UHGV virus genome: UHGV-0778869
Source of the DNA: a virus
Direction: 5' to 3' (one strand)
Length of the DNA: 23,187 nt
In this document: positions 1 to 23,187 of the stretch, piece by piece
Position numbering within the stretch: position 1 is the first letter of the stretch
How the letters are laid out: each line of letters begins with the position of its first letter
Made by a program: the position numbers and the translations under genes
Notes under the pieces: generated by a model
What the model was told of the DNA's origin: nothing
The model's input: only the letters and a program-made list of their open reading frames with translations
Database searches by the model: none

Positions 1-280
1 AGCCAGTGATTGACGTTTCCACGCTCTGATAAGCCATCAATCATCATTTGCTCATGGTTCCACGTACAGCTCGGAACCAGGGGAATGTGATTAATTCCAG
101 ACATTCGACGTTCTCTGTACCGCGATCAACCAAATCGCCCACCGAGATAAGCAGGTCTTTTTTGGTGTCGAATCCTATCGTCTCCAGTTTTTTCATCAGG
201 TTCGTGTAGCATCCGTGCAGATCGCCAACTACCCAAACATTTCGGTATTTGCTGCCATCAATTCTTTCGTAATAGCGCAT
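1..280 (-). pseudogene. NinI-type Ser/Thr protein phosphatase (calcineurin-like), interrupted by a -1 frameshift
   Basis: Start ATG 280-278; product [25 protein letters not shown]...GDLVDRG...FRAVRG then TMSK-stop at 46-44. The adjacent frame reads [20 protein letters not shown] to the window edge, i.e. the GNHE motif and the rest of the enzyme are out of frame. Confidence 0.8.
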
Positions 281-464
281 CTCTTTCACTCCATCCGCGA
301 TGAACCATGAGAACGTCGTTGACGATGGCGTGCATTTTCCCGTCTTTATCATCAACGTATTTTCTTACCGTGCCGCGACTACATTTCAGTCTGCGTGCTA
401 CTTCTGTCTGGTTTCCGTATGCTTCAACGAGCATGTCTGGAATGGTTTTTACTGAGAACGTCAT
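258..464 (-). CDS. ninH: NinH (68 aa)
   Basis: Product [37 protein letters not shown]... matches lambda NinH as recalled; 23-nt overlap with the phosphatase start as in lambda. Confidence 0.9.
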
Positions 465-1072
465 GCGGCCTCACTTCTGCTATTTCGCAGGTCTTTGAGT
501 TTCTGTTGGTACTCTGCCTTGATCGCCTTGCACTCTTCGATAGTCCAGCGATGGCGGCTATGGTTTGATTCGATTTCGTCTACTGCTTCCTGCCCGATGC
601 GGTTAATCAGTTCGACGCGATACGGAACGAGATTTCCGCTTTTGTGCTGGTTGCACACCACGCATTGCTTGTGAATATTGCGTTCATCAAATCGGAGTTG
701 AGGTGCCGCAGCAGTTGTCCGGTAATGTCCGGCATCCCACTGAGCAGACGTGAGCGTTCCGCACGAGATACATGGTAAGTCGCGGTCTCTTTCTCTGATG
801 AAGGCGTTTACGGCTTGTTGGGCTTGTTTAATCCAGTAACTGCGGGGCTTTAAGGCGAGTTTTCGAATCTTAAGTTTATCTTTCTGTTTCTGATCCTCTC
901 GTCGTCGTTTCTTCTCTGCTGCTTTTTCCGCTTTTTCGCGTTCTTTACTTCGTCGTTCGAGTGCTATCTTTGTTCCACACTCTGGAGAGCACCACCACTG
1001 ATTAGCGAATGCAGGGTGAAACCATTCCCGACATTCATTGTTTTTACATCGTCTTCGCGCTGGTTTAGCCAT
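461..1072 (-). CDS. ninG: NinG / Rap recombination-associated endonuclease (203 aa)
   Basis: Product [41 protein letters not shown]... with Cys-rich motifs, near-identical to lambda NinG as recalled; 4-nt overlap with ninH. Confidence 0.9.
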
Positions 1073-1241
1073 CGTCTTCTTCCTCGTACATTGAGCTATT
1101 CGGATCGCTCATCAGTTCTGCGCAGCAGTGCTCACACACGTGAACTTCCAGCACATGCAGCTTCTGACCGCAGTTAGCGCACGTTAAAGCTCGCTCGACG
1201 CTTTCTTTCTGGTATTGAAGGGATTGGGATGGGCTAAGCAT
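1065..1241 (-). CDS. ninF: NinF (58 aa)
   Basis: Internal ATG of ORF 1065..1298 gives [43 protein letters not shown]..., matching lambda NinF as recalled. Confidence 0.8.
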
Positions 1242-1641
1242 GGCTTTCACCATTAAAAAGTCGCTTGTAAGCATCAATGTCTCGTTTTGCTTCACCAAGC
1301 TTTCGTCTTAATTCCCTGTTTTCTGATTCAAGCTTTTCCATGTCTTGCTGGTATCGATCGCGGTGTTCTTTCCATGCTTTTTGATACGCCTTCATGTATG
1401 TCATGTTGGCCTTTCTCTTTGCCTGACGAACTGCGTGGTGGTTTTTAACAAACCAGTCAGGGTCGTTAAATGCTGCTCTGGCGCATGTATACCAATAATT
1501 TGTTGCCTCCCTGTTTAGCCAATAAATACTGATAAATGGCAACCGGATAGACACCATTTTTCGTTGTGACTCTTTCTCGCCAAACATGTGGCCTTTTTTG
1601 ATGCTAAGTCCAAATCCAGGTTGAATTAAAAGCATTGTCAT
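1234..1641 (-). CDS. Hypothetical protein (about 135 aa) between ninE and ninF; C-terminal predicted coiled coil
   Basis: ORF 1234..1677; ATG at 1641-1639 overlaps the ninE stop (ATGA); alternative ATG at 1635 has a GAGGA SD. No family recognised. Confidence 0.5.
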
Positions 1642-1814
1642 TTCCTCGCACGATGTCTTAGCCACCGGATATCCCACAGGTGAGCCGTGTAGTTGAAGGT
1701 TTTTACGTCAGATTCTTTCGGGATTGGCTTGCGTTTATTTCTGGAGCGTTTCGTTGGAAGGTATTTGCAGTTTTCGCAGATTATGTCGGTGATGCTTCGT
1801 CGCTGTCGTCTCAT
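1638..1814 (-). CDS. ninE: NinE-like small basic protein (58 aa)
   Basis: Product [58 protein letters not shown] resembles lambda NinE as recalled. Confidence 0.75.
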
Positions 1815-2341
1815 GCCGCCATCCTGACGCCCTGCCCGATCGCCATCAATGCCGCTTTGGATACGGTAGTAAACATCCGTCGAGGACTGATGAACGGTCG
1901 CCAAATCAGCAGCATGGAGCCTTTGCTGTTTCCCTTCTTCTCCAGCCCTGTCGATGGTTCGATAAAATTAATCCGTCCATCAGTGATAATACGAACTTCG
2001 TCAACACTCTCCAGAGCCTTGCTGAACCATCCGACTGACATATCCTCTGGCACAAGCATCACTACCGTCTGTCGCTGTTGTATGCACTGCTCAGCGGCTT
2101 TTTCTACCCACGGCCTGATATTGCTGTACGGTGGGTTATTCCAGATTGCACCGTGGCTTACCCACTCAGAATTGAGCGCGTCGTCGGCCTCAGTTAGCCA
2201 GTGAGCGCACAGAGCATTTTTGTCGCTCGCAGCTGAGTCCAGCCAGAATCCAAACTCAATATCCAGTGCATCAAAAAGCCAAAGCGGCGTTTGCCAGCAG
2301 TCTCTAACTTCTTTTGGTGTTTCTGATTTATGCTTAATCAT
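1811..2341 (-). CDS. Phage Dam-family DNA N6-adenine methyltransferase (176 aa)
   Basis: N-terminal [18 protein letters not shown]...LDSAAS and catalytic NPPY ([10 protein letters not shown]) motifs; ATGA overlap with the upstream HNH gene. Confidence 0.8.
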
Positions 2342-2865
2342 TCAACCCTCGCATATTGTCCGTGATATTTGTTGATAGCCTCACTGGCAACCAAACCAGC
2401 AAGCTCAAGATCTTCATAGAACCCAAAATGCAACCGGCCAAAATCTGTGCGCACTTGAACGGCCCATTTATTTTTTTGCTTGTTCCATAAAACATTTTTT
2501 ATTCCAGAACGGCTATTGCACTTAGTTTTCTGATTTCGGCTGTTTGCTATCCGGCTTGCCTCCCTAAGATTTTTTGGGGAATTGTCCAGCCTGTTTCCGT
2601 TAATATGGTCAATATTTTTCAATGGCATTCTTTTGTTGTGCAGCGCAAAAACAACTACGTGAACAAACATCTGAATGCCTGCAAAACACACCTGTCTATA
2701 CCCAGATCCATTTATCGATGTTTTAATTTCATCTCCGGCCCGGTGGCTGTGGTTGGGGTGTTTTAGCGAGTCCTTTTTGTATCTGACTGTATCTCCGTCT
2801 AAATACAGATAATCCTCAATAAGCCGATACCTATCTGACGCTGGCGTATTTGATTTGATAGTCAT
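2338..2865 (-). CDS. HNH endonuclease with AP2-like DNA-binding domain (about 175 aa)
   Basis: HINGNRLDNSPKNLREASRIANSRN motif (HNH_3 type) followed by KNKWAVQVR...GRLHFGFYEDLELAG (AP2-like); start MTIKSN at 2865 overlaps the ninB stop (ATGA). Confidence 0.75.
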   Translation of the reverse strand: MTIKSNTPASDRYRLIEDYLYLDGDTVRYKKDSLKHPNHSHRAGDEIKTSINGSGYRQVCFAGIQMFVHVVVFALHNKRMPLKNIDHINGNRLDNSPKNLREASRIANSRNQKTKCNSRSGIKNVLWNKQKNKWAVQVRTDFGRLHFGFYEDLELAGLVASEAINKYHGQYARVE

Positions 2866-3302
2866 GCAGCCCGATCTCCCCATCGCGCTTTCCATTCGAG
2901 AGCCAGTCGCGCTTCGTCTGACCACTTAACGCCACGCTCTGTACCGAATGCCTGTATAAGCTCTAATAGCTCCGCAAATTCGCTTACACGCATCCTGCTG
3001 GTTGACTGGCCTATTACCACAAAGCCATTCCCGGCAAGGTTAGGAACAACGTCCTGCTGCTTTAATGCAGCTGTAAAAACGCACTTCCAGCTTTCTGCAT
3101 CCAGCCAGCGACCATGCCATTCAACCTGACGAGAGACGTCACCAAGGCAAGCCCAAAGCTTTCGATTCTGGTCTAAGCTGCGGTTGCGTTCCTGAATGGT
3201 TACTACGATTGGTTTGGTTGGGTCTGGAAGGATTTGCTGTACTGCGTGAATAGCATTTTGCTGAAGTGCTGGAGATCGAATTTCAAAGGTCAGTTTTTTC
3301 AT
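2862..3302 (-). CDS. ninB: NinB / Orf recombination mediator (146 aa)
   Basis: From internal ATG at 3302: MKKLTFEIRSPALQQNAIHAVQQILPDPTKPIVVTIQERNRSLDQNRKLWACLGDV..., near-identical to lambda NinB as recalled; SD GAGAGGGAAG upstream. Confidence 0.9.
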   Translation of the reverse strand: MKKLTFEIRSPALQQNAIHAVQQILPDPTKPIVVTIQERNRSLDQNRKLWACLGDVSRQVEWHGRWLDAESWKCVFTAALKQQDVVPNLAGNGFVVIGQSTSRMRVSEFAELLELIQAFGTERGVKWSDEARLALEWKARWGDRAA

Positions 3303-3316
3303 GACTTCCCTCTCCC

Positions 3317-3350
3317 CCAAATAAAAAGGCCTGCGATTACCAGCAGGCCT
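3317..3350 (-). terminator. Intrinsic terminator between helicase and ninB (tR2-like position)
   Basis: On minus strand: stem AGGCCTGC (3350-3343) / GCAGGCCT (3334-3327), 8-nt loop, then TTTTATTTGG. Confidence 0.7.
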
Positions 3351-3378
3351 GTTACAAGCTCAGTGATGTAGATGGTCA

Positions 3379-4815
3379 TCAGAATCCTCCTTTCTTCTTG
3401 GACTGCGGTTCCTCGCGTTCACGGCGGCGCATTTCAGCAGACTGTTGGTCTGTGTCATAAATAGCGCCATTTGCCTGAATGCAATACACCGTGCCGGTAT
3501 TGCCATGACGATTGAGACGAAGGATTAGTTCTGTTTCACCAGGTGGAACACTGTCATCAAAAGCACCTTCACGATGGATCCCCACCCAATAATCGCAATC
3601 CTGTTCAATCTGCCCTGTATCGCGCGAGTCACTTGGTAATGGGCGTTTATTGGTTCTGCTTTCCAGTGCGCGGTTAAGCTGTGTCAGAAGCACAACAACG
3701 CAATCAAGCTCTTTGGCAAGGTTCTTCAGTCCTTTGGTGATCATGCCGTAAGCAAGGTCGTTGCGATCGGCCTTCTCAGCGGTCATTAGTGTCAGGTAAT
3801 CGACCAGAATCATGCCAACACATCCTTTTTCTCGCTTGATTCGACGGCTTTCGCTGACGATTTGAGCCAGAGATAATCCCGGCGTGTCGTCGATGTATAG
3901 CAGGTCGATTTCACTCAAGCGATTGGCTGTTTCGATCGCCCTGTTGAAGTCACCATCGTAATCACCCTGATAGCCGTCATCAGCGTCATTTGTCGCCGGA
4001 AGGTAAAAAATATTCGGGTTAACACCTGACTTCTGTCCTACCAGTTTTTCCAGTATCTGGTCGCCTGGCATTTCAAGGCTGAACATCAGAGCGGGCTTTT
4101 TCTCATGCACTGCGCAGTTGATTGCCATCTGGCTGTATAGCGTCGTTTTCCCCATCTTAGGGCGAGCGCCAATGACAAACAGAGAGCCTTTCACCAGGCC
4201 TTTCGGTGACAGCATCCTGTCCAGCGATGGGATCCCTGTGCTCATTCCTCGTTGTTCGCCTGACGGATCAAATCGCTTCTCAAGGTCGCTAACCCAGTCT
4301 TCCATGACCTCACCAAATGAGCGAAGGCCGCGACGCGATCCGGTTTTTGCATGGTCTGTCAGTTGCGTGAAAATCGCCTGAATAGCTTCGTACTTCTGCG
4401 TTGCAGTCATTCCGTTGCGGGAATAGAGCAATTCCGTCGCTTCAGTCATGCGGTTGATGGCGTAGCGTTCCATTGCGGTTTCACGAACCTGCATTGCATA
4501 GGCAACGATGTTTGCTGCGCTTGGCGTGTTCTTTGCGATCTCAGCGATATAAGCAAAACCGCCAACAGACGCCGTTAACGATTTACGCTCCAGTTCATCG
4601 AAAAGCGTCAGGCCATCTACTGGCTTTTGCTCACGGTGCATTCTGGTTATTTCTTCGAAAATGATTTTGTGTGGTCGGCTGTAAAATGAATCAGGCTTCA
4701 GCATCGCCAGAACTTTCTGGACGCGCTCACTGCTGTCATCATCCAGAAGCAATCCACCAATCACCGCCTGCTCTGCCTCGATGCTATGGGGCGGCGCATA
4801 AAAATTATCGGTCAT
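3379..4815 (-). CDS. DnaB-type replicative helicase (P22 gene 12-like)
   Basis: ATG at 4815 with GAGGG SD; N-terminal SIEAEQAVIGGLLLD (DnaB N-domain), Walker A GARPKMGKTT, Walker B ILVDYLTLM; overlaps the O-like gene end by 11 nt. Confidence 0.85.
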   Translation of the reverse strand: MTDNFYAPPHSIEAEQAVIGGLLLDDDSSERVQKVLAMLKPDSFYSRPHKIIFEEITRMHREQKPVDGLTLFDELERKSLTASVGGFAYIAEIAKNTPSAANIVAYAMQVRETAMERYAINRMTEATELLYSRNGMTATQKYEAIQAIFTQLTDHAKTGSRRGLRSFGEVMEDWVSDLEKRFDPSGEQRGMSTGIPSLDRMLSPKGLVKGSLFVIGARPKMGKTTLYSQMAINCAVHEKKPALMFSLEMPGDQILEKLVGQKSGVNPNIFYLPATNDADDGYQGDYDGDFNRAIETANRLSEIDLLYIDDTPGLSLAQIVSESRRIKREKGCVGMILVDYLTLMTAEKADRNDLAYGMITKGLKNLAKELDCVVVLLTQLNRALESRTNKRPLPSDSRDTGQIEQDCDYWVGIHREGAFDDSVPPGETELILRLNRHGNTGTVYCIQANGAIYDTDQQSAEMRRREREEPQSKKKGGF

Positions 4816-5632
4816 CGTGTTCACCCTCACGAACTTTCAGGTAGGTATTATCGTTAAGCAGGAAATCAAATCCCTTTTTGTGCCAGACGGTTCCGCGTTG
4901 ATGGTTTTGGCGTTCTTCGAACATCCATCGGCAATTTTCGCCTACGTAGCTCAAATAATTTCTCCAGTCCTGCATCGTGAACCCATGCCCGTCAAGCTGG
5001 CGGGTTATCACTCCGGCTTTGCGCCAGAACGTTCGGATCTGGTTTTTACGCTTGTCATTCAGTGCGCGGATTCTTGGCGCTTCAGGAAGGATTTCGTGGT
5101 AAGCATCGACAACATCCTGACAGCTGACGGAAGGTTTTTTCTTGTCAGACTTTTTGTCTGCTGTGGCACTCTCTAATACGTCAGTATTAGAGATATTATT
5201 TATATTATTGTTTATGGACAACCGTTGGACAACCGTTGGACAATATCCGCTGAGAGCCGCGCCATCACTGGTGTTTGCGTTGGACAACTGTTGGACAACC
5301 GTTGGACAATTTTTTGCCTGAAAATCGTCATATTTAACGATTGTAAACAGGCTAAATTTCTTCCCCATCGAGCAAATATTAAGCATACCTTTCGACTCAA
5401 AAGTCCGTAATAAGCTCCGAACTTTGTTGTCGGGGATGAATGTTTCTCTGACCAGTGATGGGCGTCCAGTTATCATCTGACCGCGATCAACAGTTATCGG
5501 ACCGATATCCGTATTGACGACAGTAGATTCGTGATTAGCCTTGAGGATTAAGTGAAGCCAAAGATGTACTGCCTGAGAGTCCTTATAGAGCCTGCTGTCC
5601 ATAAACTGGCGGTGTATAGAGACATACCCCAT
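4805..5632 (-). CDS. Lambda O-like replication initiator containing the origin iterons
   Basis: Start at ATG 5632 (AGGAGG SD) or 5695 (AGGAG SD); iteron-encoded CPTVVQQLS repeats in the middle; C-terminal region resembles lambdoid O proteins. Confidence 0.75.
   Translation of the reverse strand: MGYVSIHRQFMDSRLYKDSQAVHLWLHLILKANHESTVVNTDIGPITVDRGQMITGRPSLVRETFIPDNKVRSLLRTFESKGMLNICSMGKKFSLFTIVKYDDFQAKNCPTVVQQLSNANTSDGAALSGYCPTVVQRLSINNNINNISNTDVLESATADKKSDKKKPSVSCQDVVDAYHEILPEAPRIRALNDKRKNQIRTFWRKAGVITRQLDGHGFTMQDWRNYLSYVGENCRWMFEERQNHQRGTVWHKKGFDFLLNDNTYLKVREGEHDDR
5213..5310. repeat. Origin iterons: six copies of 11-bp GTTGGACAAC(C/T) in two triplets (5213-5244, 5279-5310) separated by 34 bp, next to an AT-rich tract (5181-5212)
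   Basis: Direct tandem repeats read in the sequence, inside the O-like gene as in lambdoid ori. Confidence 0.8.
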
Positions 5633-5681
5633 ACTGGATGCCTCCTGATGTTGTACAGGGTTATGCCTGTAATCAGCTAAC

Positions 5682-5843
5682 TTAACGACGCCCATGTTTC
5701 ACTCCTGCTTTGGCTAGTCTGTAAACACCAACAAGGCGCTCTGCGAACGCCCTGTTATTTGCTGCGGCTACCACTAATCCCTCAGGTGAATCAGGGTGTC
5801 GAATCTCTTCTTTTTCCTGGTATTTCTTACGACGTTTTGTCAT
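5682..5843 (-). CDS. Hypothetical small basic protein (53 aa) between the cII-like and O-like genes
   Basis: ATG 5843-5841 preceded by AGGAG; MTKRRKKYQEKEEIRHPDSPEGLVVAAANNRAFAERLVGVYRLAKAGVKHGRR. Below the ORF-track size cut-off; found by hand. Confidence 0.4.
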   Translation of the reverse strand: MTKRRKKYQEKEEIRHPDSPEGLVVAAANNRAFAERLVGVYRLAKAGVKHGRR

Positions 5844-5877
5844 AATTACTCCTGTGGATTGATCCAGTCTTTCTACA

Positions 5878-6156
5878 TCAGGCCTCGAAGAATTCGCCGT
5901 TCTTCGGGGCTTTTTCTTTTGTCAGCATTCTGGCTACTTTCTTAGCCAGTTCCGCCAACTCCTCGTCTTCAACACCCCATTCAAGAACAGCAAGAAGCAT
6001 TCCCATTTTGGGGATGAAGCTGTCTTTCCATCGCGAAATTTGCGATTCATTAATCCCTAACGCGTCGGCAACCTTTCGCTGACCACGTACAGCAATTCGA
6101 TTCAGGATGTTGCTTGTAATTGCATTCGCTTTCTTGCGAGTACTTGTAAGTTGCAT
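5878..6156 (-). CDS. cII: CII-like transcriptional activator (P22 C1-like, 92 aa)
   Basis: SQISRWK and MLLAVLEWGV motifs shared with lambda CII; position between cro and O. Confidence 0.85.
   Translation of the reverse strand: MQLTSTRKKANAITSNILNRIAVRGQRKVADALGINESQISRWKDSFIPKMGMLLAVLEWGVEDEELAELAKKVARMLTKEKAPKNGEFFEA
6119..6132 (+). promoter_or_regulatory. Candidate pRE CII-binding site TTGC-N6-TTGC (TTGCTTGTAATTGC)
   Basis: Tandem TTGC tetrads 6 bp apart on the cI-sense strand inside the first codons of the cII-like gene, the lambda pRE arrangement. Confidence 0.6.
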
Positions 6157-6189
6157 ATGTAAGTATTTCCTTAACTAATAAGAAGTTAT

Positions 6190-6207
6190 GCGCATCAACT
6201 TATGCGC
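6190..6207 (-). terminator. Candidate tR1-like hairpin downstream of nutR
   Basis: Minus-strand RNA GCGCAU-AAGUUG-AUGCGC followed by AUAACUUCUUAUUAG; T-run imperfect. Confidence 0.35.
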
Positions 6208-6214
6208 GTTGTAT

Positions 6215-6258
6215 TCCCGCATTTCGGCGGGAATGAGGACCATGACTGTTAAAGAGCG
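6215..6258 (-). promoter_or_regulatory. nutR: boxA CGCTCTTTAACA plus boxB hairpin TCCCGC-CGAAAT-GCGGGA
   Basis: Read on minus strand between cro and cII-like; boxA resembles the E. coli rrn boxA; the identical boxA/boxB pair recurs as nutL. Confidence 0.7.
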
Positions 6259-6264
6259 GTGTTA

Positions 6265-6459
6265 CTATTTGTTTTTCTTGTTGCTTGGGAAAGGACGAAC
6301 TTCCTCTCCAATCACACTGCCATCAGGCTTTACCGTAACCATAATGTTACGGCCTGCCAGAATGGCCTTGCTGATAGCGCACTGGATTACACCAAAGTCA
6401 CTGGCTGCTTTAGCCTGTCCATGGATTTTGGCGTAATCGGCAAGTGTCATTCGAATCAT
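6265..6459 (-). CDS. cro: Cro repressor (lambda Cro fold, 64 aa)
   Basis: ATG 6459 with GGAGAG SD; product ...[41 protein letters not shown] parallels lambda Cro. Confidence 0.85.
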
Positions 6460-6488
6460 ATGCACTCTCCGTTATTAACCATGAACAA

Positions 6489-6559
6489 AGAATACTACAG
6501 GTATTCAAAGCAATCAATACTCAGGGTATTTTTAGTTTGAGTACCTTAGCTATTAGAAT
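6489..6559. promoter_or_regulatory. OR region: three 15-bp operators (6491-6505, 6516-6530, 6540-6554) overlapping divergent pR and pRM
   Basis: AATACTACAGGTATT, AATACTCAGGGTATT, AGTACCTTAGCTATT. pR on minus strand: -35 TTGATT (6517-6512), 17-bp spacer, -10 TATTCT (6494-6489). pRM -10 TAGAAT (6554-6559) would start transcription at the cI ATG. Confidence 0.65.
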
Positions 6560-6565
6560 TAAGCT

Positions 6566-7282
6566 ATGGAAAATAAAAAATCACTGACGACAGAACAGCT
6601 CGAAGACGCTAAGCGGCTTAAGGCTTTGTATGAGTCAAAAAAGAAAGAATTGGGAATAACCCAATACTCAATCGCTGATGAACTGGGTATCACCCAAGGA
6701 GCGGTAGGGCATTATCTTAATGGCAGAAACGCGCTAAACGTTGAGGTCGCATCTGGTTTTGCACGTTTGTTGCAAGTCTCAATTGCTGATTTTAGCCAGT
6801 CAATTGCTGCCAAGGTTGCAGAACAGGCAGAAAGCCTTAAGAGCGATGCCAACGTAAGGTATGCAGGGGAATACAGAGCAGGAAAGAGGTATCCGGTGTT
6901 AAGCAGTATCCAGGCTGGCTCGTGGTGTGAAGCATGCGAACCATACACCATTAAAGACATAGATGTTTGGCTTGAGTCTGACGCGCATATTCAAGGTAAT
7001 GCGTTCTGGCTTAAAGTGGAAGGTGATTCAATGACGGCACCGGTTGGGTTAAGCATTCCAGAGGGAACATTCGTTCTTTTCGATACCGGAAGGGAGGCGA
7101 TCAACGGCAGCTTGGTCATAGCAAAACTTTCTGACTCTAACGAAGCAACATTCAAGAAGCTGATAATCGACGGCGGAAATAAATACCTCAAGGGACTTAA
7201 TCCTGCATGGCCTCTCGTGCCAATCAATGGAAACTGCAAGATTATAGGCGTTGCAATTGAGACAAAACTAAGGCTGGTTTGA
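6566..7282 (+). CDS. cI: CI/C2-type prophage repressor (HTH plus S24 LexA-like autopeptidase, 238 aa)
   Basis: N-terminal HTH (ITQYSIADELGITQGAVGHYLNG); Ala-Gly cleavage site (SIQAGSW), catalytic GDSMTAP and FKKL; C-terminal half close to P22 C2 as recalled. Confidence 0.9.
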   Translation: MENKKSLTTEQLEDAKRLKALYESKKKELGITQYSIADELGITQGAVGHYLNGRNALNVEVASGFARLLQVSIADFSQSIAAKVAEQAESLKSDANVRYAGEYRAGKRYPVLSSIQAGSWCEACEPYTIKDIDVWLESDAHIQGNAFWLKVEGDSMTAPVGLSIPEGTFVLFDTGREAINGSLVIAKLSDSNEATFKKLIIDGGNKYLKGLNPAWPLVPINGNCKIIGVAIETKLRLV

Positions 7283-7299
7283 TCACGCAAGGGGCGATT

Positions 7300-7668
7300 A
7301 TGGTTGGAACCGCTATAGCAAGCTTTTTTGGGATGTTGGCAATCTCGACAATTTACGGCTTAGCGCATGCTTTTATTGCGAAATCTCTATCAGAAAAAAT
7401 AAGCCAGGCTTGGGCGCATAGATCAGCTCGTTTCATGATTCTGGTGATCATAGCAATACAAGGGATATCTGCATTTATCCTCTATGGATCAAGCTTATAC
7501 CTATTGTATCAAGGCGCGACATTTACGCCTTACACCAGTGATTACGGAACTCTATACGATGGTAGTGAAGACATCACTGTGGCTTGGATCGTCTTTGGTT
7601 TATCTATGGCCGTGTCTGTTGTAGCAGACATCATTAAGGTAATTATCGTCTTAACCTTCGCTGACTAA
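7300..7668 (+). CDS. Small polytopic membrane protein (about 122 aa) downstream of cI
   Basis: ATG 7300 with AAGGGG SD (alternative ATG 7279 overlaps the cI stop); three to four hydrophobic helices; same strand as cI. Confidence 0.6.
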   Translation: MVGTAIASFFGMLAISTIYGLAHAFIAKSLSEKISQAWAHRSARFMILVIIAIQGISAFILYGSSLYLLYQGATFTPYTSDYGTLYDGSEDITVAWIVFGLSMAVSVVADIIKVIIVLTFAD

Positions 7669-7754
7669 CCTATAATCCCGGCAGCAATAGCTATCGGGAT
7701 CCACTTCACATATCCCGCATAAAAAGCACTGAACAAGCAGACACCGAAAAAATA

Positions 7755-7841
7755 AATATCCTTTGTATTCATTTGCTTATCATTATTTCACCAAAAATAA
7801 ATACCTTGGGTATTTACACAATAAAATACCTACAGTATTCT
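7755..7841 (+). promoter_or_regulatory. OL region: three 15-bp operators (7755-7769, 7800-7814, 7825-7839) overlapping pL
   Basis: AATATCCTTTGTATT, AATACCTTGGGTATT, AATACCTACAGTATT. pL: -35 TTTACA (7813-7818), 17-bp spacer, -10 TATTCT (7836-7841). Confidence 0.6.
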
Positions 7842-7887
7842 TTAGCCATCAGCAGGACGCTGGAAGCCAAACGGAACAGATTGGCAG

Positions 7888-7928
7888 GCTCTTTAACATT
7901 GATGGGATTGTCCCGCCGAAATGCGGGA
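7888..7928 (+). promoter_or_regulatory. nutL: boxA GCTCTTTAACA (7888-7898) plus boxB hairpin TCCCGC-CGAAAT-GCGGGA (7911-7928)
   Basis: Same boxA/boxB as nutR, downstream of pL and upstream of the N-like gene. Confidence 0.7.
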
Positions 7929-8241
7929 ACCAAAGAGTAGTTGGCTTTGGGGTGACGTGAAGTGCAGCTGCACGACGGCAACCGGAAGATAAGCACCCGG
8001 CGCGCCACCGCCAAAGTCAATTCCATAGGCGTTATGCAGCCGCCACCATATTCAAGAAAGCTGCACAAGAGGTAGGAGGATTTATGTGAATACTTACATT
8101 CAATTGAGAGATTAATTAAATAGAACTGATCGAGCAGAGTCCATAAAGGCTCATAAATGCTCTTCCATCCCCGTCTAATTGGCGGGGAAGGAAACAACTT
8201 TGTAATAAAAAAATTCCAAAGTTGTTTCATCGGAGGTCAAC

Positions 8242-8514
8242 ATGACAGTAGTCATTACATATCTGGCTGACGATAACGCCAGAAATCGCCGCAGAGCACG
8301 CAGACAGGCTCAACGTGAACAGGCAATGCAAGAGCAGCGACTGGCGCGAAAAATTGCGCTAAAGCTCTCTGGTTGCGTCAGAGCAGATAAAGCAGCATCA
8401 CTCGGAAGCCTTCGCTGCAAGAAGGCAGATGAATGCAGTGGAAGTATTTGCCTGCCAAACGTAGCCATTTACTCGGCAGGCTACCGGAAATCAAAACAAC
8501 TGACAGCCAGGTAA
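8242..8514 (+). CDS. N-like transcription antiterminator with arginine-rich motif (P22 gp24-like, 90 aa)
   Basis: GGAGG SD; ARM NARNRRRARRQAQREQA near the N-terminus; C-terminal ...YSAGYRKSKQLTAR resembles P22 gp24 as recalled. Confidence 0.8.
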   Translation: MTVVITYLADDNARNRRRARRQAQREQAMQEQRLARKIALKLSGCVRADKAASLGSLRCKKADECSGSICLPNVAIYSAGYRKSKQLTAR

Positions 8515-8517
8515 GTG

Positions 8518-8742
8518 ATGAATCAGACATACATTCCATCATGCTTGAGAAATCTGCCAAAGCAGAAAGCAAAGCCCCGCAAGCAAGCCATAAAGGACGC
8601 TAAGGCAGAGGTTATTGATCAAGCAATACAATTGCTCAGGGAGGAGTTAAGAAGTGGCAAGCTCGAAGGAATGATGATGCCCTATCAGCGCGGATATCTT
8701 TCGGCGATTAGTAAGCTGGAAGTATTGAAGAGTGAATTATGA
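8518..8742 (+). CDS. Hypothetical protein (74 aa)
   Basis: ATG 8518 after AGGTAAG; MNQTYIPSCLRNLPKQKAKPRKQ...; ATGA overlap with the next gene. No family recognised. Confidence 0.5.
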   Translation: MNQTYIPSCLRNLPKQKAKPRKQAIKDAKAEVIDQAIQLLREELRSGKLEGMMMPYQRGYLSAISKLEVLKSEL

Positions 8743-9431
8743 ACTATCTGGAATTTCCGGATGGTTCATTGTTTTGGCAGCAAACCACTTATTTGAGAGG
8801 AATTAATATGTCATCAATCCGCTTAACTACGAGAATGAAAGAGAAAATCGCTCGTAACGCTTTAATTAAGTCTGGGGTTTTCACTGAGCTTGAAGAAGTA
8901 ACAAAGTTAAAGAGCCAGCTTGCACTTGACGCCAGAGTTATTGCGTTTGGCGGTAAAAAGAAAACTGAGGAAGTGGATCAGTTATCATCCAAGTTAGTAG
9001 CTATAAGTGAAGAACTTGAAAAACTGGGATGTTCATTTTACTCATACGATGTTCGTTCTACTTCAATTTATCTGACTGTATCTGGCAGAAGGGTTGGATG
9101 GCTTTCATATGGGGAAGACGGCAACGGCGAAGATATATTGCTCCCTACTCCGACCAAAGATAAATGCATGTTTGACGCAGAACACGAAATAACAAAAAGG
9201 TTTGATGAAATCTGCGCATTGCAACAAAAACTTGAAGCCAAGAAAAAGGATATCGAATCAAATGTATGGGCTGCTTTGAACTCAGTCACAACAGTTAAGC
9301 GACTTATTGAAGTTTGGTCTGAAAGCAAAGAATTGCTACCAAAAGAAGCAGATAAAGCAAGTACAGCACTTCCTGCTTTACGGGTAGAAGATTTGAATAA
9401 GATGATTGGACTTCCTTCCGAGGCCGCATAG
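8739..9431 (+). CDS. Hypothetical protein (230 aa; alternative start 8808)
   Basis: ORF with coupled start; internal ATG 8808 has a GAGAGG SD; stop lies inside the terminator hairpin. No family recognised. Confidence 0.55.
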   Translation: MNYLEFPDGSLFWQQTTYLRGINMSSIRLTTRMKEKIARNALIKSGVFTELEEVTKLKSQLALDARVIAFGGKKKTEEVDQLSSKLVAISEELEKLGCSFYSYDVRSTSIYLTVSGRRVGWLSYGEDGNGEDILLPTPTKDKCMFDAEHEITKRFDEICALQQKLEAKKKDIESNVWAALNSVTTVKRLIEVWSESKELLPKEADKASTALPALRVEDLNKMIGLPSEAA

Positions 9432-9448
9432 TCGGCCTTTATTTTTGG
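9421..9448 (+). terminator. Intrinsic terminator
   Basis: Stem AGGCCG (9421-9426) / CGGCCT (9433-9438), loop CATAGT, then TTATTTTTGG. Confidence 0.7.
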
Positions 9449-9565
9449 CACTAACAACAGAATAAACACAGCACTGTGTATTCATTCCAACGAGTGAATA
9501 CACGGAGCAATGTCGCTCGTAACTAAACAGGAGCCGACTTGTTCTGATTATTGGAAATCTTCTTT

Positions 9566-9594
9566 GCCCTCCAGTGTGAGGGCAATTTTTTTTG
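9566..9594 (+). terminator. Intrinsic terminator immediately upstream of the next gene's RBS
   Basis: Stem GCCCTC / GAGGGC with loop CAGTGT, then AATTTTTTTTG; GGAGG SD follows at 9597. Confidence 0.7.
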
Positions 9595-9605
9595 ATGGAG
9601 GATAT

Positions 9606-10574
9606 ATGAGTGAAGTAACAGATTTAGTTGTTATTGAAAAAGCAAATGCAATGACTGTATTTCAGTCTGCCGACCAGATTGAAGAAATCCTTCAAAAGGT
9701 TGAACGTGAAGTTATGTCCTTTGTGCCTGATATCACAACGGCAAAGGGCAGAAAGGAGATCGCTTCTCTGGCGTATAAAGTTGCGCAGACGAAAACATAT
9801 CTCGATGGTCTTGGCAAAGACCTTGTTGCTGAACTGAAGGAAATTCCAAAGCTAATTGATGCCAACCGCAAGACAGTGCGTGATCGCCTTGATGAGCTGA
9901 AAGCCAAGGCGCGCCAGCCTCTTACTGATTATGAGGAGGAACAGGCACGGATTAAAGCCGAAGAAGAAGCTAAGGCAGCAGCTGAAGCTCTCGCAAAGCA
10001 AATTGAGTCTGACCATGAAATAGCGATTTTGATGGATCGCGAATTTGACCGCCAAAGAGAAGAGGCAAGACTCAAAGCGGAGCAGGAAAAGCGAGAGCAT
10101 GAAGAACGCTTAAAAAGAGAAGCTGAAGAGAAAGCCAGAGCAGAAGCCGAAGCAAAGGCAAAAGCCGAAATTGAAGCAGCAGCAAGGCGAGAAGCAGAAG
10201 CTAAGGCCGCAGCGGAACGTGCAGAGCGTGAACGTATTGAAGCCGAGCAACGAGCACAGCGCGAAGCAAAAGAGGCAGCAGAACGAGCTGAAAGAGAAAA
10301 GCAGGCGGCAATTGAAGCAGAACGCCGAAAAGCACAGGAGGAGGCTGAACGAATCCGGCGCGAGGCTGAAGCAAAAGAGCAAGCAAGAATAGCAGAAGAA
10401 AAAAGAATCAAGGACGAAGAAGAGCGTAGAGCAAAGGATAAAGCTCACCGGAAAGAAGTAAATAACAAAATACTTGCTGACCTTATCAAGGTTGGCGCAT
10501 CAGAAGATGTTGCTAAAAATATCATAACAGCCATCGTAAAAGGCGAAGTATTCGCAACAAAAATAACCTACTAA
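9606..10574 (+). CDS. Hypothetical protein (322 aa): N-terminal globular domain, long Glu/Ala/Lys/Arg-rich coiled-coil, short C-terminal domain
   Basis: ATG 9606 with GGAGG SD; the low-complexity centre (EAEAKAKAEIEAAARREAEAK...) generates several spurious antisense ORFs; sits upstream of the Sak4-like gene. Confidence 0.7.
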   Translation: MSEVTDLVVIEKANAMTVFQSADQIEEILQKVEREVMSFVPDITTAKGRKEIASLAYKVAQTKTYLDGLGKDLVAELKEIPKLIDANRKTVRDRLDELKAKARQPLTDYEEEQARIKAEEEAKAAAEALAKQIESDHEIAILMDREFDRQREEARLKAEQEKREHEERLKREAEEKARAEAEAKAKAEIEAAARREAEAKAAAERAERERIEAEQRAQREAKEAAERAEREKQAAIEAERRKAQEEAERIRREAEAKEQARIAEEKRIKDEEERRAKDKAHRKEVNNKILADLIKVGASEDVAKNIITAIVKGEVFATKITY

Positions 10575-10598
10575 TAAAACCAACATAAGGAACCACCC

Positions 10599-10745
10599 AT
10601 GATTTACGCAATCGCGGGAGGCGCTCGCATGGGTGCCTTCCAACTAAATGAATCTTTACTTGAACGAATCACCCGTAAATTACGTGACGGATGGAAACGA
10701 CTCATCGACGTACTTAATCAGCCAGGAGTTCCAAAAAATGGATAA
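10599..10745 (+). CDS. Hypothetical small protein (48 aa)
   Basis: ATG 10599 with AAGGA SD 7 nt upstream; MIYAIAGGARMGAFQLNESLLERITRKLRDGWKRLIDVLNQPGVPKNG. Below ORF-track cut-off; found by hand. Confidence 0.4.
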   Translation: MIYAIAGGARMGAFQLNESLLERITRKLRDGWKRLIDVLNQPGVPKNG

Positions 10746-10851
10746 AACACTTATGGCTATCCAGACTAAATTCACTATCGCCGCTTTTATTGGCGATGAA
10801 AAGATGTTTCGTGAGGCCGTCGAAGCCTACAGAAAATGGAGGTCAAAATGA
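10738..10851 (+). CDS. Hypothetical small protein (37 aa)
   Basis: ATG 10738 overlaps the previous ORF end; MDKTLMAIQTKFTIAAFIGDEKMFREAVEAYRKWRSK; the upstream extension of this frame (10648) overlaps the 48-aa ORF. Confidence 0.4.
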   Translation: MDKTLMAIQTKFTIAAFIGDEKMFREAVEAYRKWRSK

Positions 10852-11036
10852 TTCCGGTAGAACTGGCGAAAACTCCAGAGTTAAGTCGATTAAAAAGAGA
10901 ATATCACATTGCTGAGGCTCGTTACTGGCGTAAAGCGGGAGATAAATCAAAGAAACAACTTTGCTTATGGCAGGCACAAAGAGAGCGCATGAATGAGCGT
11001 GAGTTTCTTTCCTCCCCATCCGAATTACCATTCTGA
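10848..11036 (+). CDS. Hypothetical small protein (62 aa)
   Basis: ATG 10848 with GGAGG SD and ATGA overlap with the previous ORF; MIPVELAKTPELSRLKREYHIAEARYWRKAGDKSKKQL... Confidence 0.5.
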   Translation: MIPVELAKTPELSRLKREYHIAEARYWRKAGDKSKKQLCLWQAQRERMNEREFLSSPSELPF

Positions 11037-11044
11037 GGCAAATT

Positions 11045-11746
11045 ATGGGAACTGCGACATTAATACTCGGTGAATCTGGCACCGGAAAATCAACCAGCAT
11101 GAGAAATATCAATCCAGAGGAAGCAATACTTATAAAACCAATAGGCAAGCAGCTTCCATTTAAATCAAAAGACTGGCTGGCATGGGATGCCAGAGCAAAA
11201 AAAGGAACCGTAGTTACCACTGACAAATGGGACGTAATAGTTGCCGTAATTAAGCGTGCTCACGAATACGGGAAAAGAATCGTTATTGTTGATGACTTCC
11301 AGTATGTGATGAGCAATGAGTTTATGCGCCGCTCAGAAGAAAAATCGTTTGATAAATTCACTGAGATAGGCCGCCACGCATGGGAGGTGATTAAGGCTGC
11401 ACAGGATGCACCTGATGACCTGAGAGTCTATTTTCTTGCGCACACCGAAGAAACCCCTATGGGGCGTGTGAAAATGAAGACTATCGGCAAAATGCTGGAC
11501 GAGAAAATCACTGTCGAAGGCATGTTTACTATAGTTCTTCGCACCCTTACCCGCGATGACCAGTTCTTTTTCACCACGAAAACAACGGTGCAGACACTGT
11601 TAAATCCCCAATGGGAATGTTTGATTCTAATGAGATTGATAACGATCTCTCTTTCGTCGATGCCACTGTTTGTGATTACTACGGCATCAATAATGTTCAT
11701 CAAATTAAGGAAAACGCCGCATGAGCAACGTGATTTTTACTTATAA
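11045..11746 (+). CDS. Sak4-like RecA-fold ATPase (AAA_24-type), probably frameshifted near 11560-11590; intact-frame end would be 11724
   Basis: Walker A GESGTGKST, Walker B IVIVDDF. After ...DQFFFTTK the in-frame tail looks non-protein-like, while the -1 frame reads NNGADTVKSPMGMFDSNEIDNDLSFVDATVCDYYGINNVHQIKENAA and ends in a stop that overlaps the next ATG. Confidence 0.7.
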   Translation: MGTATLILGESGTGKSTSMRNINPEEAILIKPIGKQLPFKSKDWLAWDARAKKGTVVTTDKWDVIVAVIKRAHEYGKRIVIVDDFQYVMSNEFMRRSEEKSFDKFTEIGRHAWEVIKAAQDAPDDLRVYFLAHTEETPMGRVKMKTIGKMLDEKITVEGMFTIVLRTLTRDDQFFFTTKTTVQTLLNPQWECLILMRLITISLSSMPLFVITTASIMFIKLRKTPHEQRDFYL

Positions 11747-12308
11747 CGAAGAAGCAGCACTGACCGCAGGGCAAGGTGGTTTTATTAACGAAACTGGTGC
11801 TCATATCATTACCATTACTGAAGCAGAACTAAAGCAATCAGAAAAAGGAGCCAAATTTATTGAGTTTTCTGGCGAATCTGACGACGGACGTAAAATCCAA
11901 TATCTTAGCGTCTGTGTTCAGAAAAATGACGGAACGGAAAACAAATTTGGCGCAAATGTCGTTCACGCCATGATGGGGTGTGCCGGGATTGGACAATTAA
12001 CGCAACATATGGTTTCCGCCAGTAAATTTGTTGCTCCTGAGTTTCATGGAAAGAAAATCGGGTTAGTGCTCCAGAAAGTATTAACCACAAACAAAAAGAC
12101 TGGCGCAGACAGCTACCAGATGGAAATACGCATCCCGTTTATTGCACAAACAGGTCAAACCCTTAAAGAAAAGGCGGAAGGCAAGCAACCAGAAACTATC
12201 GCCAACATGGTTGCCAGCCTCAAAGATAAAGACAATCGCTCTAAAAACGTAAGCCAGAATCATGCAGATGATTATGGTTACAGCCAGAACGATTACCCTC
12301 CTTTCTGA
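11721..12308 (+). CDS. Putative ssDNA-binding partner of the Sak4-like ATPase (195 aa)
   Basis: Immediately downstream of the ATPase; acidic C-terminal tail ending ...DDYGYSQNDYPPF, reminiscent of SSB tips (E. coli SSB ends DDDIPF). OB fold not verifiable by eye. Confidence 0.5.
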   Translation: MSNVIFTYNEEAALTAGQGGFINETGAHIITITEAELKQSEKGAKFIEFSGESDDGRKIQYLSVCVQKNDGTENKFGANVVHAMMGCAGIGQLTQHMVSASKFVAPEFHGKKIGLVLQKVLTTNKKTGADSYQMEIRIPFIAQTGQTLKEKAEGKQPETIANMVASLKDKDNRSKNVSQNHADDYGYSQNDYPPF

Positions 12309-12331
12309 TTATTGAAAATAAGGCTCCCATT

Positions 12332-12628
12332 ATGCCAGCGCCTCTGTATGGTGCGGATGACCCGCGCAATTGCTCCGGTAGCTCCAAGGCGGAGGTGCTG
12401 GAAAATATCAAAAACAATTTCGACGCGTTTCTTGCTCTGACACCAGAAACAAAAGCAGAACGGATGTACCGACGCGATATACAACTCGCGCTAAAACAGG
12501 AGAAGGACCGAACAAACGAAACAGCAATGAGACCGTTGCGAAAAGCGACAATAGACAAATTCCCTGAATATATCGACCCGCGCCTGCGTAATTACCGATC
12601 ACGCTATGGCGCTATCAGTAATGACTGA
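12332..12628 (+). CDS. Hypothetical protein (98 aa)
   Basis: ORF with weak AAGG SD; [34 protein letters not shown]...; no family recognised. Confidence 0.45.
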
Positions 12629-12638
12629 GGAATTTACC

Positions 12639-12803
12639 ATGAGAGGACTTGCATACAATCCCGGCATTCTTCAGGCAGAAATGATTATTCGCCAACGCGT
12701 AAAGCCAATGCCATCGAGAGAGGAATTACTTAAGAGAAATAGTTTCGGTTCTGTTAATGACAACAAATATCTGAATGCGATGTGGCGGAGTGGGAAGAAA
12801 TGA
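12639..12803 (+). CDS. Hypothetical small protein (54 aa)
   Basis: ATG 12639 with GAGGA SD 8 nt upstream; [34 protein letters not shown]... Confidence 0.45.
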
Positions 12804-13231
12804 AACAAATGTCACTAATTGAGATGGATGGATTTCTGAAAGGTAAATGCATCCCACGAGATTTAAAGGTTAACGAAACAAACGCTGAATATCTGGTGCG
12901 TAAGTTCGGTGAACTTGAATCAAAACTAGAAACGGCGTTGCGGGAGTGTCGTTCTGCTGGAATCACGATTGATAACCTTGAGGCTAAATGCGCGAAGATG
13001 GCTGCTGAAAATACCTCACTTAAGCAATCTGAGAAGGAATTTAATGACTTTTGTCGTGAGGAGTTTAGCGAATGGGAAGATGATGTTACTGAAACCCCAG
13101 CCACCGATGCTTTTCTGGCTGAAGTACGGGCGCAGGGGGTAGAGATGTTTGCTGACCATCTGTTGTGCCCAGACCTTGATGACACTATCCGTGACTTTGC
13201 TTCCCAGCTTCGCAAAGGAGGCAACCAATGA
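12800..13231 (+). CDS. Hypothetical acidic protein (143 aa)
   Basis: ATG 12800 overlapping the previous stop (ATGA), GGAG SD; predicted helical/coiled-coil. Confidence 0.55.
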
Positions 13232-13845
13232 GCGAGATTGACTATCAGGCATTGCGTGCTAAGGCAGAAAAAGCAACGTGTGGCGAGTGGTCGCTCGAAT
13301 ATGGAGAGGGCCGATTTGATGGTGATGATGCGCTAATTCATCGCGAGGCTGCTGGATATCTTCCCATTTGCAGAATTGAAGGAGCGCATCCTGAAAGCGG
13401 TTTCGATGAAGATTTCCAAATGGAACAGCAGGCCAATGCTGAATTCATCGCCGCAGCCAATCCGGCTACCGTCTTGGCGCTGCTTGGCGAGCTGGAAGCA
13501 GCAGAGAACAACCTTATTGATAGTGAATGCCATGTTGCTGAACTGGAAGAAGCGCTACGCGATAAGCAGGCGTTACTTGAAGCATCAGAAAAGCGCATAG
13601 CAGAACTGGAAGCCGAACTCGTAAGCCAAACTTACAAGTTGAACGAGCTATCGGGCAACTCTCCGGTAACTCCGGATGGTTGGGTTGTAGTGCCGAAGGA
13701 GTTAACACCGGAAATGATGAGAGCCGTTCAGATTAGAAGTGAGCTTGGAGGGTATGCCACTTCCAATCTATCTGGTGCATACAATATGTTTTCTGAGTTC
13801 TGGAATGTTGCTGTCTCAGCTGCGCCTAAGGTGGATGATTTATGA
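13228..13845 (+). CDS. Ead/Ea22-like protein (205 aa)
   Basis: Strong AAAGGAGG SD; N-terminus [22 protein letters not shown]... and central coiled coil resemble the Ead/Ea22-like family of lambdoid prophages as recalled. Confidence 0.55.
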   Translation: MSEIDYQALRAKAEKATCGEWSLEYGEGRFDGDDALIHREAAGYLPICRIEGAHPESGFDEDFQMEQQANAEFIAAANPATVLALLGELEAAENNLIDSECHVAELEEALRDKQALLEASEKRIAELEAELVSQTYKLNELSGNSPVTPDGWVVVPKELTPEMMRAVQIRSELGGYATSNLSGAYNMFSEFWNVAVSAAPKVDDL

Positions 13846-13991
13846 ATCTATATCGCTGCCCATTCTGTGGTTCCACTGTGCTTAACATCGGATACTCATT
13901 CAGTATCAGAGGGAAAATGCGCTATGTGTCATGCAAATGTGGTGCCCAAGGACCAGAAAAACGAACTAGATCTGAAGCGATTTCTTCATGA
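13842..13991 (+). CDS. Small zinc-ribbon protein, Lar-like (restriction alleviation family) candidate (49 aa)
   Basis: MNLYRCPFCGSTVLNIGYSFSIRGKMRYVSCKCGAQGPEKRTRSEAISS; CPFCG...CKCG motif; ATGA overlap with the upstream gene. Found by hand. Confidence 0.45.
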   Translation: MNLYRCPFCGSTVLNIGYSFSIRGKMRYVSCKCGAQGPEKRTRSEAISS

Positions 13992-14000
13992 AATAGTCGA

Positions 14001-14138
14001 ATGAAAGTATGGGTTTATGATCCAGAAACAATATTAAACGTTGAAGAGCGCAGGAGAACAGAAGTCTATATTCATAACCTTAATGAAGATGGATTTACAC
14101 CAGTGCTCGTAAAGGCTACTCCGCAGGAGGTGAAGTGA
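14001..14138 (+). CDS. Hypothetical small protein (45 aa), weakly supported
   Basis: ATG 14001, no clear SD; MKVWVYDPETILNVEERRRTEVYIHNLNEDGFTPVLVKATPQEVK. Confidence 0.25.
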   Translation: MKVWVYDPETILNVEERRRTEVYIHNLNEDGFTPVLVKATPQEVK

Positions 14139-14416
14139 TGGACTCCTTCGCGAAATATACGATTATTGACTGGATAGCATTCCTTCAGGTTTTGCTCATC
14201 TGGTTTTATATGGCTTACAGGAGTGGACAGTGGATTGTCAGTGTAGCCTGTAGCAGGGGATGGCGTTGGTGGAACCGAAAGAATAAAAAAGCACTGGCAT
14301 TGGATTCGTTTTACGAAGCATTCAATCTTAACAGTCTTCAGCCTGGTTCTGTCATTGTAGTCACCACTCAAAGCGGCATGACCATTCAGATTCATAAACC
14401 AAAAGAGGAAAAATGA
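14138..14416 (+). CDS. Small membrane protein (92 aa) with one N-terminal transmembrane helix
   Basis: ATG 14138 with AGGAGG SD; hydrophobic IIDWIAFLQVLLIWFYMAY then basic stretch RGWRWWNRKNKK. Confidence 0.55.
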   Translation: MDSFAKYTIIDWIAFLQVLLIWFYMAYRSGQWIVSVACSRGWRWWNRKNKKALALDSFYEAFNLNSLQPGSVIVVTTQSGMTIQIHKPKEEK

Positions 14417-14502
14417 TGTGGCCTATATGTGTTAATTGCGGACGGATGTGCCTATCTGGATGGTGCCGAAAGTGCGACAAATGCACGAAGAAAAGACAAT
14501 AA
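14413..14502 (+). CDS. Cys-rich mini-protein (29 aa), zinc-ribbon-like
   Basis: AGAGGA SD; MMWPICVNCGRMCLSGWCRKCDKCTKKRQ; start overlaps the upstream stop. Confidence 0.3.
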   Translation: MMWPICVNCGRMCLSGWCRKCDKCTKKRQ

Positions 14503-14536
14503 CAATCCTCGCACTCGCGGGGATTTCTTTTATCTG

Positions 14537-14563
14537 AACTCGCTAGGGCGAGTTTTGTTTTAT
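14537..14563 (+). terminator. Intrinsic terminator
   Basis: Stem AACTCGC / GCGAGTT with loop TAGG, then TTGTTTTAT; the next gene's SD follows. Confidence 0.7.
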
Positions 14564-14574
14564 GGAGACAAGAA

Positions 14575-14919
14575 ATGTCAGATTTGGCTATGAAGGTTTT
14601 GAAATGGCAATCGACTGGCGATGTTGGCATTAGTAGCGCAACTCTTGCCTCAATCGCATGTGGACTGGAAAAGAATATCTATGGTCATCACTTCGGCGCT
14701 CCCCATGACGCAGCAGACTTCCGGCGATGCGTTGCACTTGTTGAGCAGATTCCAGAAATCAGAGATTCATTCGACAAGGTTGCAAAGCGCGTTCCGGCAT
14801 TCAAAGGCATCCTCACCGAATGGGATTCCCTCGTTGCTCTGTTGAAGTCTGAAATGAAGATACACCGAAACAAAGCACCAGAGACTTACAGAAGAATTAG
14901 CGAGTTACGCAAGGACTAA
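14575..14919 (+). CDS. Hypothetical protein (114 aa)
   Basis: ATG 14575 with GGAGA SD; MSDLAMKVLKWQSTGDVGISSATLASIACGLEKNIYGHHFGAPHDAADFRR...; no family recognised. Confidence 0.55.
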   Translation: MSDLAMKVLKWQSTGDVGISSATLASIACGLEKNIYGHHFGAPHDAADFRRCVALVEQIPEIRDSFDKVAKRVPAFKGILTEWDSLVALLKSEMKIHRNKAPETYRRISELRKD

Positions 14920-14977
14920 CCACAGCCTAACACTCGATGAGGCCAGTTCATTTCTCAAGATATCCAGACATACCATC

Positions 14978-15001
14978 GCCGCATCAATGCGGCTTTTTCT
15001 T
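14978..15001 (+). terminator. Intrinsic terminator upstream of xis
   Basis: Stem GCCGCA / TGCGGC with loop TCAA, then TTTTTCTT. Confidence 0.6.
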
Positions 15002-15013
15002 GCGTGTAATTGC
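15000..15013 (+). promoter_or_regulatory. Candidate pI CII-binding site TTGC-N6-TTGC (TTGCGTGTAATTGC)
   Basis: Same motif as at pRE; sits just 5' of the xis ATG so that a dependent transcript would start inside xis, as for lambda pI. Confidence 0.6.
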
Positions 15014-15025
15014 GGAGACTTTGCG

Positions 15026-15244
15026 ATGTACTTGACACTTCAGGAGTGGAACGCTCGCCAGCGACGCCCAAGAAGCCTTGAAACAGTTCGTCGATGGGTG
15101 CGCGAGTGCAGGATATTCCCTCCTCCGGTTAAGGATGGAAGAGAGTATCTGTTCCACGAATCAGCGGTAAAGGTTGACTTAAATCGACCAGTAACAGGTA
15201 GCCTTTTGAAGAGGATCAGAAATGGGAAGAAGGCGAAGTCATGA
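15026..15244 (+). CDS. xis: Excisionase Xis (72 aa)
   Basis: MYLTLQEWNARQRRPRSLETVRRWVRECRIFPPPVKDGREYLFHESAVKVDLNRPVTGSLLKRIRNGKKAKS matches lambda Xis as recalled; overlaps int by 23 nt. Confidence 0.95.
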   Translation: MYLTLQEWNARQRRPRSLETVRRWVRECRIFPPPVKDGREYLFHESAVKVDLNRPVTGSLLKRIRNGKKAKS

Positions 15245-16292
15245 GCGCCGGGATTTACCCCCTAACCTTTATATAAGAAACAATGGATATTACTGCTACA
15301 GGGACCCAAGGACGGGTAAAGAGTTTGGATTAGGCAGAGACAGGAGGATAGCAATCACTGAAGCTATACAGGCCAACATTGAGTTATTTTCAGGACACAA
15401 ACACAAGCCTCTGACAGCGAGAATCAACAGTGATAATTCTGTTACGTTACATTCATGGCTTGATCGCTACGAAAAAATACTCGCCAGCAGAGGAATCAAG
15501 CAGAAGACACTCATAAATTACATGAGCAAAATTAAAGCAATAAGGAGGGGTCTGCCTGATGCTCCACTTGAAGACATCACCACAAAAGAAATTGCGGCAA
15601 TGCTCAATGGATATATAGACGATGGCAAGGCGGCGTCAGCCAAGTTAATCAGATCAACACTGAGCGATGCATTCCGAGAGGCAATAGCTGAAGGCCATAT
15701 AACAACAAACCCGGTCGCTGCCACTCGCGCAGCAAAATCAGAGGTAAGGAGATCAAGGCTTACGGCTGACGAATACCTGAAAATTTATCAAGCAGCAGAA
15801 TCATCACCATGTTGGCTCAGACTTGCAATGGAACTGGCTGTTGTTACCGGGCAGCGAGTTGGTGATTTATGCGAAATGAAGTGGTCTGATATCGTAGATG
15901 GATATCTTTATGTCGAGCAAAGCAAAACAGGCGTAAAAATTGCCATCCCAACAGCATTGCATGTTGATGCCCTCGGGATATCAATGAAGGAAACACTTGA
16001 TAAATGCAAAGAGATTCTTGGCGGAGAAACCATAATTGCATCTACTCGTCGTGAACCGCTTTCATCCGGCACAGTATCAAGGTATTTTATGCGCGCACGA
16101 AAAGCATCAGGTCTTTCCTTCGAAGGGGATCCGCCTACCTTTCACGAGTTGCGCAGTTTGTCTGCAAGACTCTATGAGAAGCAGATAAGCGATAAGTTTG
16201 CTCAACATCTTCTCGGGCATAAGTCGGACACCATGGCATCACAGTATCGTGATGACAGAGGCAGGGAGTGGGACAAAATTGAAATCAAATAA
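15222..16292 (+). CDS. int: Tyrosine integrase, lambda Int type (356 aa)
   Basis: MGRRRSHERRDLPPNLYIRNNGYYCYRDPRTGKEFGLGRDRRIAITEA... ...HELRSLSARLYEKQ...LLGHKSDTMASQYRDD: essentially lambda Int as recalled, with the R-H-R-Y catalytic region. Confidence 0.95.
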   Translation: MGRRRSHERRDLPPNLYIRNNGYYCYRDPRTGKEFGLGRDRRIAITEAIQANIELFSGHKHKPLTARINSDNSVTLHSWLDRYEKILASRGIKQKTLINYMSKIKAIRRGLPDAPLEDITTKEIAAMLNGYIDDGKAASAKLIRSTLSDAFREAIAEGHITTNPVAATRAAKSEVRRSRLTADEYLKIYQAAESSPCWLRLAMELAVVTGQRVGDLCEMKWSDIVDGYLYVEQSKTGVKIAIPTALHVDALGISMKETLDKCKEILGGETIIASTRREPLSSGTVSRYFMRARKASGLSFEGDPPTFHELRSLSARLYEKQISDKFAQHLLGHKSDTMASQYRDDRGREWDKIEIK

Positions 16293-16540
16293 TGATTTTA
16301 TTTTGACTGATAGTGACCTGTTCGTTGCAACAAATTGATAAGCAATGCTTTTTTATAATGCCAACTTAGTATAAAAAAGCTGAACGTGAAACATTAAAAA
16401 TCATTAATATCAATGCATTACAATATCTTTAGTCTAAAAAATAGACTACATAATGCGACAAAACACAACATATCCAGTCACTATGAATCAACCACTTAGA
16501 TGGTATTAGTGACCTGTAACAGAGCATTAGCGCAAGGTGA
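16293..16540. other. attP: P' arm, 15-bp core (16366-16380, reverse complement of GCTTTTTTATACTAA) and P arm
   Basis: P' arm and core match lambda attP as recalled; the P arm (16476-16525) is similar to lambda's but diverged. Confidence 0.85.
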
Positions 16541-16543
16541 TTT

Positions 16544-16584
16544 TTGTCTTCTTGCGCTAATTTTTTGTCAACATACTGGGTTAT
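16544..16584 (+). terminator. sib / tI-like hairpin terminator downstream of attP
   Basis: Stem TTAGCGCAAG / CTTGCGCTAA (10 bp), 14-nt loop, then TTTTTTG; matches the lambda sib/tI region as recalled. Confidence 0.75.
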
Positions 16585-16781
16585 CTGAATTTACAACCAT
16601 GCTCAGTATCTCGATAAGCGCAGAGAAATGATGCAGTGGTGGGCGGACTGGCTTGATGAAAAGGTGGAGTGATCCACCTTTACCATTATCGAAGAGAACA
16701 AAGCCTTGCAAGCCAATGCAAAGCTTTGTGTGTCCCGTTTTTGTCTCAACATAGCCTTAGATATAGACAACGCAATCACTT

Positions 16782-18848
16782 TTATTGGAATGAAATACTG
16801 CACTCCATTTCAGTTGGTGACCCTGTATTGCTGTACGTTACAATAGTCCATGAGGTTGCAGATACCTTGTTTACGACCATGTATCTCCCAGTTCCTGGTG
16901 ACGTAAATGTATATCCTGCAGTCGACATGTCTGTCGGAAATGTTATCACCCAAACACCAGGTGATGTTTTGGATGCTAAGCATCCAACTGCTGATAACAG
17001 AACTCCTGAGCTATTTATATTTACAACACATGGTGAGTTTATAATCTTAACAACACCTGTATCAAGTATGTATGTATCAAACACTTTACCTATTCTGTTG
17101 CCATTTAGGTATGTAACTGCTGTTGCTGACAATCCAGCCCTGTTCCTTAAAACAGTTGAAACTCCAAGCCCTGAGCAATTAGTTACTTGCTGATCTGATA
17201 CCATTCCTGAAGTTGAACTAAATTGCTCCATAATTGCATCAACGGTATTTGACCCATTAAAGCAGTTGAATGAAACGTTCTCTAACTTATTCCTTCTCAC
17301 TGACTTTCCTGAGTCAGATCTAACGTTGCAGATTCTGTTGTACTGCCCTGGAGTGTTTATTTGTACAAATCCACCTCTTATCTTGTTGTCAAGACAGTCT
17401 GTTAATGATTCGCTATGGTCGTATAAATCATACGCTCTTTTAAAATCACCATTATTATTCATGAAGATTAAAACATCTTCTATGAGATTGTTACTACAAC
17501 CTTGAATAGCTATCACGCTATCATTACCATTAAAAGCACCATTTGCGATACTGGTAAATTTACCGCCAACAATCTTGCAGTTAGTGCATCCGCGTGAGAA
17601 CTTAATGTTATTGTTACCACCTATAGCGCCATCGACATTCCCAAGAACTGATGAATTATGAATTCCTTCACAGTTTATGAACTGAAAATCAGTAGTAGGA
17701 AATCCAATACCGTCAGCAGAAGTAGCATGATAATTAACAAGCAGCCCGTTTTCTGCGTATCCTCCCTGAACAAACCCACCCTTAACTCCAAGTATCTCCA
17801 TGTTACCACCGGCCTTAGATTGTCCTATAAACCTTGGCATGGTTATCTCAGGGTCAATAGCGCCGATAACGACAAAGTTACCATGGTTAGCTCCCTTATG
17901 ACCGGTTCCATCAAAGGTGCATCTAATGGCCCTTATCTTTGATCGTCTAGTTGAATCAGCAGATCCGTAAGAAGTATTTCCCATTCTTAATGGCGTCACA
18001 TCTGAATCACCATTGAAATACAGATCTCTTACTTCTATATTATTCCCTGTTAATTCTATTGCACCAAAGCTCTTATTAAACAATGATCCTGTCAAAGTTA
18101 TTCTAGCCTGATTGATGGCTAATATTTTTTTATTGTCAAGGCTTGATATTACGTTATTTGTTATTTTTACATTTATATCTATGTAAATCTCATCAAAATA
18201 TATTAACAACATACTGATTAGTGATGTTATATCACTGTCAGGTGATGTCCAGTCGCTAATTTTTGTGCTTCTAGACCGTGTTCTTTTTTCAAGATAACAA
18301 GTTACCCCGCCAATCACTGCGGAGTTTTGACTCAATGACGATATTGTTCCGCTTGCTGGAGGTGATATATAAAATAATCCAAATTCAGTGTGAATATCTG
18401 TTGTACCAACAGGAATAATATCTCCAACCTTTGCCGTAGCTCTTACATCATTAGGGAATACAACCCCTGGCAATATTTCGTCACGCATTTCATTGACGTA
18501 TACTCTTAACTGGTCAGGGTCATACTTCAACACATTAGGAAAATAGAACTGCTGCGCACCATATGCATCATAAACAGCCATCGAATGACCTTGCACGGTA
18601 ACGAATTTGGCAATCTGTCCGTTATATACCGGGTAACCAGCAGCGTTAATGATGATTGGTTGCGAAACAGGAACGTGAGAACCGTCTTCGTTCTCCACAT
18701 AAACCTGAATCTGGTTTTCAGGATTTACCGGATCCGTGTCAATTTTACCGATATAAATTTTGCCATTGGCTACGGCTTTAAAAGAACGAGCCATAGTGAA
18801 GAGTTGCGAAGGCATGCTTACCACAACATTTGCGGTGATATCTGACAT
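16782..18848 (-). CDS. Tailspike protein: P22-type N-terminal head-binding domain fused to a distinct beta-helix receptor-binding domain (about 688 aa)
   Basis: ATG 18848 with GGAG SD; N-terminus [43 protein letters not shown]...NVLKYDPDQ parallels P22 gp9 residues 1-110; the rest is Gly/Asn-rich repeats typical of right-handed beta-helix depolymerases and unlike P22 gp9. Confidence 0.85.
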
Positions 18849-18969
18849 TTCATTGCTCCAGACGAATGATATGATGCAACCATGATGTGATTGCATACCG
18901 AAATGGTACTATTGAGTATTTATCCAGTAGGTTACGATGCCATTCCACCCAACTGGTGAGGCATCAAGG

Positions 18970-19236
18970 ATGTACAGCAAATACGACGAGGCGCAGTTTC
19001 ACTTGAGACTTCCGCATGAACTCCACGCGAAAATTAAGCAGCGTGCGAAGATGAATAACAGGTCGCTGAACTCAGAGATAATTGCAGCGATTGAAGAATC
19101 ATTGGCTAAACAAAGCTCTGCATCTGTTTACATTGACGATGCAGAGCGTATGGCAGAACAACAATCTGAGATGGTTAAGAAAATTGTCTTTGATACGCTT
19201 AAGACCATGTATAGCAATAATAAAAAGGAAACATAG
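18970..19236 (+). CDS. mnt: Mnt-like ribbon-helix-helix repressor (about 88 aa)
   Basis: AQFHLRLPHELHAKIKQRAKMNNRSLNSEIIAAIEESL ... DAERMAEQQSEMVKKIVFDTLK parallels P22 Mnt as recalled; start uncertain (ATG 18970 or 18937). Confidence 0.75.
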   Translation: MYSKYDEAQFHLRLPHELHAKIKQRAKMNNRSLNSEIIAAIEESLAKQSSASVYIDDAERMAEQQSEMVKKIVFDTLKTMYSNNKKET

Positions 19237-19306
19237 AAATCTAGTTTCCGGCTAAAATGGCATTGCCTTCATGATATCCTGTGAAAAACTAAGGAGAGTT
19301 AACCAT

Positions 19307-19792
19307 ATGAAAAAGTCACTGTTAATTATCCCGCTTCTGCTGGTTGGATGCGCAAAAGTAAGTGACTATCAAGCAAGTTGCGAACAACGCTATCAAAAGC
19401 TTAGCGATATGGCTAATTGCCTTGATGCCAGTGTGAAGAACGACTCACGCATGGCATCAGCACCAACACCTAAGCTGTATGTCCTTGCTGCAAAGATGCT
19501 CGGGCAAAGTGTCGATGAAGGCAAGATAAGTGACGCACAGGCAAGACTTGAGCTTCAGAATCTTTATGTTCAATTACAAAGCCAAGAACAAGCCCAACAA
19601 ATAGCACAAAGCCAAGCATTCCAGCAGGCTTTATTGAATTATCAGGCTGTAAACACAATGCAAGCGATCGAGCAAAAAGCGAGACAGCCTGTTATAACTC
19701 AACCCTATCCAACACGAGTTGACACTTACACAAACTGCAATTCAGGATTTGGAAACACGGTAACATGCAACAGTAGCAGTAGCATCAGATAA
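19307..19792 (+). CDS. Lipoprotein (161 aa) with Gln-rich mature domain
   Basis: AAGGAGAG SD; signal peptide MKKSLLIIPLLLVGC with lipobox LVGC; located between mnt and the ejection-protein gene. Confidence 0.7.
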   Translation: MKKSLLIIPLLLVGCAKVSDYQASCEQRYQKLSDMANCLDASVKNDSRMASAPTPKLYVLAAKMLGQSVDEGKISDAQARLELQNLYVQLQSQEQAQQIAQSQAFQQALLNYQAVNTMQAIEQKARQPVITQPYPTRVDTYTNCNSGFGNTVTCNSSSSIR

Positions 19793-19813
19793 CAATCAGC
19801 AAAGGTATCGCCT

Positions 19814-19891
19814 ATGCAGAGGGATACGATAAACCTCGCGTTCTACATATTTGGTTTTTGCACGTTCCTGGTGTTTGAAAGGCTATTCTGA
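19814..19891 (+). CDS. Candidate hydrophobic mini-peptide (25 aa), weakly supported
   Basis: MQRDTINLAFYIFGFCTFLVFERLF; weak SD; 3' end overlaps the convergent ejection-protein gene. Confidence 0.2.
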   Translation: MQRDTINLAFYIFGFCTFLVFERLF

Positions 19892-21880
19892 CAACGAATC
19901 AGACTTCGCACCCTGCGTCAGTGCATTAATCGCTTTTTGCGCTTGCTGCATGGCTTTCTCAAACGCTGTCGATCCGCGTTGTGTGTTTGCCATTCGTAGC
20001 ATTGCATTTCTGAATGGCTCACTCTCATAGGCGCGAGTAAGAAGTCCGTAGCTTACCGCTGCGCCAGTTGTCGCCGGGTTCATTGCTGTCCCATACCCGA
20101 TAATGAACGGGATGGTTTGCTGCCCTGTTGGTGTTGTTACTGCCGCTTTTGCAGCCTGCTGCGTGGATTGCAGGTAGTTTTTCAATCCTTTCAGATAAGC
20201 AGCGTCCTGCCCCTTAAATGTGATGCCAGTCTGGTTTTGCAGGATGTTAAGCTGTCGAAGGAACTGATCAGGGGAACCCCCTGATTTCTCCATCGCCTTT
20301 CCAATGATGCCATTGCGCATTTGCGCCCTGCCAACACGACCAACTGAGTTATACAGCGTCTTAATTTCCGATTTGTTCTTGCTGAATAGCATGTTGTTGA
20401 CAACTTCCGGCGTCAGATCGCCTTTCATGAGAACATTCTTCAGCCTGGTATTCTTTAGTTTCGCCGCTTCGTTAGCGTAGACGGCATTGGCCTGCTGATA
20501 TTTACGGAGAGTATCGTTGCCAAGATTCTGACCAATGGCACCATTGATATCGTCTGTCATCGCCTTGTAAACGCGCTGAATGGCAGCATCGGAACGGTTT
20601 GGTAACACTGGTCGCTCCCCCTTCACGTCCATTCTGAACTGGCTGCGCAGATCGCTTAATTGCTTCAAATCCAGATTTACCGGACCATCAGGACTAGCAT
20701 TGCGAACAAGCTCATCACGATAGGACTGAAGTTTTGAAATAGTCTCGTTATCAGCAACCTTACCAAGCTTCTGCAGGTTAGATATTTCTGTATCAATCTG
20801 CTGAATTGCTCGCGCAGGCTGAATGTTTACTCCAGCCATAGCATTCTGAACCTGCTCCAGTCGATTACCGGCGGCACGACGAATTCCTGATGTTTTCGCT
20901 TTAAGGCTGTCAATAACAACCGCTGGATCATACTCACCGAATTTATCGGCAAATCTCTGCACCAACTGGCTTCTCGCTTCCTGTTGCGTTGCTCTCATTC
21001 CGCTTGTGCCAGCCAGGGGGATATTTTCTGCTGTAGTCTGCGCCATTTTCCCGACGCGGGAAGTAGGCTGTAACAGGTCTGTGGTGTGCAGAGGAACTCC
21101 TTCACGCTCTGCAAACCTGATAGCCTGTTGAGCTTCTGGTGCTATCGAACCACGAACACCACGATAAGCAGCACCTAATCCACGTCCGGCAGCGTTAATA
21201 GCACCGCCAGCCAGCACACCAACGCCTAAATCGGTGGCGAGTGCTTCCGCATCATCTTTCGCACTGTTTGCAGCAAGTGATCCAACTGCGTTTTCTGCTA
21301 GAAGACGAGTTGCAACCTGAGCAATTCGACCAGCAAGTGTTGGTGCCTGTGTTGCCGCTCTCTCAACGCCAGCAGGAGTGAGGTAAGGCAATGCTTCAGC
21401 AAATACCCTTCCCTCTGTCGTTTGTGGAGTCAGCGCGCCTTGCTGAAGGCCAAAGTCCTGCTCTAATCCCTGCGTTGTTACTCGTGGCGCTGGTTGATAT
21501 GTCCCATCGCCAATTCCGAGTTTACCGCCAGCCCAAGCCGCCGCGCTTGTTACAGCATCGGCAACTGATGCAGGTATGTTTGCCACGTTCACGCCAGCCT
21601 GCACCAGTCCGCGACCAGTTTCTTTCACGGCTTCGCCAAGATCAGACATAAATCCACTTTGCTGTGGTTGTTGCTGTGCTACTGGTTGCTGTGTCTCCAC
21701 TGGCTGCACAGATGGCAATGGATAGGCAGCATAGAAAGCTTGCTTAGCCTGCTCTGCATTTTCTCCGGCTTGCGGGGCAACGACTTCTTTGAAGTATTGC
21801 TCCTGAGCCTGCGCTTTTTGTTCTGGTGCTAACGCCTGATACTGTGGAGAGGCGATAACATCTTTCCATGCTTTAGCCAT
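19883..21880 (-). CDS. Ejection / DNA-transfer protein (P22 gp16 position, 665 aa)
   Basis: Large Ala/Gln/Gly-rich protein upstream of the immI-like region; start overlaps the upstream gene stop (TAATG). Confidence 0.7.
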   Translation of the reverse strand: MAKAWKDVIASPQYQALAPEQKAQAQEQYFKEVVAPQAGENAEQAKQAFYAAYPLPSVQPVETQQPVAQQQPQQSGFMSDLGEAVKETGRGLVQAGVNVANIPASVADAVTSAAAWAGGKLGIGDGTYQPAPRVTTQGLEQDFGLQQGALTPQTTEGRVFAEALPYLTPAGVERAATQAPTLAGRIAQVATRLLAENAVGSLAANSAKDDAEALATDLGVGVLAGGAINAAGRGLGAAYRGVRGSIAPEAQQAIRFAEREGVPLHTTDLLQPTSRVGKMAQTTAENIPLAGTSGMRATQQEARSQLVQRFADKFGEYDPAVVIDSLKAKTSGIRRAAGNRLEQVQNAMAGVNIQPARAIQQIDTEISNLQKLGKVADNETISKLQSYRDELVRNASPDGPVNLDLKQLSDLRSQFRMDVKGERPVLPNRSDAAIQRVYKAMTDDINGAIGQNLGNDTLRKYQQANAVYANEAAKLKNTRLKNVLMKGDLTPEVVNNMLFSKNKSEIKTLYNSVGRVGRAQMRNGIIGKAMEKSGGSPDQFLRQLNILQNQTGITFKGQDAAYLKGLKNYLQSTQQAAKAAVTTPTGQQTIPFIIGYGTAMNPATTGAAVSYGLLTRAYESEPFRNAMLRMANTQRGSTAFEKAMQQAQKAINALTQGAKSDSLSE

Positions 21881-23187
21881 TAATCACCCCATAGTGAAGA
21901 AAAGTTACTGCCAGTAGTAGATTGTTGCCCTGGCATATTCTGCACCGGCTCCTGATAATCAAACTGTTTTTTAACAGTGCTCAACTTGCTTTCAAGCTGA
22001 TTTCTAATCTTTCCGATAGAGTCACGAAAAGCCTTTTCACTCATTTTGGGGCTTAGGGCACCAACCGCATCGGATAATTTTTTACCCTCAGCATCTGAAA
22101 GAGCCCCCATACCCTTAAGGGACTGCACCATAGGAAGGAATGTTTGAGCTTTAAAGGTGTCGAGCCTTGCTTCAAAGTTAGCTGCATCAGAGCCAGGAAC
22201 TGTCGGAAACGCTGAGCGAATTCCTACTGCTTTTGAAAGGCCTGGGCTTTGCTCTATCTCGTTGAGAGAATCAAGCGCTGTGCTGAACGTATCAACTGCA
22301 CCCTGAGCGGCGGCCTGCCTGTCAGCGCGGGCTATGTCAGCCTTTTGCCGAACATCTGCCTGTTTCTGTTTTAGCTCTTCAAGCTTTAACTGATTGCTTT
22401 CTCTGGCTATCTGTCTGTCCAGAGCCTTTTCTTGTAATTCTGCTCTTTGTATTTCTCGGGAAAGAGCAGCATTCTGTGCGCTGATGTTCTGTCCACGTAT
22501 CTGGATGTCCTGACCTCGAGCTGTTAGTGCTTCTCCTGCCTGATTGCTGCGGATTGTCTCTGCCAGTCTGCCTCGGTCAATCTCACGACCAGCCATCTTG
22601 TCCTGAACATTGAAGTAATCAATCGGACCAAGAGCAGCCATTCCAAGGTGATCAACAAACTCACCAAATCCTGAAGGATTCTGCTGATACATCTGAGCAA
22701 CGTTGTTAGGGTCAACACCGACGCGATTCAGTTCCTTGGCGTTGTTTTGCAGCCATGATTGCATTGCTTCTGGAGATGATGATGCAAGGCGAGCGCCAGC
22801 CGCTAAGGTGCCGATAGAATTGCGCTGGTCTTCATCAATGAACCCCATGCCTTTACGAATAGATTCAATCTGGTCTGGATATTGAGTAGCCAACTGACGC
22901 AAAGCTCCGCGATCACCAGACGCATAACCCCTCCGTAGCGTAGTTCCGCCATGCGTAGCGGTGCTGAACGAACGGAAGTGCTCCCGACCGAGCGAGATAC
23001 CCACGAGGAAGCAAGGCGGAGGGCTTTGCCCACACCGCACATAAACGCTTGACTCTGCGCAGCAGTGCCAAACACCGCTTTTTGACCGAGCGACCGAGGG
23101 TGCACGGAGAGAGTGAAGCTGAGCGGAGGATGGCGGATGCGTAGCGTAGGAGCGTGGCTGCGGTGGTCTGAGCATAGCGAAGTCCAC
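21880..23187 (-). CDS. Ejection protein (P22 gp20 position), N-terminus beyond the window edge
   Basis: Open frame to the window edge; residues encoded from about 22900 downward are protein-like (coiled coil, Ala/Gln-rich); the segment 22900-23187 is compositionally anomalous. Confidence 0.6.
   Translation of the reverse strand: MDFAMLRPPQPRSYATHPPSSAQLHSLRAPSVARSKSGVWHCCAESSVYVRCGQSPPPCFLVGISLGREHFRSFSTATHGGTTLRRGYASGDRGALRQLATQYPDQIESIRKGMGFIDEDQRNSIGTLAAGARLASSSPEAMQSWLQNNAKELNRVGVDPNNVAQMYQQNPSGFGEFVDHLGMAALGPIDYFNVQDKMAGREIDRGRLAETIRSNQAGEALTARGQDIQIRGQNISAQNAALSREIQRAELQEKALDRQIARESNQLKLEELKQKQADVRQKADIARADRQAAAQGAVDTFSTALDSLNEIEQSPGLSKAVGIRSAFPTVPGSDAANFEARLDTFKAQTFLPMVQSLKGMGALSDAEGKKLSDAVGALSPKMSEKAFRDSIGKIRNQLESKLSTVKKQFDYQEPVQNMPGQQSTTGSNFSSLWGD

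What the first reader, a model, noticed from the sequence alone, without database searches (positions are those of the whole stretch)
9606..12308. Recombination module built from a coiled-coil protein, Sak4-like ATPase and SSB-like protein instead of Red or Erf
No exo/bet/gam or erf homologues are visible. The pL operon instead carries a 322-aa coiled-coil protein, three mini-ORFs, a RecA-fold Walker ATPase and a protein with an SSB-like acidic tail ending in ...DYPPF. Sak4-type annealing ATPases are known to work with a cognate SSB; the coiled-coil protein and mini-ORFs are uncharacterised candidates for accessory or anti-nuclease roles.
Basis: partly seen in the sequence, partly recalled or inferred. 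Interest (0 to 1): 0.4.

Follow-up and report, generated by a model that had tools for sequence, protein, structure and literature searches.

The report
HK620-type Sak4–SSB module, sak4 frameshifted
This is the recombination gene set of coliphage HK620 (hkaM, sak4, ssb, abc2), already characterised in the lab and sitting in a P22-like phage, and its only unusual feature is a one-base deletion that breaks the sak4 recombinase gene.

Summary
The module is not new. After repair of one base, Sak4 is 224/226 identical to phage HK620 Sak4. SSB is 194/195 identical, including the NDYPPF tail, and the small upstream ORF is 61/62 identical to HkaM. Hutinet et al. 2018 showed that HK620 Sak4 anneals ssDNA with ATP and is stimulated through that SSB tail.

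Two of the three mini-ORFs are cIII and kil. The anti-nuclease is Abc2 (12332-12628), just outside the given coordinates. The coiled-coil gene is a Sf6 gene-33 homologue. It travels independently of sak4: it is present in 8/51 Sak4 loci and 10/15 Erf loci.

Forty-seven conserved C-terminal residues are replaced by 54 out-of-frame ones. No other record examined shares this deletion: 181 E. coli genomes, 66 phage records, 61 IMG/VR loci. It is the only difference from the closest relative over about 12 kb. I cannot tell a real mutation from a sequencing error.

One by-product: every complete HkaM-family member examined ends in Pro-Phe, like an SSB tip, and the gene sits directly upstream of Sak4 or Erf genes.

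The parts
9420..9439 (+). Terminator-like hairpin with T-tail at the end of the Nmad5 gene
   Evidence: Consensus scan only.
9564..9585 (+). Conserved tL2-type intrinsic terminator (8-bp GC-rich stem followed by T8), just upstream of the coiled-coil gene
   Evidence: Scan. The stretch 9510-9605 is conserved at 93-98% in about 290 lambdoid phages that lack the coiled-coil gene, and is annotated 'terminator' in HK97, HK75 and O276.
9606..10574 (+). 322-aa protein, a homologue of Sf6 gene 33 (phrog_1376). It has a conserved N-terminal domain of about 105 aa, an E/A/R/K-rich single long helix of about 190 aa whose length varies between homologues, and a C-terminal domain of about 45 aa. Function unknown. 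It is not a component of the recombination module.
   Evidence: phrog_1376 4e-110 with no Pfam hit. No NCBIfam or PADLOC hit. AF2 model has helix 106-295 at pLDDT above 90. Helix composition is E 26%, A 24%, R 15%, K 11%. Homologues range from 245 to 333 aa. Co-occurrence: 8/51 Sak4 loci and 10/15 Erf loci.
10599..10745 (+). cIII (48 aa)
   Evidence: PF02061 1.9e-24, phrog_550 6e-29.
10738..10851 (+). kil (37 aa). It overlaps cIII by 8 nt and shares an ATGA overlap with hkaM.
   Evidence: PF06301 2.5e-20. 35/37 identical to HK620 Kil.
10848..11036 (+). hkaM (62 aa), phrog_1723. A small protein of unknown function with a family-invariant C-terminal Pro-Phe, here ...PSELPF.
   Evidence: 61/62 identical to HK620 HkaM. 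phrog_1723 2e-33. Tail conservation is shown.
11045..11746 (+). sak4 ORF as written (233 aa). Residues 1-179 are native; residues 180-233 are out of frame.
   Evidence: phrog_2872 2e-83 but matching only profile positions 1-179 of 219. AAA_24 29.2 bits against a cut-off of 27. Residue counts.
11579..11582 (+). A4 run, the site of a 1-nt deletion. All relatives have ACG-AAAAA-C or ACA-AAAAA-C here.
   Evidence: Alignments. Absent from 205 places in 181 E. coli genomes, from the phage records listed among 66 full-length matches and from 61 IMG/VR loci.
11581..11724 (+). Native reading frame of the lost Sak4 C-terminus (NNGADTVKSPMGMFDSNEIDNDL...HQIKENAA). Its stop overlaps the ssb ATG as ATGA.
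   Evidence: Inserting one A restores a 226-aa protein 224/226 identical to HK620 Sak4. The phrog_2872 score rises to 360 bits over profile positions 1-218 of 219.
11721..12308 (+). ssb (195 aa), the non-canonical phage SSB of HK620 HkaK / 'SSB-2' type. It has an OB-fold core and a disordered tail ending NDYPPF.
   Evidence: 194/195 identical to HK620 SSB. phrog_743 1.8e-66. AF2 model pTM 0.75 with residues 177-195 disordered. Foldseek finds PrgE at 7e-4, then bacterial SSBs.
12332..12628 (+). abc2 (98 aa), a RecBCD modifier. It is part of the module but lies outside the finding's coordinates.
   Evidence: PF11043 1.5e-35 over the full length. 100% identical to the Stx2a-phage allele and about 61% to the P22 and HK620 alleles. 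Pro68 is conserved.

Best explanation
The region is the early-left (pL) recombination module of a P22-like lambdoid phage, of the type first characterised in coliphage HK620: hkaM, sak4, ssb, abc2. It is preceded by cIII and kil.

The mechanism is taken from experiments on the near-identical HK620 proteins and on P22 Abc2. Abc2 binds RecC and reprogrammes host RecBCD. The phage SSB coats the resulting ssDNA. Its C-terminal NDYPPF tip recruits Sak4, a core-only RecA-like ATPase, which anneals complementary strands in an ATP-dependent way.

In this particular sequence sak4 has lost one A from an A5 run. The last 47 conserved residues are replaced by 54 unrelated ones. As written, the annealase is most likely inactive, while hkaM, ssb and abc2 are intact. 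Whether the deletion is a recent real mutation or a homopolymer sequencing error cannot be decided from the sequence.

The coiled-coil gene upstream is an independent mosaic element, not a module part.
For: Shown here:
- Protein identities to HK620: Sak4 224/226 after repair, SSB 194/195, HkaM 61/62.
- Profile matches: Sak4 phrog_2872, SSB phrog_743, Abc2 PF11043, CIII, Kil.
- Same gene order as HK620, HK629, JEP4 and APC_JM3.2.
- The SSB model is an OB-fold with a disordered tail.
- The frameshift is seen against 4 phages, HK620 and the closest relative L017. L017 is 99.94% identical, and the missing A is the only difference over window 7229-19184.
- Repairing the base adds 80 bits and 39 profile positions to the Sak4 family match.
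- In 82 loci, Sak4 is always followed by this SSB type and then by Abc2 (64 of 64 Sak4 loci).

From the literature:
- ATP-dependent annealing by HK620 Sak4, stimulated by SSB through its last six residues NDYPPF (PMC5928155).
- Abc2 binds RecC, with Pro68 engaging PpiB (PMC9836394).
Against: No biochemical test was made on this allele. The RecA-core fold of Sak4 was not tested here; a sequence search of the PDB found nothing.

The Abc2 allele is only about 61% identical to the studied P22 and HK620 alleles, so its mechanism is inferred.

That the frameshift inactivates Sak4 is inferred from conservation, not shown. Ssb keeps its own AAGGA ribosome-binding site, so polar effects may be small.
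Confidence: 0.93

Rival explanations
1. The missing A is a sequencing or assembly error in a homopolymer. The real phage has an intact 226-aa sak4 and a fully functional HK620-type module.
For: The deletion is in a homopolymer. It is a singleton among more than 300 related copies. It is the only difference from L017 over about 12 kb. The exact 233-aa product is not on record anywhere.
Against: No other 1-nt coding indels were found in about 10 kb of alignments at 98% identity or more to relatives. At the only other indel cluster (19185-19274), the window agrees with IME10 at the part IME10 covers (about 19185-19200) and L017 is the odd one there. So the window is not visibly error-prone. An A5-to-A4 slip is also a common real mutation.
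Confidence: 0.5
2. One reading: a four-part recombination system in which the coiled-coil protein and the three mini-ORFs are accessory or anti-nuclease partners of Sak4 and SSB.
For: All of these genes lie in one operon. HkaM is always immediately upstream of the annealase gene.
Against: Two of the mini-ORFs are CIII and Kil. The coiled-coil gene is absent from HK620, JEP4 and HK629. It is found with Erf in mEp213 and HK544, and in 8/51 Sak4 loci against 10/15 Erf loci. In HK620, sak4 plus ssb alone gave the full recombineering activity of the whole module. The anti-RecBCD role is filled by Abc2.
Confidence: 0.07
3. The frameshift is programmed. A -1 ribosomal slip at ACG-AAA-A restores the native frame and yields K-N-N-G, exactly the wild-type sequence.
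For: A -1 slip on AAA would regenerate the wild-type protein sequence (read directly from the sequence).
Against: All other copies examined are in frame, so there is no conservation of a recoding site. There is no X-XXY-YYZ heptamer; the -1 codon would be GAA. The scan shows no strong downstream structure. A4 is too short for transcriptional slippage, by established knowledge.
Confidence: 0.02

Closest known systems
Phage HK620 recombination module hkaM-sak4(hkaL)-ssb(hkaK)-abc2(hkaJ) (Clark 2001; Lopes 2010; Hutinet 2018, PMC5928155)
   Same: Same genes in the same order, with the same ATGA overlaps. Sak4 is 224/226 identical after repair, SSB 194/195 including NDYPPF, HkaM 61/62, Kil 35/37 and N 87/90.
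   Different: sak4 carries a 1-nt deletion. Abc2 is a different allele: about 61% identical to HK620's and 100% identical to the Stx2a-phage allele. The upstream region differs: Nmad5 and the Sf6 gp33-like coiled-coil gene here, against hkaQ/hkaP in HK620.
Phage P22 module arf-erf-abc1-abc2
   Same: Same position after cIII-kil in the pL operon. Both have a homologous Abc2 at the distal end.
   Different: The annealase is Erf (Rad52-like), not Sak4. Abc1 takes the place of an SSB. P22 Arf shows no similarity to HkaM.
Sf6 / HK97 / mEp213-type module: Arf-like gene, gp29-like (phrog_1723), erf, SSB (phrog_44), abc2
   Same: Shares an HkaM-family gene directly upstream of the annealase, an SSB with a ...DDSIPF tail after it (in mEp213), and Abc2. 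These phages often also carry the same coiled-coil gene.
   Different: Erf instead of Sak4, and a different SSB family.
Lambda Red (gam-bet-exo)
   Same: Same operon position and the same overall role of phage-directed single-strand annealing recombination.
   Different: No homologous proteins. Red supplies its own exonuclease and inhibits RecBCD through Gam, rather than reprogramming it through Abc2. None of the window's pL-operon ORFs hit Red profiles.

Membership tests
Sak4 (core-only RecA-like SSAP; Pfam AAA_24, phrog_2872) | Walker A and Walker B motifs | tested here: met
   GESGTGKS at residues 9-16 and IVIVDD at 79-84.
Sak4 (core-only RecA-like SSAP; Pfam AAA_24, phrog_2872) | Profile match above threshold | tested here: met
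   AAA_24 scores 29.2 bits against a cut-off of 27. phrog_2872 gives 2e-83 as written and 8e-108 after repair.
Sak4 (core-only RecA-like SSAP; Pfam AAA_24, phrog_2872) | Complete, in-frame gene including the conserved C-terminal segment (…KSPMGMF…) | tested here: not met
   A 1-nt deletion at 11579-11582 puts the last 47 native residues out of frame.
Sak4 (core-only RecA-like SSAP; Pfam AAA_24, phrog_2872) | RecA-core fold | not tested
   phmmer against PDB sequences gave no hit, and no structure was predicted. The claim rests on Lopes 2010 and Hutinet 2018 for the 99%-identical HK620 protein.
Sak4 (core-only RecA-like SSAP; Pfam AAA_24, phrog_2872) | ATP-dependent ssDNA binding and annealing | not testable with these tools
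   Shown for HK620 Sak4 (PMC5928155).
Sak4 (core-only RecA-like SSAP; Pfam AAA_24, phrog_2872) | Adjacent cognate ssb gene | tested here: met
   ssb follows directly at 11721-12308. The Sak4-then-SSB-2 order holds in 64/64 Sak4 loci.
HK620-type phage SSB (HkaK / 'SSB-2', DUF669-named) | Near identity to the biochemically proven SSB, including the NDYPPF tip | tested here: met
   194/195 identical, with an identical tail.
HK620-type phage SSB (HkaK / 'SSB-2', DUF669-named) | OB-fold core with a disordered C-terminal tail | tested here: met
   AF2 pTM 0.75, beta-rich core, residues 177-195 below pLDDT 50. Best PDB matches are the OB-fold ssDNA binder PrgE (E 7e-4, prob 1.0), then bacterial SSBs at E around 1e-2.
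HK620-type phage SSB (HkaK / 'SSB-2', DUF669-named) | Match to the Pfam DUF669 model | tested here: inconclusive
   No Pfam family at E up to 1 in this Pfam copy. However, sources name the homologues DUF669 and phrog_743 matches at 1.8e-66.
Abc2 anti-RecBCD (PF11043) | Full-length profile match and a conserved Pro68 | tested here: met
   PF11043 1.5e-35 over profile positions 1-97 of 97. P68 is invariant in the alignment. Its role is described.
Lambda Red (Exo/Bet/Gam) or Erf/RecT annealases | Any ORF of the pL operon matching these families | tested here: not met
   Pfam and PHROG scans of the pL-operon ORFs from 8515 to 16292 found none.
P22 Arf | Sequence similarity of the ORF at the 'arf position' (HkaM) to Arf | tested here: not met
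   BLASTP found no alignment at E up to 100. The two also fall in different PHROGs, 1723 against 2445.
TolA (the name RefSeq gives the coiled-coil protein) | Match to TolA domain models | tested here: not met
   No Pfam or NCBIfam hit. The name probably comes from the E/A/K-rich helix.

The most novel reading that the evidence does not exclude
HkaM and its relatives (phrog_1723, including Sf6 gp29 and HK97 gp42.1) may be small helical proteins that carry a mimic of the SSB C-terminal tip.

Every complete member examined ends ...[F/L][L/I][G/D/S]-x(1-5)-Pro-Phe-COOH, often after an acidic residue. Compare E. coli SSB DDDIPF and the phage SSB NDYPPF.

The gene always lies immediately upstream of the annealase gene. 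This holds for HK620-type Sak4, for a long AAA_24-type Sak4 and for Erf. In nearly all modules examined an Abc2 gene lies downstream. In HK97 the gene is fused to an Arf-like peptide.

The novel reading is that HkaM docks through its Pro-Phe tip into an SSB-tail pocket. The pocket could be on a host SSB client (ExoI, RecJ, RecQ, RecO, PriA) or on the annealase. By doing so it would tune end processing during dsDNA-break-initiated phage recombination. The oligo recombineering assay that found HkaM dispensable would not detect such a role.
Probability: 0.25. Interest if true: 0.55.

Novelty: already known. Interest (0 to 1): 0.17.

Why it matters
The finding as stated adds nothing new. The Sak4-SSB-Abc2 module of HK620 has been dissected genetically and biochemically. 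It is present in about 3.6% of complete E. coli genomes (195 of 5,426) and in many Stx-converting phages.

Two smaller points could matter.

1. If the sak4 frameshift is real, this phage is a natural annealase-null with intact ssb and abc2. That would allow a test of how much a P22-like phage depends on its own annealase as against host RecA/RecBCD plus NinB and NinG.
2. The invariant Pro-Phe C-terminus of the HkaM family, and its fixed position upstream of unrelated annealases, give a concrete, testable lead for a gene so far called an orphan of unknown function.

Tried and rejected
- **HkaM as a relative of the middle of Abc2.** The idea came from a visual match (C[LI]W.A...ERE...S..PF) and from a natural HkaM::Abc2 fusion protein, P0129. 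Profile-profile comparison gave probability 0.2%, so I rejected it.
- **HkaM as a P22 Arf homologue.** No alignment.
- **HkaM tied to a phage-encoded SSB.** Contradicted by ST160, whose order is HkaM-like, Erf, Abc1, Abc2.
- **Programmed frameshift in sak4.** No conservation and no slippery heptamer.
- **Function of the coiled-coil protein.** Nothing came from Pfam, NCBIfam or PADLOC. PDB sequence search gave only low-complexity hits. Foldseek against BFVD found only uncharacterised proteins of similar architecture. The N-terminal domain of the AF2 model has low confidence.
- **Exact-sequence look-up of the frameshifted 233-aa product.** Not on record.
- **PDB sequence searches for Sak4 and SSB.** No useful hit.
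- **Antisense ORFs in the region.** No PHROG match.
- **Rfam scan of the whole window.** No family.
- **Chi sites.** None in 23 kb, against 0.6 expected, so uninformative.
- **The search for related loci with the broad HkaM alignment.** Failed for lack of a conserved stretch. The genome-contig scan gave only two loci.
Full report
**Context.** The 23-kb window is the early region of a P22-like (Lederbergvirus-like) temperate phage of Enterobacteriaceae.

- On the minus strand lie cII (5878-6156), O (4805-5695), a DnaB-type P (3379-4830), NinB (2862-3320), an HNH gene, Dam and NinG (461-1072).
- On the plus strand lie a cI-type repressor (6566-7282), an N homologue (8242-8514) and then the pL operon, which runs to xis and int (14987-16292).
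- Beyond int lie a P22-type tailspike (16782-18896, minus strand) and mnt.
- The best overall phage matches are Sf6, IME10 and Huey, each in mosaic pieces covering 40-49% of the window.

The stretch 9510-9605 is a terminator region conserved in about 290 lambdoid phages that lack the gene. It contains a GC hairpin followed by T8 at 9564-9585.
- The three small ORFs are cIII (10599-10745, PF02061 1.9e-24), kil (10738-10851, PF06301 2.5e-20) and a 62-aa ORF (10848-11036, phrog_1723 2e-33).
- The ATPase ORF (11045-11746) matches phrog_2872 'Sak4-like ssDNA annealing protein' at 2e-83 and Pfam AAA_24 just above its cut-off.
- The 195-aa ORF (11721-12308) matches phrog_743 'single strand DNA binding protein' at 1.8e-66.
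- Directly downstream, outside the finding's coordinates, is Abc2 (12332-12628, PF11043 1.5e-35).
- No ORF of the pL operon matches Exo, Bet, Gam, RecT or Erf.
- Antisense ORFs in the region match nothing, and no Rfam family is present.

**Identity.** The block kil-hkaM-sak4-ssb is that of coliphage HK620.

- Against HK620, HkaM is 61/62 identical, SSB is 194/195 identical with the same NDYPPF end, and Sak4 is 224/226 identical once one base is restored.
- The same block occurs in HK629, JEP4, APC_JM3.2 and about 60 Stx1a/Stx2a-converting phages. It also occurs in 195 of 5,426 complete E. coli genomes.
- Hutinet et al. 2018 (PMC5928155) characterised exactly these HK620 proteins.
  - Sak4 (HkaL) is a core-only RecA homologue that binds ssDNA and anneals complementary strands only with ATP.
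  - Its weak recombineering activity rises to the level of the whole module when ssb (HkaK) is co-expressed.
  - Deleting the last six SSB residues, NDYPPF, cuts that stimulation tenfold and abolishes Sak4 binding to SSB-coated ssDNA.
  - abc2 gave no stimulation when co-expressed with sak4, and sak4 plus ssb alone matched the whole module, which includes hkaM.
- Abc2 binds RecC near the Chi-recognition site, and its Pro68 engages host PpiB (PMC9836394). Pro68 is conserved here.
- The Abc2 allele in the window is the Stx2a-phage allele (100% identical). It is only about 61% identical to the P22 and HK620 alleles.
- My structure model of the SSB supports 'distant SSB'. It is a beta-rich core with pTM 0.75 and a disordered tail from residue 177. 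Its best PDB neighbours are the OB-fold ssDNA binder PrgE (E 7e-4, prob 1.0) and then bacterial SSBs.

**The frameshift.** The Sak4 profile match stopped at position 179 of 219, and a short ORF at 11611-11724 reads like a Sak4 C-terminus.

- Alignment with JEP4, HK629 and APC_JM3.2 shows that the window has ACG-AAAA-CAAC where they have ACG/ACA-AAAAA-CAAC.
- The native protein is kept through residue 179. Forty-seven native residues are lost and 54 foreign ones are added.
- Restoring the A raises the family score from 280 to 360 bits and extends coverage to profile positions 1-218 of 219. The lost segment is therefore at least as conserved as the rest of the protein.
- The deletion is unique among the copies I examined:
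  - 66 phage records cover at least 80% of the sak4-ssb stretch, and every listed full-length match spans 1265 bases against the window's 1264;
  - a 76-nt probe across the run finds 205 places in 181 E. coli genomes, none at 99% identity or better;
  - 61 of 61 IMG/VR loci with a full sak4 encode 226 aa;
  - the exact 233-aa product is not on record.
- The closest relative is NCBI assembly GCA_001292545.1, contig CYGL01000178.1 (L017). It has the same gene order and an intact 226-aa Sak4. Over window 7229-19184 the missing A is the only difference between the two.
- The change is therefore either very recent or an error. I cannot tell which.
  - In favour of error: it sits in a homopolymer and is a singleton.
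  - Against a generally poor sequence: no other coding 1-nt indel appears in about 10 kb of high-identity alignments. In the one other indel cluster (19185-19274), the window agrees with IME10 at the part IME10 covers, and L017 is the odd one there.
- A programmed -1 slip would regenerate the wild-type peptide. However, the site is not conserved and has no slippery heptamer, so I reject that reading.

**The coiled-coil protein.** It is a homologue of Sf6 gene 33 (phrog_1376). It is widespread in enterobacterial prophages, where sources name it 'TolA', but it matches no TolA model or any other model.

- It has a conserved N-terminal domain and a helix of about 190 residues modelled at pLDDT above 90.
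- The helix is 84% E/R/K/A/Q/D and 12% hydrophobic, which is an ER/K-type helix.
- Its length varies between homologues from 245 to 333 aa.
- It ends in a small conserved C-terminal domain.
- It is not tied to Sak4.
  - HK620, JEP4 and HK629 lack it.
  - mEp213 and HK544 have it upstream of Erf.
  - Among loci where the upstream region could be scored, it is present in 8 of 51 Sak4 loci and 10 of 15 Erf loci.
- Its function remains unknown. A fold search returned only uncharacterised viral proteins of the same architecture.

**HkaM, a by-product.** Hutinet et al. called HkaM an orphan. I found that it belongs to a family.

- Homologues down to about 35% identity were found.
- They include mEp213 gp40, Sf6 gp29 and HK97 gp42.1, all of which fall in the same PHROG as HkaM.
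- In the 16-sequence alignment the invariant positions are S13, A24, R28, G31, E46 and the terminal Pro-Phe.
- The tails read ...PSELPF, GDELPF, GNDLPF, GEPPF, GETPF, DKDMPF, GPCPF and GKLPF. These resemble the SSB tips DDDIPF and NDYPPF, though some lack acidic residues.
- The gene always sits directly upstream of the annealase gene.
  - In 82 loci carrying HkaM (80 from IMG/VR at 97-100% identity to it, 2 from reference genomes at 56-58%), the order is HkaM-Sak4-SSB2-Abc2 in 64.
  - It is HkaM-Erf-canonical SSB, usually followed by Abc2, in 15.
  - It is HkaM-long AAA_24-canonical SSB in 1.
  - Other examples are ES18, ST160 (Erf-Abc1-Abc2), HK97, an Erwinia phage and a Buttiauxella prophage.
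- HK97 gp42 is an in-frame fusion of an Arf-like peptide with the HkaM-like part.
- The annealase-SSB pair therefore appears to be swapped as a cassette between conserved hkaM and abc2 flanks. HkaM's partner is more likely something constant, such as the host or Abc2/RecBCD, than Sak4 itself.
- HkaM shows no similarity to P22 Arf. Its resemblance to part of Abc2 is not significant.
- The SSB-tip-mimic idea is inference only.

**Verdict.** The module is already known and experimentally characterised. The one locus-specific feature is the sak4 frameshift, and whether it is real needs read-level data.

Noticed in passing
window 10848-11036; also L005:5434-5604, L016:2390-2641, L013:2489-2689, L015:2501-2671: Every complete HkaM-family (phrog_1723) protein examined ends in Pro-Phe-COOH, like an SSB tip. 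The gene always lies directly upstream of Sak4 or Erf genes. HK97 gp42 is an Arf-like::HkaM-like fusion. PHROG and RefSeq label these proteins 'recombinase' with no visible basis; Clark 2001 had called HK620 hkaM 'arf' purely by position.
   Followed up: partly
protein P0129 (87 aa, Logan contig of 36 kb): A natural fusion of HkaM residues 1-38 to the C-terminal half of Abc2. It amounts to a deletion of sak4-ssb across a short patch of similarity (QLC[LI]W..A).
   Followed up: partly
window 8739-9431 (+): A 230-aa protein with a full-length Nmad5 domain ('nucleotide modification associated domain 5', PF18757 9e-69) lies in the pL operon between N and the coiled-coil gene. It is preceded by a 75-aa phrog_5305 ORF (8515-8742).
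   Followed up: no
window 9606-10574: RefSeq names this protein family 'cell envelope biogenesis protein TolA'. It matches no TolA model, so the name seems to come from the E/A/K-rich helix. The helix length varies by about 90 residues between homologues, as would be expected for a spacer.
   Followed up: partly
window 12332-12628: There is a mosaic junction inside the module. sak4-ssb is HK620-like (about 99%), but abc2 is the Stx2a-phage allele (100%), only about 61% identical to HK620 and P22 Abc2. Both Abc2 alleles occur behind Sak4-SSB: 41 and 23 loci respectively.
   Followed up: partly
window 19185-19274 against L017:11957-12050: The closest relative (GCA_001292545.1) differs from the window only in a cluster of 4 substitutions and 3 single-base indels at the 3' end of mnt. 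At the part IME10 covers, the window agrees with IME10, so the relative looks like the aberrant one there.
   Followed up: partly
window 1811-2925 (-): A Dam-type N6-adenine methyltransferase (PF05869 8e-66) and an HNH endonuclease (PF13392) sit between NinB and the rest of the nin region.
   Followed up: no
window 461-1072 (-) and 2862-3320 (-): NinG (Rap) and NinB (Orf), which are accessory recombination functions, are intact. They could support host-RecA-dependent recombination if sak4 is truly dead.
   Followed up: no
whole window: There is no Chi site (GCTGGTGG) on either strand in 23 kb. With 0.6 expected by chance, this is not informative.
   Followed up: yes
window 7279-7668 (+): A 129-aa ORF of unknown function (phrog_6534 9e-79) lies just downstream of the repressor gene, at the position of HK620 hkaS and lambda rexA/rexB.
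   Followed up: no

What the first reader, a model, noticed from the sequence alone, without database searches (positions are those of the whole stretch)
11045..11746. Probable -1 frameshift in the Sak4-like ATPase gene
The Walker A/B ATPase frame ends in an implausible tail (NPQWECLILMRLITISLSSMPLFVITTASIMF...), while the -1 frame from about 11560 reads a conserved-looking acidic C-terminus (...MFDSNEIDNDLSFVDATVCDYYGINNVHQIKENAA). That frame stops at 11722-11724, overlapping the next gene's ATG (11721) in the usual coupled arrangement. The break lies in or next to T5 (11567-11571) or A4 (11579-11582) runs. It is either a sequencing error, a true inactivating mutation, or less likely programmed slippage.
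Basis: seen in the sequence. Interest (0 to 1): 0.5.

Follow-up and report, generated by a model that had tools for sequence, protein, structure and literature searches.

The report
One-base deletion breaks phage sak4 gene
A phage recombination gene (sak4) has lost one A from a run of five, which replaces its conserved last 47 amino acids with unrelated sequence; this is an ordinary private mutation or base-calling error, not a programmed frameshift.

Summary
ORF 11045..11746 (+) is the homologue of phage HK620 hkaL/sak4, a RecA-core single-strand annealing ATPase. The window has A4 at 11579-11582. Every relative examined has one more A: 74 phage and IMG/VR loci, 181 complete E. coli genomes and 65 phage records. 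Adding one A gives a 681-nt, 226-aa gene. Its product equals phage JEP4's except P36Q, and its stop overlaps the ssb start as ATGA (11721-11724). The Sak4 profile phrog_2872 splits across two frames: positions 1-179 in frame 0 and 173-218 in frame -1 (E 2.9e-19). The 47 lost residues are among the best conserved and are confidently folded in an AlphaFold model.

The A4 allele was absent from IMG/VR, GTDB genomes and JGI metagenomes. One NCBI E. coli protein (STM16565.1) shows the same junction in a different sequence background, so this run is a recurrent indel site.

There is no canonical slippery heptamer, no significant downstream RNA structure and no Rfam match, and relatives with the same flanking sequence need no shift. 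Programmed slippage is therefore very unlikely.

No other homopolymer in the comparable part of the window is aberrant. I slightly favour a real, very recent inactivating deletion over an isolated consensus error, but only reads can decide. Interest is low.

The parts
11045..11581 (+). sak4 (hkaL homologue), native reading frame, codons 1-179. It includes Walker A (GESGTGKS, codons 9-16) and Walker B (IVIVDD, codons 79-84).
   Evidence: phrog_2872 'Sak4-like ssDNA annealing protein' positions 1-179, E 2e-83. Pfam AAA_24 at 29.2 bits against a cut-off of 27. 97.9% nt identity to HK620 hkaL over 10900-11900 and 99.8% to JEP4_32.
11579..11582 (+). The lesion: A4 where relatives have A5 (G+A5) or A6 (A+A5). 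One A is deleted in a homopolymer.
   Evidence: Alignment A1. The deletion is seen in 57 of 57 aligned loci. The run census gives 51 loci with G+A5, 23 with A+A5 and none with A4. None of 181 E. coli genomes or 65 phage records is a perfect match to a 72-nt probe. Exact-pattern scans for A4 found 0 hits in IMG/VR, GTDB genomes and JGI metagenomes, against 70 IMG/VR hits for the intact pattern.
11582..11746 (+). Out-of-frame tail of the broken ORF: 54 aberrant codons plus TAA. It runs 22 nt beyond the native stop, into ssb.
   Evidence: Translation. The tail does not align with any homologue's C-terminus. Query coverage by database proteins stops at about 78%.
11581..11724 (+). Native C-terminal coding segment of sak4 (residues 180-226 plus TGA), now in the -1 frame. 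The frame is open from 11560.
   Evidence: Translation. phrog_2872 positions 173-218, E 2.9e-19. The segment is identical at nucleotide level to JEP4. It contains the conserved motif NNGxDTVKSPMGMF...IDNDL..VD..I.DYY.
11707..11711 (+). Shine-Dalgarno-like AAGGA, 9 nt upstream of the ssb ATG.
   Evidence: Read directly from the sequence. Its function is inferred.
11721..12308 (+). Cognate phage SSB (hkaK homologue, DUF669). It is intact and ends in NDYPPF.
   Evidence: phrog_743 'single strand DNA binding protein', E 1.8e-66. HK620 annotation. The NDYPPF tail is required for stimulation of Sak4, according to PMC5928155.
10836..11036 (+). hkaM homologue, upstream gene of the recombination module.
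   Evidence: phrog_1723, E 2e-33. HK620 and JEP4 annotation.
12332..12628 (+). abc2 anti-RecBCD gene, the intact downstream member of the module.
   Evidence: phrog_656, E 5.1e-45, full length.

Best explanation
The gene is a Sak4-family (RecA-core, ATP-dependent) single-strand annealing recombinase. It sits in the early-left recombination module (hkaM-sak4-ssb-abc2) of a mosaic P22-like (Lederbergvirus-type) phage genome.

In this copy, replication slippage removed one A from an A5 run at codons 179-180 (AAA AAC to AAA ACA). Translation keeps residues 1-179 and then reads 54 unrelated codons. It stops at a TAA 22 nt beyond the normal stop, inside ssb.

The 47 lost residues form a conserved, folded part of the protein. 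The product is therefore most likely inactive or unstable, which makes this a very recent null or strongly hypomorphic allele. The phage would rely on host RecA-dependent recombination, as P22 erf mutants do in recA+ hosts.

Shown here: the deletion, its uniqueness, the conservation of the lost part and the split homology across two frames.

Inferred: loss of function, tolerance by the phage, and that the deletion is in the DNA rather than only in the base calls.
For: - One A is missing relative to all relatives: alignment A1, 57 of 57 aligned loci, a census of 74 loci with none at A4, and no perfect match in 181 E. coli genomes or 65 phage records.
- Adding one A gives 226 aa, equal to the JEP4 protein except P36Q and to HK620 Sak4 except P36Q and E43D.
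- Homologues down to 55% identity are 214-230 aa and cover the C-terminus. Invariant or near-invariant residues in the lost part include N180, G182, D184, K187, P189, F193, N200, D201 and D206.
- The AlphaFold2 model has pLDDT 89.9, with residues 171-210 at block means of 92-96. The best PDB match is a Sak4 structure (8rc5), followed by RAD51 paralogues, RadA and RecA, aligned over about the full length.
- The sequence downstream of the lesion is identical to JEP4, so the event is recent.
- The window does not look error-ridden. Of its 107 homopolymer runs of 5 or more bases, the runs lying in the parts with close relatives showed no other deviation from all relatives, and that includes the A7 run inside sak4.
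- The same run is shortened independently in STM16565.1 (P0143), which has a different background (LIPMR against LILMR).
- Frameshifted genes in recombination modules of lambdoid phages are on record (an SSB-1 pseudogene in phage Brookers, PMC12315714).
Against: - No reads are available, so an isolated consensus error gives exactly the same picture.
- The allele was found in no other sequence of this background. The absence of any secondary decay fits an error as well as a very recent mutation.
- Loss of function was not measured. No C-terminal truncation of Sak4 was found in the passages of PMC5928155 that I searched.
Confidence: 0.55

Rival explanations
1. This is a sequencing or assembly artefact. 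The phage DNA has A5 and an intact 226-aa sak4, and the consensus dropped one A in the homopolymer.
For: - The change is a one-base length change in a homopolymer, the commonest consensus error type for long-read and flow-based platforms (general knowledge).
- The allele is unique: 0 hits in three collection scans, and the protein is not on record.
- The downstream sequence is identical to JEP4, with no further decay.
- Other database entries for this gene show multiple homopolymer indels typical of noisy assemblies. P0121 has both the A7 run and the T5 run shortened.
Against: No other homopolymer that could be compared with close relatives differs from all of them. That includes longer and more error-prone runs: A7 at 11197 within the same gene, A7 at 8207 and T7 at 2471. 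A single error in a short A5 run while all longer runs are correct is not the usual pattern of a homopolymer-prone platform.
Confidence: 0.42
2. This is programmed or leaky recoding. Ribosomes shift -1 in the overlap zone 11560-11582, or RNA polymerase adds an A, so that functional full-length Sak4 is still made from the A4 allele. The most plausible route is P-site tRNA-Lys slipping from AAA (11579-11581) to GAA (11578-11580), which would restore the native sequence exactly.
For: - The -1 frame is open across the junction.
- A slip of tRNA-Lys on G_AAA_A would give exactly ...TTK-NNGADTV. E. coli tRNA-Lys is known to be slip-prone (general knowledge).
- A 7-bp hairpin at 11584-11601 follows the run.
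Against: - There is no canonical X_XXY_YYZ heptamer. G_AAA_ACA and C_TTT_TTC both mismatch.
- The downstream fold is not significant (z = -1.11; 25 of 200 shuffles fold as well), and the hairpin starts only 1 nt after the run.
- There is no Rfam match.
- A4 is far too short for transcriptional slippage (general knowledge).
- More than 300 relatives with the same flanking sequence are in frame, so nothing here evolved to promote a shift. At most, background leakiness would be expected.
Confidence: 0.03

Closest known systems
Sak4 (HkaL) of Enterobacteria phage HK620, NP_112045.1, characterised by Hutinet et al. 2018 (PMC5928155)
   Same: 97.9% nucleotide identity over 10900-11900. The gene order hkaM-sak4-ssb-abc2 is the same. 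The repaired protein differs only by P36Q and E43D. The ATGA overlap with the cognate ssb is the same, and the SSB ends in NDYPPF.
   Different: The window copy lacks one A, so residues 180-226 are replaced (A4 against A6 in HK620, where the preceding G is an A).
JEP4_32 'DNA binding ATPase' of Escherichia phage JEP4 (MT740315.1)
   Same: 99.8% identity over 1 kb. The only differences are C to A at 11151 (P36Q) and the missing A.
   Different: JEP4 is intact at 681 nt and 226 aa.
Other frameshifted alleles of the same gene in public data: STM16565.1 (P0143), MDD7852113.1 (P0147) and the ENA protein P0121
   Same: They carry the same out-of-frame tail (...TTVQTL.NPQWECLI.MRLITISLSSMPLFVITTASIMFIKLRKTPHEQRDFYL). 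P0143 has the identical junction FFFTTK|TTVQ, that is, the same A run shortened.
   Different: They have different sequence backgrounds (LIPMR or LIQ against LILMR). P0121 and P0147 are shortened in the T5 run instead (QFFSPRK), and several carry additional N-terminal disruptions. They are therefore independent events or errors.
Staphylococcal phage Sak4 (PDB 8rc5) and RAD51 paralogues, RadA and RecA
   Same: The predicted fold of the intact protein matches over about the full length (Foldseek E 6e-7, probability 1.00).
   Different: Sequence identity is only 10-16% and TM-scores are about 0.5. These are distant relatives within the RecA-core superfamily.

Membership tests
Sak4-like ssDNA annealing proteins (phrog_2872; Pfam AAA_24) | Full-length match to the family profile | tested here: not met
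   The ORF as it stands matches only profile positions 1-179 of 219. The remainder (173-218) lies in the -1 frame. The copy repaired with one A, and its closest homologue P0001, match positions 1-218 (E 1.9e-107). The locus is therefore a disrupted member of the family.
Sak4-like ssDNA annealing proteins (phrog_2872; Pfam AAA_24) | Walker A and Walker B motifs of a RecA-core ATPase | tested here: met
   GESGTGKS (9-16) and IVIVDD (79-84) are present and lie in invariant columns. AAA_24 scores 29.2 bits against a cut-off of 27.
Sak4-like ssDNA annealing proteins (phrog_2872; Pfam AAA_24) | RecA-like core fold without the RecA C-terminal domain | tested here: met
   This was tested on the intact homologue P0001. 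The AlphaFold2 model has pLDDT 89.9, and the top Foldseek hits are Sak4 (8rc5), RAD51 paralogues, RadA and RecA.
Sak4-like ssDNA annealing proteins (phrog_2872; Pfam AAA_24) | Adjacent cognate non-canonical SSB gene with an acidic or aromatic C-terminal tail | tested here: met
   ORF 11721..12308 matches phrog_743 at E 1.8e-66 and ends in NDYPPF. The feature is described in PMC5928155.
Sak4-like ssDNA annealing proteins (phrog_2872; Pfam AAA_24) | ATP-dependent ssDNA binding and annealing activity | not testable with these tools
   This is biochemistry. It has been shown only for the HK620 protein (PMC5928155).
Programmed -1 ribosomal frameshift sites | Slippery heptamer X_XXY_YYZ in the zero frame within the frame overlap | tested here: not met
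   The overlap zone 11560-11582 holds only C_TTT_TTC and G_AAA_ACA, and neither is canonical.
Programmed -1 ribosomal frameshift sites | Stimulatory RNA structure 5-9 nt downstream | tested here: not met
   The fold of 11560-11680 has z = -1.11. The only hairpin begins 1 nt after the run. There is no Rfam family.
Programmed -1 ribosomal frameshift sites | The two-frame arrangement is conserved among relatives | tested here: not met
   All relatives are in a single frame.

The most novel reading that the evidence does not exclude
The A4 allele might not be dead. Low-level -1 P-site slippage of tRNA-Lys at G_AAA_A would restore the exact native Sak4. The phage would then make a small, perhaps sufficient, amount of recombinase while most ribosomes read through the ssb start. 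The homopolymer would in effect act as a reversible on/off (phase-variable) switch for the recombination module. The independent recurrence of the same run shortening in another E. coli prophage (P0143) is the only hint in this direction.
Probability: 0.03. Interest if true: 0.4.

Novelty: already known. Interest (0 to 1): 0.1.

Why it matters
It matters mainly for annotation. The locus should be annotated as a frameshifted sak4 (pseudogene or 'sequence needs checking'), not as a 233-aa ATPase, and the 37-aa ORF at 11611..11724 is not a gene.

If the deletion is real, this phage is a natural sak4-null with intact ssb and abc2. It could be used to ask whether Sak4 is dispensable for a P22-like coliphage in recA+ hosts. 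Otherwise this is an ordinary homopolymer indel.

Tried and rejected
- Exact-product look-up of the 233-aa ORF found nothing on record.
- Exact-pattern scans for the A4 allele in IMG/VR, GTDB genomes and JGI metagenomes all returned zero.
- A phmmer search of the intact protein against PDB sequences found no hit at E up to 1. Only the fold search worked.
- Pfam is too weak here to show the split across frames, because AAA_24 covers only about residue 170-182 in both versions. PHROGs was decisive instead.
- Whole-window searches found no near-identical phage or prophage (best coverage 49%), so the source could not be identified.
- I considered and rejected excess private mutation in sak4 as a sign of relaxed selection. 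The window has 8 private substitutions in 5,681 comparable positions, and 1 in sak4 is what that rate predicts.
- I considered and rejected a break at the T5 run. That would give QFFSPRK, as in P0121 and P0147, whereas the window reads FFFTTK.

Full report
**What is in the sequence**

ORF 11045..11746 (+) encodes 233 aa, with Walker A GESGTGKS and Walker B IVIVDD. T5 lies at 11567-11571 and A4 at 11579-11582. The -1 frame is open from 11560 and reads PVLFHHENNGADTVKSPMGMFDSNEIDNDLSFVDATVCDYYGINNVHQIKENAA. It stops at the TGA at 11722-11724, which overlaps the ATG at 11721 of the next ORF as ATGA.

**Identity of the gene**

The 1-kb region is 99.8% identical to Escherichia phage JEP4 and 97.9% identical to phage HK620. 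In those phages the gene is JEP4_32 and hkaL ('Sak4-like ssDNA annealing protein'), each 681 nt and 226 aa. It is followed by hkaK (SSB) with an ATGA overlap, then abc2.

HK620 Sak4 is a characterised RecA-core, ATP-dependent single-strand annealing protein. [quoted passage not shown] The window's SSB (11721..12308) is intact and ends in NDYPPF. The neighbours hkaM (10836..11036) and abc2 (12332..12628) are intact too.

**The lesion**

In every BLAST hit the subject is one base longer than the query. Alignment A1 places the gap in the A run: the window has ACG-AAAAC, JEP4 and Stx phages have ACGAAAAAC, and HK620 has ACAAAAAAC.

- In 57 of 57 loci aligned at 95% identity or more, the same one-A deletion is called. 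It is the only indel in the window shared by all aligned relatives.
- A regular-expression census of 74 loci gives 51 with G+A5, 23 with A+A5 (an A6 run) and none with A4.
- A 72-nt probe centred on the run finds no perfect match in 181 complete E. coli genomes or 65 phage records. The best hits are 72/73 with one gap.
- Exact-pattern scans for the A4 allele return 0 in IMG/VR, 0 in GTDB species genomes and 0 in JGI metagenomes. The intact pattern occurs in 70 IMG/VR contigs.
- Inserting one A gives a 226-aa protein identical to JEP4's except P36Q, and to HK620 Sak4 except P36Q and E43D.

The codon table shows K179 (AAA) retained and N180 (AAC) turned into ACA. So 179 native residues are kept, 47 are lost and 54 aberrant residues are added. 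The new TAA stop at 11744-11746 lies 22 nt past the native stop, inside ssb.

**Is the -1 frame piece real?**

Yes. phrog_2872 (Sak4-like, 219 positions) matches the frame-0 ORF on positions 1-179 (E 2e-83). It matches the 54-aa -1-frame piece on positions 173-218 (E 2.9e-19). An intact homologue matches positions 1-218 (E 1.9e-107).

The homologues listed, down to about 55% identity, are nearly all 214-230 aa and cover the C-terminus. The exceptions are a few truncated or partial entries and one 280-aa protein. In alignments A2 and A3 the lost segment holds invariant or near-invariant residues: N180, G182, D184, T185, K187, S188, P189, G191, F193, I198, N200, D201, L202, D206 and Y212. The window's tail aligns with none of them.

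An AlphaFold2 model of the intact protein has mean pLDDT 89.9 and pTM 0.88. Residues 171-210 have block means of 92-96 and include a strand (197-199) and a helix (202-213). Only residues 218-226 are disordered. Foldseek places the model next to a solved Sak4 (8rc5), then RAD51 paralogues, RadA and RecA, over about the full length. The lost part is therefore an integral, conserved part of the fold, and I infer that the product is inactive or unstable.

**Does any homologue naturally carry the tail?**

A search with the 233-aa ORF against 5.8 billion protein clusters gives about 78% coverage for all intact homologues. The exceptions are sporadic broken alleles.

- P0121 (ENA) and P0147 (MDD7852113.1) read QFFSPRKTTVQ, which is a T5 to T4 deletion.
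- P0143 (STM16565.1, E. coli) reads FFFTTKTTVQTL. That is the same A-run shortening, but in an Stx-phage-like background (LIPMR against LILMR) and with a different N-terminus.

So the tail is never a conserved feature. The two adjacent homopolymers are recurrent sites of one-base loss, whether by real mutation or by error.

**Error or mutation?**

The window has 107 homopolymer runs of 5 or more bases. These include A7 at 11197 inside sak4, A7 at 8207, T7 at 2471 and T8 at 9586. Positions 1-16380 and 19812-22927, apart from 1242-1632, have relatives at mostly 95% identity or more. Within those parts, no other run differs from all relatives. The T8 run varies among the relatives themselves and is probably a terminator T-tract.

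All other genes I could compare have the expected lengths:

| Gene | Length (aa) |
|---|---|
| O | 296 |
| cII | 92 |
| N | 90 |
| ssb | 195 |
| abc2 | 98 |
| int | 356 |
| gp16 | 665 |

This is not the pattern of a homopolymer-prone assembly, which slightly favours a real deletion. On the other hand the allele is private, and the downstream sequence is still identical to JEP4. That fits either a very recent mutation or a lone consensus error.

Private substitutions occur at 8 per 5,681 comparable positions. One of them (C to A at 11151, P36Q) lies in sak4, so there is no sign of relaxed selection. I put a real mutation at about 0.55 and an error at about 0.42.

**Programmed recoding**

The needed shift is -1, within 11560-11582. 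Neither C_TTT_TTC nor G_AAA_ACA is a canonical slippery heptamer. The downstream fold is unremarkable (z = -1.11), and its 7-bp hairpin starts 1 nt after the run. Rfam finds nothing. A4 is too short for transcriptional slippage (general knowledge).

Hundreds of relatives with the same flanking sequence are in one frame. A rare P-site slip of tRNA-Lys from AAA to GAA would restore the exact native protein, so background leakiness is conceivable. Nothing indicates that it is programmed. I put this at about 0.03.

**Context and consequence**

The window is a mosaic P22-like genome with no close full-length relative. The best matches are Sf6 at 49% coverage in the phage collection and 48% in E. 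coli genomes. int (15222..16292, +) directly abuts the tailspike gene (16782..18896, -). That is the attP, non-integrated configuration.

By analogy with P22 erf (established genetics), a recombinase-null phage of this type can grow in recA+ hosts. This is an inference. Frameshifted or missing genes in recombination modules are documented among lambdoid phages (PMC12315714).

A side effect is that ribosomes on the broken ORF now terminate 8 codons into ssb, so the ATGA termination-reinitiation coupling is lost. An AAGGA 9 nt upstream of the ssb ATG should still allow independent initiation. This too is an inference.

**Verdict**

This is an ordinary one-base homopolymer deletion, or an isolated base-calling error, in a known gene. 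Interest is low.

Noticed in passing
window 16782-18896 (-), especially 16749-18507: The tailspike is 704 aa. Only the N-terminal head-binding domain (aa 17-135) matches PHROG tailspike families. The DNA of the receptor-binding part has no megablast match in the 50,697-record phage collection. This may be an undescribed receptor-binding or depolymerase domain.
   Followed up: partly
L002 (HK620) 2176-2190, and 23 of 74 related loci: In HK620-type alleles the run is A6 and forms the canonical slippery heptamer A_AAA_AAC in phase (ACA AAA AAC). A -1 slip there would stop after 7 codons and give a 186-aa truncated Sak4. There is no evidence that it is used.
   Followed up: no
window 9510-10574 (+); T8 at 9586-9593: The first 32 codons of the 354-aa ORF are probably not coding, because phrog_1376 covers the protein from M33 at 9606. 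The T8 run just upstream varies in length among relatives. It corresponds to the tL2A terminator region annotated in Sf6. The protein has a long Glu/Ala/Lys/Arg-rich repeat and is labelled 'TolA' in some E. coli annotations.
   Followed up: partly
window 10385, 11151, 12673, 15479: Four of the eight substitutions private to the window (absent from 10 or more relatives) are C to A transversions. One of them is P36Q in sak4. This could be chance, or a mutational or library-damage signature.
   Followed up: no
protein database entries P0121, P0147, P0143, P0061, P0128: Several independent broken alleles of this sak4 exist in public assemblies. They include T5 to T4, A-run -1, a shortened A7 run and an internal deletion. 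Some carry several homopolymer indels in one gene, which is typical of noisy assemblies.
   Followed up: partly
window 15222-18896: The integrase gene directly abuts the tailspike gene on the opposite strand. The sequence is therefore in the attP (virion or circular) arrangement, not an integrated prophage.
   Followed up: partly
window 11611-11724 (+): The 37-aa ATG ORF (MGMFDSNEID...) listed by the ORF finder is only the tail of the native sak4 frame. It should not be annotated as a separate gene.
   Followed up: yes
whole window: There are no tRNA genes and no Rfam family at gathering threshold.
   Followed up: yes

What the first reader, a model, noticed from the sequence alone, without database searches (positions are those of the whole stretch)
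13842..14502. Cluster of tiny Cys-rich zinc-ribbon proteins plus a small membrane protein upstream of xis: candidate anti-restriction island
Four tightly packed genes sit here, two with overlapping stop/start: a 49-aa CPFCG...CKCG protein resembling Lar-family restriction-alleviation proteins, a 45-aa ORF, a 92-aa single-TM protein and a 29-aa CxxC...CxxC...C peptide. This early-expressed region next to int/xis is the classical place for host-takeover and anti-defence genes, and the hand-found ORFs are likely to be missed by size-thresholded gene callers.
Basis: partly seen in the sequence, partly recalled or inferred. Interest (0 to 1): 0.5.

Follow-up and report, generated by a model that had tools for sequence, protein, structure and literature searches.

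The report
Broken Lar gene, membrane protein, conserved microprotein
This stretch of a P22/lambda-like phage holds three ordinary early accessory genes rather than four, one of them broken by a stop codon, and the only new thing is that the 28-29-residue cysteine-rich ORF is a real, conserved and mostly unannotated phage microprotein of unknown function.

Summary
The ORFs exist at the stated coordinates, but there are three genes, not four. The 49-aa and 45-aa ORFs share one frame. They are the two halves of a 98-aa Lar/RalR-family gene, cut by TGG->TGA at 13989-13991, which replaces the family's conserved Trp. I found no other copy with TGA: all 151 complete E. coli genomes matching the surrounding 61-mer differ from it by one base, and all 34 IMG/VR matches have TGG. 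The 92-aa ORF is a DUF4752 protein (Pfam 121.7 bits) with one predicted membrane helix. The 29-aa ORF is a real gene. Relatives of 24-29 aa occur in lambdoid, Deseoctovirus, Skatevirus and Stephanstirmvirinae phages, with saturated synonymous change and pN/pS 0.13. The invariant core is MWPICxxCGRxCxxxWCxxCDK, it has a Shine-Dalgarno site, and it abuts the stop of whatever gene lies upstream. It matches no Pfam, PHROG or NCBIfam family and is rarely annotated. It ends at a conserved linker with two terminator-like hairpins, the same linker that follows lambda ea8.5. All of this lies in the distal pL operon, upstream of xis and int. The three genes assort independently among phages. Only Lar homology points to anti-restriction, and that gene is disrupted here, so an "anti-restriction island" is not supported.

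The parts
13228..13845 (+). Ead/Ea22-like gene (205 aa), the upstream neighbour. Its TGA stop overlaps the Lar-like start (ATGA at 13842-13845).
   Evidence: PF13935 at 3.7e-20; sequence.
13842..14138 (+). One Lar/RalR-family gene (98 aa in relatives), here split by an in-frame TGA into ORF1 (13842-13991, 49 aa) and ORF2 (14001-14138, 45 aa).
   Evidence: Ungapped alignment to Sf6 gene 20. Intact 98-aa alleles with the same junction to DUF4752 occur in IMG/VR and E. coli loci. The intact allele scores 58.7 bits on TIGR03655 and 35.8 on PF14354; ORF1 alone scores 45.5 and 25.3.
13989..13991 (+). Premature stop codon TGA replacing TGG (Trp50), the conserved Trp of the family's C-terminal WNxR motif.
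   Evidence: RalR has ERWNKR at this place. All 34 IMG/VR matches have TGG. All 151 complete E. coli genomes matching the surrounding 61-mer differ from it by exactly one base, and the four inspected have TGG.
14138..14416 (+). DUF4752 gene (92 aa): N-terminal TM helix around residues 8-26, the invariant motif GWRWWNR, and a small C-terminal domain. The start overlaps the Lar-like stop (TGATG), with AGGAGG at 14125-14130.
   Evidence: PF15944 at 1.3e-35 and 121.7 bits, phrog_667 at 4.5e-38. Alignment of 13 homologues. Hydropathy. The AF2 model is low confidence, pLDDT 68.6.
14413..14502 (+). Five-Cys microprotein gene. It gives 29 aa from ATG 14413 or, more likely, 28 aa from ATG 14416, where all homologues start (MWPIC...). 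GAGGA lies at 14405-14409, and the start overlaps the DUF4752 stop.
   Evidence: tblastn hits in unrelated phages. There are more than 15 distinct variants of 24-29 aa, with pN/pS 0.13 in this frame only. One phage record annotates the exact 29-aa sequence as hypothetical (HK106).
14503..14574 (+). Conserved linker holding two tandem intrinsic-terminator-like hairpins (14504-14525 and 14536-14555, each followed by a T-rich tail) and the ribosome-binding site of the next gene (GGAG at 14564).
   Evidence: Terminator scan. Fold z-scores of -3.9 and -4.8. Homologous to lambda 29284-29362, between ea8.5 and lambdap35. Present in about 1778 of 5426 complete E. coli genomes.
14575..14919 (+). Downstream 114-aa gene of unknown function, the next module after the linker.
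   Evidence: phrog_1229 at 1.9e-51.
15026..16292 (+). Lambda-type xis (15026-15244) and int (15222-16292), the end of the early-left operon.
   Evidence: PF07825 at 7e-41; PF00589 and PF09003.

Best explanation
The region is the distal accessory part of the N-antiterminated early-left (pL) operon of a P22-like/lambdoid temperate phage. It lies just before a conserved terminator linker, xis and int. It holds a chain of three translationally coupled but evolutionarily independent accessory genes.

1. A Lar/RalR-family zinc-ribbon gene, 98 aa in relatives, carries a TGG->TGA change at codon 50 that I found in no other copy. At best it yields a 49-aa fragment lacking the conserved WNxR end (inferred inactive).

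2. A DUF4752 single-pass inner-membrane protein, predicted N-out/C-in, of unknown function.

3. A 28-aa microprotein with core MWPICxxCGR(M/K)CxxxWCxxCDK. It is translated from its own Shine-Dalgarno site next to the upstream stop codon. It most likely folds around one Zn2+ held by the CxxC-x8-CxxC cysteines (C5, C8, C17, C20) and acts by binding a host or phage macromolecule.

Shown here: gene structure, family memberships, the absence of the stop codon from every other copy compared, purifying selection on the microprotein, modular assortment and operon context. Inferred: zinc binding, loss of Lar function, membrane topology, and any role in host takeover. The confidence given is for the anatomy and the independent-module reading; the zinc-knuckle mechanism on its own I would put near 0.55.
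For: Operon context: cI, N, Kil, a Sak4-like annealase, SSB, Abc2, Ea22-like genes, then this cluster, xis and int all lie on the + strand, with no promoter-like site nearby.

One Lar gene with a stop not found elsewhere.

DUF4752.

Microprotein is real. Across 11 lineages, synonymous sites are saturated (pS about 0.9) against pN 0.12. pN/pS is 0.13 in this frame and 0.29-2.6 in the other five frames. In codons 13-22, which lay outside the search pattern, W16, C17, C20, D21 and K22 are invariant. A C-terminally anchored pattern retrieves essentially the same loci, all with MWPIC. A relaxed metagenome pattern always recovers the unconstrained ATG, R10 and D21-K22. Length stays at 24-29 aa, and a Shine-Dalgarno site is present in every context.

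Zinc-ribbon reading. The cysteine spacing is CxxCG-x8-CxxC. Single-sequence AF2 gives pLDDT 80.7 with beta bridges. The best, non-significant, structure and sequence matches are all zinc modules, for example the RNA polymerase III RPC2 ribbon VCDKCGLMGYSGWCTTC.

Modularity. Of 83 DUF4752 loci, 54 are followed by the microprotein; the others are followed by an ASCH-domain gene or directly by the linker. Intact Lar-like genes are followed by either DUF4752 or another gene. Elsewhere the microprotein follows TraR/DksA-like, Ea22-like or unrelated 180-226-aa genes.
Against: There is no direct evidence of translation, zinc binding or any phenotype for any of the three genes. The TGA could be a sequencing error, or could be partly read through; near-cognate tRNA-Trp would restore the ancestral residue. 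In either case the Lar-like gene would be functional. Within the lambdoid lineage the microprotein gene is about 97-100% identical at the DNA level, and the few singleton changes are mostly non-synonymous, including C21R and C21Y. Selection is therefore visible only between lineages. The structural and sequence matches to zinc modules are not significant (E >= 0.3). The homologues were found by protein-guided searches, which favours conserved residues; I partly controlled for this by analysing positions outside the search patterns.
Confidence: 0.8

Rival explanations
1. One reading: a four-gene anti-restriction or anti-defence island. Lar-like, ORF2, the membrane protein and the Cys peptide would cooperate to protect incoming phage DNA from type I restriction-modification systems.
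For: ORF1 belongs to the Lar family. The genes are translationally coupled and sit in the early operon, where lambda and P22 keep host-takeover genes such as Abc2 and Kil. No Ral homologue was found elsewhere in the operon, so Lar would be the only candidate.
Against: ORF1 and ORF2 are one gene, interrupted at a conserved residue. The three genes assort independently among phages. Neither DUF4752 nor the microprotein matches any family or paper linking it to restriction. In C1 and KFS-SE2 the microprotein sits in a short operon between the endolysin and head-morphogenesis genes, not in an early anti-defence cluster. Genes at the distal end of pL are transcribed late in the early phase, which is poor timing for protecting DNA at entry (inference).
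Confidence: 0.08
2. The Lar-like gene is functional here. Either the TGA is a sequencing or assembly error, or low-level UGA readthrough by tRNA-Trp regenerates the wild-type 98-aa protein, or the 49-aa zinc-ribbon fragment retains activity.
For: It is a single G->A change not found in any of the roughly 185 comparators, which fits either an error or a very recent mutation. ORF1 keeps all four Cys and still passes the TIGR03655 cutoff. Readthrough of UGA would insert Trp, the ancestral residue (established knowledge of near-cognate decoding; inference).
Against: The lost Trp lies in the most conserved C-terminal motif, shared with RalR. The Pfam score falls below the gathering threshold. Readthrough yields are typically low.
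Confidence: 0.25
3. The 29-aa ORF is a Cys-rich leader peptide. Its translation would control the two terminators immediately downstream, attenuating transcription into orf114-xis-int.
For: A short ORF ends exactly where a tandem terminator linker begins. The same ORF-then-terminator layout occurs in C1, KFS-SE2 and L126.
Against: In other lineages (Tr1, L098, L100, L103 and others) the microprotein gene is followed directly by the next gene with no terminator. Selection acts on the whole peptide (W2, P3, G9, R10, W16, D21, K22), not only on Cys codons. The same linker follows unrelated genes, such as lambda ea8.5, ASCH-domain genes and Sf6 gene 20. I found no alternative antiterminator pairing.
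Confidence: 0.04
4. The 29-aa ORF is a chance ORF or the remnant of a longer gene, and the real feature is the overlapping alternative-frame ORF (14429-14593) that mEp213 annotates as gp28.
For: Some phage records annotate the other frame. Several singleton variants destroy a Cys or the stop codon.
Against: The alternative frames have pN/pS of 1.4-2.6, or stops in 10 of 11 lineages. The alternative ORF runs through both terminator hairpins. The microprotein keeps its start, its length of 24-29 aa and a Shine-Dalgarno site across phage genera.
Confidence: 0.02

Closest known systems
Lar / RalR of the E. coli K-12 Rac prophage (TIGR03655, PF14354)
   Same: Shares the N-terminal CPFCG knuckle, a second Cys pair and the C-terminal EAxxxWNxR motif in intact alleles. 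Identity is 33% over residues 2-53. Both sit in an early-left prophage region near xis/int.
   Different: The window copy has a stop in place of the conserved Trp. Intact relatives carry a 44-aa C-terminal extension that the 64-aa RalR lacks. No RalA-like sRNA was detected (Rfam found nothing). RalR is reported both as a restriction alleviator and as a non-specific DNase toxin (PMC4041452, PMC6158711), so function cannot simply be transferred.
DUF4752 (PF15944, phrog_667)
   Same: Full-length match at 121.7 bits, with the invariant D11, W12 and GWRWWNR motif shared with Escherichia and Enterobacter homologues.
   Different: Nothing differs; it is an ordinary member. The family itself has no known function and no literature.
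Lambda ea8.5, the gene in the same slot
   Same: It occupies the same position, immediately upstream of the same conserved double-hairpin linker and before xis/int. From memory (Kwan et al. 2013, not checked here), Ea8.5 homologues have a zinc-finger-containing fold and unknown function.
   Different: No sequence similarity to the microprotein or to DUF4752. Ea8.5 is 93 aa.
Minimal zinc ribbons or knuckles, such as the C-terminal ribbon of the RNA polymerase III subunit RPC2
   Same: CxxCG-x8-CxxC spacing and local motif similarity (ICkhCGRMClseWCrkC against VCDKCGLMGYSGWCTTC). The Foldseek top hits are all zinc modules.
   Different: The matches are not significant (E 0.34 and E >= 3). The microprotein is a free-standing peptide of 24-29 aa with a fifth invariant Cys (C12) and an invariant MWP N-terminus.
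Phage T4 Stp, a 26-aa anti-restriction peptide (from memory, not checked here)
   Same: Comparable size. It is a precedent for a phage peptide of about 25 residues acting on a type I-related restriction enzyme.
   Different: No sequence resemblance. As I recall, Stp has no Cys motif. There is no evidence that the microprotein touches restriction enzymes.

Membership tests
Lar/RalR family (TIGR03655 anti_R_Lar; PF14354 Lar_restr_allev) | Profile score above the curated cutoff | tested here: met
   ORF1 scores 45.5 bits on TIGR03655 (cutoff 39.6), covering profile positions 1-50 of 55. It fails Pfam, at 25.3 against 28.6. The intact allele passes both, at 58.7 and 35.8 bits.
Lar/RalR family (TIGR03655 anti_R_Lar; PF14354 Lar_restr_allev) | Zinc-ribbon cysteines: CPFCG plus a second Cys pair | tested here: met
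   C6, C9, C31 and C33 are present in ORF1 and align to the RalR CPFCG...CNGC.
Lar/RalR family (TIGR03655 anti_R_Lar; PF14354 Lar_restr_allev) | Conserved C-terminal WNxR motif and an uninterrupted ORF | tested here: not met
   Codon 50 is TGA instead of TGG, so the product stops before WNSR.
Lar/RalR family (TIGR03655 anti_R_Lar; PF14354 Lar_restr_allev) | Alleviation of EcoKI restriction or enhancement of modification, or DNase toxicity | not testable with these tools
   Activity is known only for Rac Lar/RalR (PMC6158711, PMC4041452).
DUF4752 (PF15944) | Full-length profile match above the gathering score | tested here: met
   121.7 bits against 27, covering profile positions 2-84 of 84; phrog_667 at 4.5e-38.
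DUF4752 (PF15944) | N-terminal hydrophobic helix followed by a basic Trp-rich motif | tested here: met
   Kyte-Doolittle peak of 1.78 at residues 8-26; GWRWWNR is invariant in 13 sequences.
Zinc ribbon / rubredoxin-like knuckle (for the 28-29-aa microprotein) | Two CxxC knuckles separated by a short beta hairpin | tested here: met
   C5-x2-C8 and C17-x2-C20 are invariant in more than 15 variants, with 8 residues between the knuckles.
Zinc ribbon / rubredoxin-like knuckle (for the 28-29-aa microprotein) | Significant structural or profile similarity to a known zinc module | tested here: inconclusive
   AF2 gives pLDDT 80.7, but the best Foldseek E-value is 3. The best PDB profile search E-value is 0.34. 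There is no Pfam, PHROG or NCBIfam hit.
Zinc ribbon / rubredoxin-like knuckle (for the 28-29-aa microprotein) | Metal binding | not testable with these tools
   Needs peptide chemistry.
Transcription-attenuation leader peptide | The ORF is always followed by a terminator, and only the regulatory codons are conserved | tested here: not met
   Several lineages have no terminator after the gene. The whole peptide is under purifying selection.
Known defence or anti-defence gene families | Profile match to a catalogued system | tested here: not met
   PADLOC gives no hit for any of the proteins. No dedicated anti-defence library was available.

The most novel reading that the evidence does not exclude
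The MWPICxxCGR(M/K)CxxxWCxxCDK peptide is a previously unrecognised family of free-standing phage zinc-knuckle microproteins of 24-29 aa. It would be among the smallest conserved phage proteins. It moves as a mini-cassette between temperate and virulent enterobacterial phages and acts as a host-takeover or counter-defence effector by binding a specific host protein or nucleic acid.
Probability: 0.12. Interest if true: 0.65.

Novelty: new member of a known kind. Interest (0 to 1): 0.33.

Why it matters
Most of the cluster is routine lambdoid accessory DNA: a Lar-family gene and a DUF4752 gene.

Three things are useful.

1. The candidate anti-restriction gene is truncated here, so this phage should not be scored as carrying an intact Lar.

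2. RefSeq/PGAP splits intact 98-100-aa copies of this gene into a "partial Lar pseudogene" plus a 45-47-aa hypothetical protein in all four records inspected. That inflates pseudogene and orphan counts.

3. A 24-29-aa five-Cys peptide is under clear purifying selection across several phage genera, yet it is missing from the family libraries and from most annotations. It is cheap to synthesise and test for metal binding, toxicity and pull-down partners. It is also a concrete example of conserved phage coding capacity below gene-caller size limits.

Tried and rejected
- **Exhaustive phmmer.** I ran a 30-aa translation against 1.84 billion cluster representatives. The only hit was a spurious repeat protein. 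The 29-aa peptide is in the collection, but it is mis-clustered under an unrelated 480-aa TolC-like representative.
- **Scans of species-representative genomes.** Two degenerate-pattern scans of 185,579 genomes found nothing.
- **Rfam.** Run at gathering thresholds, it found nothing in the window.
- **Structure and sequence searches.** Foldseek against PDB and a PDB profile search gave only non-significant zinc-module hits for the microprotein. No Lar-family structure turned up by sequence.
- **DUF4752 model.** The AF2 model was too weak to fold-search, at pLDDT 68.6.
- **Literature.** Searches for DUF4752 and for the MWPIC motif found nothing relevant.
- **PGAP "pseudogene" label.** I first took the PGAP label "Lar..., missing C-terminus" in E. 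coli 13KWH46 and others as evidence that the stop allele circulates. Reading those sequences showed intact TGG ORFs, so this is an annotation artefact.
- **The 49-aa database entry.** The exact 49-aa protein in the database is a truncation at a contig end, not a nonsense allele.
- **Linker covariation.** I looked for it using locus L126. Its lowest-energy fold pairs the two hairpins with each other, so I make no claim.
- **Homology to other small zinc proteins.** I checked the microprotein against lambda Ea8.5 and Rac YdaE and found none.
Full report
**Context.** The window is a P22-like/lambdoid temperate phage genome. Reading along the + strand, it encodes the following.

| Coordinates | Feature |
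|---|---|
| 6566-7282 | cI-type repressor |
| 8242-8514 | N |
| 8739-9431 | Nmad5-domain protein |
| 10648-10851 | Kil |
| 11045-11746 | Sak4-like annealase |
| 11721-12308 | SSB |
| 12332-12628 | Abc2 |
| 12782-13845 | two Ea22-like genes |
| 13842-14502 | the region in question |
| 14575-14919 | 114-aa gene of unknown function |
| 15026-15244 | lambda-type xis |
| 15222-16292 | int |

cII, a DnaB-like helicase, Dam and NinG lie on the other strand upstream. A tailspike and injection proteins lie beyond int. No promoter-like site occurs in 12500-16500.

**Observation.** All four ORFs exist at the stated coordinates, and the overlapping start/stop codons are real. ORF1 (13842-13991) and ORF2 (14001-14138) are in the same frame, though. 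The region aligns without gaps to Shigella phage Sf6 over 523 bases at 96.4% identity. There a single 100-aa gene (gene 20, "Lar-like restriction alleviation protein") spans both ORFs. The only disruptive difference is TGG in Sf6 against TGA in the window at 13989-13991. The correct count is three genes, one of them interrupted.

**How common is the stop?**
- A pattern allowing either base found 34 matches in IMG/VR-derived loci, all with TGG. They encode 98-100-aa proteins, and ten have exactly the window's junction to DUF4752.
- In 5,426 complete E. coli genomes, 151 carry the surrounding 61-mer. None is identical and all differ by one base. The four I read have TGG.
- The exact 49-aa product exists in the protein collection only as a truncation at a contig end.
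- I therefore found the TGA in no other copy; it is either a mutation private to this genome or a sequencing error.

**An annotation artefact.** RefSeq/PGAP annotates the intact copies I inspected as "Lar family..., incomplete, missing C-terminus" plus a separate 45-47-aa hypothetical protein. This is an artefact and at first misled me.

**Lar membership.**
- ORF1 passes TIGR03655 (45.5 bits, cutoff 39.6, profile positions 1-50 of 55). It fails Pfam PF14354 (25.3 against 28.6).
- The intact allele passes both, at 58.7 and 35.8 bits. phrog_599 matches at 3.6e-9.
- Against the one characterised member, K-12 Rac RalR/Lar, the intact allele is 33% identical over residues 2-53. The alignment includes CPFCG and EAxxxWNxR, and the window's stop replaces that Trp.
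- RalR is now annotated as an endodeoxyribonuclease toxin with the RalA sRNA antitoxin (PMC4041452). It is still cited as an anti-restriction protein as well (PMC6158711).
- The anti-restriction reading rests on distant homology to a protein whose own function is reported in two ways, and the gene is truncated here. UGA readthrough by tRNA-Trp would recreate the ancestral protein at a low level. That is inference only.

**DUF4752.** The 92-aa ORF (14138-14416) is a full-length DUF4752 member: PF15944 at 121.7 bits and phrog_667. The family is narrow, with 47 clusters, nearly all from Escherichia or Enterobacter. It has an invariant D11-W12 and a GWRWWNR motif. A hydrophobic peak at residues 8-26 (1.78) is followed by seven basic residues and no acidic ones. 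That supports one membrane helix with the C-terminus inside the cell. AF2 gives only a low-confidence model of a helix followed by a beta hairpin, pLDDT 68.6. It has no PADLOC hit and no literature.

**The microprotein: relatives.** tblastn of the 29-aa ORF found near-identical copies in lambdoid and P22-like phages. It also found 64-76% identical copies in unrelated phages: Escherichia phage C1 (Deseoctovirus), Salmonella KFS-SE2 (Skatevirus) and Citrobacter Tr1 (Stephanstirmvirinae, 154 kb). At most of those sites no CDS is annotated.

**The microprotein: pattern scans.** Degenerate DNA patterns recovered 77 IMG/VR contigs and 43 metagenome contigs, with more than 15 distinct peptides of 24-29 aa. 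The shared core is M-W-P-I-C-x-x-C-G-R-(M/K)-C-(W/L)-x-x-W-C-x-(K/R)-C-D-K.

**The microprotein: selection.**
- Across 11 lineages the synonymous difference is saturated (pS about 0.92) against pN 0.12.
- 18 of 22 third codon positions vary, against 6-7 first or second positions.
- The other five reading frames give pN/pS of 0.29-2.6 or contain stops.
- The searches were protein-guided, so I checked positions outside each pattern. Codons 13-22 keep W16, C17, C20, D21 and K22.
- The C-terminal pattern retrieves the same loci, all beginning MWPIC.
- The relaxed metagenome pattern always brings the unconstrained ATG, R10 and D21-K22 with it.

**The microprotein: translation signals.** Every lineage has a purine-rich Shine-Dalgarno site 5-8 nt upstream. 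The start abuts or overlaps the stop of whatever gene precedes it. Homologues start at the second ATG (14416), so 28 aa is the likelier product.

**The microprotein: prior knowledge.**
- No Pfam, PHROG, NCBIfam or PADLOC family matches it.
- The exact 29-aa sequence is annotated as hypothetical in phage HK106 and in a few metagenome-assembled phage (MAG) records.
- It is absent from 185,579 species-representative genomes.
- It is present in about 179 of 5,426 complete E. coli genomes.

**The microprotein: likely mode of action.** The spacing CxxCG-x8-CxxC is that of a minimal zinc ribbon. Single-sequence AF2 is fairly confident (pLDDT 80.7) and shows beta bridges. The best structural and sequence matches are all zinc modules but are not significant. 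I infer a one-zinc knuckle peptide that works by binding a macromolecule. Its target is unknown.

**Modularity.**
- Of 83 DUF4752 loci, 54 are followed by the microprotein. The rest are followed by an ASCH-domain gene or directly by the linker.
- Intact Lar-like genes are followed by DUF4752 in some phages and by another gene in others.
- The microprotein follows a TraR/DksA-like zinc-finger gene, an Ea22-like gene, a membrane protein, or a 180-192-aa protein in other phages.
- In C1 and KFS-SE2 it ends a short operon between the endolysin and head-morphogenesis genes.
- These are independent cassettes, not a co-inherited system.

**The boundary.** The microprotein's TAA stop is the first triplet of a conserved 72-nt linker (14503-14574). 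The linker holds two terminator-like hairpins (14504-14525 and 14536-14555) and the next gene's ribosome-binding site. The same linker lies in lambda at 29284-29362, between ea8.5 and lambdap35. It is also in HK022, Sf6, Stx phages and P22-like Salmonella phages, and in about 1,778 of 5,426 E. coli genomes. It is a typical mosaic boundary sequence.

**The attenuator rival.** An ORF followed by terminators suggests an attenuation leader peptide. That idea fails for three reasons. Other lineages lack the terminators. The whole peptide is conserved, not just the Cys codons. The linker follows unrelated genes elsewhere.

**Verdict.** Lar family membership, the single-TM protein and a real but overlooked mini-gene all hold. 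An anti-restriction island does not, and its only candidate anti-restriction gene is broken. The new element is a small conserved five-Cys phage microprotein family of unknown function.

Noticed in passing
L003 1689-1985; L004 1864-2160; L193 483-785; L194 483-785 (RefSeq E. coli records): PGAP annotates intact 98-100-aa Lar-like ORFs (TGG, no stop) as a partial "Lar family" pseudogene plus a separate 45-47-aa hypothetical protein (WP_249827599.1, WP_174213934.1, WP_000870097.1). All four records inspected show this mis-split. The 45-aa "protein" is on record for 135 contigs.
   Followed up: yes
window 14503-14574: A conserved linker with two tandem terminator-like hairpins and the next gene's ribosome-binding site. 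It is homologous to lambda 29284-29362 (between ea8.5 and lambdap35). It is found in about a third of complete E. coli genomes and in 314 phage records. It looks like a recombination boundary between accessory-gene slots.
   Followed up: partly
window 14429-14593 (+); L002 2808-3047: An alternative-frame ORF overlaps the microprotein gene and both terminators. mEp213 annotates it as gp28. The substitution pattern argues that it is spurious.
   Followed up: yes
window 14978-14993: A third terminator-like hairpin (GCCGCATCAATGCGGC followed by TTTTTC) lies between the 114-aa gene and the real xis start at 15026. The mechanical ORF list starts xis 13 codons too early, at 14987.
   Followed up: no
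window 8739-9431 and 9510-10574: An Nmad5 (nucleotide-modification-associated domain 5) protein and a 354-aa protein with no Pfam match (phrog_1376) lie just after N in the early-left operon. They may form a DNA-modification or counter-defence module.
   Followed up: no
window 1811-2925 (-): A phage Dam N6-adenine methyltransferase and an HNH endonuclease gene lie side by side in the nin region. A methyltransferase is another route to restriction evasion in this phage.
   Followed up: no
protein cluster of P0049/P0050: The 29-aa peptide is clustered under an unrelated 480-aa TolC-like representative in the protein collection. Searches of cluster representatives therefore cannot find it.
   Followed up: partly
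L142 / L022 and L116 / L035: There are two variant microprotein alleles. In one the stop codon is lost (TAA->TCA), giving 38 aa. In the other a recombination junction falls after codon 17 and replaces the second knuckle. Singleton C21R and C21Y alleles also exist.
   Followed up: no
L098, L107, L112, L118, L122, L144, L151 (about -220 to +450 around the microprotein): In another prophage lineage the microprotein gene sits between a TraR/DksA-type zinc-finger gene and a gene starting MDYSKLSDFEINKLV..., again close to an excisionase and integrase.
   Followed up: partly
L206 and L237 (VOFL01000127.1, a 5.36-Mb contig): One bacterial chromosome carries two copies of a divergent microprotein allele (MWPICRHCGRKCWLEWCKRCDKPS), each followed by a terminator-like hairpin.
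   Followed up: no

What the first reader, a model, noticed from the sequence alone, without database searches (positions are those of the whole stretch)
16293..16584. Intact attP with a lambda core and sib hairpin in a P22-architecture genome
Both the P' arm and a diverged P arm flank the lambda 15-bp core, so this is an unintegrated attP rather than a prophage junction. The integration module (int, xis, core, sib) is lambda-like while the flanking tailspike and immI-like region are P22-like, which is a clear mosaic joint. The P arm divergence could affect Int arm-site and IHF/Xis binding.
Basis: partly seen in the sequence, partly recalled or inferred. Interest (0 to 1): 0.35.

Follow-up and report, generated by a model that had tools for sequence, protein, structure and literature searches.

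The report
Lambda attP in a P22-like phage
This is an ordinary, complete phage-lambda-type attachment site with its integrase, excisionase and sib regulator, carried by a P22-like phage; near-identical copies are already in sequenced phages and in over a thousand E. coli genomes.

Summary
Window 16293-16584 holds a complete lambda-type attP, read on the reverse strand relative to the lambda map. From left to right it has the P' arm, the 15-bp core (16366-16380), the P arm, and the tI/sib hairpin, directly after an int gene 353/356 aa identical to lambda Int.

The P' arm and core are identical to lambda. All divergence sits in one ungapped 73-bp patch (-14 to -86; 22 substitutions). That patch spares every Int arm site, the three IHF consensus motifs, Xis site X1, and the G/C ends of the Fis site.

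This "diverged" P arm is the common natural allele. It occurs in HK106, HK97, 434, JEP4 and Huey, and at ≥90% identity in about 1,340 of 5,426 complete E. coli genomes. Lambda's own allele is the rarer one.

Prophage copies break exactly at the core, next to ybhC and the canonical attB flanks, so the window's site is unrecombined. P22-like phages with this same module next to the tailspike are already sequenced (JEP4, Huey, an IMG/VR contig).

The mosaic joint is real. A 27-codon scar of an HK620-type integrase lies just beyond sib.

Verdict: real, functional-looking, already known, low interest.

The parts
14978..15013 (+). Left edge of the lambda-homologous cassette. A terminator hairpin (14978-14993) is followed by the cII box of the pI promoter, TTGCGTGTAATTGC (15000-15013).
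   Evidence: Homology with lambda starts at 14978. The terminator-like hairpin was found. The sequence was read. The equivalent features are annotated in phage 434.
15026..15244 (+). xis (excisionase), 72 aa
   Evidence: 71/72 aa identical to lambda Xis. Matches Pfam Exc and PHROG excisionase.
15222..16292 (+). int (lambda-type tyrosine integrase), 356 aa
   Evidence: 353/356 aa identical to lambda Int. The differences are E134D, H164P and I248V. R212, K235, H308, R311, H333 and Y342 are all present. Pfam finds Arm-DNA-bind_1 plus Phage_integrase.
16293..16365 (-). P' arm (+80 to +8): arm sites P'3, P'2 and P'1 (about 16293-16320), IHF site H' (16328-16340), and core-type site C'.
   Evidence: Identical to lambda at 73/73 positions. 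AGGTCACTAT lies at 16310-16319. IHF consensus lies at 16328-16340. Site names come from the established lambda att map.
16366..16380 (-). 15-bp common core GCTTTTTTATACTAA, containing the 7-bp overlap TTTATAC. This is the crossover point.
   Evidence: Unique exact match in the window. Prophage junctions in E. coli and IMG/VR change sequence exactly at its edges.
16381..16533 (-). P arm (-8 to -160). It holds C, H2 (16408-16420), the Fis 15-mer (16432-16446, GTCTATTTTTTAGAC), X2 (16440-16452), X1.5 (about 16453-16459), X1 (16460-16472), P2 (16475-16484), H1 (16486-16498) and P1 (16505-16515). The hypervariable patch is 16387-16459.
   Evidence: Alignments. Mismatch map. Motif hits. Allele comparison. 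Site assignment comes from the established lambda att map, with numbering as in PMC2952878.
16509..16584 (+). tI terminator and sib retroregulatory hairpin. The inner stem is 16526-16561 and the U-run is 16562-16567.
   Evidence: RNA fold of -31.7 kcal/mol, z = -4.8. Identical to lambda through the T-run. Annotated as sib in HK97 and as a terminator in 434.
16589..16672 (+). Scar: the last 27 codons and stop codon of an HK620/Sf6-type (IntS) integrase gene. It marks the right-hand mosaic joint.
   Evidence: Translation IYNHAQYLDKRREMMQWWADWLDEKVE* is identical to the HK620 Int C-terminus. DNA matches.
16698..16721 (-). Conserved element downstream of int, TTGC-N6-TTGC-N6-TTGT. It has been annotated as a terminator or as putative cII boxes.
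   Evidence: Matches lambda 27473-27510 and also 434, HK620, epsilon34 and P22-family phages. Annotations. Discussed in PMC2629481.
16782..18896 (-). Tailspike gene of the P22-like backbone, convergent with int.
   Evidence: Pfam Head_binding at aa 17-129. PHROG tailspike families. The C-terminal part is 66% identical to the tailspike of phage AV101.

Best explanation
This is the functional phage attachment site (attP, P-O-P') of a temperate P22-like (Lederbergvirus, Sf6/HK620-type) E. coli/Shigella phage. The phage carries the lambda integration cassette pI-xis-int-attP-tI/sib.

Inferred mechanism, from the lambda paradigm:
- Integration: Int (N-terminal domain on P1, P'1, P'2, P'3; C-terminal domain on C and C') and host IHF (H1, H2, H') fold supercoiled attP into an intasome. 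The intasome captures the bare attB between ybhC and bio, then exchanges strands across the 7-bp overlap TTTATAC.
- Excision: this uses P2, P'1 and P'2, with Xis at X1/X1.5/X2, Fis at F, and IHF at H2 and H'.
- Regulation: sib lies across attP from int. N-antiterminated pL transcripts of the free phage therefore read through tI, form the RNase III hairpin, and lose int expression. cII-activated pI transcripts stop at tI and produce Int without Xis. After integration, sib is separated from int, so induction yields both Int and Xis.

The 73-bp divergent patch is a widespread natural allele of the stretch that holds the Fis site, X1.5, and the degenerate positions and flanks of H2. It leaves the recognition determinants and the helical phasing intact.

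Shown here: sequence identity, site conservation, gene content, and breakpoints at the core in prophages. Inferred: protein binding, recombination activity and retroregulation for this particular phage.
For: The core is unique and exact.

The cassette aligns ungapped with lambda 29126-27528 at 96.6%. The P' arm and core are identical, and the P1, P2, H1, X1 and sib region shows 2-5% mismatch.

Int is 353/356 aa identical with all catalytic residues. Xis is 71/72 identical. The arm-binding domain is present.

IHF consensus matches sit exactly at H', H2 and H1. Perfect or near-perfect arm-type sites lie at P2 and P'1. The pI cII box is intact. The sib hairpin is stable.

The same P-arm allele occurs in HK106 (2/73 differences in the patch), JEP4 (3), HK97 (5), ev099 and Huey (7 each) and 434 (12).

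In E. coli genomes, matches to the int side stop at window 16380, the end of the core, in most of 3,176 genomes. At one 100%-identical junction, ybhC lies just beyond. The IMG/VR prophage ends L016-L018 join the P arm and core to CTTGAGCG, and strain EC2 joins the P' arm and core to GCCTGC. Together these rebuild the canonical lambda attB.

The window is collinear with Sf6 across the att site, and every sizeable ORF tested is a phage gene. An IMG/VR contig (L015) has the same contiguous int-attP-scar arrangement at 98.2% identity.
Against: No experiment on this phage is available, so binding and recombination are inferred. The patch changes 4 positions in X1.5, 1 in X2, 4 in the Fis 15-mer, and several flanking H2. 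Quantitative differences in excision efficiency are therefore possible. The window alone cannot show whether the DNA was free phage DNA or the internal junction of a tandem lysogen.
Confidence: 0.9

Rival explanations
1. The site is the same intact attP, but the window comes from a bacterial chromosome. It would be the internal P-O-P' junction between two tandem prophages (a polylysogen at attB), not a free or virion phage genome.
For: E. coli ExPEC XM (CP025328) carries a duplicated P22-like prophage with a contiguous lambda-type attP between the tailspike and int. A handful of other chromosomes also match straight through the core (H106-H112).
Against: Only about 7 of 3,176 matching genomes show a contiguous match. 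The window's order is exactly that of complete P22-like phage genomes sequenced as such: Sf6, JEP4 and Huey. It also matches a viral metagenome contig. No bacterial gene appears in the 23 kb.
Confidence: 0.08
2. The attP is a decayed or functionally altered relic. Its divergent P arm would impair Xis, Fis or IHF assembly, so the phage integrates or excises poorly or relies on another system.
For: There are 22 substitutions in 73 bp between the core and X1, including 4 in X1.5 and 4 in the Fis 15-mer.
Against: There are no indels. P1, P2, X1, the H1/H2/H' consensus and the G/C ends of the Fis site are all kept. The same allele is carried by the viable temperate phages 434, HK97 and HK106. It occurs at ≥90% identity in about 1,340 E. 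coli genomes, against about 250 with the lambda allele at ≥95%. No second integrase is present, only a 27-codon scar.
Confidence: 0.03
3. The module has shifted target specificity and uses an attB other than the lambda gal-bio site.
For: A related P22-like phage, Gally, carries the same cassette with 7/15 core changes and 22/73 P'-arm changes. Specificity does therefore drift within this family.
Against: In the window, the core, C, C' and the whole P' arm are identical to lambda, and Int differs at only 3 non-catalytic positions. Prophages with a 100%-identical int-side sequence sit at ybhC.
Confidence: 0.02

Closest known systems
Bacteriophage lambda attP with int, xis, pI and tI/sib (lambda 27528-29126)
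   Same: The 15-bp core, P' arm, C/C', P1, P2 and X1 are identical. The IHF consensus at H1, H2 and H' is kept. The sib hairpin, the pI cII box, the order int-attP-sib and the spacing (no indels) are the same. Int is 99% and Xis 99% identical.
   Different: There are 22 substitutions in the patch from -14 to -86 (H2 flanks and N positions, Fis 15-mer, X2 at 1 position, X1.5 at 4). Beyond sib, lambda continues into the b region, whereas here an IntS scar and a tailspike gene follow.
attP allele of the lambdoid siphoviruses HK106, HK97, 434 and ev099
   Same: They carry the same P-arm allele. Differences in the patch are 2/73 for HK106, 5/73 for HK97, 7/73 for ev099 and 12/73 for 434. HK97 is annotated 'core identical to lambda' and 'sib retroregulation site'. 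434 and ev099 also share the IntS scar after sib.
   Different: These phages have lambda-like or HK97-like long-tail virion genes next to attP (stf/tfa, or nle effector genes in 434), not a P22-type tailspike.
P22-like (Lederbergvirus) E. coli phages JEP4 (MT740315) and Huey (PQ850609), and IMG/VR contig UViG_3300045988_036280
   Same: The architecture is the same: early-left genes, xis, lambda-type int, attP, sib, IntS scar, then a convergent tailspike. Identity over window 16200-16700 is 94-96% for the two phages and 98.2% for the IMG/VR contig.
   Different: The tailspike receptor-binding domains differ. So do the small genes between the scar and the tailspike (a hypothetical gene in JEP4, a UmuD-like gene in Huey, none here).
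HK620/Sf6 integration module (IntS-type integrase, attP upstream of int)
   Same: The backbone is the same. The window is 96% identical to Sf6 over 49% of its length. The last 27 codons of that int gene and its downstream element are still present at 16589-16745.
   Different: In HK620 and Sf6, attP lies upstream of int, and there is no sib. Here that module has been replaced by the lambda cassette.
Phage P22 and epsilon34 int/attP (tRNA thrW and argU targets)
   Same: The position in the genome is the same, between the early-left operon and the tailspike or conversion genes. They also share the conserved TTGC-repeat element downstream of int.
   Different: The integrase lineage is unrelated. 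Their attP is homologous to a tRNA 3' end, they lack the lambda core, and no sib is annotated.

Membership tests
Lambda-type attP (heterobivalent tyrosine-integrase attachment site) | 15-bp common core with the 7-bp overlap TTTATAC, identical to attB | tested here: met
   Exact and unique at 16366-16380. The same 15 bp is shared with the host junctions.
Lambda-type attP (heterobivalent tyrosine-integrase attachment site) | Inverted core-type Int sites C and C' flanking the overlap | tested here: met
   Positions -13 to +80 are identical to lambda.
Lambda-type attP (heterobivalent tyrosine-integrase attachment site) | Five arm-type Int sites (P1, P2, P'1-3) at lambda spacing | tested here: met
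   All five are identical to lambda and the alignment is ungapped. P2 is a perfect CAGTCACTAT and P'1 is AGGTCACTAT.
Lambda-type attP (heterobivalent tyrosine-integrase attachment site) | IHF sites H1, H2 and H' | tested here: met
   WATCAANNNNTTR matches lie at 16486-16498, 16408-16420 and 16328-16340. These are 3 of only 4 matches in the window. Substitutions against lambda fall in the N positions.
Lambda-type attP (heterobivalent tyrosine-integrase attachment site) | Xis sites X1, X1.5 and X2 and the overlapping Fis site | tested here: inconclusive
   X1 is identical. X2 has 1 substitution and X1.5 has 4. The Fis 15-mer keeps its terminal G and C and its A/T centre and becomes palindromic. 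Actual binding cannot be tested with these tools. The site definitions come from the established lambda literature, recalled from memory and not retrieved here.
Lambda-type attP (heterobivalent tyrosine-integrase attachment site) | Adjacent int with an arm-binding N-terminal domain and catalytic RKHRH-Y residues, plus xis | tested here: met
Lambda-type attP (heterobivalent tyrosine-integrase attachment site) | Recombination with attB between gal and bio | tested here: met
   This rests on comparative evidence only. Prophages with identical or near-identical arms break at the core against ybhC and the attB flanks GCCTGC and CTTGAGCG. It was not shown for this individual phage.
Lambda sib/tI retroregulation | Hairpin plus U-run downstream of int and across attP from it, extendable into the RNase III stem on read-through | tested here: met
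   The sequence is identical to lambda through the T-run. The fold is -31.7 kcal/mol, z = -4.8, with the extended outer stem. The order int-attP-sib is kept. RNase III processing was not testable.
P22-like (Lederbergvirus) genome architecture | Tailspike with the P22 head-binding N-terminal domain next to the att/int region | tested here: met
   Pfam Head_binding, E = 1.9e-67.
P22-like (Lederbergvirus) genome architecture | Ejection (DNA transfer) protein genes upstream of the tailspike, and collinearity with Sf6/HK620 | tested here: met
   PHROGs 770 and 2534. The window is 96.4% identical to Sf6 over 49% of its length, in collinear order.
P22-like (Lederbergvirus) genome architecture | Complete immI region (mnt, arc, ant, sar) | tested here: not met
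   Only an Mnt-like gene was found (Pfam Arc plus Repressor_Mnt). The neighbouring 173-aa ORF has no known function. There are no Rfam hits. The region is therefore 'immI-like' only in part.

The most novel reading that the evidence does not exclude
The 73-bp patch (-14 to -86) may be a functionally distinct allele and not neutral spacer. It diverges 30% from lambda, while int diverges 1.5% and the other att sites 0-3%. The common natural form, seen here, carries a perfectly palindromic Fis site matching the consensus (GTCTATTTTTTAGAC) and an altered X1.5 and H2 context. This could make excision more dependent on Fis and growth phase, or change its Xis dependence, compared with laboratory lambda. 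If so, lambda's textbook P arm would be the atypical variant.
Probability: 0.15. Interest if true: 0.3.

Novelty: already known. Interest (0 to 1): 0.1.

Why it matters
It matters little for discovery, because this is among the best-understood DNA sites in biology, found in a familiar mosaic context. It is useful for annotation in three ways. It fixes the phage's integration target at attB-lambda (ybhC-bio). It shows that the sequence is in the unrecombined phage configuration. It places the right-hand module boundary at about 16577-16588, between the end of lambda homology after sib and the start of the IntS scar. A minor general point is that the lambda reference P arm is the minority allele among natural E. 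coli prophages. Natural variation leaves the known protein-contact positions untouched.

Tried and rejected
- Rfam scan of the whole window: no family reached its threshold, so there is no sar, oop or other curated RNA to report.
- The simple terminator scan missed tI/sib, because its loop exceeds the scanner's limit. Folding was used instead.
- Published coordinates for the Xis and Fis sites: the eLife 2016 and NAR 2010 papers gave the numbering convention and the site list but no sequences. Abbani 2007 is not held. The Xis and Fis site positions therefore rest on my own knowledge of the lambda att map and are marked as such.
- Simple crossover at the core: I considered whether the divergent patch reflects an Int-mediated crossover with another phage at the core. 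I rejected this as the sole explanation, because identity with lambda resumes at -87 and continues through sib.
- ORFs inside attP: I considered whether the minus-strand ORFs at 16603-16803, or the small ORFs annotated inside attP in Huey and 434, are genes. There are no family hits and they overlap the integrase scar, so I treated them as spurious.
- TTGC-repeat element beyond sib: whether it is a cII-dependent promoter or a terminator could not be decided.

Full report
**What is at the coordinates**

The int ORF (15222-16292, + strand) ends at 16292. The sequence that follows is the reverse complement of lambda attP. The lambda 15-bp core GCTTTTTTATACTAA occurs exactly once in the 23-kb window, at 16366-16380 on the minus strand. 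About 0.01 matches are expected by chance.

A blastn comparison with lambda gives a single ungapped block: window 14978-16576 equals lambda 29126-27528 at 96.6% identity. The conventional att numbering sets 0 at the third T of the overlap, as stated in PMC2952878. On that scale, window position w corresponds to n = 16373 - w.

**Where the divergence lies**

Mismatches against lambda, by segment:

| Segment | Mismatches |
|---|---|
| xis | 7/219 |
| int | 16/1071 |
| P' arm | 0/73 |
| core | 0/15 |
| -8 to -13 | 0/6 |
| -14 to -86 | 22/73 (30%) |
| -87 to -160 | 2/74 |
| sib | 2/43 |

There are no indels, so helical phasing between sites is unchanged.

I placed the substitutions on the lambda site map. 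The site positions come from the established literature and were recalled from memory.
- P'1-3, H', C', O and C are untouched.
- H2 keeps the IHF consensus (TATCAATGCATTA at 16408-16420), with changes only at the N positions and in the flanks.
- The Fis 15-mer keeps its terminal G and C and its A/T centre. It becomes the palindrome GTCTATTTTTTAGAC (16432-16446).
- X2 has one change and X1.5 has four.
- X1, P2 (CAGTCACTAT, 16475-16484) and P1 are identical.
- H1 (16486-16498) has one change, at an N position.

A pattern scan supports this independently. Three of the four exact IHF-consensus matches in the whole window are H', H2 and H1. The two best arm-type matches are P2 and P'1.

**The genes and regulatory signals of the cassette**

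- Int is 353/356 aa identical to lambda Int. The differences are E134D, H164P and I248V, and R212, K235, H308, R311, H333 and Y342 are all present. It carries the lambda arm-binding domain.
- Xis is 71/72 identical.
- The cII box of pI, TTGCGTGTAATTGC, sits at 15000-15013, just before the xis ATG at 15026.
- The tI/sib hairpin folds at -31.7 kcal/mol (z = -4.8), with the outer stem that only read-through transcripts can complete. It is identical to lambda through the T-run.
- An N-like antiterminator and a cII gene are present upstream in the same operon layout. The logic of lambda retroregulation is therefore intact.

**The "diverged" P arm is the common allele**

I aligned nine phage attP regions and counted differences from the window within the 73-bp patch:

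| Phage | Differences in the patch |
|---|---|
| HK106 | 2 |
| JEP4 | 3 |
| HK97 | 5 |
| ev099 | 7 |
| Huey | 7 |
| 434 | 12 |
| lambda | 22 |
| Gally | 28 |

HK97's record annotates the core as identical to lambda's and annotates the sib site. The 434 record annotates the O core and the terminator.

Among 5,426 complete E. coli genomes, 1,739 match the window's core and P arm (175 bases). Of these, 1,339 match at 90% identity or more. Lambda's own allele is matched at 95% or more in only about 249 genomes. Relative to natural prophages, lambda is the outlier.

**Intact attP versus prophage junction**

With a query spanning the site, most of 3,176 matching E. coli genomes align only up to query position 481. 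That position is window 16380, the last base of the core.

In strain EC2 (100% identical on the int side), the next gene after the core is ybhC, the classical attB-lambda neighbourhood.

An exact-word scan of IMG/VR found four contigs:
- One (L015) is contiguous through attP at 98.2% identity over window 14989-16748.
- Three (L016-L018) begin to match at window 16362, four bases before the core.

The alignment of these junctions shows:
- P arm plus core joined to CTTGAGCG in L016-L018;
- P' arm plus core joined to GCCTGC-TTCAACGG in EC2.

Together these reconstruct the canonical lambda attB.

**Genome context and the mosaic joint**

All sizeable ORFs tested are phage genes. They include NinG, a methyltransferase, an HNH endonuclease, a DnaB-like helicase, an O-like protein, cII, a repressor, an N-like protein, a Sak4-like protein, SSB, Abc2, xis, int, a tailspike, an Mnt-like protein and two DNA-transfer proteins.

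The window is collinear with Sf6, at 96.4% identity over 49% of its length. The 704-aa ORF at 16782-18896 carries the P22 tailspike head-binding domain. The "P22 architecture" reading is therefore correct. The "immI-like" description holds only in part, because only an Mnt homologue is present.

The right-hand joint is sharply defined. Lambda homology stops at 16576. Positions 16589-16672 encode IYNHAQYLDKRREMMQWWADWLDEKVE*, which is identical to the C-terminus of the HK620 IntS-type integrase. In HK620 and Sf6 that int gene occupies this position, with its attP upstream of int. The lambda cassette therefore replaced an HK620-type integration module and left a 27-codon scar.

The same scar follows sib in 434, ev099, JEP4, Huey and Gally, but not in lambda, HK97 or HK106. 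The cassette plus scar thus circulates among lambdoid phages of both tail types.

P22-like phages with exactly this arrangement are already in GenBank (JEP4, Huey). The mosaic is therefore not new.

**Caveat on "unintegrated"**

E. coli ExPEC XM carries a duplicated P22-like prophage with a contiguous lambda-type attP between the tailspike and int. An intact attP can therefore also be the internal junction of a tandem lysogen. Only a handful of chromosomes show this. The window matches complete phage genomes in gene order, so free phage DNA is much the likelier source. The window alone cannot exclude the alternative.

**Mechanism**

Inferred from the lambda paradigm:
- Integration: Int and IHF assemble the integrative intasome on attP using P1, P'1-3, H1, H2 and H'. 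The intasome captures attB and exchanges strands across TTTATAC.
- Excision: this uses P2, P'1 and P'2, with Xis at X1/X1.5/X2, Fis, and IHF at H2 and H'.
- Regulation: sib, lying across attP from int, destroys pL-derived int message in the free phage but not in the prophage. pI transcripts end at tI and give Int without Xis.

Site conservation and genomic breakpoints are shown here. Protein binding and catalysis are inferred.

**Verdict**

The feature is a textbook element in an already sequenced configuration, so it is already known and of low interest.

The only mildly open points are these:
- whether the natural P-arm allele, with its perfect palindromic Fis site, tunes excision differently from laboratory lambda;
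- what the conserved TTGC-N6-TTGC-N6-TTGT element just beyond the scar does.

Noticed in passing
window 16589-16672 (+): This is a 27-codon 3' remnant, with stop codon, of an HK620/Sf6-type IntS integrase gene, identical in amino acids to the HK620 Int C-terminus. It lies between sib and the tailspike. The same scar is present in 434, ev099, JEP4, Huey and Gally, and absent from lambda, HK97 and HK106.
   Followed up: yes
window 16698-16721 (minus strand); lambda 27473-27510: This is a conserved element, TTGC-N6-TTGC-N6-TTGT, found downstream of int in lambda, 434, HK620, epsilon34 and P22-family phages. It is annotated as a terminator in HK620 and as putative cII sites in epsilon34 and 434. 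The repeats read on the strand opposite int, so a cII-dependent promoter here would fire back across sib and attP. In the five sequences compared, the TTGC tetramers are invariant. The substitutions in lambda and HK620 would break the alternative hairpin stem.
   Followed up: partly
window 16782-18896 (-): The tailspike has a P22-type head-binding N-terminus, but its receptor-binding part (aa 130-704) has no close P22-like relative. The best match in the phage collection is 66% identity to the tailspike of the 157-kb phage AV101. Only four phage records match at all.
   Followed up: partly
window 18937-19792 (+): An Mnt-like repressor (Arc plus Repressor_Mnt domains) is followed by a 173-aa ORF of unknown function (phrog_6067). 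No arc or ant gene is evident in the window, and no sar RNA was found, so the immI region is incomplete or remodelled.
   Followed up: partly
window 19313-19403 (+): Two near-matches to the Int arm-type consensus (AAGTCACTGT, AAGTGACTAT) and one exact IHF consensus cluster within 90 bp, inside the 173-aa ORF. This is probably chance, since about 2 arm-type near-matches are expected per window.
   Followed up: no
L019 (E. coli ExPEC XM, CP025328, 818-867 kb): The chromosome carries a duplicated or tandem P22-like prophage, with identical tailspike and DNA-transfer proteins appearing twice. A contiguous lambda-type attP lies between the tailspike and int. This example shows that an intact attP can sit inside a chromosome.
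   Followed up: partly
L008 (phage Gally, OV696608), locus 3088-3530: Gally has the same cassette layout, but its core differs at 7/15 positions and its P' arm at 22/73. Its distal P arm (2/74) and sib are almost unchanged. This suggests a shifted attB specificity built on the same arm and sib scaffold.
   Followed up: partly
window 14978 (left edge of the lambda homology): Homology with lambda begins exactly at the terminator hairpin upstream of pI. The 114-aa ORF to its left (14575-14919, phrog_1229) appears to correspond to 345-nt ORFs at the same position upstream of xis in the P22-like relatives Huey and Gally. Both cassette boundaries thus coincide with transcription signals.
   Followed up: partly

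What the first reader, a model, noticed from the sequence alone, without database searches (positions are those of the whole stretch)
16782..18848. Mosaic tailspike: conserved head-binding N-terminus with a different receptor-binding body
The first 110 residues are near-colinear with P22 gp9, but the remainder differs from P22's endorhamnosidase while keeping beta-helix hallmarks. This is the expected signature of horizontal swapping of the receptor-specificity module, implying a different O-antigen or capsule target.
Basis: partly seen in the sequence, partly recalled or inferred. Interest (0 to 1): 0.45.

Follow-up and report, generated by a model that had tools for sequence, protein, structure and literature searches.

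The report
Mosaic P22-like phage tailspike gene
This is an ordinary but clear case of a P22-type phage tailspike whose conserved virion-attachment end is fused to a rare sugar-cutting receptor module, and that module's only studied relative targets the E. coli O8 surface antigen.

Summary
Window 16782-18848 (minus strand) encodes a 688-aa tailspike. Residues 1-113 are a P22-type head-binding domain (Pfam PF09008, E 1.8e-67), 76% identical to P22 gp9 and 92% to Sf6 gp14. Residues 114-688 match no solved tailspike by sequence. They model as a right-handed beta-helix with C-terminal beta domains.

[quoted passage not shown] That protein was shown experimentally to act on E. coli O8 O-antigen. Relatives of the body also sit behind T7-type and epsilon15-like anchors.

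The family is rare. It has 13 clusters among 5.8 billion proteins and 8 representatives among 1.84 billion. It is absent from 5,426 complete E. coli genomes.

DNA comparisons place the recombination joint at gene nt ~295-352. One prophage shares the upstream region and head-binding part, then diverges completely at nt 349. Others share the body and 193 nt downstream at about 99.8%, while their head-binding parts differ by 6-8.5%.

Near-identical full-length proteins already exist in E. coli draft genomes, named generically and uncharacterised. Verdict: a new member of a known kind. O8 specificity is inferred, not shown.

The parts
16782..18848 (-). Tailspike CDS, 688 aa plus stop
   Evidence: ORF and translation. 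GGAG at 18856-18859. Exact protein present in NCBI and Logan E. coli assemblies, cluster of 46 members.
18510..18848 (-). Head-binding (virion-attachment) domain, aa 1-113
   Evidence: PF09008 over profile positions 1-113, E 1.8e-67. 92% identical to Sf6 gp14 and 76% to P22 gp9. DNA 88-96% identical to more than 1,100 E. coli genome records and 28 phage records, but only over gene nt 1-~345.
18497..18554 (-). Recombination joint (gene nt ~295-352, aa ~99-118, around YDPDQ|LRV)
   Evidence: L010 homology stops at gene nt 348. Near-identity to L003/L004 starts after nt 294. Homology to AV101 TSP1 starts at L114.
18249..18509 (-). Neck helix (aa 111-125) and small N-proximal beta domain (aa ~129-196)
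   Evidence: AF2 secondary structure. 39-47% identical to AV101 TSP1 here. Weak similarity to the same region of other P22-type tailspikes with different bodies: P0116, and phrog_20129 over aa 1-194.
17124..18248 (-). Right-handed parallel beta-helix, aa ~201-575; putative polysaccharide-binding and cleaving domain
16782..17123 (-). C-terminal beta domains, aa 576-688
   Evidence: All-beta in the AF2 model, pLDDT ~77-90. 71% identical to AV101 TSP1.
16589..16781 (.). 3' flank that travels with the body. It includes a 28-codon remnant of an argW-type integrase C-terminus at 16589-16672 (+)
   Evidence: Only 2 differences from L003/L004 over this flank, then homology ends. The remnant translates to IYNHAQYLDKRREMMQWWADWLDEKVE*, identical to the C-terminus of the L003 integrase.

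Best explanation
The gene encodes the tailspike of a P22-like (Lederbergvirus-type) temperate podovirus of E. coli.

Shown by homology: aa 1-113 form the head-binding domain, which in P22 and Sf6 docks the trimeric spike onto the tail hub.

Shown by homology and modelling: aa 114-688 form a receptor-binding module made of a neck helix, a small beta domain, a right-handed beta-helix and C-terminal beta domains. This module belongs to a small family whose only characterised member, AV101 TSP1, clears the O-antigen of E. coli O8 strains and blocks AV101 infection of an O8 host.

Inferred: the spike binds and hydrolyses an E. coli O-antigen, most likely the O8 polymannan or a close variant. This would let the virion work down through the LPS layer to the outer membrane. 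Because O8 is a neutral mannan, the chemistry would be glycoside hydrolysis rather than lyase action.

Shown by DNA comparison: the gene is a recombinant, with its joint at the end of the head-binding coding region. The body plus 193 nt of 3' flank circulates almost unchanged among P22-like prophages whose head-binding segments and flanks differ.
For: - **Head-binding domain:**
- **Genomic setting:** the gene sits in a P22/Sf6-like late region, after the ejection-protein genes and an Arc/Mnt-like gene, and convergent with int.
- **Body homology:** 66% identical and colinear to the AV101 TSP1 receptor-binding domain, rising to 74-87% over aa 291-575.
- **AV101 TSP1 experiments:** translucent zones only on O8 strains, and complete block of infection of an O8 host (PMC10791037). 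The same paper reports that the TSP1 receptor-binding domain resembles E. coli prophage proteins.
- **Fold:** beta-helix.
- **Joint mapping:**
- **Purifying selection:** 23 synonymous versus 6 non-synonymous codon changes against L003.
- **Composition break:** body GC 38% and GC3 30%, versus 43% in the head-binding part and 46% in the rest of the window.
- **Hosts are E. coli:** the L003 chromosomal flank is 100% identical to E. coli chromosomes, and cluster members are named E. coli.
Against: - Receptor specificity is extrapolated from a 66%-identical homologue. No serotype could be obtained for any lysogen.
- The family also includes TSP1 of Kuttervirus phages propagated on Salmonella (59% identical), so it may span more than one specificity.
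- AV101 TSP1 failed on two other O8 strains, ECOR7 and ECOR72, which shows that fine specificity matters.
- No catalytic residues are known for any family member.
- The structure is a monomer model built from only 14 sequences, and its head-binding part is poorly modelled (pLDDT below 50).
Confidence: 0.8

Rival explanations
1. Same mosaic tailspike, but the body targets a different O-antigen or another surface glycan (a non-O8 serogroup, capsule or colanic acid). The AV101 similarity would then reflect only a shared scaffold.
For: - Identity to AV101 TSP1 is only 39-47% in the N-proximal third of the body.
- The window protein is roughly equidistant (62-68%) from all Ackermannviridae members.
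- Salmonella-propagated Kuttervirus members exist.
- AV101 TSP1 itself does not act on all O8 strains.
Against: - The central and distal beta-helix, where tailspike binding grooves normally lie, is 74-87% identical to the O8-active protein, with no indels.
- From established knowledge, P22, Det7 and 9NA tailspikes keep the same O-antigen specificity at about 35-50% identity.
Confidence: 0.35
2. The gene is a decaying prophage remnant and the tailspike is non-functional.
For: - The window carries a truncated integrase remnant right next to the gene.
- A near-identical contig (L012) has its gp16-like gene called as two pieces.
Against: - The ORF is intact at 688 aa, with a Shine-Dalgarno sequence.
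- There are 46 cluster members, nearly all full length.
- Substitutions are mostly synonymous.
- The neighbouring ejection-protein genes (19883-23187) are unbroken in the window, and L012 shows the coat and other virion genes upstream on a near-identical contig.
- attP is intact, and the contig is assembled in the excised arrangement, which suggests an active phage.
Confidence: 0.04
3. The apparent mosaic is an assembly chimera that joins two unrelated tailspike genes.
For: Several supporting sequences come from short-read draft or Logan assemblies.
Against: The same junction and full-length gene recur in independent assemblies and collections: NCBI GCA_001292545.1 and GCA_054854235.1, Logan SRR7613607 and SRR6107140, and IMG/VR UViG 2579778871. 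One of them lies inside a 501-kb chromosomal contig.
Confidence: 0.01

Closest known systems
Tailspikes of P22-like phages (P22 gp9, Sf6 gp14, HK620 gp9, CUS-3 endosialidase tailspike)
   Same: The N-terminal head-binding domain is shared: 76% identical to P22, 92% to Sf6, and DNA 88-95% identical to HK620, CUS-3 and Sf6 over nt 1-~345. The gene position is the same, after the ejection proteins and immI and convergent with int. The overall plan is the same: head-binding domain, linker, beta-helix, C-terminal domain.
   Different: The body has no detectable sequence similarity to the endorhamnosidase (P22, Sf6), endo-N-acetylglucosaminidase (HK620) or endosialidase (CUS-3) bodies. Structural matches are about 10% identical. 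There is no seroconversion gene between the tailspike and att, unlike P22 (gtrABC; from established knowledge) and Sf6 (oac; from established knowledge).
TSP1 of Agtrevirus AV101 (WJJ54142.1), the O8-specific tailspike of an Ackermannviridae myovirus
   Same: The whole receptor-binding module is colinear: window aa 114-688 against AV101 aa 159-733, 66% identity, 81% positives, 2 gaps. The junction with the anchor falls at the same point.
   Different: The anchor differs: a P22 head-binding domain here, versus the Ackermannviridae TSP1/Gp66 N-terminal domain (PF18668) there. DNA identity is only about 68%, so the transfer is not recent. AV101 is virulent with four spikes. This phage is temperate and has one tailspike gene at the P22 gene 9 position. 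Activity has not been tested here.
Det7 TSP3 / P22 gp9 and CBA120 TSP1 / Salmonella Minnesota prophage pairs (documented sharing of receptor-binding domains between Ackermannviridae and temperate phages)
   Same: The same phenomenon: one beta-helix module behind different virion anchors in a myovirus and a temperate phage (PMC11721090).
   Different: A different module family and a different presumed glycan. This pairing (P22-type anchor with an AV101-TSP1-type body) is mentioned only generically in the AV101 paper, as 'similar to E. coli prophages'.
[quoted passage not shown]
   Same: A virion-borne enzyme that depolymerises the E. coli O8 polymannan, which is the activity inferred here (review PMC5380687).
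   Different: The review lists no sequence for the Omega8 enzyme (accession 'ND') and gives a size of about 35 kDa, so no sequence comparison is possible. Any link is speculative.

Membership tests
P22-type tailspike (Pfam PF09008 head-binding family) | N-terminal head-binding domain of about 110 aa | tested here: met
   PF09008 matched over the full profile, E 1.8e-67 and 225 bits against a cut-off of 24. PDB hits to Sf6 and P22 N-terminal domains, E 1e-64 to 4e-45.
P22-type tailspike (Pfam PF09008 head-binding family) | Gene located at the end of the late operon of a P22-like genome, after the ejection-protein genes and immI | tested here: met
   gp16-like and gp20-like genes lie at 19883-23187 and an Arc/Mnt-like gene at 18937-19236. 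The window is 49% covered at 96% identity by Sf6. The coat, tail-hub and ejection-protein genes lie upstream in L012.
P22-type tailspike (Pfam PF09008 head-binding family) | Trimeric beta-helix receptor-binding body | tested here: inconclusive
   The beta-helix fold is supported. Only a monomer was modelled, so trimer formation was not tested.
P22 gp9 / Sf6 gp14 endorhamnosidase, HK620 endo-N-acetylglucosaminidase and CUS-3 endosialidase bodies | Sequence homology of the catalytic body | tested here: not met
   No PDB sequence hit beyond aa ~120 at E up to 1. DNA matches to these phages stop at nt ~345. Foldseek identity is 9-12% over the bodies of Sf6 and HK620.
AV101 TSP1-type receptor-binding module | Full-length colinear homology of the module | tested here: met
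   BLASTP gives 382/576 identical with 2 gaps, reaching the C-terminus. tblastn covers 100%. A 13-member family alignment has 55 invariant columns.
AV101 TSP1-type receptor-binding module | Depolymerising activity on E. coli O8 O-antigen | not testable with these tools
   Shown only for AV101 TSP1. No host serotype could be retrieved for the lysogens.
Ackermannviridae TSP1 (PF18668 anchor) | TSP1/Gp66 N-terminal anchor domain | tested here: not met
   The Pfam scan finds only PF09008. PF18668 is present in relatives P0002-P0009 and P0013, but not in P0001, the 99%-identical cluster representative, which carries only PF09008.

The most novel reading that the evidence does not exclude
The body could be the first sequence-defined temperate-podovirus version of an O8-polymannan endomannosidase, the activity described biochemically for coliphage Omega8 in the 1970s. 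It has no sequence relationship to any solved or PHROG-catalogued depolymerase, so this small family could represent a new beta-helix glycoside-hydrolase family. It would move between phages as a cassette bounded by two conserved homology arms: the head-binding coding region on the 5' side and the integrase 3' end on the 3' side.
Probability: 0.3. Interest if true: 0.45.

Novelty: new member of a known kind. Interest (0 to 1): 0.3.

Why it matters
Module exchange in tailspikes is textbook biology, so the finding is not surprising in kind. It still has practical value:

- It gives a precisely mapped natural joint (YDPDQ|LR) for grafting receptor-binding modules onto P22-type virions.
- It links an experimentally typed Ackermannviridae spike (O8) to a temperate E. 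coli phage lineage.
- It identifies a rare beta-helix depolymerase family, with 13 clusters among 5.8 billion proteins, that occurs behind at least four different virion anchors.

If O8 activity is confirmed, the protein could serve as an O8 typing or decoating reagent.

Tried and rejected
**Searches for the body that found nothing**
- PDB sequence search found only the N-terminal match.
- Pfam found only PF09008.
- PHROGs matched only the head-binding domain.
- Megablast and 'distant' blastn of the body against 5,426 complete E. coli genomes found nothing.

**Fold searches**

**Host O-serotype**
- The L003 chromosomal flank is 100% identical to E. coli EC7518, which is ST101. That paper gives no serotype, and flank identity does not fix the O-type, so I abandoned this route.
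- Table S3 of the AV101 paper, which lists the prophage hits of TSP1, is not held.

**Other scans**
- The Rfam scan of the window gave no hits.
- The promoter and terminator scan around the gene was not above shuffled expectation, so I drew nothing from it.

**Readings considered and rejected**
- An assembly chimera, because the junction recurs in five independent sources.
- A decayed pseudogene, because the ORF is intact and substitutions are mostly synonymous.
- The longer 704-aa ORF starting at 18896, because all homologues start at the MS/TDITANV methionine and a GGAG precedes it.

Full report
**1. The observation**

Window 16782-18848 on the minus strand is a 688-codon ORF. A GGAG lies at 18856-18859, 7 nt before the ATG. 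An in-frame ATG at 18896 would add 16 codons, but every homologue is 688 aa and starts at M(S/T)DITANV.

Residues 1-113 cover the whole Pfam Head_binding profile (PF09008, E 1.8e-67). They align without gaps to the solved N-terminal domains of Sf6 gp14 (92% identical) and P22 gp9 (76%).

Beyond residue ~115 nothing in the PDB matches by sequence. 26 PHROG tailspike families match only the first ~120 residues, one of them to residue 194. This shows how many different bodies share this anchor.

An AlphaFold2 model has pLDDT 70-93 in the body. The N-terminal domain is poorly modelled because the alignment was shallow there. The model shows:
- a helix at aa 111-125;
- a small beta domain at aa ~129-196;
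- a capping helix at aa 208-217;
- a long right-handed parallel beta-helix to aa ~575;
- C-terminal beta domains to aa 688.

**2. What the body is**

tblastn of aa 117-688 against 50,697 phage records finds seven records. The best is a tailspike of Escherichia phage AV101 (Agtrevirus, Ackermannviridae), at 66% identity over 100% of the query. Next come Kuttervirus sal1 and SeF3a (59%) and CBA6 (56%).

The AV101 gene is WJJ54142.1. It is the spike next to vriC, and the authors call it TSP1. BLASTP aligns window aa 114-688 with AV101 aa 159-733: 382/576 identical, 81% positives and two gaps, running to the last residue. The AV101 authors place the anchor at aa 1-157, so the two proteins switch from anchor to shared module at the same point.

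Identity varies along the body. It is 39-47% in the neck and first third, 74-87% through aa 291-575 and 71% in the C-terminal domains.

Purified AV101 TSP1 produced translucent zones only on O8 E. coli and completely blocked AV101 infection of an O8 host. It did not act on two other O8 strains (PMC10791037). The authors also noted, without detail available to me, that the TSP1 receptor-binding domain resembles proteins of E. coli prophages.

**3. How rare and how widely shared the module is**

A word-indexed search of 5.8 billion proteins with the body alone returns 13 clusters. An exhaustive HMMER scan of 1.84 billion cluster representatives returns 8. No complete E. coli genome out of 5,426 has it, even at distant blastn sensitivity.

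The module nevertheless sits behind at least four recognisable anchors:
- the P22 head-binding domain (this window, L003, L004, L008, L012, L013);
- the Ackermannviridae TSP1 anchor PF18668 (P0002-P0009, P0013);
- a T7-type tail-fibre N-terminus, PF03906, in a T7-like phage contig (P0011, L006, 46%);
- an epsilon15-like prophage anchor, followed by an acyltransferase gene (P0012, L005; also L009 and Citrobacter braakii L011).

A fifth, unclassified context is P0010 in L007.

**4. The recombination joint**

Three comparisons triangulate the joint.

(a) E. coli prophage L010 shares the Mnt-like gene, the intergenic region and the tailspike up to gene nt 348 at 97%. After that it is unrelated. 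It has a 674-aa spike, followed by an acyltransferase and an argW-type integrase.

(b) Prophages L003 and L004 are integrated at argW in chromosome that is 100% E. coli. L008 is an IMG/VR UViG. All three are unrelated to the window upstream of position -14. Against L003/L004, 25 differences fall within gene nt 4-294 (8.5%), one at nt 352, three between nt 353 and 2067, and two in the 193 nt downstream. Homology then stops. L008 shows 20 differences in nt 4-219 and three in the rest of the gene.

(c) L013 is colinear with the window from the gp16-like gene to 193 nt past the stop. It too has 18 differences in nt 81-319 against 6 in the remaining 1,748 nt.

The body therefore spread recently and almost unchanged among P22-like prophages. 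The head-binding coding region carries older polymorphism and serves as the 5' homology arm. The joint lies at gene nt ~295-352 (window 18497-18554), around the sequence YDPDQ|LRV.

Base composition agrees with this. The body has 38% GC and 30% GC3, against 43% in the head-binding part and 46% in the rest of the window. Against L003, 23 codon changes are synonymous and 6 are not, as expected for a functional gene.

**5. Setting**

About half of the window is 96% identical to Sf6 and IME10. The gene follows the gp20-like and gp16-like ejection-protein genes, an Arc/Mnt-like gene and a lipoprotein-like ORF of unknown function. It converges on a lambda-type int/xis pair, with the lambda attP core at 16366-16380.

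The 3' flank shared with the other prophages contains a 28-codon remnant of an argW-type integrase C-terminus at 16589-16672. The window phage therefore descends from an L013-like argW integrator whose int-att module was replaced by a lambda-type one.

The exact protein occurs in NCBI assembly GCA_001292545.1. Its contig CYGL01000178.1 is 99.94% identical to window 6783-22927. The 90% cluster has 46 members, several with WP_ accessions, named only 'phage head-binding domain-containing protein' or 'bifunctional tail protein'.

**6. Mechanism**

By homology with P22 and Sf6 (established structures), trimers attach through aa 1-113 to the tail hub.

By homology with AV101 TSP1 and from the beta-helix fold, the body is inferred to bind and cleave an O-antigen. 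O8 polymannan is the most likely target. I put this at about 0.5 for O8 itself and about 0.85 for an E. coli O-antigen in general. Because O8 has no uronic acids, hydrolysis is expected rather than beta-elimination.

Invariant acidic residues across the 13-member family (D206, D224, E265, E351, E366) are candidate catalytic residues. This is inference only.

**7. Comparison and novelty**

Exchange of receptor-binding modules between P22-like phages and Ackermannviridae is documented, for example Det7 TSP3 with P22 and CBA120 TSP1 with a Salmonella prophage (PMC11721090). Homologous beta-helix modules on variable anchors have also been described across BASEL phages (PMC11990801).

This case is a new, uncharacterised member of that known kind. 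It is a P22-type tailspike by its anchor and genomic position. It is not a member of the P22, Sf6, HK620 or CUS-3 catalytic families. Its body belongs to the AV101-TSP1 module family.

A virion endo-mannosidase acting on O8 was described for coliphage Omega8 in 1976, with no sequence on record (PMC5380687). Any connection to that enzyme is speculative.

**8. Verdict**

The finding is ordinary in kind but cleanly resolved. The O8 assignment remains an inference, testable by serotyping the lysogens and by a spot assay. Interest 0.3.

Noticed in passing
window 16589-16672 (+): A 28-codon remnant of an argW-type (Sf6/HK620-like) integrase C-terminus, identical in amino acids to the end of the L003 integrase. 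It lies between the lambda attP region and the tailspike stop. This is evidence that a lambda-type int-att module replaced the original integrase.
   Followed up: partly
window 14987-16380: Lambda-type xis (14987-15244) and int (15222-16292), plus the intact lambda attP core TTAGTATAAAAAAGC at 16366-16380, next to a P22-like late region. attP is uninterrupted, so the window shows the excised or virion arrangement. The same arrangement occurs in an NCBI draft E. coli contig (L012).
   Followed up: partly
window 16293-16781: There is no O-antigen modification (seroconversion) gene between the tailspike and att. Related prophages L010, L005 and L009 carry an acyltransferase directly after their tailspike.
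   Followed up: no
window 18529-18848 vs L003, L004, L008, L013: The head-binding coding segment is 5.6-8.5% diverged between prophages whose tailspike bodies differ by only 0.2-0.35%. Even the otherwise colinear L013 shows a divergent patch at gene nt 81-319.
   Followed up: yes
window 18937-19792 (+): A reduced immI-like region: an Arc/Mnt-like ORF (18937-19236) and a lipoprotein-like ORF with an LVGC lipobox (19271-19792, phrog_6067, function unknown). There is no antirepressor gene, whereas L003 and L004 carry an ant gene here.
   Followed up: no
L012 6965-8963 vs window 19883-21880: The gp16-like ejection-protein gene is called as two ORFs (362 + 318 aa) in the near-identical NCBI contig, but is an intact 665-aa ORF in the window. 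This is probably a frameshift or a sequencing error in that draft.
   Followed up: no
window 18099-18248 (gene nt 601-750): A marked AT-rich dip (26% GC) at the start of the beta-helix coding region, the lowest value in the gene.
   Followed up: no
L006 4663-6771; L005 8001-10310; L011 5001-6242: The same receptor-binding module occurs behind a T7-type tail-fibre N-terminus in a T7-like phage contig, in an epsilon15-like E. coli prophage, and in Citrobacter braakii ATCC 51113.
   Followed up: partly

What the first reader, a model, noticed from the sequence alone, without database searches (positions are those of the whole stretch)
18849..19236. Orphan mnt-like repressor divergent from the tailspike gene, without arc or ant
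In P22 mnt is divergent from arc-ant and represses the antirepressor promoter. Here the roughly 120-bp interval separates mnt directly from the tailspike start, with no arc/ant genes. I did not find a P22-like Mnt operator; there is only a weak CACC-N5-GGTG dyad at 18946-18958. The target of this Mnt is therefore unclear.
Basis: inference. Interest (0 to 1): 0.35.

Follow-up and report, generated by a model that had tools for sequence, protein, structure and literature searches.

The report
Common mnt-only module in P22-like phage
This is an intact Mnt repressor gene next to the tailspike gene of a P22-like phage, in a stripped-down arrangement (no arc, no antirepressor) that is already described and very common, and it does have its own operator.

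Summary
An 88-aa Mnt homologue (18970-19236, +) lies 121 bp from, and divergent to, a P22-type tailspike gene (16782-18848, -). No arc, ant or sar is present in the window.

It is not an oddity. The same layout occurs in phages Sf101, IME10, VSe13, ST160 and 720R6, in over 150 IMG/VR contigs, and in 245 of 5,426 complete E. coli genomes. The literature already describes mnt-only "ant morons" in phages L, ST64T and ST104.

A 17-bp dyad, CATACCGAAATGGTACT (18894-18910), sits exactly where P22 Omnt sits. It abuts the same CTCAATAG motif and the -35 of a Pmnt-like promoter.

Across 229 Mnt loci with an alignable promoter anchor (238 analysed), three beta-strand classes pair one-to-one with three dyad types. 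Only the P22 class keeps arc/ant and a strong Pant promoter.

mnt is under strong purifying selection (pN/pS 0.11), so it is functional rather than decaying.

The CACC-N5-GGTG dyad is probably not the operator.

Most likely Mnt binds this single site, controls its own promoter and blocks a weak leftover tailspike-directed promoter. The physiological benefit remains unproven.

Interest is low: known arrangement, one useful refinement.

The parts
16782..18848 (-). Tailspike gene (P22 gp9-like head-binding N-terminus with a different receptor-binding part); start MSDITANVV
   Evidence: ORF list; Pfam Head_binding 1.8e-67
18856..18859 (-). Tailspike Shine-Dalgarno GGAG, 7 nt before the ATG
   Evidence: Read from the sequence; conserved as TGCTCCAG in relatives
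18874..18896 (-). Inverted repeat ATGCAACCA/TGATTGCAT. It forms a 9-bp hairpin in the tailspike-sense leader RNA and abuts the operator.
   Evidence: the repeat finder I3. Variants keep pairing: U.G to C-G or U-A, and one double change G-C to U-A in L090. 96% of cells are paired, matched by 9 of 500 shuffles. Folding z-score is only -1.34, so this is suggestive only.
18894..18910 (.). Predicted Mnt operator, 17-bp dyad CATACCGAAATGGTACT, centred on 18902, with core TACC (18896-18899) and GGTA (18905-18908)
   Evidence: Same offset from CTCAATAG and from the Pmnt -35 as the annotated P22 Omnt. Unique in the window and in the complete Sf101 genome. Conserved across Escherichia, Salmonella, Buttiauxella and Serratia loci while its left flank diverges. 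Dyad type tracks the Mnt beta-strand class in 229 loci.
18912..18938 (+). Pmnt-like promoter: TTGAGT (18912-18917), 15-nt spacer, TACGAT (18933-18938)
   Evidence: Positional homologue of the annotated P22 Pmnt, TTGAGA-N17-TATCAT. TTG and TA..AT are conserved in all classes. This is the least variable part of the intergenic region, pi 0.005.
18915..18943 (-). Degraded homologue of P22 Pant, pointing at the tailspike gene: ATGGCA (18943-18938) with TAAATA (18922-18917, 15-nt spacer) or AATACT (18920-18915, 17-nt spacer)
   Evidence: Alignment to P22. Best leftward match is 8/12, against 11/12 (TTGACA-N17-TATATT) in the arc/ant-bearing class.
18936..18965 (+). Inverted repeat GATGCC...GGCATC.
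   Evidence: Folds (z = -1.24). The outer stem is invariant and shows no compensatory pairs. Inner arms differ between relatives: CACC/GGTG, GTCC/GGAC, CGCA/TGCG, CACTT/AAGTG. Inconclusive.
18970..19236 (+). mnt: an 88-aa ribbon-helix-helix repressor with a C-terminal tetramerisation helix. DNA-reading strand is Q9-F-H11-L-R13, where P22 has H6-F-N8-F-R10.
   Evidence: All 86 sampled copies are intact; pN/pS is 0.11, and 0.024 in the RHH part.
19216..19249 (-). Weak terminator-like hairpin on the late-operon strand (GGAAAC-N11-GTTTCC followed by TTTTTAT), overlapping the mnt stop codon
   Evidence: Read from the sequence. The scan tool did not call it because the loop is 11 nt. Not followed up.
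19307..19792 (+). Lipoprotein ORF (lipobox LLVGC) in the position that sieA occupies in P22; function unknown
   Evidence: PHROG 6067, 8e-109, unknown function; no Pfam hit. Found in about half of the closest relatives; absent from the Sf101 type.
19883..23187 (-). Late-operon ejection protein genes: gp16-like (19883-21880) and gp20-like (21880-23187). They bound the 'ant moron' on the right.
   Evidence: Annotations of relatives; Pfam Inj_translocase 1e-43.

Best explanation
The locus is a reduced secondary-immunity region, a 'mnt-only ant moron', of a P22-like (Lederbergvirus) phage.

Mnt here is an intact tetrameric ribbon-helix-helix repressor. Its N-terminal beta-strand (QFHLRL) belongs to a different specificity class from P22 Mnt (HFNFRM).

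It most likely binds one site, the 17-bp dyad at 18894-18910. As in P22, that dyad lies 1 bp upstream of the -35 of mnt's own promoter. It also lies over the start region of the opposing promoter that in P22 drives arc-ant-9.

With arc and ant gone, that opposing promoter has decayed to a weak remnant aimed straight at the tailspike gene.

Inferred function: in the lysogen, Mnt keeps this remnant shut, so there is no tailspike-directed transcription. By removing the competing face-to-face promoter, it also sustains its own expression. The tailspike gene is expressed by read-through of the late operon.

Shown: the identity of the protein, the presence and conservation of the dyad and of Pmnt, the loss of arc/ant, the weakness of the leftward promoter, and purifying selection.

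Inferred: actual binding, the direction of regulation, and the physiological benefit.
For: Protein identity: Pfam Arc plus Repressor_Mnt; PDB 1mnt and 1qey.

Position: between gp16 and gp9 homologues.

Homology of the dyad: P22 record features give Pant, Pmnt and Omnt. The window dyad aligns to Omnt after the identical CTCAATAG motif.

Class association in 238 loci: HFNFRM pairs with AGGTCCACNGTGGACCT, QFNLRL with RNGACCACNGTGGTCTT, and QFHLRL with TACCNAAANGGTA, without overlap between classes.

Rate of core mismatches: about 10% of class copies, similar to the experimentally established P22 operator.

Co-decay: a Citrobacter copy has a stop codon in mnt and also a mutated dyad.

Single site: only one site in the window, in Sf101 and in IME10.

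Promoter strength: leftward 8/12 here against 11/12 in P22; 81 of 83 P22-class loci have ant, against 0 of 154 in the other two classes.

Selection: 86 of 86 ORFs intact, pN/pS 0.11. Intergenic diversity is 0.005-0.02, against 0.08-0.21 at third codon positions of the flanking genes.
Against: No binding or expression data exist for this class.

The dyad is only half symmetric (4 of 8 positions), whereas P22 Omnt is fully symmetric.

The Pmnt-like promoter has a 15-nt spacer in this subtype.

The leftward promoter is so weak by consensus that there may be little to repress. That leaves unexplained why selection on mnt is so strong.

The low intergenic diversity could partly reflect recent spread of one module rather than constraint.

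Sampling kept the 80 best hits per query, so distant arrangements are under-sampled.
Confidence: 0.6

Rival explanations
1. Trans-acting immunity. The prophage keeps Mnt to silence the Mnt-controlled promoter of superinfecting P22-like phages of the same operator class. One example would be preventing an incoming antirepressor from inducing the resident prophage. Another would be blocking tailspike expression of the incoming phage.
For: Strong purifying selection with no cis target of obvious value. Three sharply separated protein/operator specificity classes, a pattern typical of immunity systems. The window encodes a LexA-like cI repressor of the kind that antirepressors attack.
Against: None of the 87 loci of this class, nor the 67 of the QFNLRL class, carries arc/ant beside the operator. 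No matching ant target is therefore seen in the sample. All P22-like occurrences of the operator pattern in IMG/VR lie next to mnt itself, although that scan was truncated.
Confidence: 0.15
2. Dosage gate on the tailspike gene. Mnt bound just upstream of the tailspike leader, together with head-on transcription from Pmnt and the weak minus-strand terminator, attenuates late-operon read-through. This would set the amount of tailspike made.
For: The literature suggests that the P22 ant moron modulates read-through into gene 9 and that Mnt/Arc may take part (PMC2629481). mnt-operator-tailspike synteny holds in 134 of 154 arc/ant-less loci. A terminator-like hairpin lies at 19216-19249 and a conserved leader hairpin at 18874-18896.
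Against: Small repressors are poor roadblocks for antiterminated polymerase. Phages Sf6 and APSE lack the whole moron yet make tailspike (PMC2629481). No direct data exist.
Confidence: 0.12
3. Mnt's real job is to drive or regulate the downstream lipoprotein gene (19307-19792) as an mnt-lipoprotein operon expressed from the prophage.
For: Same strand, a 70-bp gap, and no plus-strand terminator between the two genes.
Against: At least 24 of the 80 closest loci, plus Sf101 and IME10, have the same mnt and operator but no lipoprotein gene. In VSe13 and 720R6 an opposite-strand gene separates the two, so the lipoprotein gene must have its own promoter.
Confidence: 0.06
4. Decaying, functionless remnant of an immI region that lost arc and ant.
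For: The phage L paper raised this possibility for its mnt (PMC8022706). One Citrobacter copy is a pseudogene. The Pant homologue has decayed.
Against: 86 of 86 sampled ORFs are intact. pN/pS is 0.11 overall and 0.024 in the DNA-binding domain. The operator and Pmnt are conserved across genera. The module is present in 245 complete E. coli genomes.
Confidence: 0.04
5. The first reader's CACC-N5-GGTG dyad (18946-18958) is the Mnt operator.
For: It is a real dyad between the -10 and the start codon, conserved in close relatives.
Against: It is not at the Omnt-homologous position. Relatives with the same DNA-reading strand carry different inner arms, GTCC/GGAC and CGCA/TGCG. Classes with other operators share the outer GATGCC/GGCATC arms. 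It behaves more like a leader stem-loop, though that is also unproven (z = -1.24).
Confidence: 0.03

Closest known systems
mnt-only 'ant morons' of Salmonella phages L, ST64T, ST104 and ST160/SE1
   Same: Between gene 16 and gene 9 there is only mnt plus one gene of unknown function. There is no arc, ant or sieA. mnt faces the tailspike gene across about 120-135 bp (PMC2629481, PMC8022706).
   Different: Those phages, judged from ST160/SE1, use the QFNLRL strand with a GACCAC-N-GTGGTC operator. The window uses QFHLRL with TACC-N5-GGTA. The accompanying unknown gene also differs; here it is a lipoprotein.
Phages Sf101 and IME10, and many E. coli/Shigella prophages
   Same: Mnt is 92% identical. 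The 121-bp intergenic region is essentially identical, including the dyad, the promoter and the leader hairpin. The tailspike N-terminus is the same.
   Different: Sf101 has no lipoprotein gene and a different Mnt C-terminal tail (ELYKKDSS). RefSeq mislabels the protein 'partition protein ATPase'.
P22 immI region (mnt-arc-ant-sar)
   Same: Homologous repressor with both domains. Same genomic slot. Same geometry of operator, Pmnt -35 and CTCAATAG motif.
   Different: No arc, ant or sar. The operator sequence and reading residues differ. Pant is degraded from 11/12 to 8/12. The region left of the operator is replaced by the tailspike leader.

Membership tests
Mnt repressor family (P22 Mnt) | N-terminal ribbon-helix-helix (Arc-like) DNA-binding domain | tested here: met
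   Pfam PF03869 7.4e-15; PDB 1mnt 2.2e-19 over residues 6-78
Mnt repressor family (P22 Mnt) | C-terminal tetramerisation helix | tested here: met
   Pfam PF11423 8e-14; PDB 1qey 4.3e-7
Mnt repressor family (P22 Mnt) | Sequence-specific binding to a dyad operator next to its own promoter | not testable with these tools
   A candidate dyad lies at the homologous position and its type tracks the reading strand. Binding itself needs EMSA or footprinting.
P22-type immI (secondary immunity) region | Located between the gene 16 and gene 9 homologues of a P22-like late operon | tested here: met
P22-type immI (secondary immunity) region | Antirepressor gene ant | tested here: not met
   tblastn with P22 Ant, CUS-3 Ant, KilA and Rha: no hit in the window, nor in complete Sf101 and IME10 apart from an unrelated Rha near the packaging end of Sf101
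P22-type immI (secondary immunity) region | arc gene | tested here: not met
   The P22 Arc query gave no hit at E <= 1 anywhere in the window; the mnt locus is hit only by Mnt queries
P22-type immI (secondary immunity) region | Strong Pant promoter overlapped by the Mnt operator | tested here: not met
   Best leftward match is 8/12, against 11/12 in the P22 class
P22-type immI (secondary immunity) region | sar antisense RNA | tested here: not met
   No Rfam match in the window at gathering score, or at E <= 1 in 18500-19900. Its arc-ant junction site is also absent.
mnt-only ant moron (L/ST64T type) | mnt plus at most one or two unrelated genes between genes 16 and 9, with mnt directly divergent from the tailspike gene | tested here: met
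   Only mnt and one lipoprotein ORF lie between 18849 and 19882. The same layout is seen in ST160 and described in PMC2629481 and PMC8022706.

The most novel reading that the evidence does not exclude
The two arc/ant-less Mnt classes (QFHLRL and QFNLRL) are not leftovers. They would be long-lived, selected Mnt-operator-tailspike modules with private specificities. Their function would be something other than antirepressor control, for example cross-phage interference with tailspike or late expression, or gating of read-through into the tailspike gene.
Probability: 0.3. Interest if true: 0.5.

Novelty: already known. Interest (0 to 1): 0.2.

Why it matters
Practical value: it corrects the reading of this locus. 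The repressor is not targetless, and the site to test is 18894-18910, not 18946-18958.

Database error: this protein family is mislabelled 'partition protein ATPase' in RefSeq and PHROGs.

Open question: roughly two thirds of the sampled Mnt genes in P22-like phages have no antirepressor to control, yet they are under strong purifying selection and keep class-specific operators. The literature has only noted this in passing ('another function or a remnant'). A simple genetic test in Sf101, IME10 or L lysogens could settle what a lone Mnt does.

Tried and rejected
(1) Relocated arc/ant. I searched by tblastn in the window and in complete Sf101 and IME10. None was found.

(2) Further operator copies. 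There are none in the window, Sf101, IME10 or eight related loci. The exceptions are a 1-mismatch site inside the tailspike gene (17099) and a site at IME10 22769 (TACCAGTCCGGTA) that matches the core arms but lacks the AAA/TTT centre. Both look like chance.

(3) IMG/VR scan for CATACCNAAANGGTAC. It returned 120 rows before the limit. Of these, 40 were beside mnt, one was a truncated mnt locus, and 79 were in unrelated contigs at roughly the random rate. Five contigs carry two copies 515 bp apart in the promoter regions of an unrelated phage. No Mnt homologue is nearby, so I treated them as coincidence or an unrelated repressor.

Energies are not better than shuffles (z = -1.24 and -1.34). Only one compensatory pair was seen, so I left both as suggestive.

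(5) A complete E. coli prophage (strain 90-1) turned out to be IS-disrupted and uninformative.

(6) Literature. Nothing links Sf101 and Mnt. The Knight and Sauer 1989 paper is not held. Statements about which P22 Mnt residues read DNA therefore rest on general knowledge plus the alignment to 1mnt.

(7) An early misreading is corrected here. The commonest variant in the dyad is C18899 to A (TACA), not G to A. The symmetric TACCA-AAA-TGGTA form occurs in only three loci.

Full report
**What is there**

The window is a P22-like (Lederbergvirus) phage in phage order. It holds a cII gene, a LexA-like cI repressor, xis and a lambda-type int. The tailspike gene converges on int. On the minus strand lie the ejection genes gp16 and gp20.

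Only two plus-strand ORFs lie between gp16 (19883-21880) and the tailspike gene (16782-18848). One is a lipoprotein gene of unknown function (19307-19792; PHROG 6067). The other is the flagged gene (18970-19236).

The flagged gene encodes an 88-aa protein. It matches Pfam Arc and Repressor_Mnt. It also matches the solved P22 Mnt DNA-binding domain (1mnt, 2e-19) and the tetramerisation domain (1qey, 4e-7). It is 48.7% identical to P22 Mnt.

The distance from its ATG to the tailspike ATG is 121 bp.

tblastn with P22 Arc and Ant, CUS-3 Ant, and JEP4 KilA and Rha finds nothing else in the window. Rfam finds no sar or any other family.

**The arrangement is common and already described**

Phages Sf101, IME10, VSe13, 720R6, Gally, JEP4 and ST160/SE1 all have mnt directly divergent from the tailspike gene, with no arc or ant in between.

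IMG/VR holds 225 contigs encoding a close relative. Of the best 80 (at least 91% identical), 66 have exactly the 121-bp gap, and none has arc or ant. The exceptions carry an HNH endonuclease or an IS insertion.

245 of 5,426 complete E. coli genomes carry the module.

Villafane et al. 2008 named the gene 16 to gene 9 interval the hypervariable 'ant moron'. They noted that ST64T, ST104 and Para1 contain only mnt plus one unknown gene (PMC2629481). Zaworski et al. 2020 say the same of phage L. They add that its mnt 'could have acquired another function or be a remnant' (PMC8022706).

**There is an operator**

The P22 record annotates three features:
- Pant: TTGACA-N17-TATATT
- Pmnt: TTGAGA-N17-TATCAT
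- Omnt: CTCAATAGGTCCACGGTGGACCT

The window's intergenic region aligns to this. It has the identical CTCAATAG motif, followed by TACCATTTCGGTA on the tailspike strand, where P22 has GTCCACGGTGGAC.

In plus-strand coordinates the 17-mer CATACCGAAATGGTACT occupies 18894-18910. It ends 1 nt before a Pmnt-like TTGAGT-N15-TACGAT (18912-18938).

TACC-N5-GGTA occurs once in the window (0.11 expected) and once in the complete Sf101 genome. IME10 has one further core match, TACCAGTCCGGTA at 22769, without the AAA/TTT centre; it lies far from mnt and looks like chance.

In an alignment of this Mnt class from Escherichia, Salmonella, Buttiauxella, Serratia and Citrobacter, the conserved block starts at the dyad and runs through the -35 and -10. 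The sequence between the dyad and the tailspike ribosome-binding site is largely unalignable.

**Protein class and dyad type go together**

I collected 238 Mnt loci: named phages, three IMG/VR scans and one scan of species-representative genomes. For each I read the 17 nt that precede the ATTG of the -35. Nine loci had no ATTG anchor within the expected distance of the start codon, eight of them the HFNFRM CUS-3-type loci where mnt sits directly behind a second mnt gene. That leaves 229 loci with a readable 17-mer.

| Beta-strand class | Loci | Dyad at the anchor | arc/ant |
|---|---|---|---|
| HFNFRM (P22 type) | 83 | AGGTCCAC-N-GTGGACCT | ant in 81 of 83 |
| QFNLRL | 67 | RNGACCAC-N-GTGGTCTT | none |
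| QFHLRL (window) | 87 | NNTACCN-AAA-NGGTANN | none |

No dyad type crosses classes among the 229.

The tailspike gene is within 200 bp in 56 QFNLRL loci and 78 QFHLRL loci.

Single-base core variants occur in about 10% of copies in each class, including the experimentally established P22 operator.

One Citrobacter copy has both a stop codon in mnt and a mutated right arm.

The alignment to 1mnt places window residues Q9, H11 and R13 opposite P22 residues H6, N8 and R10. That these positions read the bases is general knowledge of Arc and Mnt, not tested here.

**The gene is under selection; the opposing promoter is not**

All 86 sampled copies of this class are intact. Mean pN/pS is 0.11, and 0.024 in the ribbon-helix-helix part.

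Diversity in the 121-bp region is 0.005-0.02 per site, lowest over Pmnt. At third codon positions it is 0.08 in mnt and 0.21 in the tailspike gene.

The homologue of Pant, by contrast, is ATGGCA with TAAATA or AATACT. That is at best 8 of 12 consensus positions, against 11 of 12 in the P22 class. The QFNLRL class shows 7-8 of 12.

**Most likely mechanism**

Shown: a functional Mnt-type tetrameric repressor; one class-specific dyad at the Omnt position; a retained Pmnt; a decayed Pant now aimed at the tailspike leader; no arc, ant or sar.

Inferred: Mnt binds 18894-18910. It occludes the start region of the residual leftward promoter, so nothing initiates toward the tailspike gene in the lysogen. 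As in P22, this leaves Pmnt free, giving self-sustaining expression. The tailspike gene is transcribed by late-operon read-through.

I put about 0.85 on the operator assignment and about 0.4 on this being the selected function. The report's overall confidence of 0.6 sits between the two.

Rivals are trans-acting immunity against phages of the same operator class, a dosage gate on read-through into the tailspike gene, control of the lipoprotein gene, and a neutral remnant.
- Lipoprotein control is weakened because many relatives lack that gene.
- A neutral remnant is weakened by the selection data.
- Trans immunity is weakened because no locus of this class carries an ant beside the operator. 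It is not excluded.

CACC-N5-GGTG is the inner part of a longer inverted repeat, GATGCC...GGCATC (18936-18965). This repeat spans the -10 and the mnt leader and overlaps the Shine-Dalgarno sequence.

Relatives with the same reading strand have other inner arms (GTCC/GGAC, CGCA/TGCG). Other classes share the outer arms. It therefore does not track Mnt specificity.

As an RNA structure it is unproven. There are no compensatory pairs in the outer stem, and z = -1.24.

**Verdict**

It is partly wrong: there is an operator, and the arrangement is ordinary. The arrangement is already known. The refinement offered here is the operator assignment and the three-class association. Interest is low.

Noticed in passing
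window 18874-18896 (- strand RNA): A 9-bp hairpin (AUGCAAUCA-CAUCA-UGGUUGCAU) lies in the tailspike leader, immediately after the operator. Natural variants mostly keep pairing: U.G to C-G or U-A, C-G to U.G, and one double change G-C to U-A in Escherichia sp. locus L090. P22-type leaders have a different hairpin (CCGUAGC-CAU-GCUGCGG) at the same place. Statistics are weak.
   Followed up: partly
Its outer arms are conserved in two other Mnt classes and resemble CATGTCA...TGGCATG in P22. It overlaps the Pmnt -10 and the mnt ribosome-binding site. Function unknown.
   Followed up: partly
window 19216-19249 (- strand): A terminator-like hairpin, GGAAAC-N11-GTTTCC followed by a T-run, lies on the late-operon strand and overlaps the mnt stop codon. 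It could attenuate non-antiterminated transcription heading for the tailspike gene.
   Followed up: no
window 19307-19792: A lipoprotein ORF (lipobox LLVGC, glutamine-rich middle) sits in the slot that sieA occupies in P22. It matches PHROG 6067 of unknown function. It is present in about half of the closest relatives, always with the 88-aa Mnt allele. It is a candidate superinfection-exclusion or conversion moron.
   Followed up: partly
RefSeq records NC_027398 (Sf101), NC_002371 (P22), NC_014900 (ST160); PHROG 795: Mnt proteins of 83-97 aa are labelled 'partition protein ATPase'. This is an evident propagated annotation error for a ribbon-helix-helix repressor. Sf101 also uses the upstream ATG (equivalent to window 18937), which lies inside the promoter.
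   Followed up: partly
L006 (phage JEP4), L093 (Citrobacter), L098 (Buttiauxella), L094 (Serratia), L002 (VSe13): Relatives with the same Mnt reading strand carry a different antirepressor-like cassette on the other side of mnt. It holds a C2-like repressor divergent from an Arc-like gene, Rha and KilA, or a 96-aa 'antirepressor'. The cassette is transcribed toward mnt. No TACC-N5-GGTA site precedes it, so it seems to be under separate control.
   Followed up: partly
L016, L050, L064 (728-bp gap); L053 (1457-bp gap): In some relatives an HNH/AP2-type homing endonuclease gene or an IS3-family element is inserted between the operator region and the tailspike start. The first tailspike codons are duplicated.
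   Followed up: no
L127, L134, L172, L188, L225 (unrelated IMG/VR phage contigs): There are two copies of CATACCGAAACGGTAC 515 bp apart. Each lies between a TATATA box and the start of a small gene, inside a ~60-bp repeated promoter region. This is the exact JEP4-type Mnt dyad, yet no Mnt homologue was detected nearby. It may be coincidence or an unrelated repressor with a similar site.
   Followed up: partly
window 18894-18896 and 16782-18896: An in-frame ATG inside the operator would extend the tailspike ORF by 16 codons ([16 protein letters not shown]-). It is probably not used: the conserved start, MSDITANVV, has its own GGAG.
   Followed up: no
window 14987-16781: xis and a lambda-type int end about 490 bp from the 3' end of the tailspike gene. 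The window is therefore in the unintegrated (attP-intact) phage configuration rather than a prophage junction.
   Followed up: partly

What the first reader, a model, noticed from the sequence alone, without database searches (positions are those of the whole stretch)
19271..19891. Lipoprotein in the sieA-equivalent slot between mnt and the ejection-protein gene
P22 carries the superinfection-exclusion gene sieA between gene 16 and mnt. Here that slot holds a 161-aa lipoprotein (lipobox LVGC) with a Gln-rich mature domain, plus a possible 25-aa hydrophobic peptide. Phage lipoproteins in lysogenic-conversion slots (Cor, Llp) block receptors or DNA entry, so this may be an exclusion protein of a different type from SieA.
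Basis: partly seen in the sequence, partly recalled or inferred. Interest (0 to 1): 0.6.

Follow-up and report, generated by a model that had tools for sequence, protein, structure and literature searches.

The report
Lipoprotein cassette in P22 sieA slot
A real, conserved gene for an outer-membrane-type lipoprotein sits exactly where phage P22 keeps its superinfection-exclusion gene sieA and shares sieA's upstream leader, which makes it a good but untested candidate for a new kind of phage-blocking protein.

Summary
Window 19307-19792 (+) encodes a 161-aa protein with a textbook type II signal peptide (MKK, hydrophobic core, LVGC). It is under strong purifying selection (dN/dS 0.05-0.10). It matches PHROG 6067 ("unknown function") end to end, and no Pfam, NCBIfam or PADLOC model.

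In about 105 loci from at least 12 enterobacterial genera the gene always lies in the "ant moron" of P22-like phages. There it is co-directional with mnt and convergent with the gene-16 ejection-protein gene. No locus also carries SieA.

In some relatives the DNA is about 99% identical to P22 from orf59a up to the ribosome-binding site, and the lipoprotein ORF then replaces the sieA ORF exactly. The shared leader (TATCCTGnnnAAAACTAAGGAG) precedes 13 unrelated cassettes in this slot. Twelve have a hydrophobic (signal-peptide or transmembrane-like) segment. Only SieA has been characterised.

The mature protein is predicted to be a disulfide-stapled four-helix bundle, a Gln-rich helix and a Cys-x9-Cys C-terminal motif, with no informative structural relative. 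Remote relatives include chromosomal lipoproteins.

An exclusion function is a well-supported inference from position. It has not been demonstrated, and the mechanism is open.

The parts
19268..19296 (+). Leader shared with P22 sieA (TTCATGATATCCTGTGAAAAACTAAGGAG). It contains an extended -10-like TGnTATCCT (19272-19280; my inference) and the Shine-Dalgarno AAGGAG (19291-19296).
   Evidence: Alignment with P22 and L088 and upstream classes. The same leader precedes 13 unrelated cassettes in the same slot. The consensus promoter scan found no two-hexamer promoter here.
19307..19792 (+). Lipoprotein gene, 161 aa plus stop. A member of PHROG 6067 (unknown function).
   Evidence: dN/dS 0.05-0.10.
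19307..19351 (+). Type II signal peptide MKKSLLIIPLLLVG plus the lipidated Cys15. The +2 residue is Ala, which predicts sorting to the outer membrane.
   Evidence: Read from the sequence. The lipobox is present in 78 of 78 homologues and +2 is never Asp. The Lol +2 rule is established knowledge for Enterobacterales.
19352..19591 (+). Conserved N-terminal four-helix-bundle domain (residues 16-95), with invariant Q22, C25, C38, Y58 and A79. C25 and C38 are a probable disulfide.
   Evidence: The AF2 model has block-mean pLDDT of about 86-97 for mature residues 1-80. Conservation profile. Superfamily invariants.
19592..19690 (+). Gln-rich part of the long helix (residues 96-128). Low model confidence and more variable in sequence.
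19727..19774 (+). C-terminal T-x-C-x9-C motif (C144 and C154), predicted as a beta-hairpin in one low-confidence model and as coil in the other. Probable second disulfide. It comes in two exchangeable sequence types (...NSSSNIR or ...CxSY).
18970..19236 (+). mnt-type repressor gene (Arc plus Repressor_Mnt domains), 70 nt upstream on the same strand. The ORF could also start at 18937.
   Evidence: No terminator was predicted between it and the lipoprotein gene.
19814..19891 (+). 25-aa hydrophobic ORF (MQRDTINLAFYIFGFCTFLVFERLF). It overlaps the stop of gene 16 by 9 nt and travels with the window-type gene 16, not with the lipoprotein.
19883..21880 (-). Gene-16-type ejection (DNA transfer) protein, convergent with the lipoprotein gene.
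   Evidence: annotations of homologues. Nearly identical lipoproteins sit next to at least three unrelated gp16 types.
21880..22920 (-). Gene-20-type ejection protein (PF16928). Homology to relatives stops at 22920.
16782..18896 (-). Tailspike with the P22 head-binding domain. It forms the other border of the ant moron.

Best explanation
The gene encodes a lipoprotein predicted to be anchored in the inner leaflet of the outer membrane and to face the periplasm. It is an accessory (moron) cassette of P22-like temperate phages. It occupies the same expression site as sieA and is an alternative to it.

The most likely function is superinfection exclusion at the cell envelope. By this reading it interferes with DNA delivery by incoming P22-like phages at the outer-membrane or periplasmic stage. 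Possible targets are assembly of the gp7/gp20/gp16 conduit, penetration of peptidoglycan, or the outer-membrane secondary receptor. SieA, in contrast, acts at the inner membrane.

Shown here: the gene is real and under selection; it has lipoprotein signals; its synteny is conserved; the ORF swap with sieA is exact; the leader is shared; it never co-occurs with SieA in the loci examined.

Inferred: lipidation and outer-membrane sorting; expression in lysogens; the exclusion phenotype itself; the step that is blocked.
For: 1. The gene is real and conserved.

2. Lipobox and +2 residue in 78 of 78 homologues, plus four conserved Cys typical of periplasmic proteins.

3. It always lies between mnt or the tailspike gene and the convergent gene 16, in Escherichia/Shigella, Salmonella, Citrobacter, Serratia, Morganella, Providencia, Proteus, Tatumella, Yersinia, Pectobacterium and Xenorhabdus.

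4. It is on the strand opposite to the late operon. In Serratia and Proteus it starts only 17-18 nt after mnt. P22 mnt is annotated as a maintenance-of-lysogeny gene, and its expression from the prophage is established knowledge.

5. The ORF replaces sieA exactly behind the P22 leader. 75-82 of the 85 nt upstream of P22 sieA are retained upstream of about 25 lipoprotein copies. That 85-bp piece plus sieA sufficed for exclusion in PMC10883804.

6. No SieA of type A or B occurs in any lipoprotein locus. The sets of phage records are disjoint.

7. The same leader precedes 13 unrelated cassettes in this slot. Twelve have a strongly hydrophobic segment, and the only characterised one, SieA, is an exclusion protein.

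8. The gene is dispensable: IME10 and P22 lack it.

9. Nearly identical lipoproteins sit beside at least three unrelated gp16 types and at least five Mnt types. This fits a broadly acting module rather than a partner of the phage's own ejection proteins. P22 and HS1 SieA are similarly broad.

10. Prophage lipoproteins that exclude phages are an established kind.
Against: No experiment or transcript data exist for any family member.

There is no sequence or fold similarity to any known exclusion or defence protein.

In the window itself only the last 30 nt or so of the P22 leader is retained (55 of 85), and no canonical promoter was found. Expression there rests on read-through from mnt or on an inferred extended -10.

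Remote homologues occur in ordinary chromosomal neighbourhoods and in other contexts. The fold may therefore have a housekeeping envelope role unrelated to phages.

The N-terminal domain is highly conserved across genera, while the ejection proteins are very diverse. This fits a conserved host target better than direct binding to gp16 or gp20.

The mutual exclusivity with SieA is partly phylogenetic: 80 of the loci are 96-99% identical E. coli-type copies.
Confidence: 0.5

Rival explanations
1. It is a lysogenic-conversion envelope factor that benefits the host for reasons unrelated to phage exclusion. Examples would be resistance to serum, lysozyme or stress, or modulation of an outer-membrane or peptidoglycan component. 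By this reading it is a phage-borne copy of a housekeeping lipoprotein family.
For: The exhaustive profile search finds 247 representative relatives with the same plan. At least one lies in a purely chromosomal neighbourhood (uvrC, UDG, Zn-peptidase, EarP, bio genes). Another lies in Pectobacterium next to a holE-like gene, between dsbB and the min genes. The N-terminal domain is strongly conserved across genera, as expected for a conserved host target. The gene is in 186 of 5426 complete E. coli genomes.
Against: The exact swap with sieA behind the same leader, and the absence of co-occurrence with SieA, point to an equivalent selective role. The tight family is confined to one slot of one phage type. 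No similarity to Bor, TraT, MliC, PliC or Ivy models was found in Pfam.
Confidence: 0.28
2. It is a Spackle-like inhibitor: a periplasmic, outer-membrane-tethered protein that inhibits the peptidoglycan hydrolase carried by incoming virions. That hydrolase would be P22 gp4 (from my own recollection, not tested here) or the SLT domain present in some gp16 homologues. This is a specific sub-mechanism of exclusion.
For: The gp16 homologues next to the gene in Serratia carry PF01464 SLT. PGAP names the window-type gp16 a lytic-transglycosylase-domain protein. The protein is predicted to be periplasmic and disulfide-bonded, with a long helix that could span the distance from the outer membrane to the murein layer. 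Chromosomal relatives would parallel the chromosomal lysozyme-inhibitor lipoproteins (established knowledge of MliC and PliC).
Against: Pfam finds no SLT domain in the window's own gp16. The same lipoprotein sits next to unrelated gp16 types. There is no fold or sequence similarity to Spackle, Ivy, MliC or PliC among the reported hits.
Confidence: 0.12
3. It serves the phage's own lytic cycle or release. For example, it might prevent progeny from ejecting DNA into debris or outer-membrane vesicles, or tune lysis, rather than protect the lysogen.
For: T5 Llp has such a dual role (established knowledge). The gene lies inside the late-operon region.
Against: It is on the strand opposite to late transcription and is coupled to mnt. 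It is absent from viable relatives such as P22, IME10 and Sf6. It is not in the lysis cassette.
Confidence: 0.07
4. It is a chance ORF or a decaying gene with no function.
For: None beyond the lack of annotation.
Against: dN/dS is 0.05-0.10. There are about 105 clusters across many genera with invariant Cys and lipobox. The N-terminal domain gives a high-confidence fold prediction.
Confidence: 0.01

Closest known systems
SieA of Salmonella phage P22 (types A-C; Leavitt et al. 2024, PMC10883804)
   Same: Same slot (between gene 16 and mnt/gene 9), same strand, similar length (164 versus 161 aa). In some prophages it has the identical upstream DNA and ribosome-binding site. It acts in the envelope and is an accessory gene. 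The two do not co-occur in the loci examined.
   Different: SieA is a polytopic inner-membrane protein without a signal peptide and carries the motif FxRYPxEAxxFNK. This protein has one cleavable lipoprotein signal and a soluble helical domain, and no sequence similarity to SieA. It is predicted to sit at the outer membrane, so any block would be at an earlier step.
Receptor-blocking prophage lipoproteins: T5 Llp, Cor of phi80/N15/HK022, Lpp021/Lpp010 of mEpimmI phages (PMC11893012)
   Same: Phage-encoded lipoproteins with a lipobox. Those that have been tested exclude superinfecting phages at the outer membrane.
   Different: No homology: the PHROG Cor match has E = 0.03 and covers only the signal peptide. 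Those proteins are much smaller by my recollection (not checked here) and block protein receptors (FhuA, OmpA, LamB) of siphoviruses. P22-like podoviruses bind O-antigen first.
Ltp of Streptococcus phage TP-J34
   Same: A prophage lipoprotein that blocks DNA injection after adsorption, with a helical soluble domain tethered to a membrane (cited; structure from established knowledge).
   Different: Its host is Gram-positive. It has an HTH-repeat fold and targets the tape-measure protein. No sequence or fold match was reported here.
T4 Spackle (Sp)
   Same: A small secreted helical protein that excludes phages by acting in the periplasm on the incoming virion's cell-puncturing lysozyme (established knowledge). 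It is a possible mechanistic analogue.
   Different: It is not a lipoprotein and comes from a lytic phage. No PHROG or Pfam match.
PHROG 6067 and an un-named proteobacterial lipoprotein superfamily
   Same: Full-length member of PHROG 6067 (E = 8e-109). It shares the lipobox, the Q22/C25/C38/Y58/A79 core and the C-terminal Cys motif with 247 remote representatives.
   Different: Neither group has a known function or a Pfam model. The phage clade has a linker about 45 residues long and rich in Gln, where remote members have 15-20 residues.

Membership tests
Bacterial lipoproteins (type II signal peptide, PROSITE PS51257-type rule) | Basic n-region, hydrophobic h-region, and lipobox [LVI][ASTVI][GAS]C with the Cys within the first 35 residues or so | tested here: met
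   MKK / SLLIIPLLLV / LVGC, with Cys15. A lipobox was found in 78 of 78 homologues. Two homologues are annotated as lipoprotein by their depositors. SignalP and LipoP were not available.
Bacterial lipoproteins (type II signal peptide, PROSITE PS51257-type rule) | Actual diacylglyceryl modification and cleavage by Lsp (globomycin sensitivity, palmitate labelling) | not testable with these tools
   Needs wet-lab work.
Outer-membrane (Lol-sorted) lipoproteins of Enterobacterales | No Asp at position +2 (the inner-membrane retention signal) | tested here: met
   +2 is Ala in the window. Across 78 homologues it is Ala (70), Val (7) or Thr (1).
SieA superinfection-exclusion proteins | Sequence homology to SieA type A, B or C, including the motif FxRYPxEAxxFNK | tested here: not met
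   tblastn with P22 SieA and HS1 SieA finds nothing in any lipoprotein locus. The motif is absent from the sequence.
SieA superinfection-exclusion proteins | Polytopic inner-membrane protein (3-4 transmembrane helices) | tested here: not met
   The only hydrophobic segment is the signal peptide. The rest is predicted to be a soluble helical domain.
SieA superinfection-exclusion proteins | Location between gene 16 and mnt/gene 9, on the mnt strand, behind the PsieA leader | tested here: met
SieA superinfection-exclusion proteins | Blocks DNA injection by P22-like phages when expressed alone | not testable with these tools
   No published assay was found.
Cor / Llp receptor-blocking lipoproteins | Homology to the Cor or Llp families | tested here: not met
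   PHROG 1119 (Cor) gives E = 0.033 over residues 1-31 only, which is the signal peptide. No Pfam hit.
Cor / Llp receptor-blocking lipoproteins | Inactivation of an outer-membrane protein receptor (FhuA) | not testable with these tools
   It could be tested with phages that depend on FhuA, OmpA or OmpC.
PHROG 6067 | Full-length profile match | tested here: met
   E = 7.7e-109, residues 1-161 against profile positions 1-161 of 161.
Phage moron (Hendrix/Juhala sense; the 'ant moron' of Villafane et al. 2008) | Present or absent between conserved genes in otherwise related phages, and not needed for morphogenesis | tested here: met
   IME10 has mnt followed directly by the 25-aa ORF and gene 16. 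P22 has sieA in its place. Sf6 lacks the whole region.
Phage moron (Hendrix/Juhala sense; the 'ant moron' of Villafane et al. 2008) | Own promoter and terminator | tested here: inconclusive
   No consensus promoter or terminator was found. An extended -10-like TGnTATCCT in the shared leader is my inference. Hairpins follow the gene in the Morganella and Providencia loci.
Known anti-phage defence systems (PADLOC) | Match to any defence-protein model | tested here: not met
   0 families at E <= 1.

The most novel reading that the evidence does not exclude
P22-like phages carry a plug-in site for envelope-acting exclusion genes. A short portable leader (extended -10 plus Shine-Dalgarno) lies downstream of mnt, and at least 13 unrelated cassettes for small envelope-targeted (hydrophobic-segment) proteins are exchanged behind it. 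The 161-aa lipoprotein is the commonest occupant in the sample. It would be a new kind of exclusion protein for podoviruses: tethered to the outer membrane and derived from a chromosomal lipoprotein superfamily. It would stop the ejection-protein conduit or murein penetration before the inner-membrane step at which SieA acts.
Probability: 0.3. Interest if true: 0.7.

Novelty: new variant of a known kind. Interest (0 to 1): 0.55.

Why it matters
Only one occupant of this slot, SieA, has ever been characterised. Yet the lipoprotein is about nine times more frequent than HS1-type SieA in complete E. coli genomes: 186 versus 21 of 5426, by near-identity DNA search.

If the lipoprotein excludes phages, it would give an outer-membrane or periplasmic handle on how P22, Sf6 and HK620-type podoviruses build their trans-envelope DNA conduit, a process that is still poorly understood. 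It would also help explain resistance of many E. coli and Shigella lysogens to related phages, which matters for phage therapy and typing.

The shared-leader observation turns about a dozen further unknown families of small envelope-targeted (hydrophobic-segment) proteins into directly testable candidates.

If the protein instead has a host-physiology role, it defines an un-named lipoprotein superfamily, without a Pfam model, that is widespread in Proteobacteria.

Tried and rejected
- Sequence-family searches. Pfam, NCBIfam and PADLOC give nothing for the lipoprotein. A sub-threshold GspK match (18.6 bits against a cut-off of 130) explains one spurious "GspK" annotation.
- PDB by sequence profile: only noise.
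- Mimicry of an ejection-protein domain. The family HMM was run against all ORFs of 16 loci and finds only the family itself.
- Co-adaptation with the neighbouring gp16: rejected, because 96-99% identical lipoproteins sit beside at least three unrelated gp16 types.
- The 25-aa ORF as part of the module: rejected. Its coding status is doubtful, because the VSe13 copy has 7 changed residues of 25, including Gly to Arg in the hydrophobic core.
- Terminator, promoter and RNA structure or family scans around the gene: nothing significant.
- Literature searches by topic and by accession number: no study of this protein.
- The 173-aa reading from ATG 19271: rejected in favour of 19307.
Full report

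Yes. The ORF 19271..19792 (+) exists. I take the ATG at 19307 as the start, for three reasons. It is preceded by AAGGAG at 19291-19296. Homologues from other genera begin at the equivalent MKK/VKK. The 36 nt upstream, including the ATG at 19271, are part of an untranslated leader that P22 has in front of sieA.

The product is 161 aa. It starts MKK-SLLIIPLLLV-G-C, which is a basic n-region, a hydrophobic core and the lipobox LVGC with Cys15. In 78 full-length homologues a lipobox is always present. The +2 residue is Ala (70), Val (7) or Thr (1), never Asp, and four further cysteines are conserved. By the Lol sorting rule (established knowledge) this predicts an outer-membrane lipoprotein facing the periplasm with two disulfides. 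SignalP and LipoP were not available, so this is a rule-based call, backed by conservation and by two depositor annotations as "lipoprotein".

Gln makes up 21 of 146 mature residues. The gene is not a chance ORF. dN/dS against close relatives is 0.05-0.10. It matches PHROG 6067 ("unknown function") end to end at E = 8e-109. The word-indexed search finds about 105 clusters, all in Enterobacterales and all "hypothetical".

**2. Where it sits**

The window is an Sf6/IME10-like member of the P22-like phages (Lederbergvirus). The features run in this order:
- tailspike, 16782..18896 (-), with the head-binding domain
- mnt, 18970..19236 (+), with Arc and Repressor_Mnt domains
- the lipoprotein gene (+)
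- a 25-aa ORF (+)
- the gene-16 homologue, 19883..21880 (-)
- the gene-20 homologue (-, PF16928)

P22 has the same plan with sieA in place of the lipoprotein gene. This region is the "ant moron" of Villafane et al. 2008, who found ten versions of it in sixteen genomes.

The lipoprotein gene occupies this position and orientation in every locus examined:
- phages Gally, vB_EcoP-720R6, VSe13 and Proteus phage Brookers
- 80 IMG/VR contigs
- prophages of Morganella, Serratia, Tatumella, Providencia, Yersinia, Pectobacterium and Xenorhabdus, and a divergent E. coli copy

It is present in 186 of 5426 complete E. coli genomes. It is always chromosomal and always annotated as hypothetical.

**3. It is an alternative cassette to sieA**

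Seventeen of the 95 homology-found loci have the order mnt, then orf59a (98% identical to P22 orf59a), then the lipoprotein. Aligning one of them, L088, with P22 shows about 99% identity from orf59a through the mnt terminator and the putative PsieA, up to the Shine-Dalgarno CTAAGGAG. After that point the sieA ORF is replaced by the lipoprotein ORF.

Of the 85 nt upstream of P22 sieA, 75-82 are identical upstream of about 25 lipoprotein copies. That 85-bp piece, together with sieA, sufficed for exclusion when moved to galK (PMC10883804). The window keeps 55 of the 85, essentially the last 30 nt, TTCATGATATCCTGTGAAAAACTAAGGAG.

No lipoprotein locus contains SieA of type A (P22) or type B (E. coli HS1). 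The 41 phage records with SieA and the 5 with the lipoprotein do not overlap. IME10 has neither gene: there mnt is followed directly by the 25-aa ORF and gene 16. Near-identity DNA search finds HS1-type SieA in only 21 complete E. coli genomes.

**4. The leader marks a cassette site**

I searched viral contigs for TATCCTGnnnAAAACTAAGGAG and obtained 117 new loci. All of the loci are the same slot:
- gene 20 lies on the opposite strand 2.3-3.7 kb downstream (82 of 82 where detectable)
- the tailspike head-binding domain lies upstream on the opposite strand (95 of 95)
- mnt lies upstream on the same strand (90 of 90)

The ORF that starts just after the leader falls into 13 mutually unrelated families:

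| Family | Loci (of 116) |
|---|---|
| The lipoprotein | 23 |
| 109-aa protein, N-terminal hydrophobic segment, first type | 18 |
| 129-aa protein, N-terminal hydrophobic segment (signal-peptide-like) | 16 |
| 109-aa protein, N-terminal hydrophobic segment, second type | 14 |
| 62-aa protein with two hydrophobic segments | 10 |
| SieA (8 type A, 1 type B) | 9 |
| 75-aa protein with hydrophobic segments | 6 |
| 140-aa protein with no hydrophobic segment | 5 |
| Five rarer families | 2-4 each |

Twelve of the 13 have a strongly hydrophobic segment, N-terminal in 11. Apart from SieA, each either matches a PHROG of unknown function or no PHROG at all. None has a Pfam match except one YobH-like hit.

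The leader contains TGnTATCCT (window 19272-19280). I read this as an extended -10 element, which would make the leader a self-contained promoter plus ribosome-binding site. This is an inference. The two-hexamer scan finds no promoter there.

Not all lipoprotein copies use this leader. Gally-type and other upstream classes exist. In Serratia and Proteus the gene starts 17-18 nt after mnt, apparently as an operon. In the window the gap is 70 nt with no predicted terminator.

**5. What the protein looks like**

With a 79-sequence alignment, AlphaFold2 gives block-mean pLDDT of about 86-97 for mature residues 1-80. That part is a compact four-helix bundle. A long helix follows, with confidence falling through the Gln-rich part, and then a low-confidence tail. 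An earlier, low-confidence model drew the C-terminal T-x-C-x9-C segment as a beta-hairpin.

Conservation is highest in the bundle and lowest in the C-terminal third. The C-terminus comes in two exchangeable types (...NSSSNIR or ...CxSY) joined to identical middle segments, so there is mosaicism inside the gene.

**6. A wider family**

The exhaustive profile search finds 247 representatives with E <= 1e-3, of which 97 have E <= 1e-10. They are 125-170-aa proteins with the same plan:
- a lipobox
- a bundle with invariant Q22, C25, C38, Y58 and A79
- a short variable linker
- a C-terminal Cys motif

All of these proteins are unnamed.

Their contexts differ:
- One lies among ordinary chromosomal genes (uvrC, UDG, a Zn-peptidase, EarP, the bio genes).
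- One lies in Pectobacterium peruviense next to a holE-like gene, between dsbB and minCDE. It may be a prophage relic.
- One lies near a small-terminase gene.
- One lies in an island with copper-resistance genes and ThsB-TIR and SLATT genes.

The phage clade is therefore one branch of an undescribed lipoprotein superfamily. It is distinguished by a Gln-rich linker of about 45 residues.

**7. How it most likely works**

Shown here:
- a selected gene with lipoprotein signals
- a fixed position in the mnt-strand unit of the ant moron
- an exact swap with sieA behind a shared leader
- no co-occurrence with SieA in the loci examined
- dispensability

Inferred:
- The gene is expressed from the prophage, like mnt and sieA.
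- The product is lipidated, goes to the outer membrane and faces the periplasm.
- It prevents productive DNA delivery by incoming P22-like phages.

The predicted location differs from that of SieA. I therefore expect a block at an earlier step: the secondary outer-membrane receptor (OmpA or OmpC for Sf6, from established knowledge), crossing of the murein layer, or assembly of the gp7/gp20/gp16 conduit.

Two observations shape this view. Nearly identical lipoproteins sit beside at least three unrelated gp16 types and at least five Mnt types. The bundle is strongly conserved across genera. Together they favour a conserved target, either a host envelope component or a conserved virion part, over type-specific binding to gp16 or gp20.

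I put about 0.5 on exclusion of some kind. A Spackle-like inhibition of virion muralytic activity is one specific version. Some neighbouring gp16 homologues carry an SLT domain, but the window's gp16 shows none in Pfam.

The main rival, at about 0.28, is an envelope-modifying conversion function unrelated to phages. The chromosomal relatives make this plausible.

**8. Comparison with what is known**

The protein works like SieA in genetic logic but is not a SieA. The homology, topology and motif tests all fail.

It resembles Llp, Cor and the mEpimmI Lpp proteins only in being a prophage lipoprotein. Nothing in the searchable literature addresses it. Villafane et al. include the E. coli B7A prophage in their figure of ant morons, and the complete B7A genome carries this gene. 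I could not see the figure to check how it is drawn there.

**9. Verdict**

If it does act in exclusion, it would be a new variant of a known kind, namely prophage lipoproteins and exclusion morons. It has a new fold family and probably acts at a new step. Interest is moderate to good. The main reasons are that the gene is common, that it is directly testable with existing P22, Sf6 and HK620 tools, and that the shared leader exposes a dozen further candidates.

Noticed in passing
window 19814-19891 (+); also L010 about 3400-3480: The 25-aa hydrophobic ORF (MQRDTINLAFYIFGFCTFLVFERLF) overlaps the stop of gene 16 by 9 nt. It is kept, with its own GGAGG ribosome-binding site, in phage IME10, which lacks the lipoprotein. 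It occurs only with the window-type gene 16. The VSe13 copy has 7 of 25 residues changed, including Gly to Arg in the core, so coding status is uncertain.
   Followed up: partly
window 19275-19296; loci L103-L219: The leader TATCCTGnnnAAAACTAAGGAG precedes 13 unrelated cassettes in the same slot of P22-like phages. Twelve have a hydrophobic segment, and all but SieA are of unknown function (six match PHROGs of unknown function). These are candidates for further exclusion or envelope factors.
   Followed up: partly
window 22921-23187: The last 267 nt or so are not homologous to the N-terminus of gene 20 in relatives; homology stops at 22920. The stretch looks G+C-rich with repeated GCGTAGC/GAGCGA-like words, has no near match in 5426 E. 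coli genomes, and gives an implausible Pro/Ser/Arg/Cys-rich N-terminus to the gene-20 ORF. Its origin is unexplained.
   Followed up: partly
window 15222-16292 (+) and 16782-18896 (-): The integrase gene lies next to and convergent with the tailspike gene, 490 bp apart, with no host DNA, no gtr or oac conversion genes and no tRNA between them. The window is therefore in the phage (attP-intact) permutation, not an integrated prophage.
   Followed up: no
window 18897-19236: mnt is present, but no arc or ant gene lies between it and the tailspike gene. It is unclear what this Mnt represses. ST64T-type ant morons are similar.
   Followed up: no
window 8739-9431 (+): An early-region protein carries a full Nmad5 domain (nucleotide modification associated domain 5, E = 9e-69).
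   Followed up: no
L220 6001-6426; L221 6001-6411; L225 6001-6888; L226 2750-3139: Remote homologues of the lipoprotein (247 representatives) form an un-named superfamily without a Pfam model. Some are chromosomal. One has two tandem copies of the N-terminal domain (P0255, 295 aa) and lies in an island with ThsB-TIR and SLATT genes.
   Followed up: partly
NZ_CP100876.1 1952070-1952282 (hit H92); proteins P0093, P0094: The first 213 nt of the lipoprotein gene, or its first 30 codons or so, occur fused to other reading frames (a 'DNA transfer protein' and a 'recombinase'). This suggests recombination break-points inside or next to the cassette.
   Followed up: no
L007, L011 versus window 19580-19792: There is mosaicism inside the gene. 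Serratia and Citrobacter copies share an identical middle segment (SERAQQIAQSQAFQQALLNYQAVNTMQAIEQKARQP) but carry different C-terminal Cys-motif modules.
   Followed up: no

What the first reader, a model, noticed from the sequence alone, without database searches (positions are those of the whole stretch)
22900..23187. Compositionally anomalous GC-rich segment with short direct repeats inside the gp20-position ORF
In the last 290 bp the reading frame of the ejection-protein ORF gives Cys/His/Pro/Ser/Arg-rich text (LRPPQPRSYATHPPSSAQLHSLRAPSVARSKSGVWHCCAESS...) unlike the rest of the protein, and a second minus-strand frame is also open. The DNA carries direct repeats ATGCGTAGCG (22951-22960, 23137-23146) and CGTAGCGTAG (22934-22943, 23140-23149). 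This could be an insertion (small non-coding element, intron-like or repeat element), a frameshifted N-terminal region, or simply a divergent N-terminus.
Basis: seen in the sequence. Interest (0 to 1): 0.5.

Follow-up and report, generated by a model that had tools for sequence, protein, structure and literature searches.

The report
Foreign repeat DNA on contig end
The odd GC-rich last 260 bases are not part of the phage ejection-protein gene: they are one period of a structured tandem repeat from an unrelated small gut element of Segatella (Prevotella), most likely stuck onto the end of this E. coli/Shigella phage contig by a sequencing or assembly chimera.

Summary
Up to 22927 the window is a Sf6/P22-like phage. 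Positions 79-22927 match a 37.5-kb contig from run ERR975140 with no mismatches and two homopolymer indels, and that contig carries an intact 431-aa gp20.

From 22929 to the window end the DNA is 98-99% identical to the repeat array of CYGL01000545.1. This is a 14-kb circular element from the assembly that also holds fragments of the same phage. The element belongs to a large family of 10-14 kb human-gut replicons, and one integrated copy sits beside a Segatella copri-type gene.

The tail covers almost exactly one repeat period. It enters in the middle of a conserved helix, with no microhomology, and stops at the contig end. Nothing like it occurs in 5,426 E. coli genomes, and no Rfam family matches it.

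Best explanation (about 0.85): a chimeric contig end, not an insertion, intron, frameshift or divergent N-terminus.

By-product: the donor's 257-nt repeat unit is strongly structured. It has 65 predicted pairs, 25 with compensatory changes, and 98.8% of cells paired. I found no description of it.

The parts
21880..22927 (-). Authentic part of the gp20-type ejection protein gene (Sf6 gene 12 homologue). It encodes residues equivalent to Sf6 gp12 84-431 plus the stop codon.
   Evidence: 97% DNA identity to Sf6. No mismatch with ERR975140_63 over this stretch. Pfam PF16928 Inj_translocase matches residues 88-229 of the window ORF. Alignment to Sf6 gp12.
22927..22929 (.). Breakpoint. 22927 is the last phage base and 22929 is the first donor base. 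The C at 22928 matches neither parent (the phage has G, the donor has A).
   Evidence: Three-way comparison of the window, intact phage L003 and donor L063. BLAST ends at 22927 and starts at 22929. There is no microhomology at the join.
22929..22997 (+). 3' end of one donor repeat unit (type A, about model positions 189-257). It starts inside the 3' arm of the long helix (CCCTCC) and contains the motifs CGTAGCGTAG, ATGCGTAGCG and CCGACCGAGCGAGA.
   Evidence: nhmmer with the profile of 44 units: model positions 180-257, E=8e-19. 99.3% identity to L063 147-1. Structure.
22998..23009 (+). Short spacer between two tandem units (TACCCACGAGGA).
   Evidence: Same spacer as in the L063 array. It lies between the two nhmmer hits.
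23010..23187 (+). 5' 178 nt of the next tandem unit (model positions 3-180).
- Box hairpin GCGGAGGGC-TTT-GCCCACACCGCA at 23016-23039.
- Second hairpin at about 23049-23071.
- 5' arm of the long helix at 23149-23166.
- Terminal loop TCTGAGCATAGCGAAGT at 23167-23183.
- First 4 nt (CCAC) of the 3' arm, where the window ends.
   Evidence: nhmmer E=7e-53. Box pattern match. 98.3% identity to L063 14292-14055. Helix assignment from RNAalifold and pair counts on alignment A3.

Best explanation
The last 260 bases are a chimeric contig end. The window is an assembled contig of a Sf6-like (Lederbergvirus) phage of E. coli/Shigella from a human-gut dataset.

At 22927/22928 the contig leaves the phage. 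It continues into one period of a GC-rich tandem repeat array that belongs to an unrelated 10-14 kb circular or integrative element of a Segatella/Prevotella-type host. That element is present in the same dataset.

The join was most likely made in vitro, by a chimeric library fragment or read (ligation or amplification template switching), and then used by the assembler to extend the contig. Extension stopped after about one repeat period, either because the tandem array cannot be resolved or because a single read ended there.

The Cys/His/Pro/Ser/Arg-rich 'protein' and the extra open frames are by-products of reading the complement of a T-poor, GC-rich non-coding repeat.

**Shown:** the foreign origin of the tail, the donor's identity, the position of the breakpoint inside a donor helix, the existence of an intact sibling genome, and both parents in one assembly.

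**Inferred:** that the join arose in vitro or in silico rather than in a cell.
For: 1. **An intact sibling genome exists.** Window 79-22927 is collinear with Logan contig ERR975140_63 (37.5 kb), with no mismatches and two homopolymer indels. That contig continues through an intact 431-aa gp20, gp7 and the head genes.
2. **The junction is private to this window.** The junction 30-mer is absent from IMG/VR. No GenBank phage continues past 22927. The chimeric ORF product is not on record.
3. **The donor is identified and co-occurs with the phage.** The tail is 98-99% identical to both ends of CYGL01000545.1 (L063), and the next-best of the fetched loci (120 or more) is 91-92%. The same assembly (GCA_001292545.1) also holds CYGL01001796.1, a fragment of this phage.
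4. **The breakpoint is not an element boundary.** It lies inside the 3' arm of a covarying helix in the middle of a tandem array, with no microhomology and one orphan base. In an integrated copy (L148) the array is interior to the element, so the junction is not an attachment site.
5. **The tail is about one repeat period.** It spans 259 of the 266-nt period, running from model position ~189 round to 180, and then the window ends.
6. **The hosts differ.** The integrated copy is flanked by a gene whose >=90% identity cluster includes a TolC family protein of Segatella copri. Neither the repeat nor the donor's Rep-like gene matches any of 5,426 complete E. coli genomes, and the donor's 406-aa structural gene has no match in PLSDB plasmids.
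7. **These units also turn up as stray sequence.** A 286-nt contig at 0.87x coverage in a Novosphingobium isolate assembly is the same unit.
Against: - No reads or coverage data were available, so the number of molecules that support the junction is unknown.
- The window's source contig was not found in any searchable collection, so I cannot prove that 23187 is a contig end or name the assembler used.
- A de Bruijn assembler would need real k-mers across the join; the parents share only 7 nt (TAGCGTA) nearby. At least one physical or read-level chimera must therefore have existed, and sequence alone cannot tell whether it formed in a tube or in a cell.
- The host assignment rests on one integrated family member, a 64%-identical homologue of the donor's structural protein, and on a 90%-identity protein cluster name.
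Confidence: 0.85

Rival explanations
1. The join is a real molecule. A defective Sf6-like phage genome, or a packaged or free DNA hybrid, underwent illegitimate end-joining-type recombination that fused gp20 to DNA of the Segatella-type element in the gut.
For: At least one read-level join must exist, because the parents share no k-mer long enough for an assembler to invent it. Both parents are present in the same dataset.
Against: - The hosts are in different phyla: Enterobacteria versus a Segatella copri-type Bacteroidota.
- No trace of the donor was found in the E. coli genomes or the plasmid database searched.
- gp20 is an ejection protein that P22-like phages need for infection (background knowledge), so the product would not be viable.
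- The phage with intact gp20 is present in ERR975140.
- The breakpoint has no microhomology and the sequence stops after one repeat period.
Confidence: 0.08
2. The structured repeat unit is itself a small mobile element (MITE-like, intron-like or homing) that inserted into gp20. The window simply ends before the second junction.
For: The unit is compact and highly structured, and it occurs in variable copy number (3-7) within arrays.
Against: - The entry point is in the middle of a helix (model position ~189), not at a unit boundary.
- The tail runs on through a spacer into a second tandem unit, exactly as in the donor array.
- In every replicon examined in detail (L001, L010, L063, L148), and wherever full type-A units were found, they lie in the array of this family, antisense to its genes.
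- There is no Rfam intron or ribozyme match.
- No copy was found in any other P22-like phage or in E. coli.
Confidence: 0.04
3. The segment is a genuinely coding but divergent or frameshifted N-terminus of gp20.
For: The frame stays open to the window end.
Against: - All three minus frames are open, a consequence of composition.
- The translation has no protein homologue among 5.8 billion proteins.
- It shows no similarity to the Sf6 gp12 N-terminus.
- Pfam profile positions 1-74 are missing.
- The DNA is 98-99% identical to a non-coding repeat array of another replicon.
Confidence: 0.01

Closest known systems
Chimeric reads and contig ends in amplified or ligated virome and metagenome libraries (for example multiple-displacement-amplification chimeras, Lasken & Stockwell 2007; cited from my own knowledge, not read here)
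   Same: - An abrupt switch between two unrelated genomes that co-occur in the sample.
- Little or no homology at the join.
- The join sits at a contig end.
- The partner is an abundant, repeat-rich, hairpin-forming sequence.
- The true path through the gene exists in another assembly.
   Different: Classical MDA chimeras are mostly inverted joins within one template with short microhomology. Here the join is between two replicons with no microhomology and one orphan base, which looks more like fragment ligation or template switching. The library method of this dataset is unknown to me.
P22 gp20 / Sf6 gp12 ejection (injectosome) protein, Pfam PF16928 Inj_translocase
   Same: Window residues 88-435 are a normal member. 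DNA is 97% identical to Sf6, and the Pfam match covers profile positions 75-217.
   Different: The first ~83 residues, with profile positions 1-74, are missing and replaced by non-homologous sequence.
Single-strand origins (ssoA type) of rolling-circle plasmids. This is only a functional analogy for the donor's repeat unit, drawn from my own knowledge.
   Same: - A strand-specific, non-coding, structured unit of about 250 nt with a long imperfect hairpin.
- The terminal loop carries AGCGA/TAGCGA, which resembles the ssoA CS-6 box TAGCGT.
- The replicon encodes a Rep-like protein and SSB, and L063 also encodes a UvrD helicase.
   Different: - The units are in tandem arrays of 3-7.
- The T of TAGCGA is not conserved: T, C or A.
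- The folding strand appears to be antisense to the genes.
- No sequence homology to any known sso was tested or shown.
Rfam structured RNA families (large ornate phage-associated RNAs such as GOLLD and ROOL, introns, ribozymes)
   Same: Phage- or prophage-borne, GC-rich and strongly covarying structure.
   Different: No Rfam 15 model matches the window tail. In the L001 array only weak miRNA/sRNA matches far below the gathering scores appear at E<=1. The unit is 257 nt and tandemly repeated.

Membership tests
P22 gp20 / Sf6 gp12 ejection protein (Pfam PF16928 Inj_translocase) | Full-length match to the Inj_translocase profile from its N-terminal positions | tested here: not met
   The window ORF matches profile positions 75-217 only (residues 88-229). 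The intact sibling L003 matches positions 1-217. The tail has no similarity to the Sf6 N-terminus.
P22 gp20 / Sf6 gp12 ejection protein (Pfam PF16928 Inj_translocase) | Synteny: located between the gp7-like and gp16-like ejection genes | tested here: inconclusive
   The gp16-like gene follows at 19883-21880. The gp7 side is lost because the contig leaves the phage at 22927. It is present in Sf6 and in L003.
Type-A structured repeat unit of the Segatella-type 10-14 kb gut elements (defined here, alignment A3) | Significant match to the unit profile in the correct order and orientation | tested here: met
   nhmmer: 23010-23186 matches model 3-180 (E=7e-53), and 22919-22996 matches model 180-257 (E=8e-19).
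Type-A structured repeat unit of the Segatella-type 10-14 kb gut elements (defined here, alignment A3) | Box hairpin GCGGASGGC-N3-4-GCCSACACCGCA at the start of the unit | tested here: met
   The pattern is found at 23016-23039. The hairpin is supported by a G-C to C-G compensatory pair in 18 of 44 copies.
Type-A structured repeat unit of the Segatella-type 10-14 kb gut elements (defined here, alignment A3) | Complete long helix (helices 5-10) closing the unit | tested here: not met
   Neither copy in the window is complete. The first lacks everything 5' of model position ~189, and the second is cut at model position 180 by the window end.
Type-A structured repeat unit of the Segatella-type 10-14 kb gut elements (defined here, alignment A3) | Native context: a tandem array next to the Rep-like gene, antisense to the element's genes | tested here: not met
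   In the window the units abut a coliphage gene. Native arrays are seen in L001, L010, L063 and L148.
Group I / group II introns and other Rfam families | Covariance-model match | tested here: not met
   cmscan of 22700-23187 at E<=1 gave 0 matches. The L001 array gave only chance-level miRNA/sRNA matches far below the gathering scores.
Insertion sequence / MITE | Defined element ends (terminal inverted repeats) at the junction and a target-site duplication | tested here: not met
   The junction lies inside a helix arm in the middle of a unit. Only one junction is visible, so a target-site duplication cannot be tested. No transposase is present and there is no copy in E. coli.
Integrase-mediated (att site) integration of the donor element | Junction at the element's attachment site | tested here: not met
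   In the integrated copy L148 the element spans roughly 2.0-12.5 kb of the locus and the array is interior, at 6570-7924. The window junction is inside the array.

The most novel reading that the evidence does not exclude
The join itself is an artefact, but the 260 nt are one period of a structured element class for which I found no description. The units are 257 nt long and sit in tandem arrays of 3-7 copies. They have three small hairpins and a long bulged helix kept by many compensatory changes. They lie antisense to the genes of abundant 10-14 kb Segatella-associated integrative replicons that my searches did not find in the IMG/VR viral collection. The units would act as a non-coding RNA, or as single-stranded-DNA replication or packaging signals.
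Probability: 0.5. Interest if true: 0.55.

Novelty: not a real feature. Interest (0 to 1): 0.15.

Why it matters
**For this window.** The ejection-protein gene has no insertion, intron or novel N-terminus. Positions 22928-23187 should be trimmed, and the ORF annotated as a 5'-truncated gp20 gene.

**As a practical warning.** Abundant, hairpin-rich repeat arrays from small gut replicons can end up on the ends of unrelated phage contigs. They also turn up as stray contigs in isolate assemblies. There they mimic 'compositionally anomalous' gene segments with long open frames.

**The by-product may be of real interest.** The donor family is widespread: the structural protein has at least 2,368 homologues and more than 120 contigs were fetched. 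It was not found in the viral collection scanned (IMG/VR). It carries a strongly covarying 257-nt tandem element with no Rfam family.

Tried and rejected
- **Rfam scans.** No family matched the window tail, and the L001 array gave only chance-level matches.
- **tRNA/tmRNA scan.** Nothing in the window or in L001.
- **E. coli genomes.** Megablast and blastn of the tail against 5,426 complete genomes gave nothing. The donor's Rep-like gene also gave nothing.
- **IMG/VR scans.** Four patterns were tried (a 37-mer, a 21-mer, the junction 30-mer and the box pattern) and all returned 0.
- **Protein search with the tail's translation.** No homologue. The exact chimeric ORF product is not on record.
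- **GTDB genome scan with the box pattern.** Mostly single chance matches in high-GC genomes. Only a 10.2-kb MAG contig and a 286-nt stray contig are real.
- **Donor structural protein against PLSDB plasmids.** No match.
- **Classifying the donor by structure.**
  - The AlphaFold model of the 406-aa protein has mean pLDDT 60.7.
  - PDB sequence searches found nothing for the Rep-like protein and only Ig-like (intimin/Big_2-type) domain matches for the structural protein.
- **Literature searches.** Searches for ERR975140, CYGL01, GCA_001292545 and DUF6266, plus a general search on Segatella copri prophages, found nothing useful.
- **Microhomology at the join.** The only shared string (TAGCGTA) lies 4-8 nt beyond the breakpoint and does not explain it.
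- **ssoA CS-6 resemblance.** This is a lead from memory only. The T of TAGCGA is not conserved and the folding strand is unexpected, so I do not claim membership.

Full report
**1. What is in the sequence**

It is the third gene in a P22/Sf6-type late block:
- tailspike, 16782-18896;
- gp16-like gene, 19883-21880;
- gp20-like gene, from 21880 onward.

The compositional break is real, but it sits at 22927/22928. The last 260 nt have 61.9% GC and only 15% T on the + strand. The rest of the ORF has 48.0% GC and the whole window has 45.6%.

All three minus-strand frames are open across the tail, and ORF 22803-23105 is listed. This is what a T-poor + strand gives and is not evidence of coding. The core 8-mer GCGTAGCG occurs 4 times in the window against 0.31 expected.

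**2. Homology to gp20 stops dead at 22927**

- Megablast and blastn against 50,697 phage records align the window to Sf6 (97%), CurroJimenez, VSe13 and about 15 other P22-like phages. Every alignment ends at query position 1128, which is window 22927.
- The pairwise alignment with Sf6 shows near-identity up to ...CAGACGCATAA and noise afterwards.
- At the protein level the match starts at Sf6 gp12 residue 84 (YASGDRGALRQL).
- The 87-residue 'N-terminus' has no similarity to the Sf6 N-terminus and no homologue in the 5.8-billion-protein collection.
- Pfam Inj_translocase (PF16928) covers only profile positions 75-217 in the window ORF. It covers positions 1-217 in an intact sibling.

A divergent or frameshifted N-terminus is therefore excluded.

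**3. A contig of the same phage has an intact gene**

An exact look-up of the gp16-like protein returned Logan contig ERR975140_63 (37.5 kb). A look-up of NinG returned the same contig plus ERR975139_192 and CYGL01001796.1 from NCBI assembly GCA_001292545.1.

Window 79-22927 is collinear with ERR975140_63, with no mismatches and two single-base indels in A-runs at 4010 and 11582. Beyond the point equivalent to 22927 that contig continues through a complete 431-aa gp20, then gp7 and the head genes. The break is thus private to the window. The junction 30-mer is absent from IMG/VR, and the chimeric ORF product is not on record.

**4. Where the tail comes from**

The only GenBank phage hit for the tail is MT836516.1, an unverified 10.4-kb 'Bacteriophage sp.' from human faeces. 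The tail matches (87%) inside a 2-kb, 62%-GC, non-coding, repeat-rich region of an otherwise AT-rich genome.

I derived a box conserved in all copies, GCGGASGGC-N3-4-GCCSACACCGCA, and used it to scan metagenome contigs. Most of the hits that prove to be real are from human gut. Many are about 10 kb, with 3-7 boxes at 250-300-nt spacing, often at both contig ends, which suggests circular genomes. Coverage reaches thousands-fold.

The best match to the tail is CYGL01000545.1 (L063, 14.3 kb):
- 99.3% over window 22929-23076;
- 98.3% over window 22949-23187;
- the next-best locus is 91-92%.

L063 comes from the same assembly set (CYGL01) that holds a fragment of this very phage.

**5. Anatomy of the join**

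In L063 the sequence is a tandem array with a 266-nt period. A profile of 44 distinct 'type A' units places window 23010-23186 on model positions 3-180 (E=7e-53). It places 22929-22996 on about positions 189-257 (E=8e-19).

The tail therefore enters the array inside the 3' arm of the unit's long helix (...CCACCGCAGCC-A|CCCTCCGTAGCG...). It runs through the unit end and a spacer into the next unit, and it stops 8-9 nt short of a full period, just after that unit's terminal loop.

At the join there is no microhomology, and base 22928 (C) matches neither parent. The nearest shared string, TAGCGTA, lies 4-8 nt downstream. It cannot explain the join and is far too short for a k-mer assembler.

**6. 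What the donor is**

The family members examined (L010, L063, L001, L148) have all genes on one strand:
- a 522-525-aa protein weakly similar to a phage replication initiator;
- SSB;
- an M15 peptidase endolysin;
- a 385-406-aa protein with DUF6266 and Big_2 domains.

L063 also has a tyrosine integrase and a UvrD helicase.

The 406-aa protein has at least 2,368 homologues in metagenomes. MT836516 is its only match among GenBank phages, and it has no match in PLSDB. No box match exists in the IMG/VR copy.

An 81-kb contig (L148) carries an integrated copy, with the array interior to the element at 6570-7924. It is flanked by a TolC-family gene whose >=90% identity cluster includes 'TolC family protein [Segatella copri]'. 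Neither the repeat nor the donor's Rep-like gene matches any of 5,426 complete E. coli genomes.

Structure prediction of the 406-aa protein was of low confidence. It matched only Ig-like domains, so the virion type remains unknown.

**7. Best explanation**

These facts together point to a chimeric contig end:
- the phage with an intact gene exists in ERR975140;
- both parents are in one assembly;
- the breakpoint is inside a helix in the middle of a tandem array, not at a unit end and not at the donor's attachment site;
- there is no microhomology;
- the tail is about one repeat period (or one read overhang) long and then ends;
- the hosts belong to different phyla.

At least one chimeric read or fragment was produced in library preparation and used by the assembler. 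Extension then stopped because the tandem array could not be resolved or because the read ended. The homopolymer indels between assemblies and the ragged ends of CYGL01001796.1 show that the data and the contig ends in this dataset are error-prone.

That the join was made in vitro is an inference. Without reads I cannot exclude a rare real hybrid molecule (about 0.08) or a mobile-unit insertion (about 0.04).

**8. By-product worth recording**

The donor's type-A unit (257 nt) is strongly structured. On 44 distinct copies, RNAalifold predicts 65 pairs, and 25 of them have compensatory double changes.

For that structure, 98.8% of cells are paired, against 31-47% when the partners are slid. The covariation score is 0.316 against at most 0.068 for the slid controls, and 0 of 500 shuffles reach the observed values. 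A single unit folds with z = -4.5.

The structure consists of:
- the box hairpin (with a G-C to C-G swap in 18 of 44 copies);
- a second hairpin with CC..GG, TT..AA and CTAG..CTAG variants;
- a third small hairpin;
- a long bulged helix whose distal 17 pairs vary almost freely while staying paired;
- conserved internal-loop motifs (GCGNAGCGTAGG / CGNAGCGTAGTT) and a conserved terminal loop (GAGCGNAGCGAAG).

There are two invariant G-U pairs and about 15 sporadic ones, against six A-C cells. This suggests that the folding strand is the window's + strand, which is antisense to the donor's genes.

No Rfam 15 family matches. Other unit types exist: type B, and units of about 160-nt and about 300-nt period.

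The function is unknown. My guess is a non-coding RNA, or a single-strand DNA signal linked to the adjacent replication genes. The resemblance of the loop to the ssoA CS-6 box is a lead from memory, not a test.

**9. Verdict**

As a feature of the phage gene it is not real: it is an artefactual junction. The tail should be trimmed and the ORF annotated as a 5'-truncated gp20 gene. Interest in the finding as posed is low. The donor repeat family deserves its own follow-up.

Noticed in passing
L010 1-10441; L063 1-14292; L001; L148 about 2000-12500: A large family of 10-14 kb circular or integrative human-gut elements. They encode a Rep-like 522-525-aa protein, SSB, an M15 endolysin and a DUF6266/Big_2 protein; some also have an integrase and a UvrD helicase. 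The structural protein has at least 2,368 homologues in metagenomes. The family has only one unverified GenBank phage record, and the repeat's box pattern has no match in IMG/VR. One integrated copy lies next to a Segatella copri-type TolC gene.
   Followed up: partly
Alignment A3 (for example L063 79-335 minus strand; L010 2548-2804 and 3164-3422 minus strand): The 257-nt tandem 'type A' unit has very strong covariation: 65 pairs, 25 compensatory, and 98.8% paired against 31-47% in slid controls. It has no Rfam family. It folds on the strand antisense to the element's genes. Its function is unknown.
   Followed up: partly
L010 about 3423-3691 (minus strand); L011 10537-11025; L042 3209-3557; L083 7143-7647: Other unit types share the same box hairpin but have different bodies: type B (period 269-292 nt), and short units of about 160 nt and about 206 nt. 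Arrays mix unit types in a fixed order.
   Followed up: no
L001 5634-5846: Three tandem 71-nt repeats, each with a GC-rich hairpin (AGCCTGCGGTTGCGCTAGCAACCGCAGGC). They lie between the unit array and the Rep-like gene and may be iterons or an origin.
   Followed up: no
L131 (NZ_JAILXZ010000035.1, 286 nt, coverage 0.87): A tiny low-coverage contig in a Novosphingobium huizhouense isolate assembly is made of these gut-element repeat units (nhmmer 132 and 76 bits). It is presumably carry-over or contamination between sequencing libraries.
   Followed up: partly
window 4005-4010 and 11579-11582: The only differences from Logan contig ERR975140_63 are single-base length changes in A-runs. The one at 4010 splits the DnaB-like gene in the Logan contig (299 + 144 aa), whereas the window has one ORF (3379-4830). 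These look like homopolymer sequencing or assembly errors.
   Followed up: partly
window 1-100: Three independent assemblies of this phage all break within about 100 nt of window position 1: the window itself, ERR975140_63 (which starts at window 79), and CYGL01001796.1 (which ends about 17 nt beyond window 1 with ragged mismatches). This suggests a coverage gap, a repeat or a physical genome end there.
   Followed up: no
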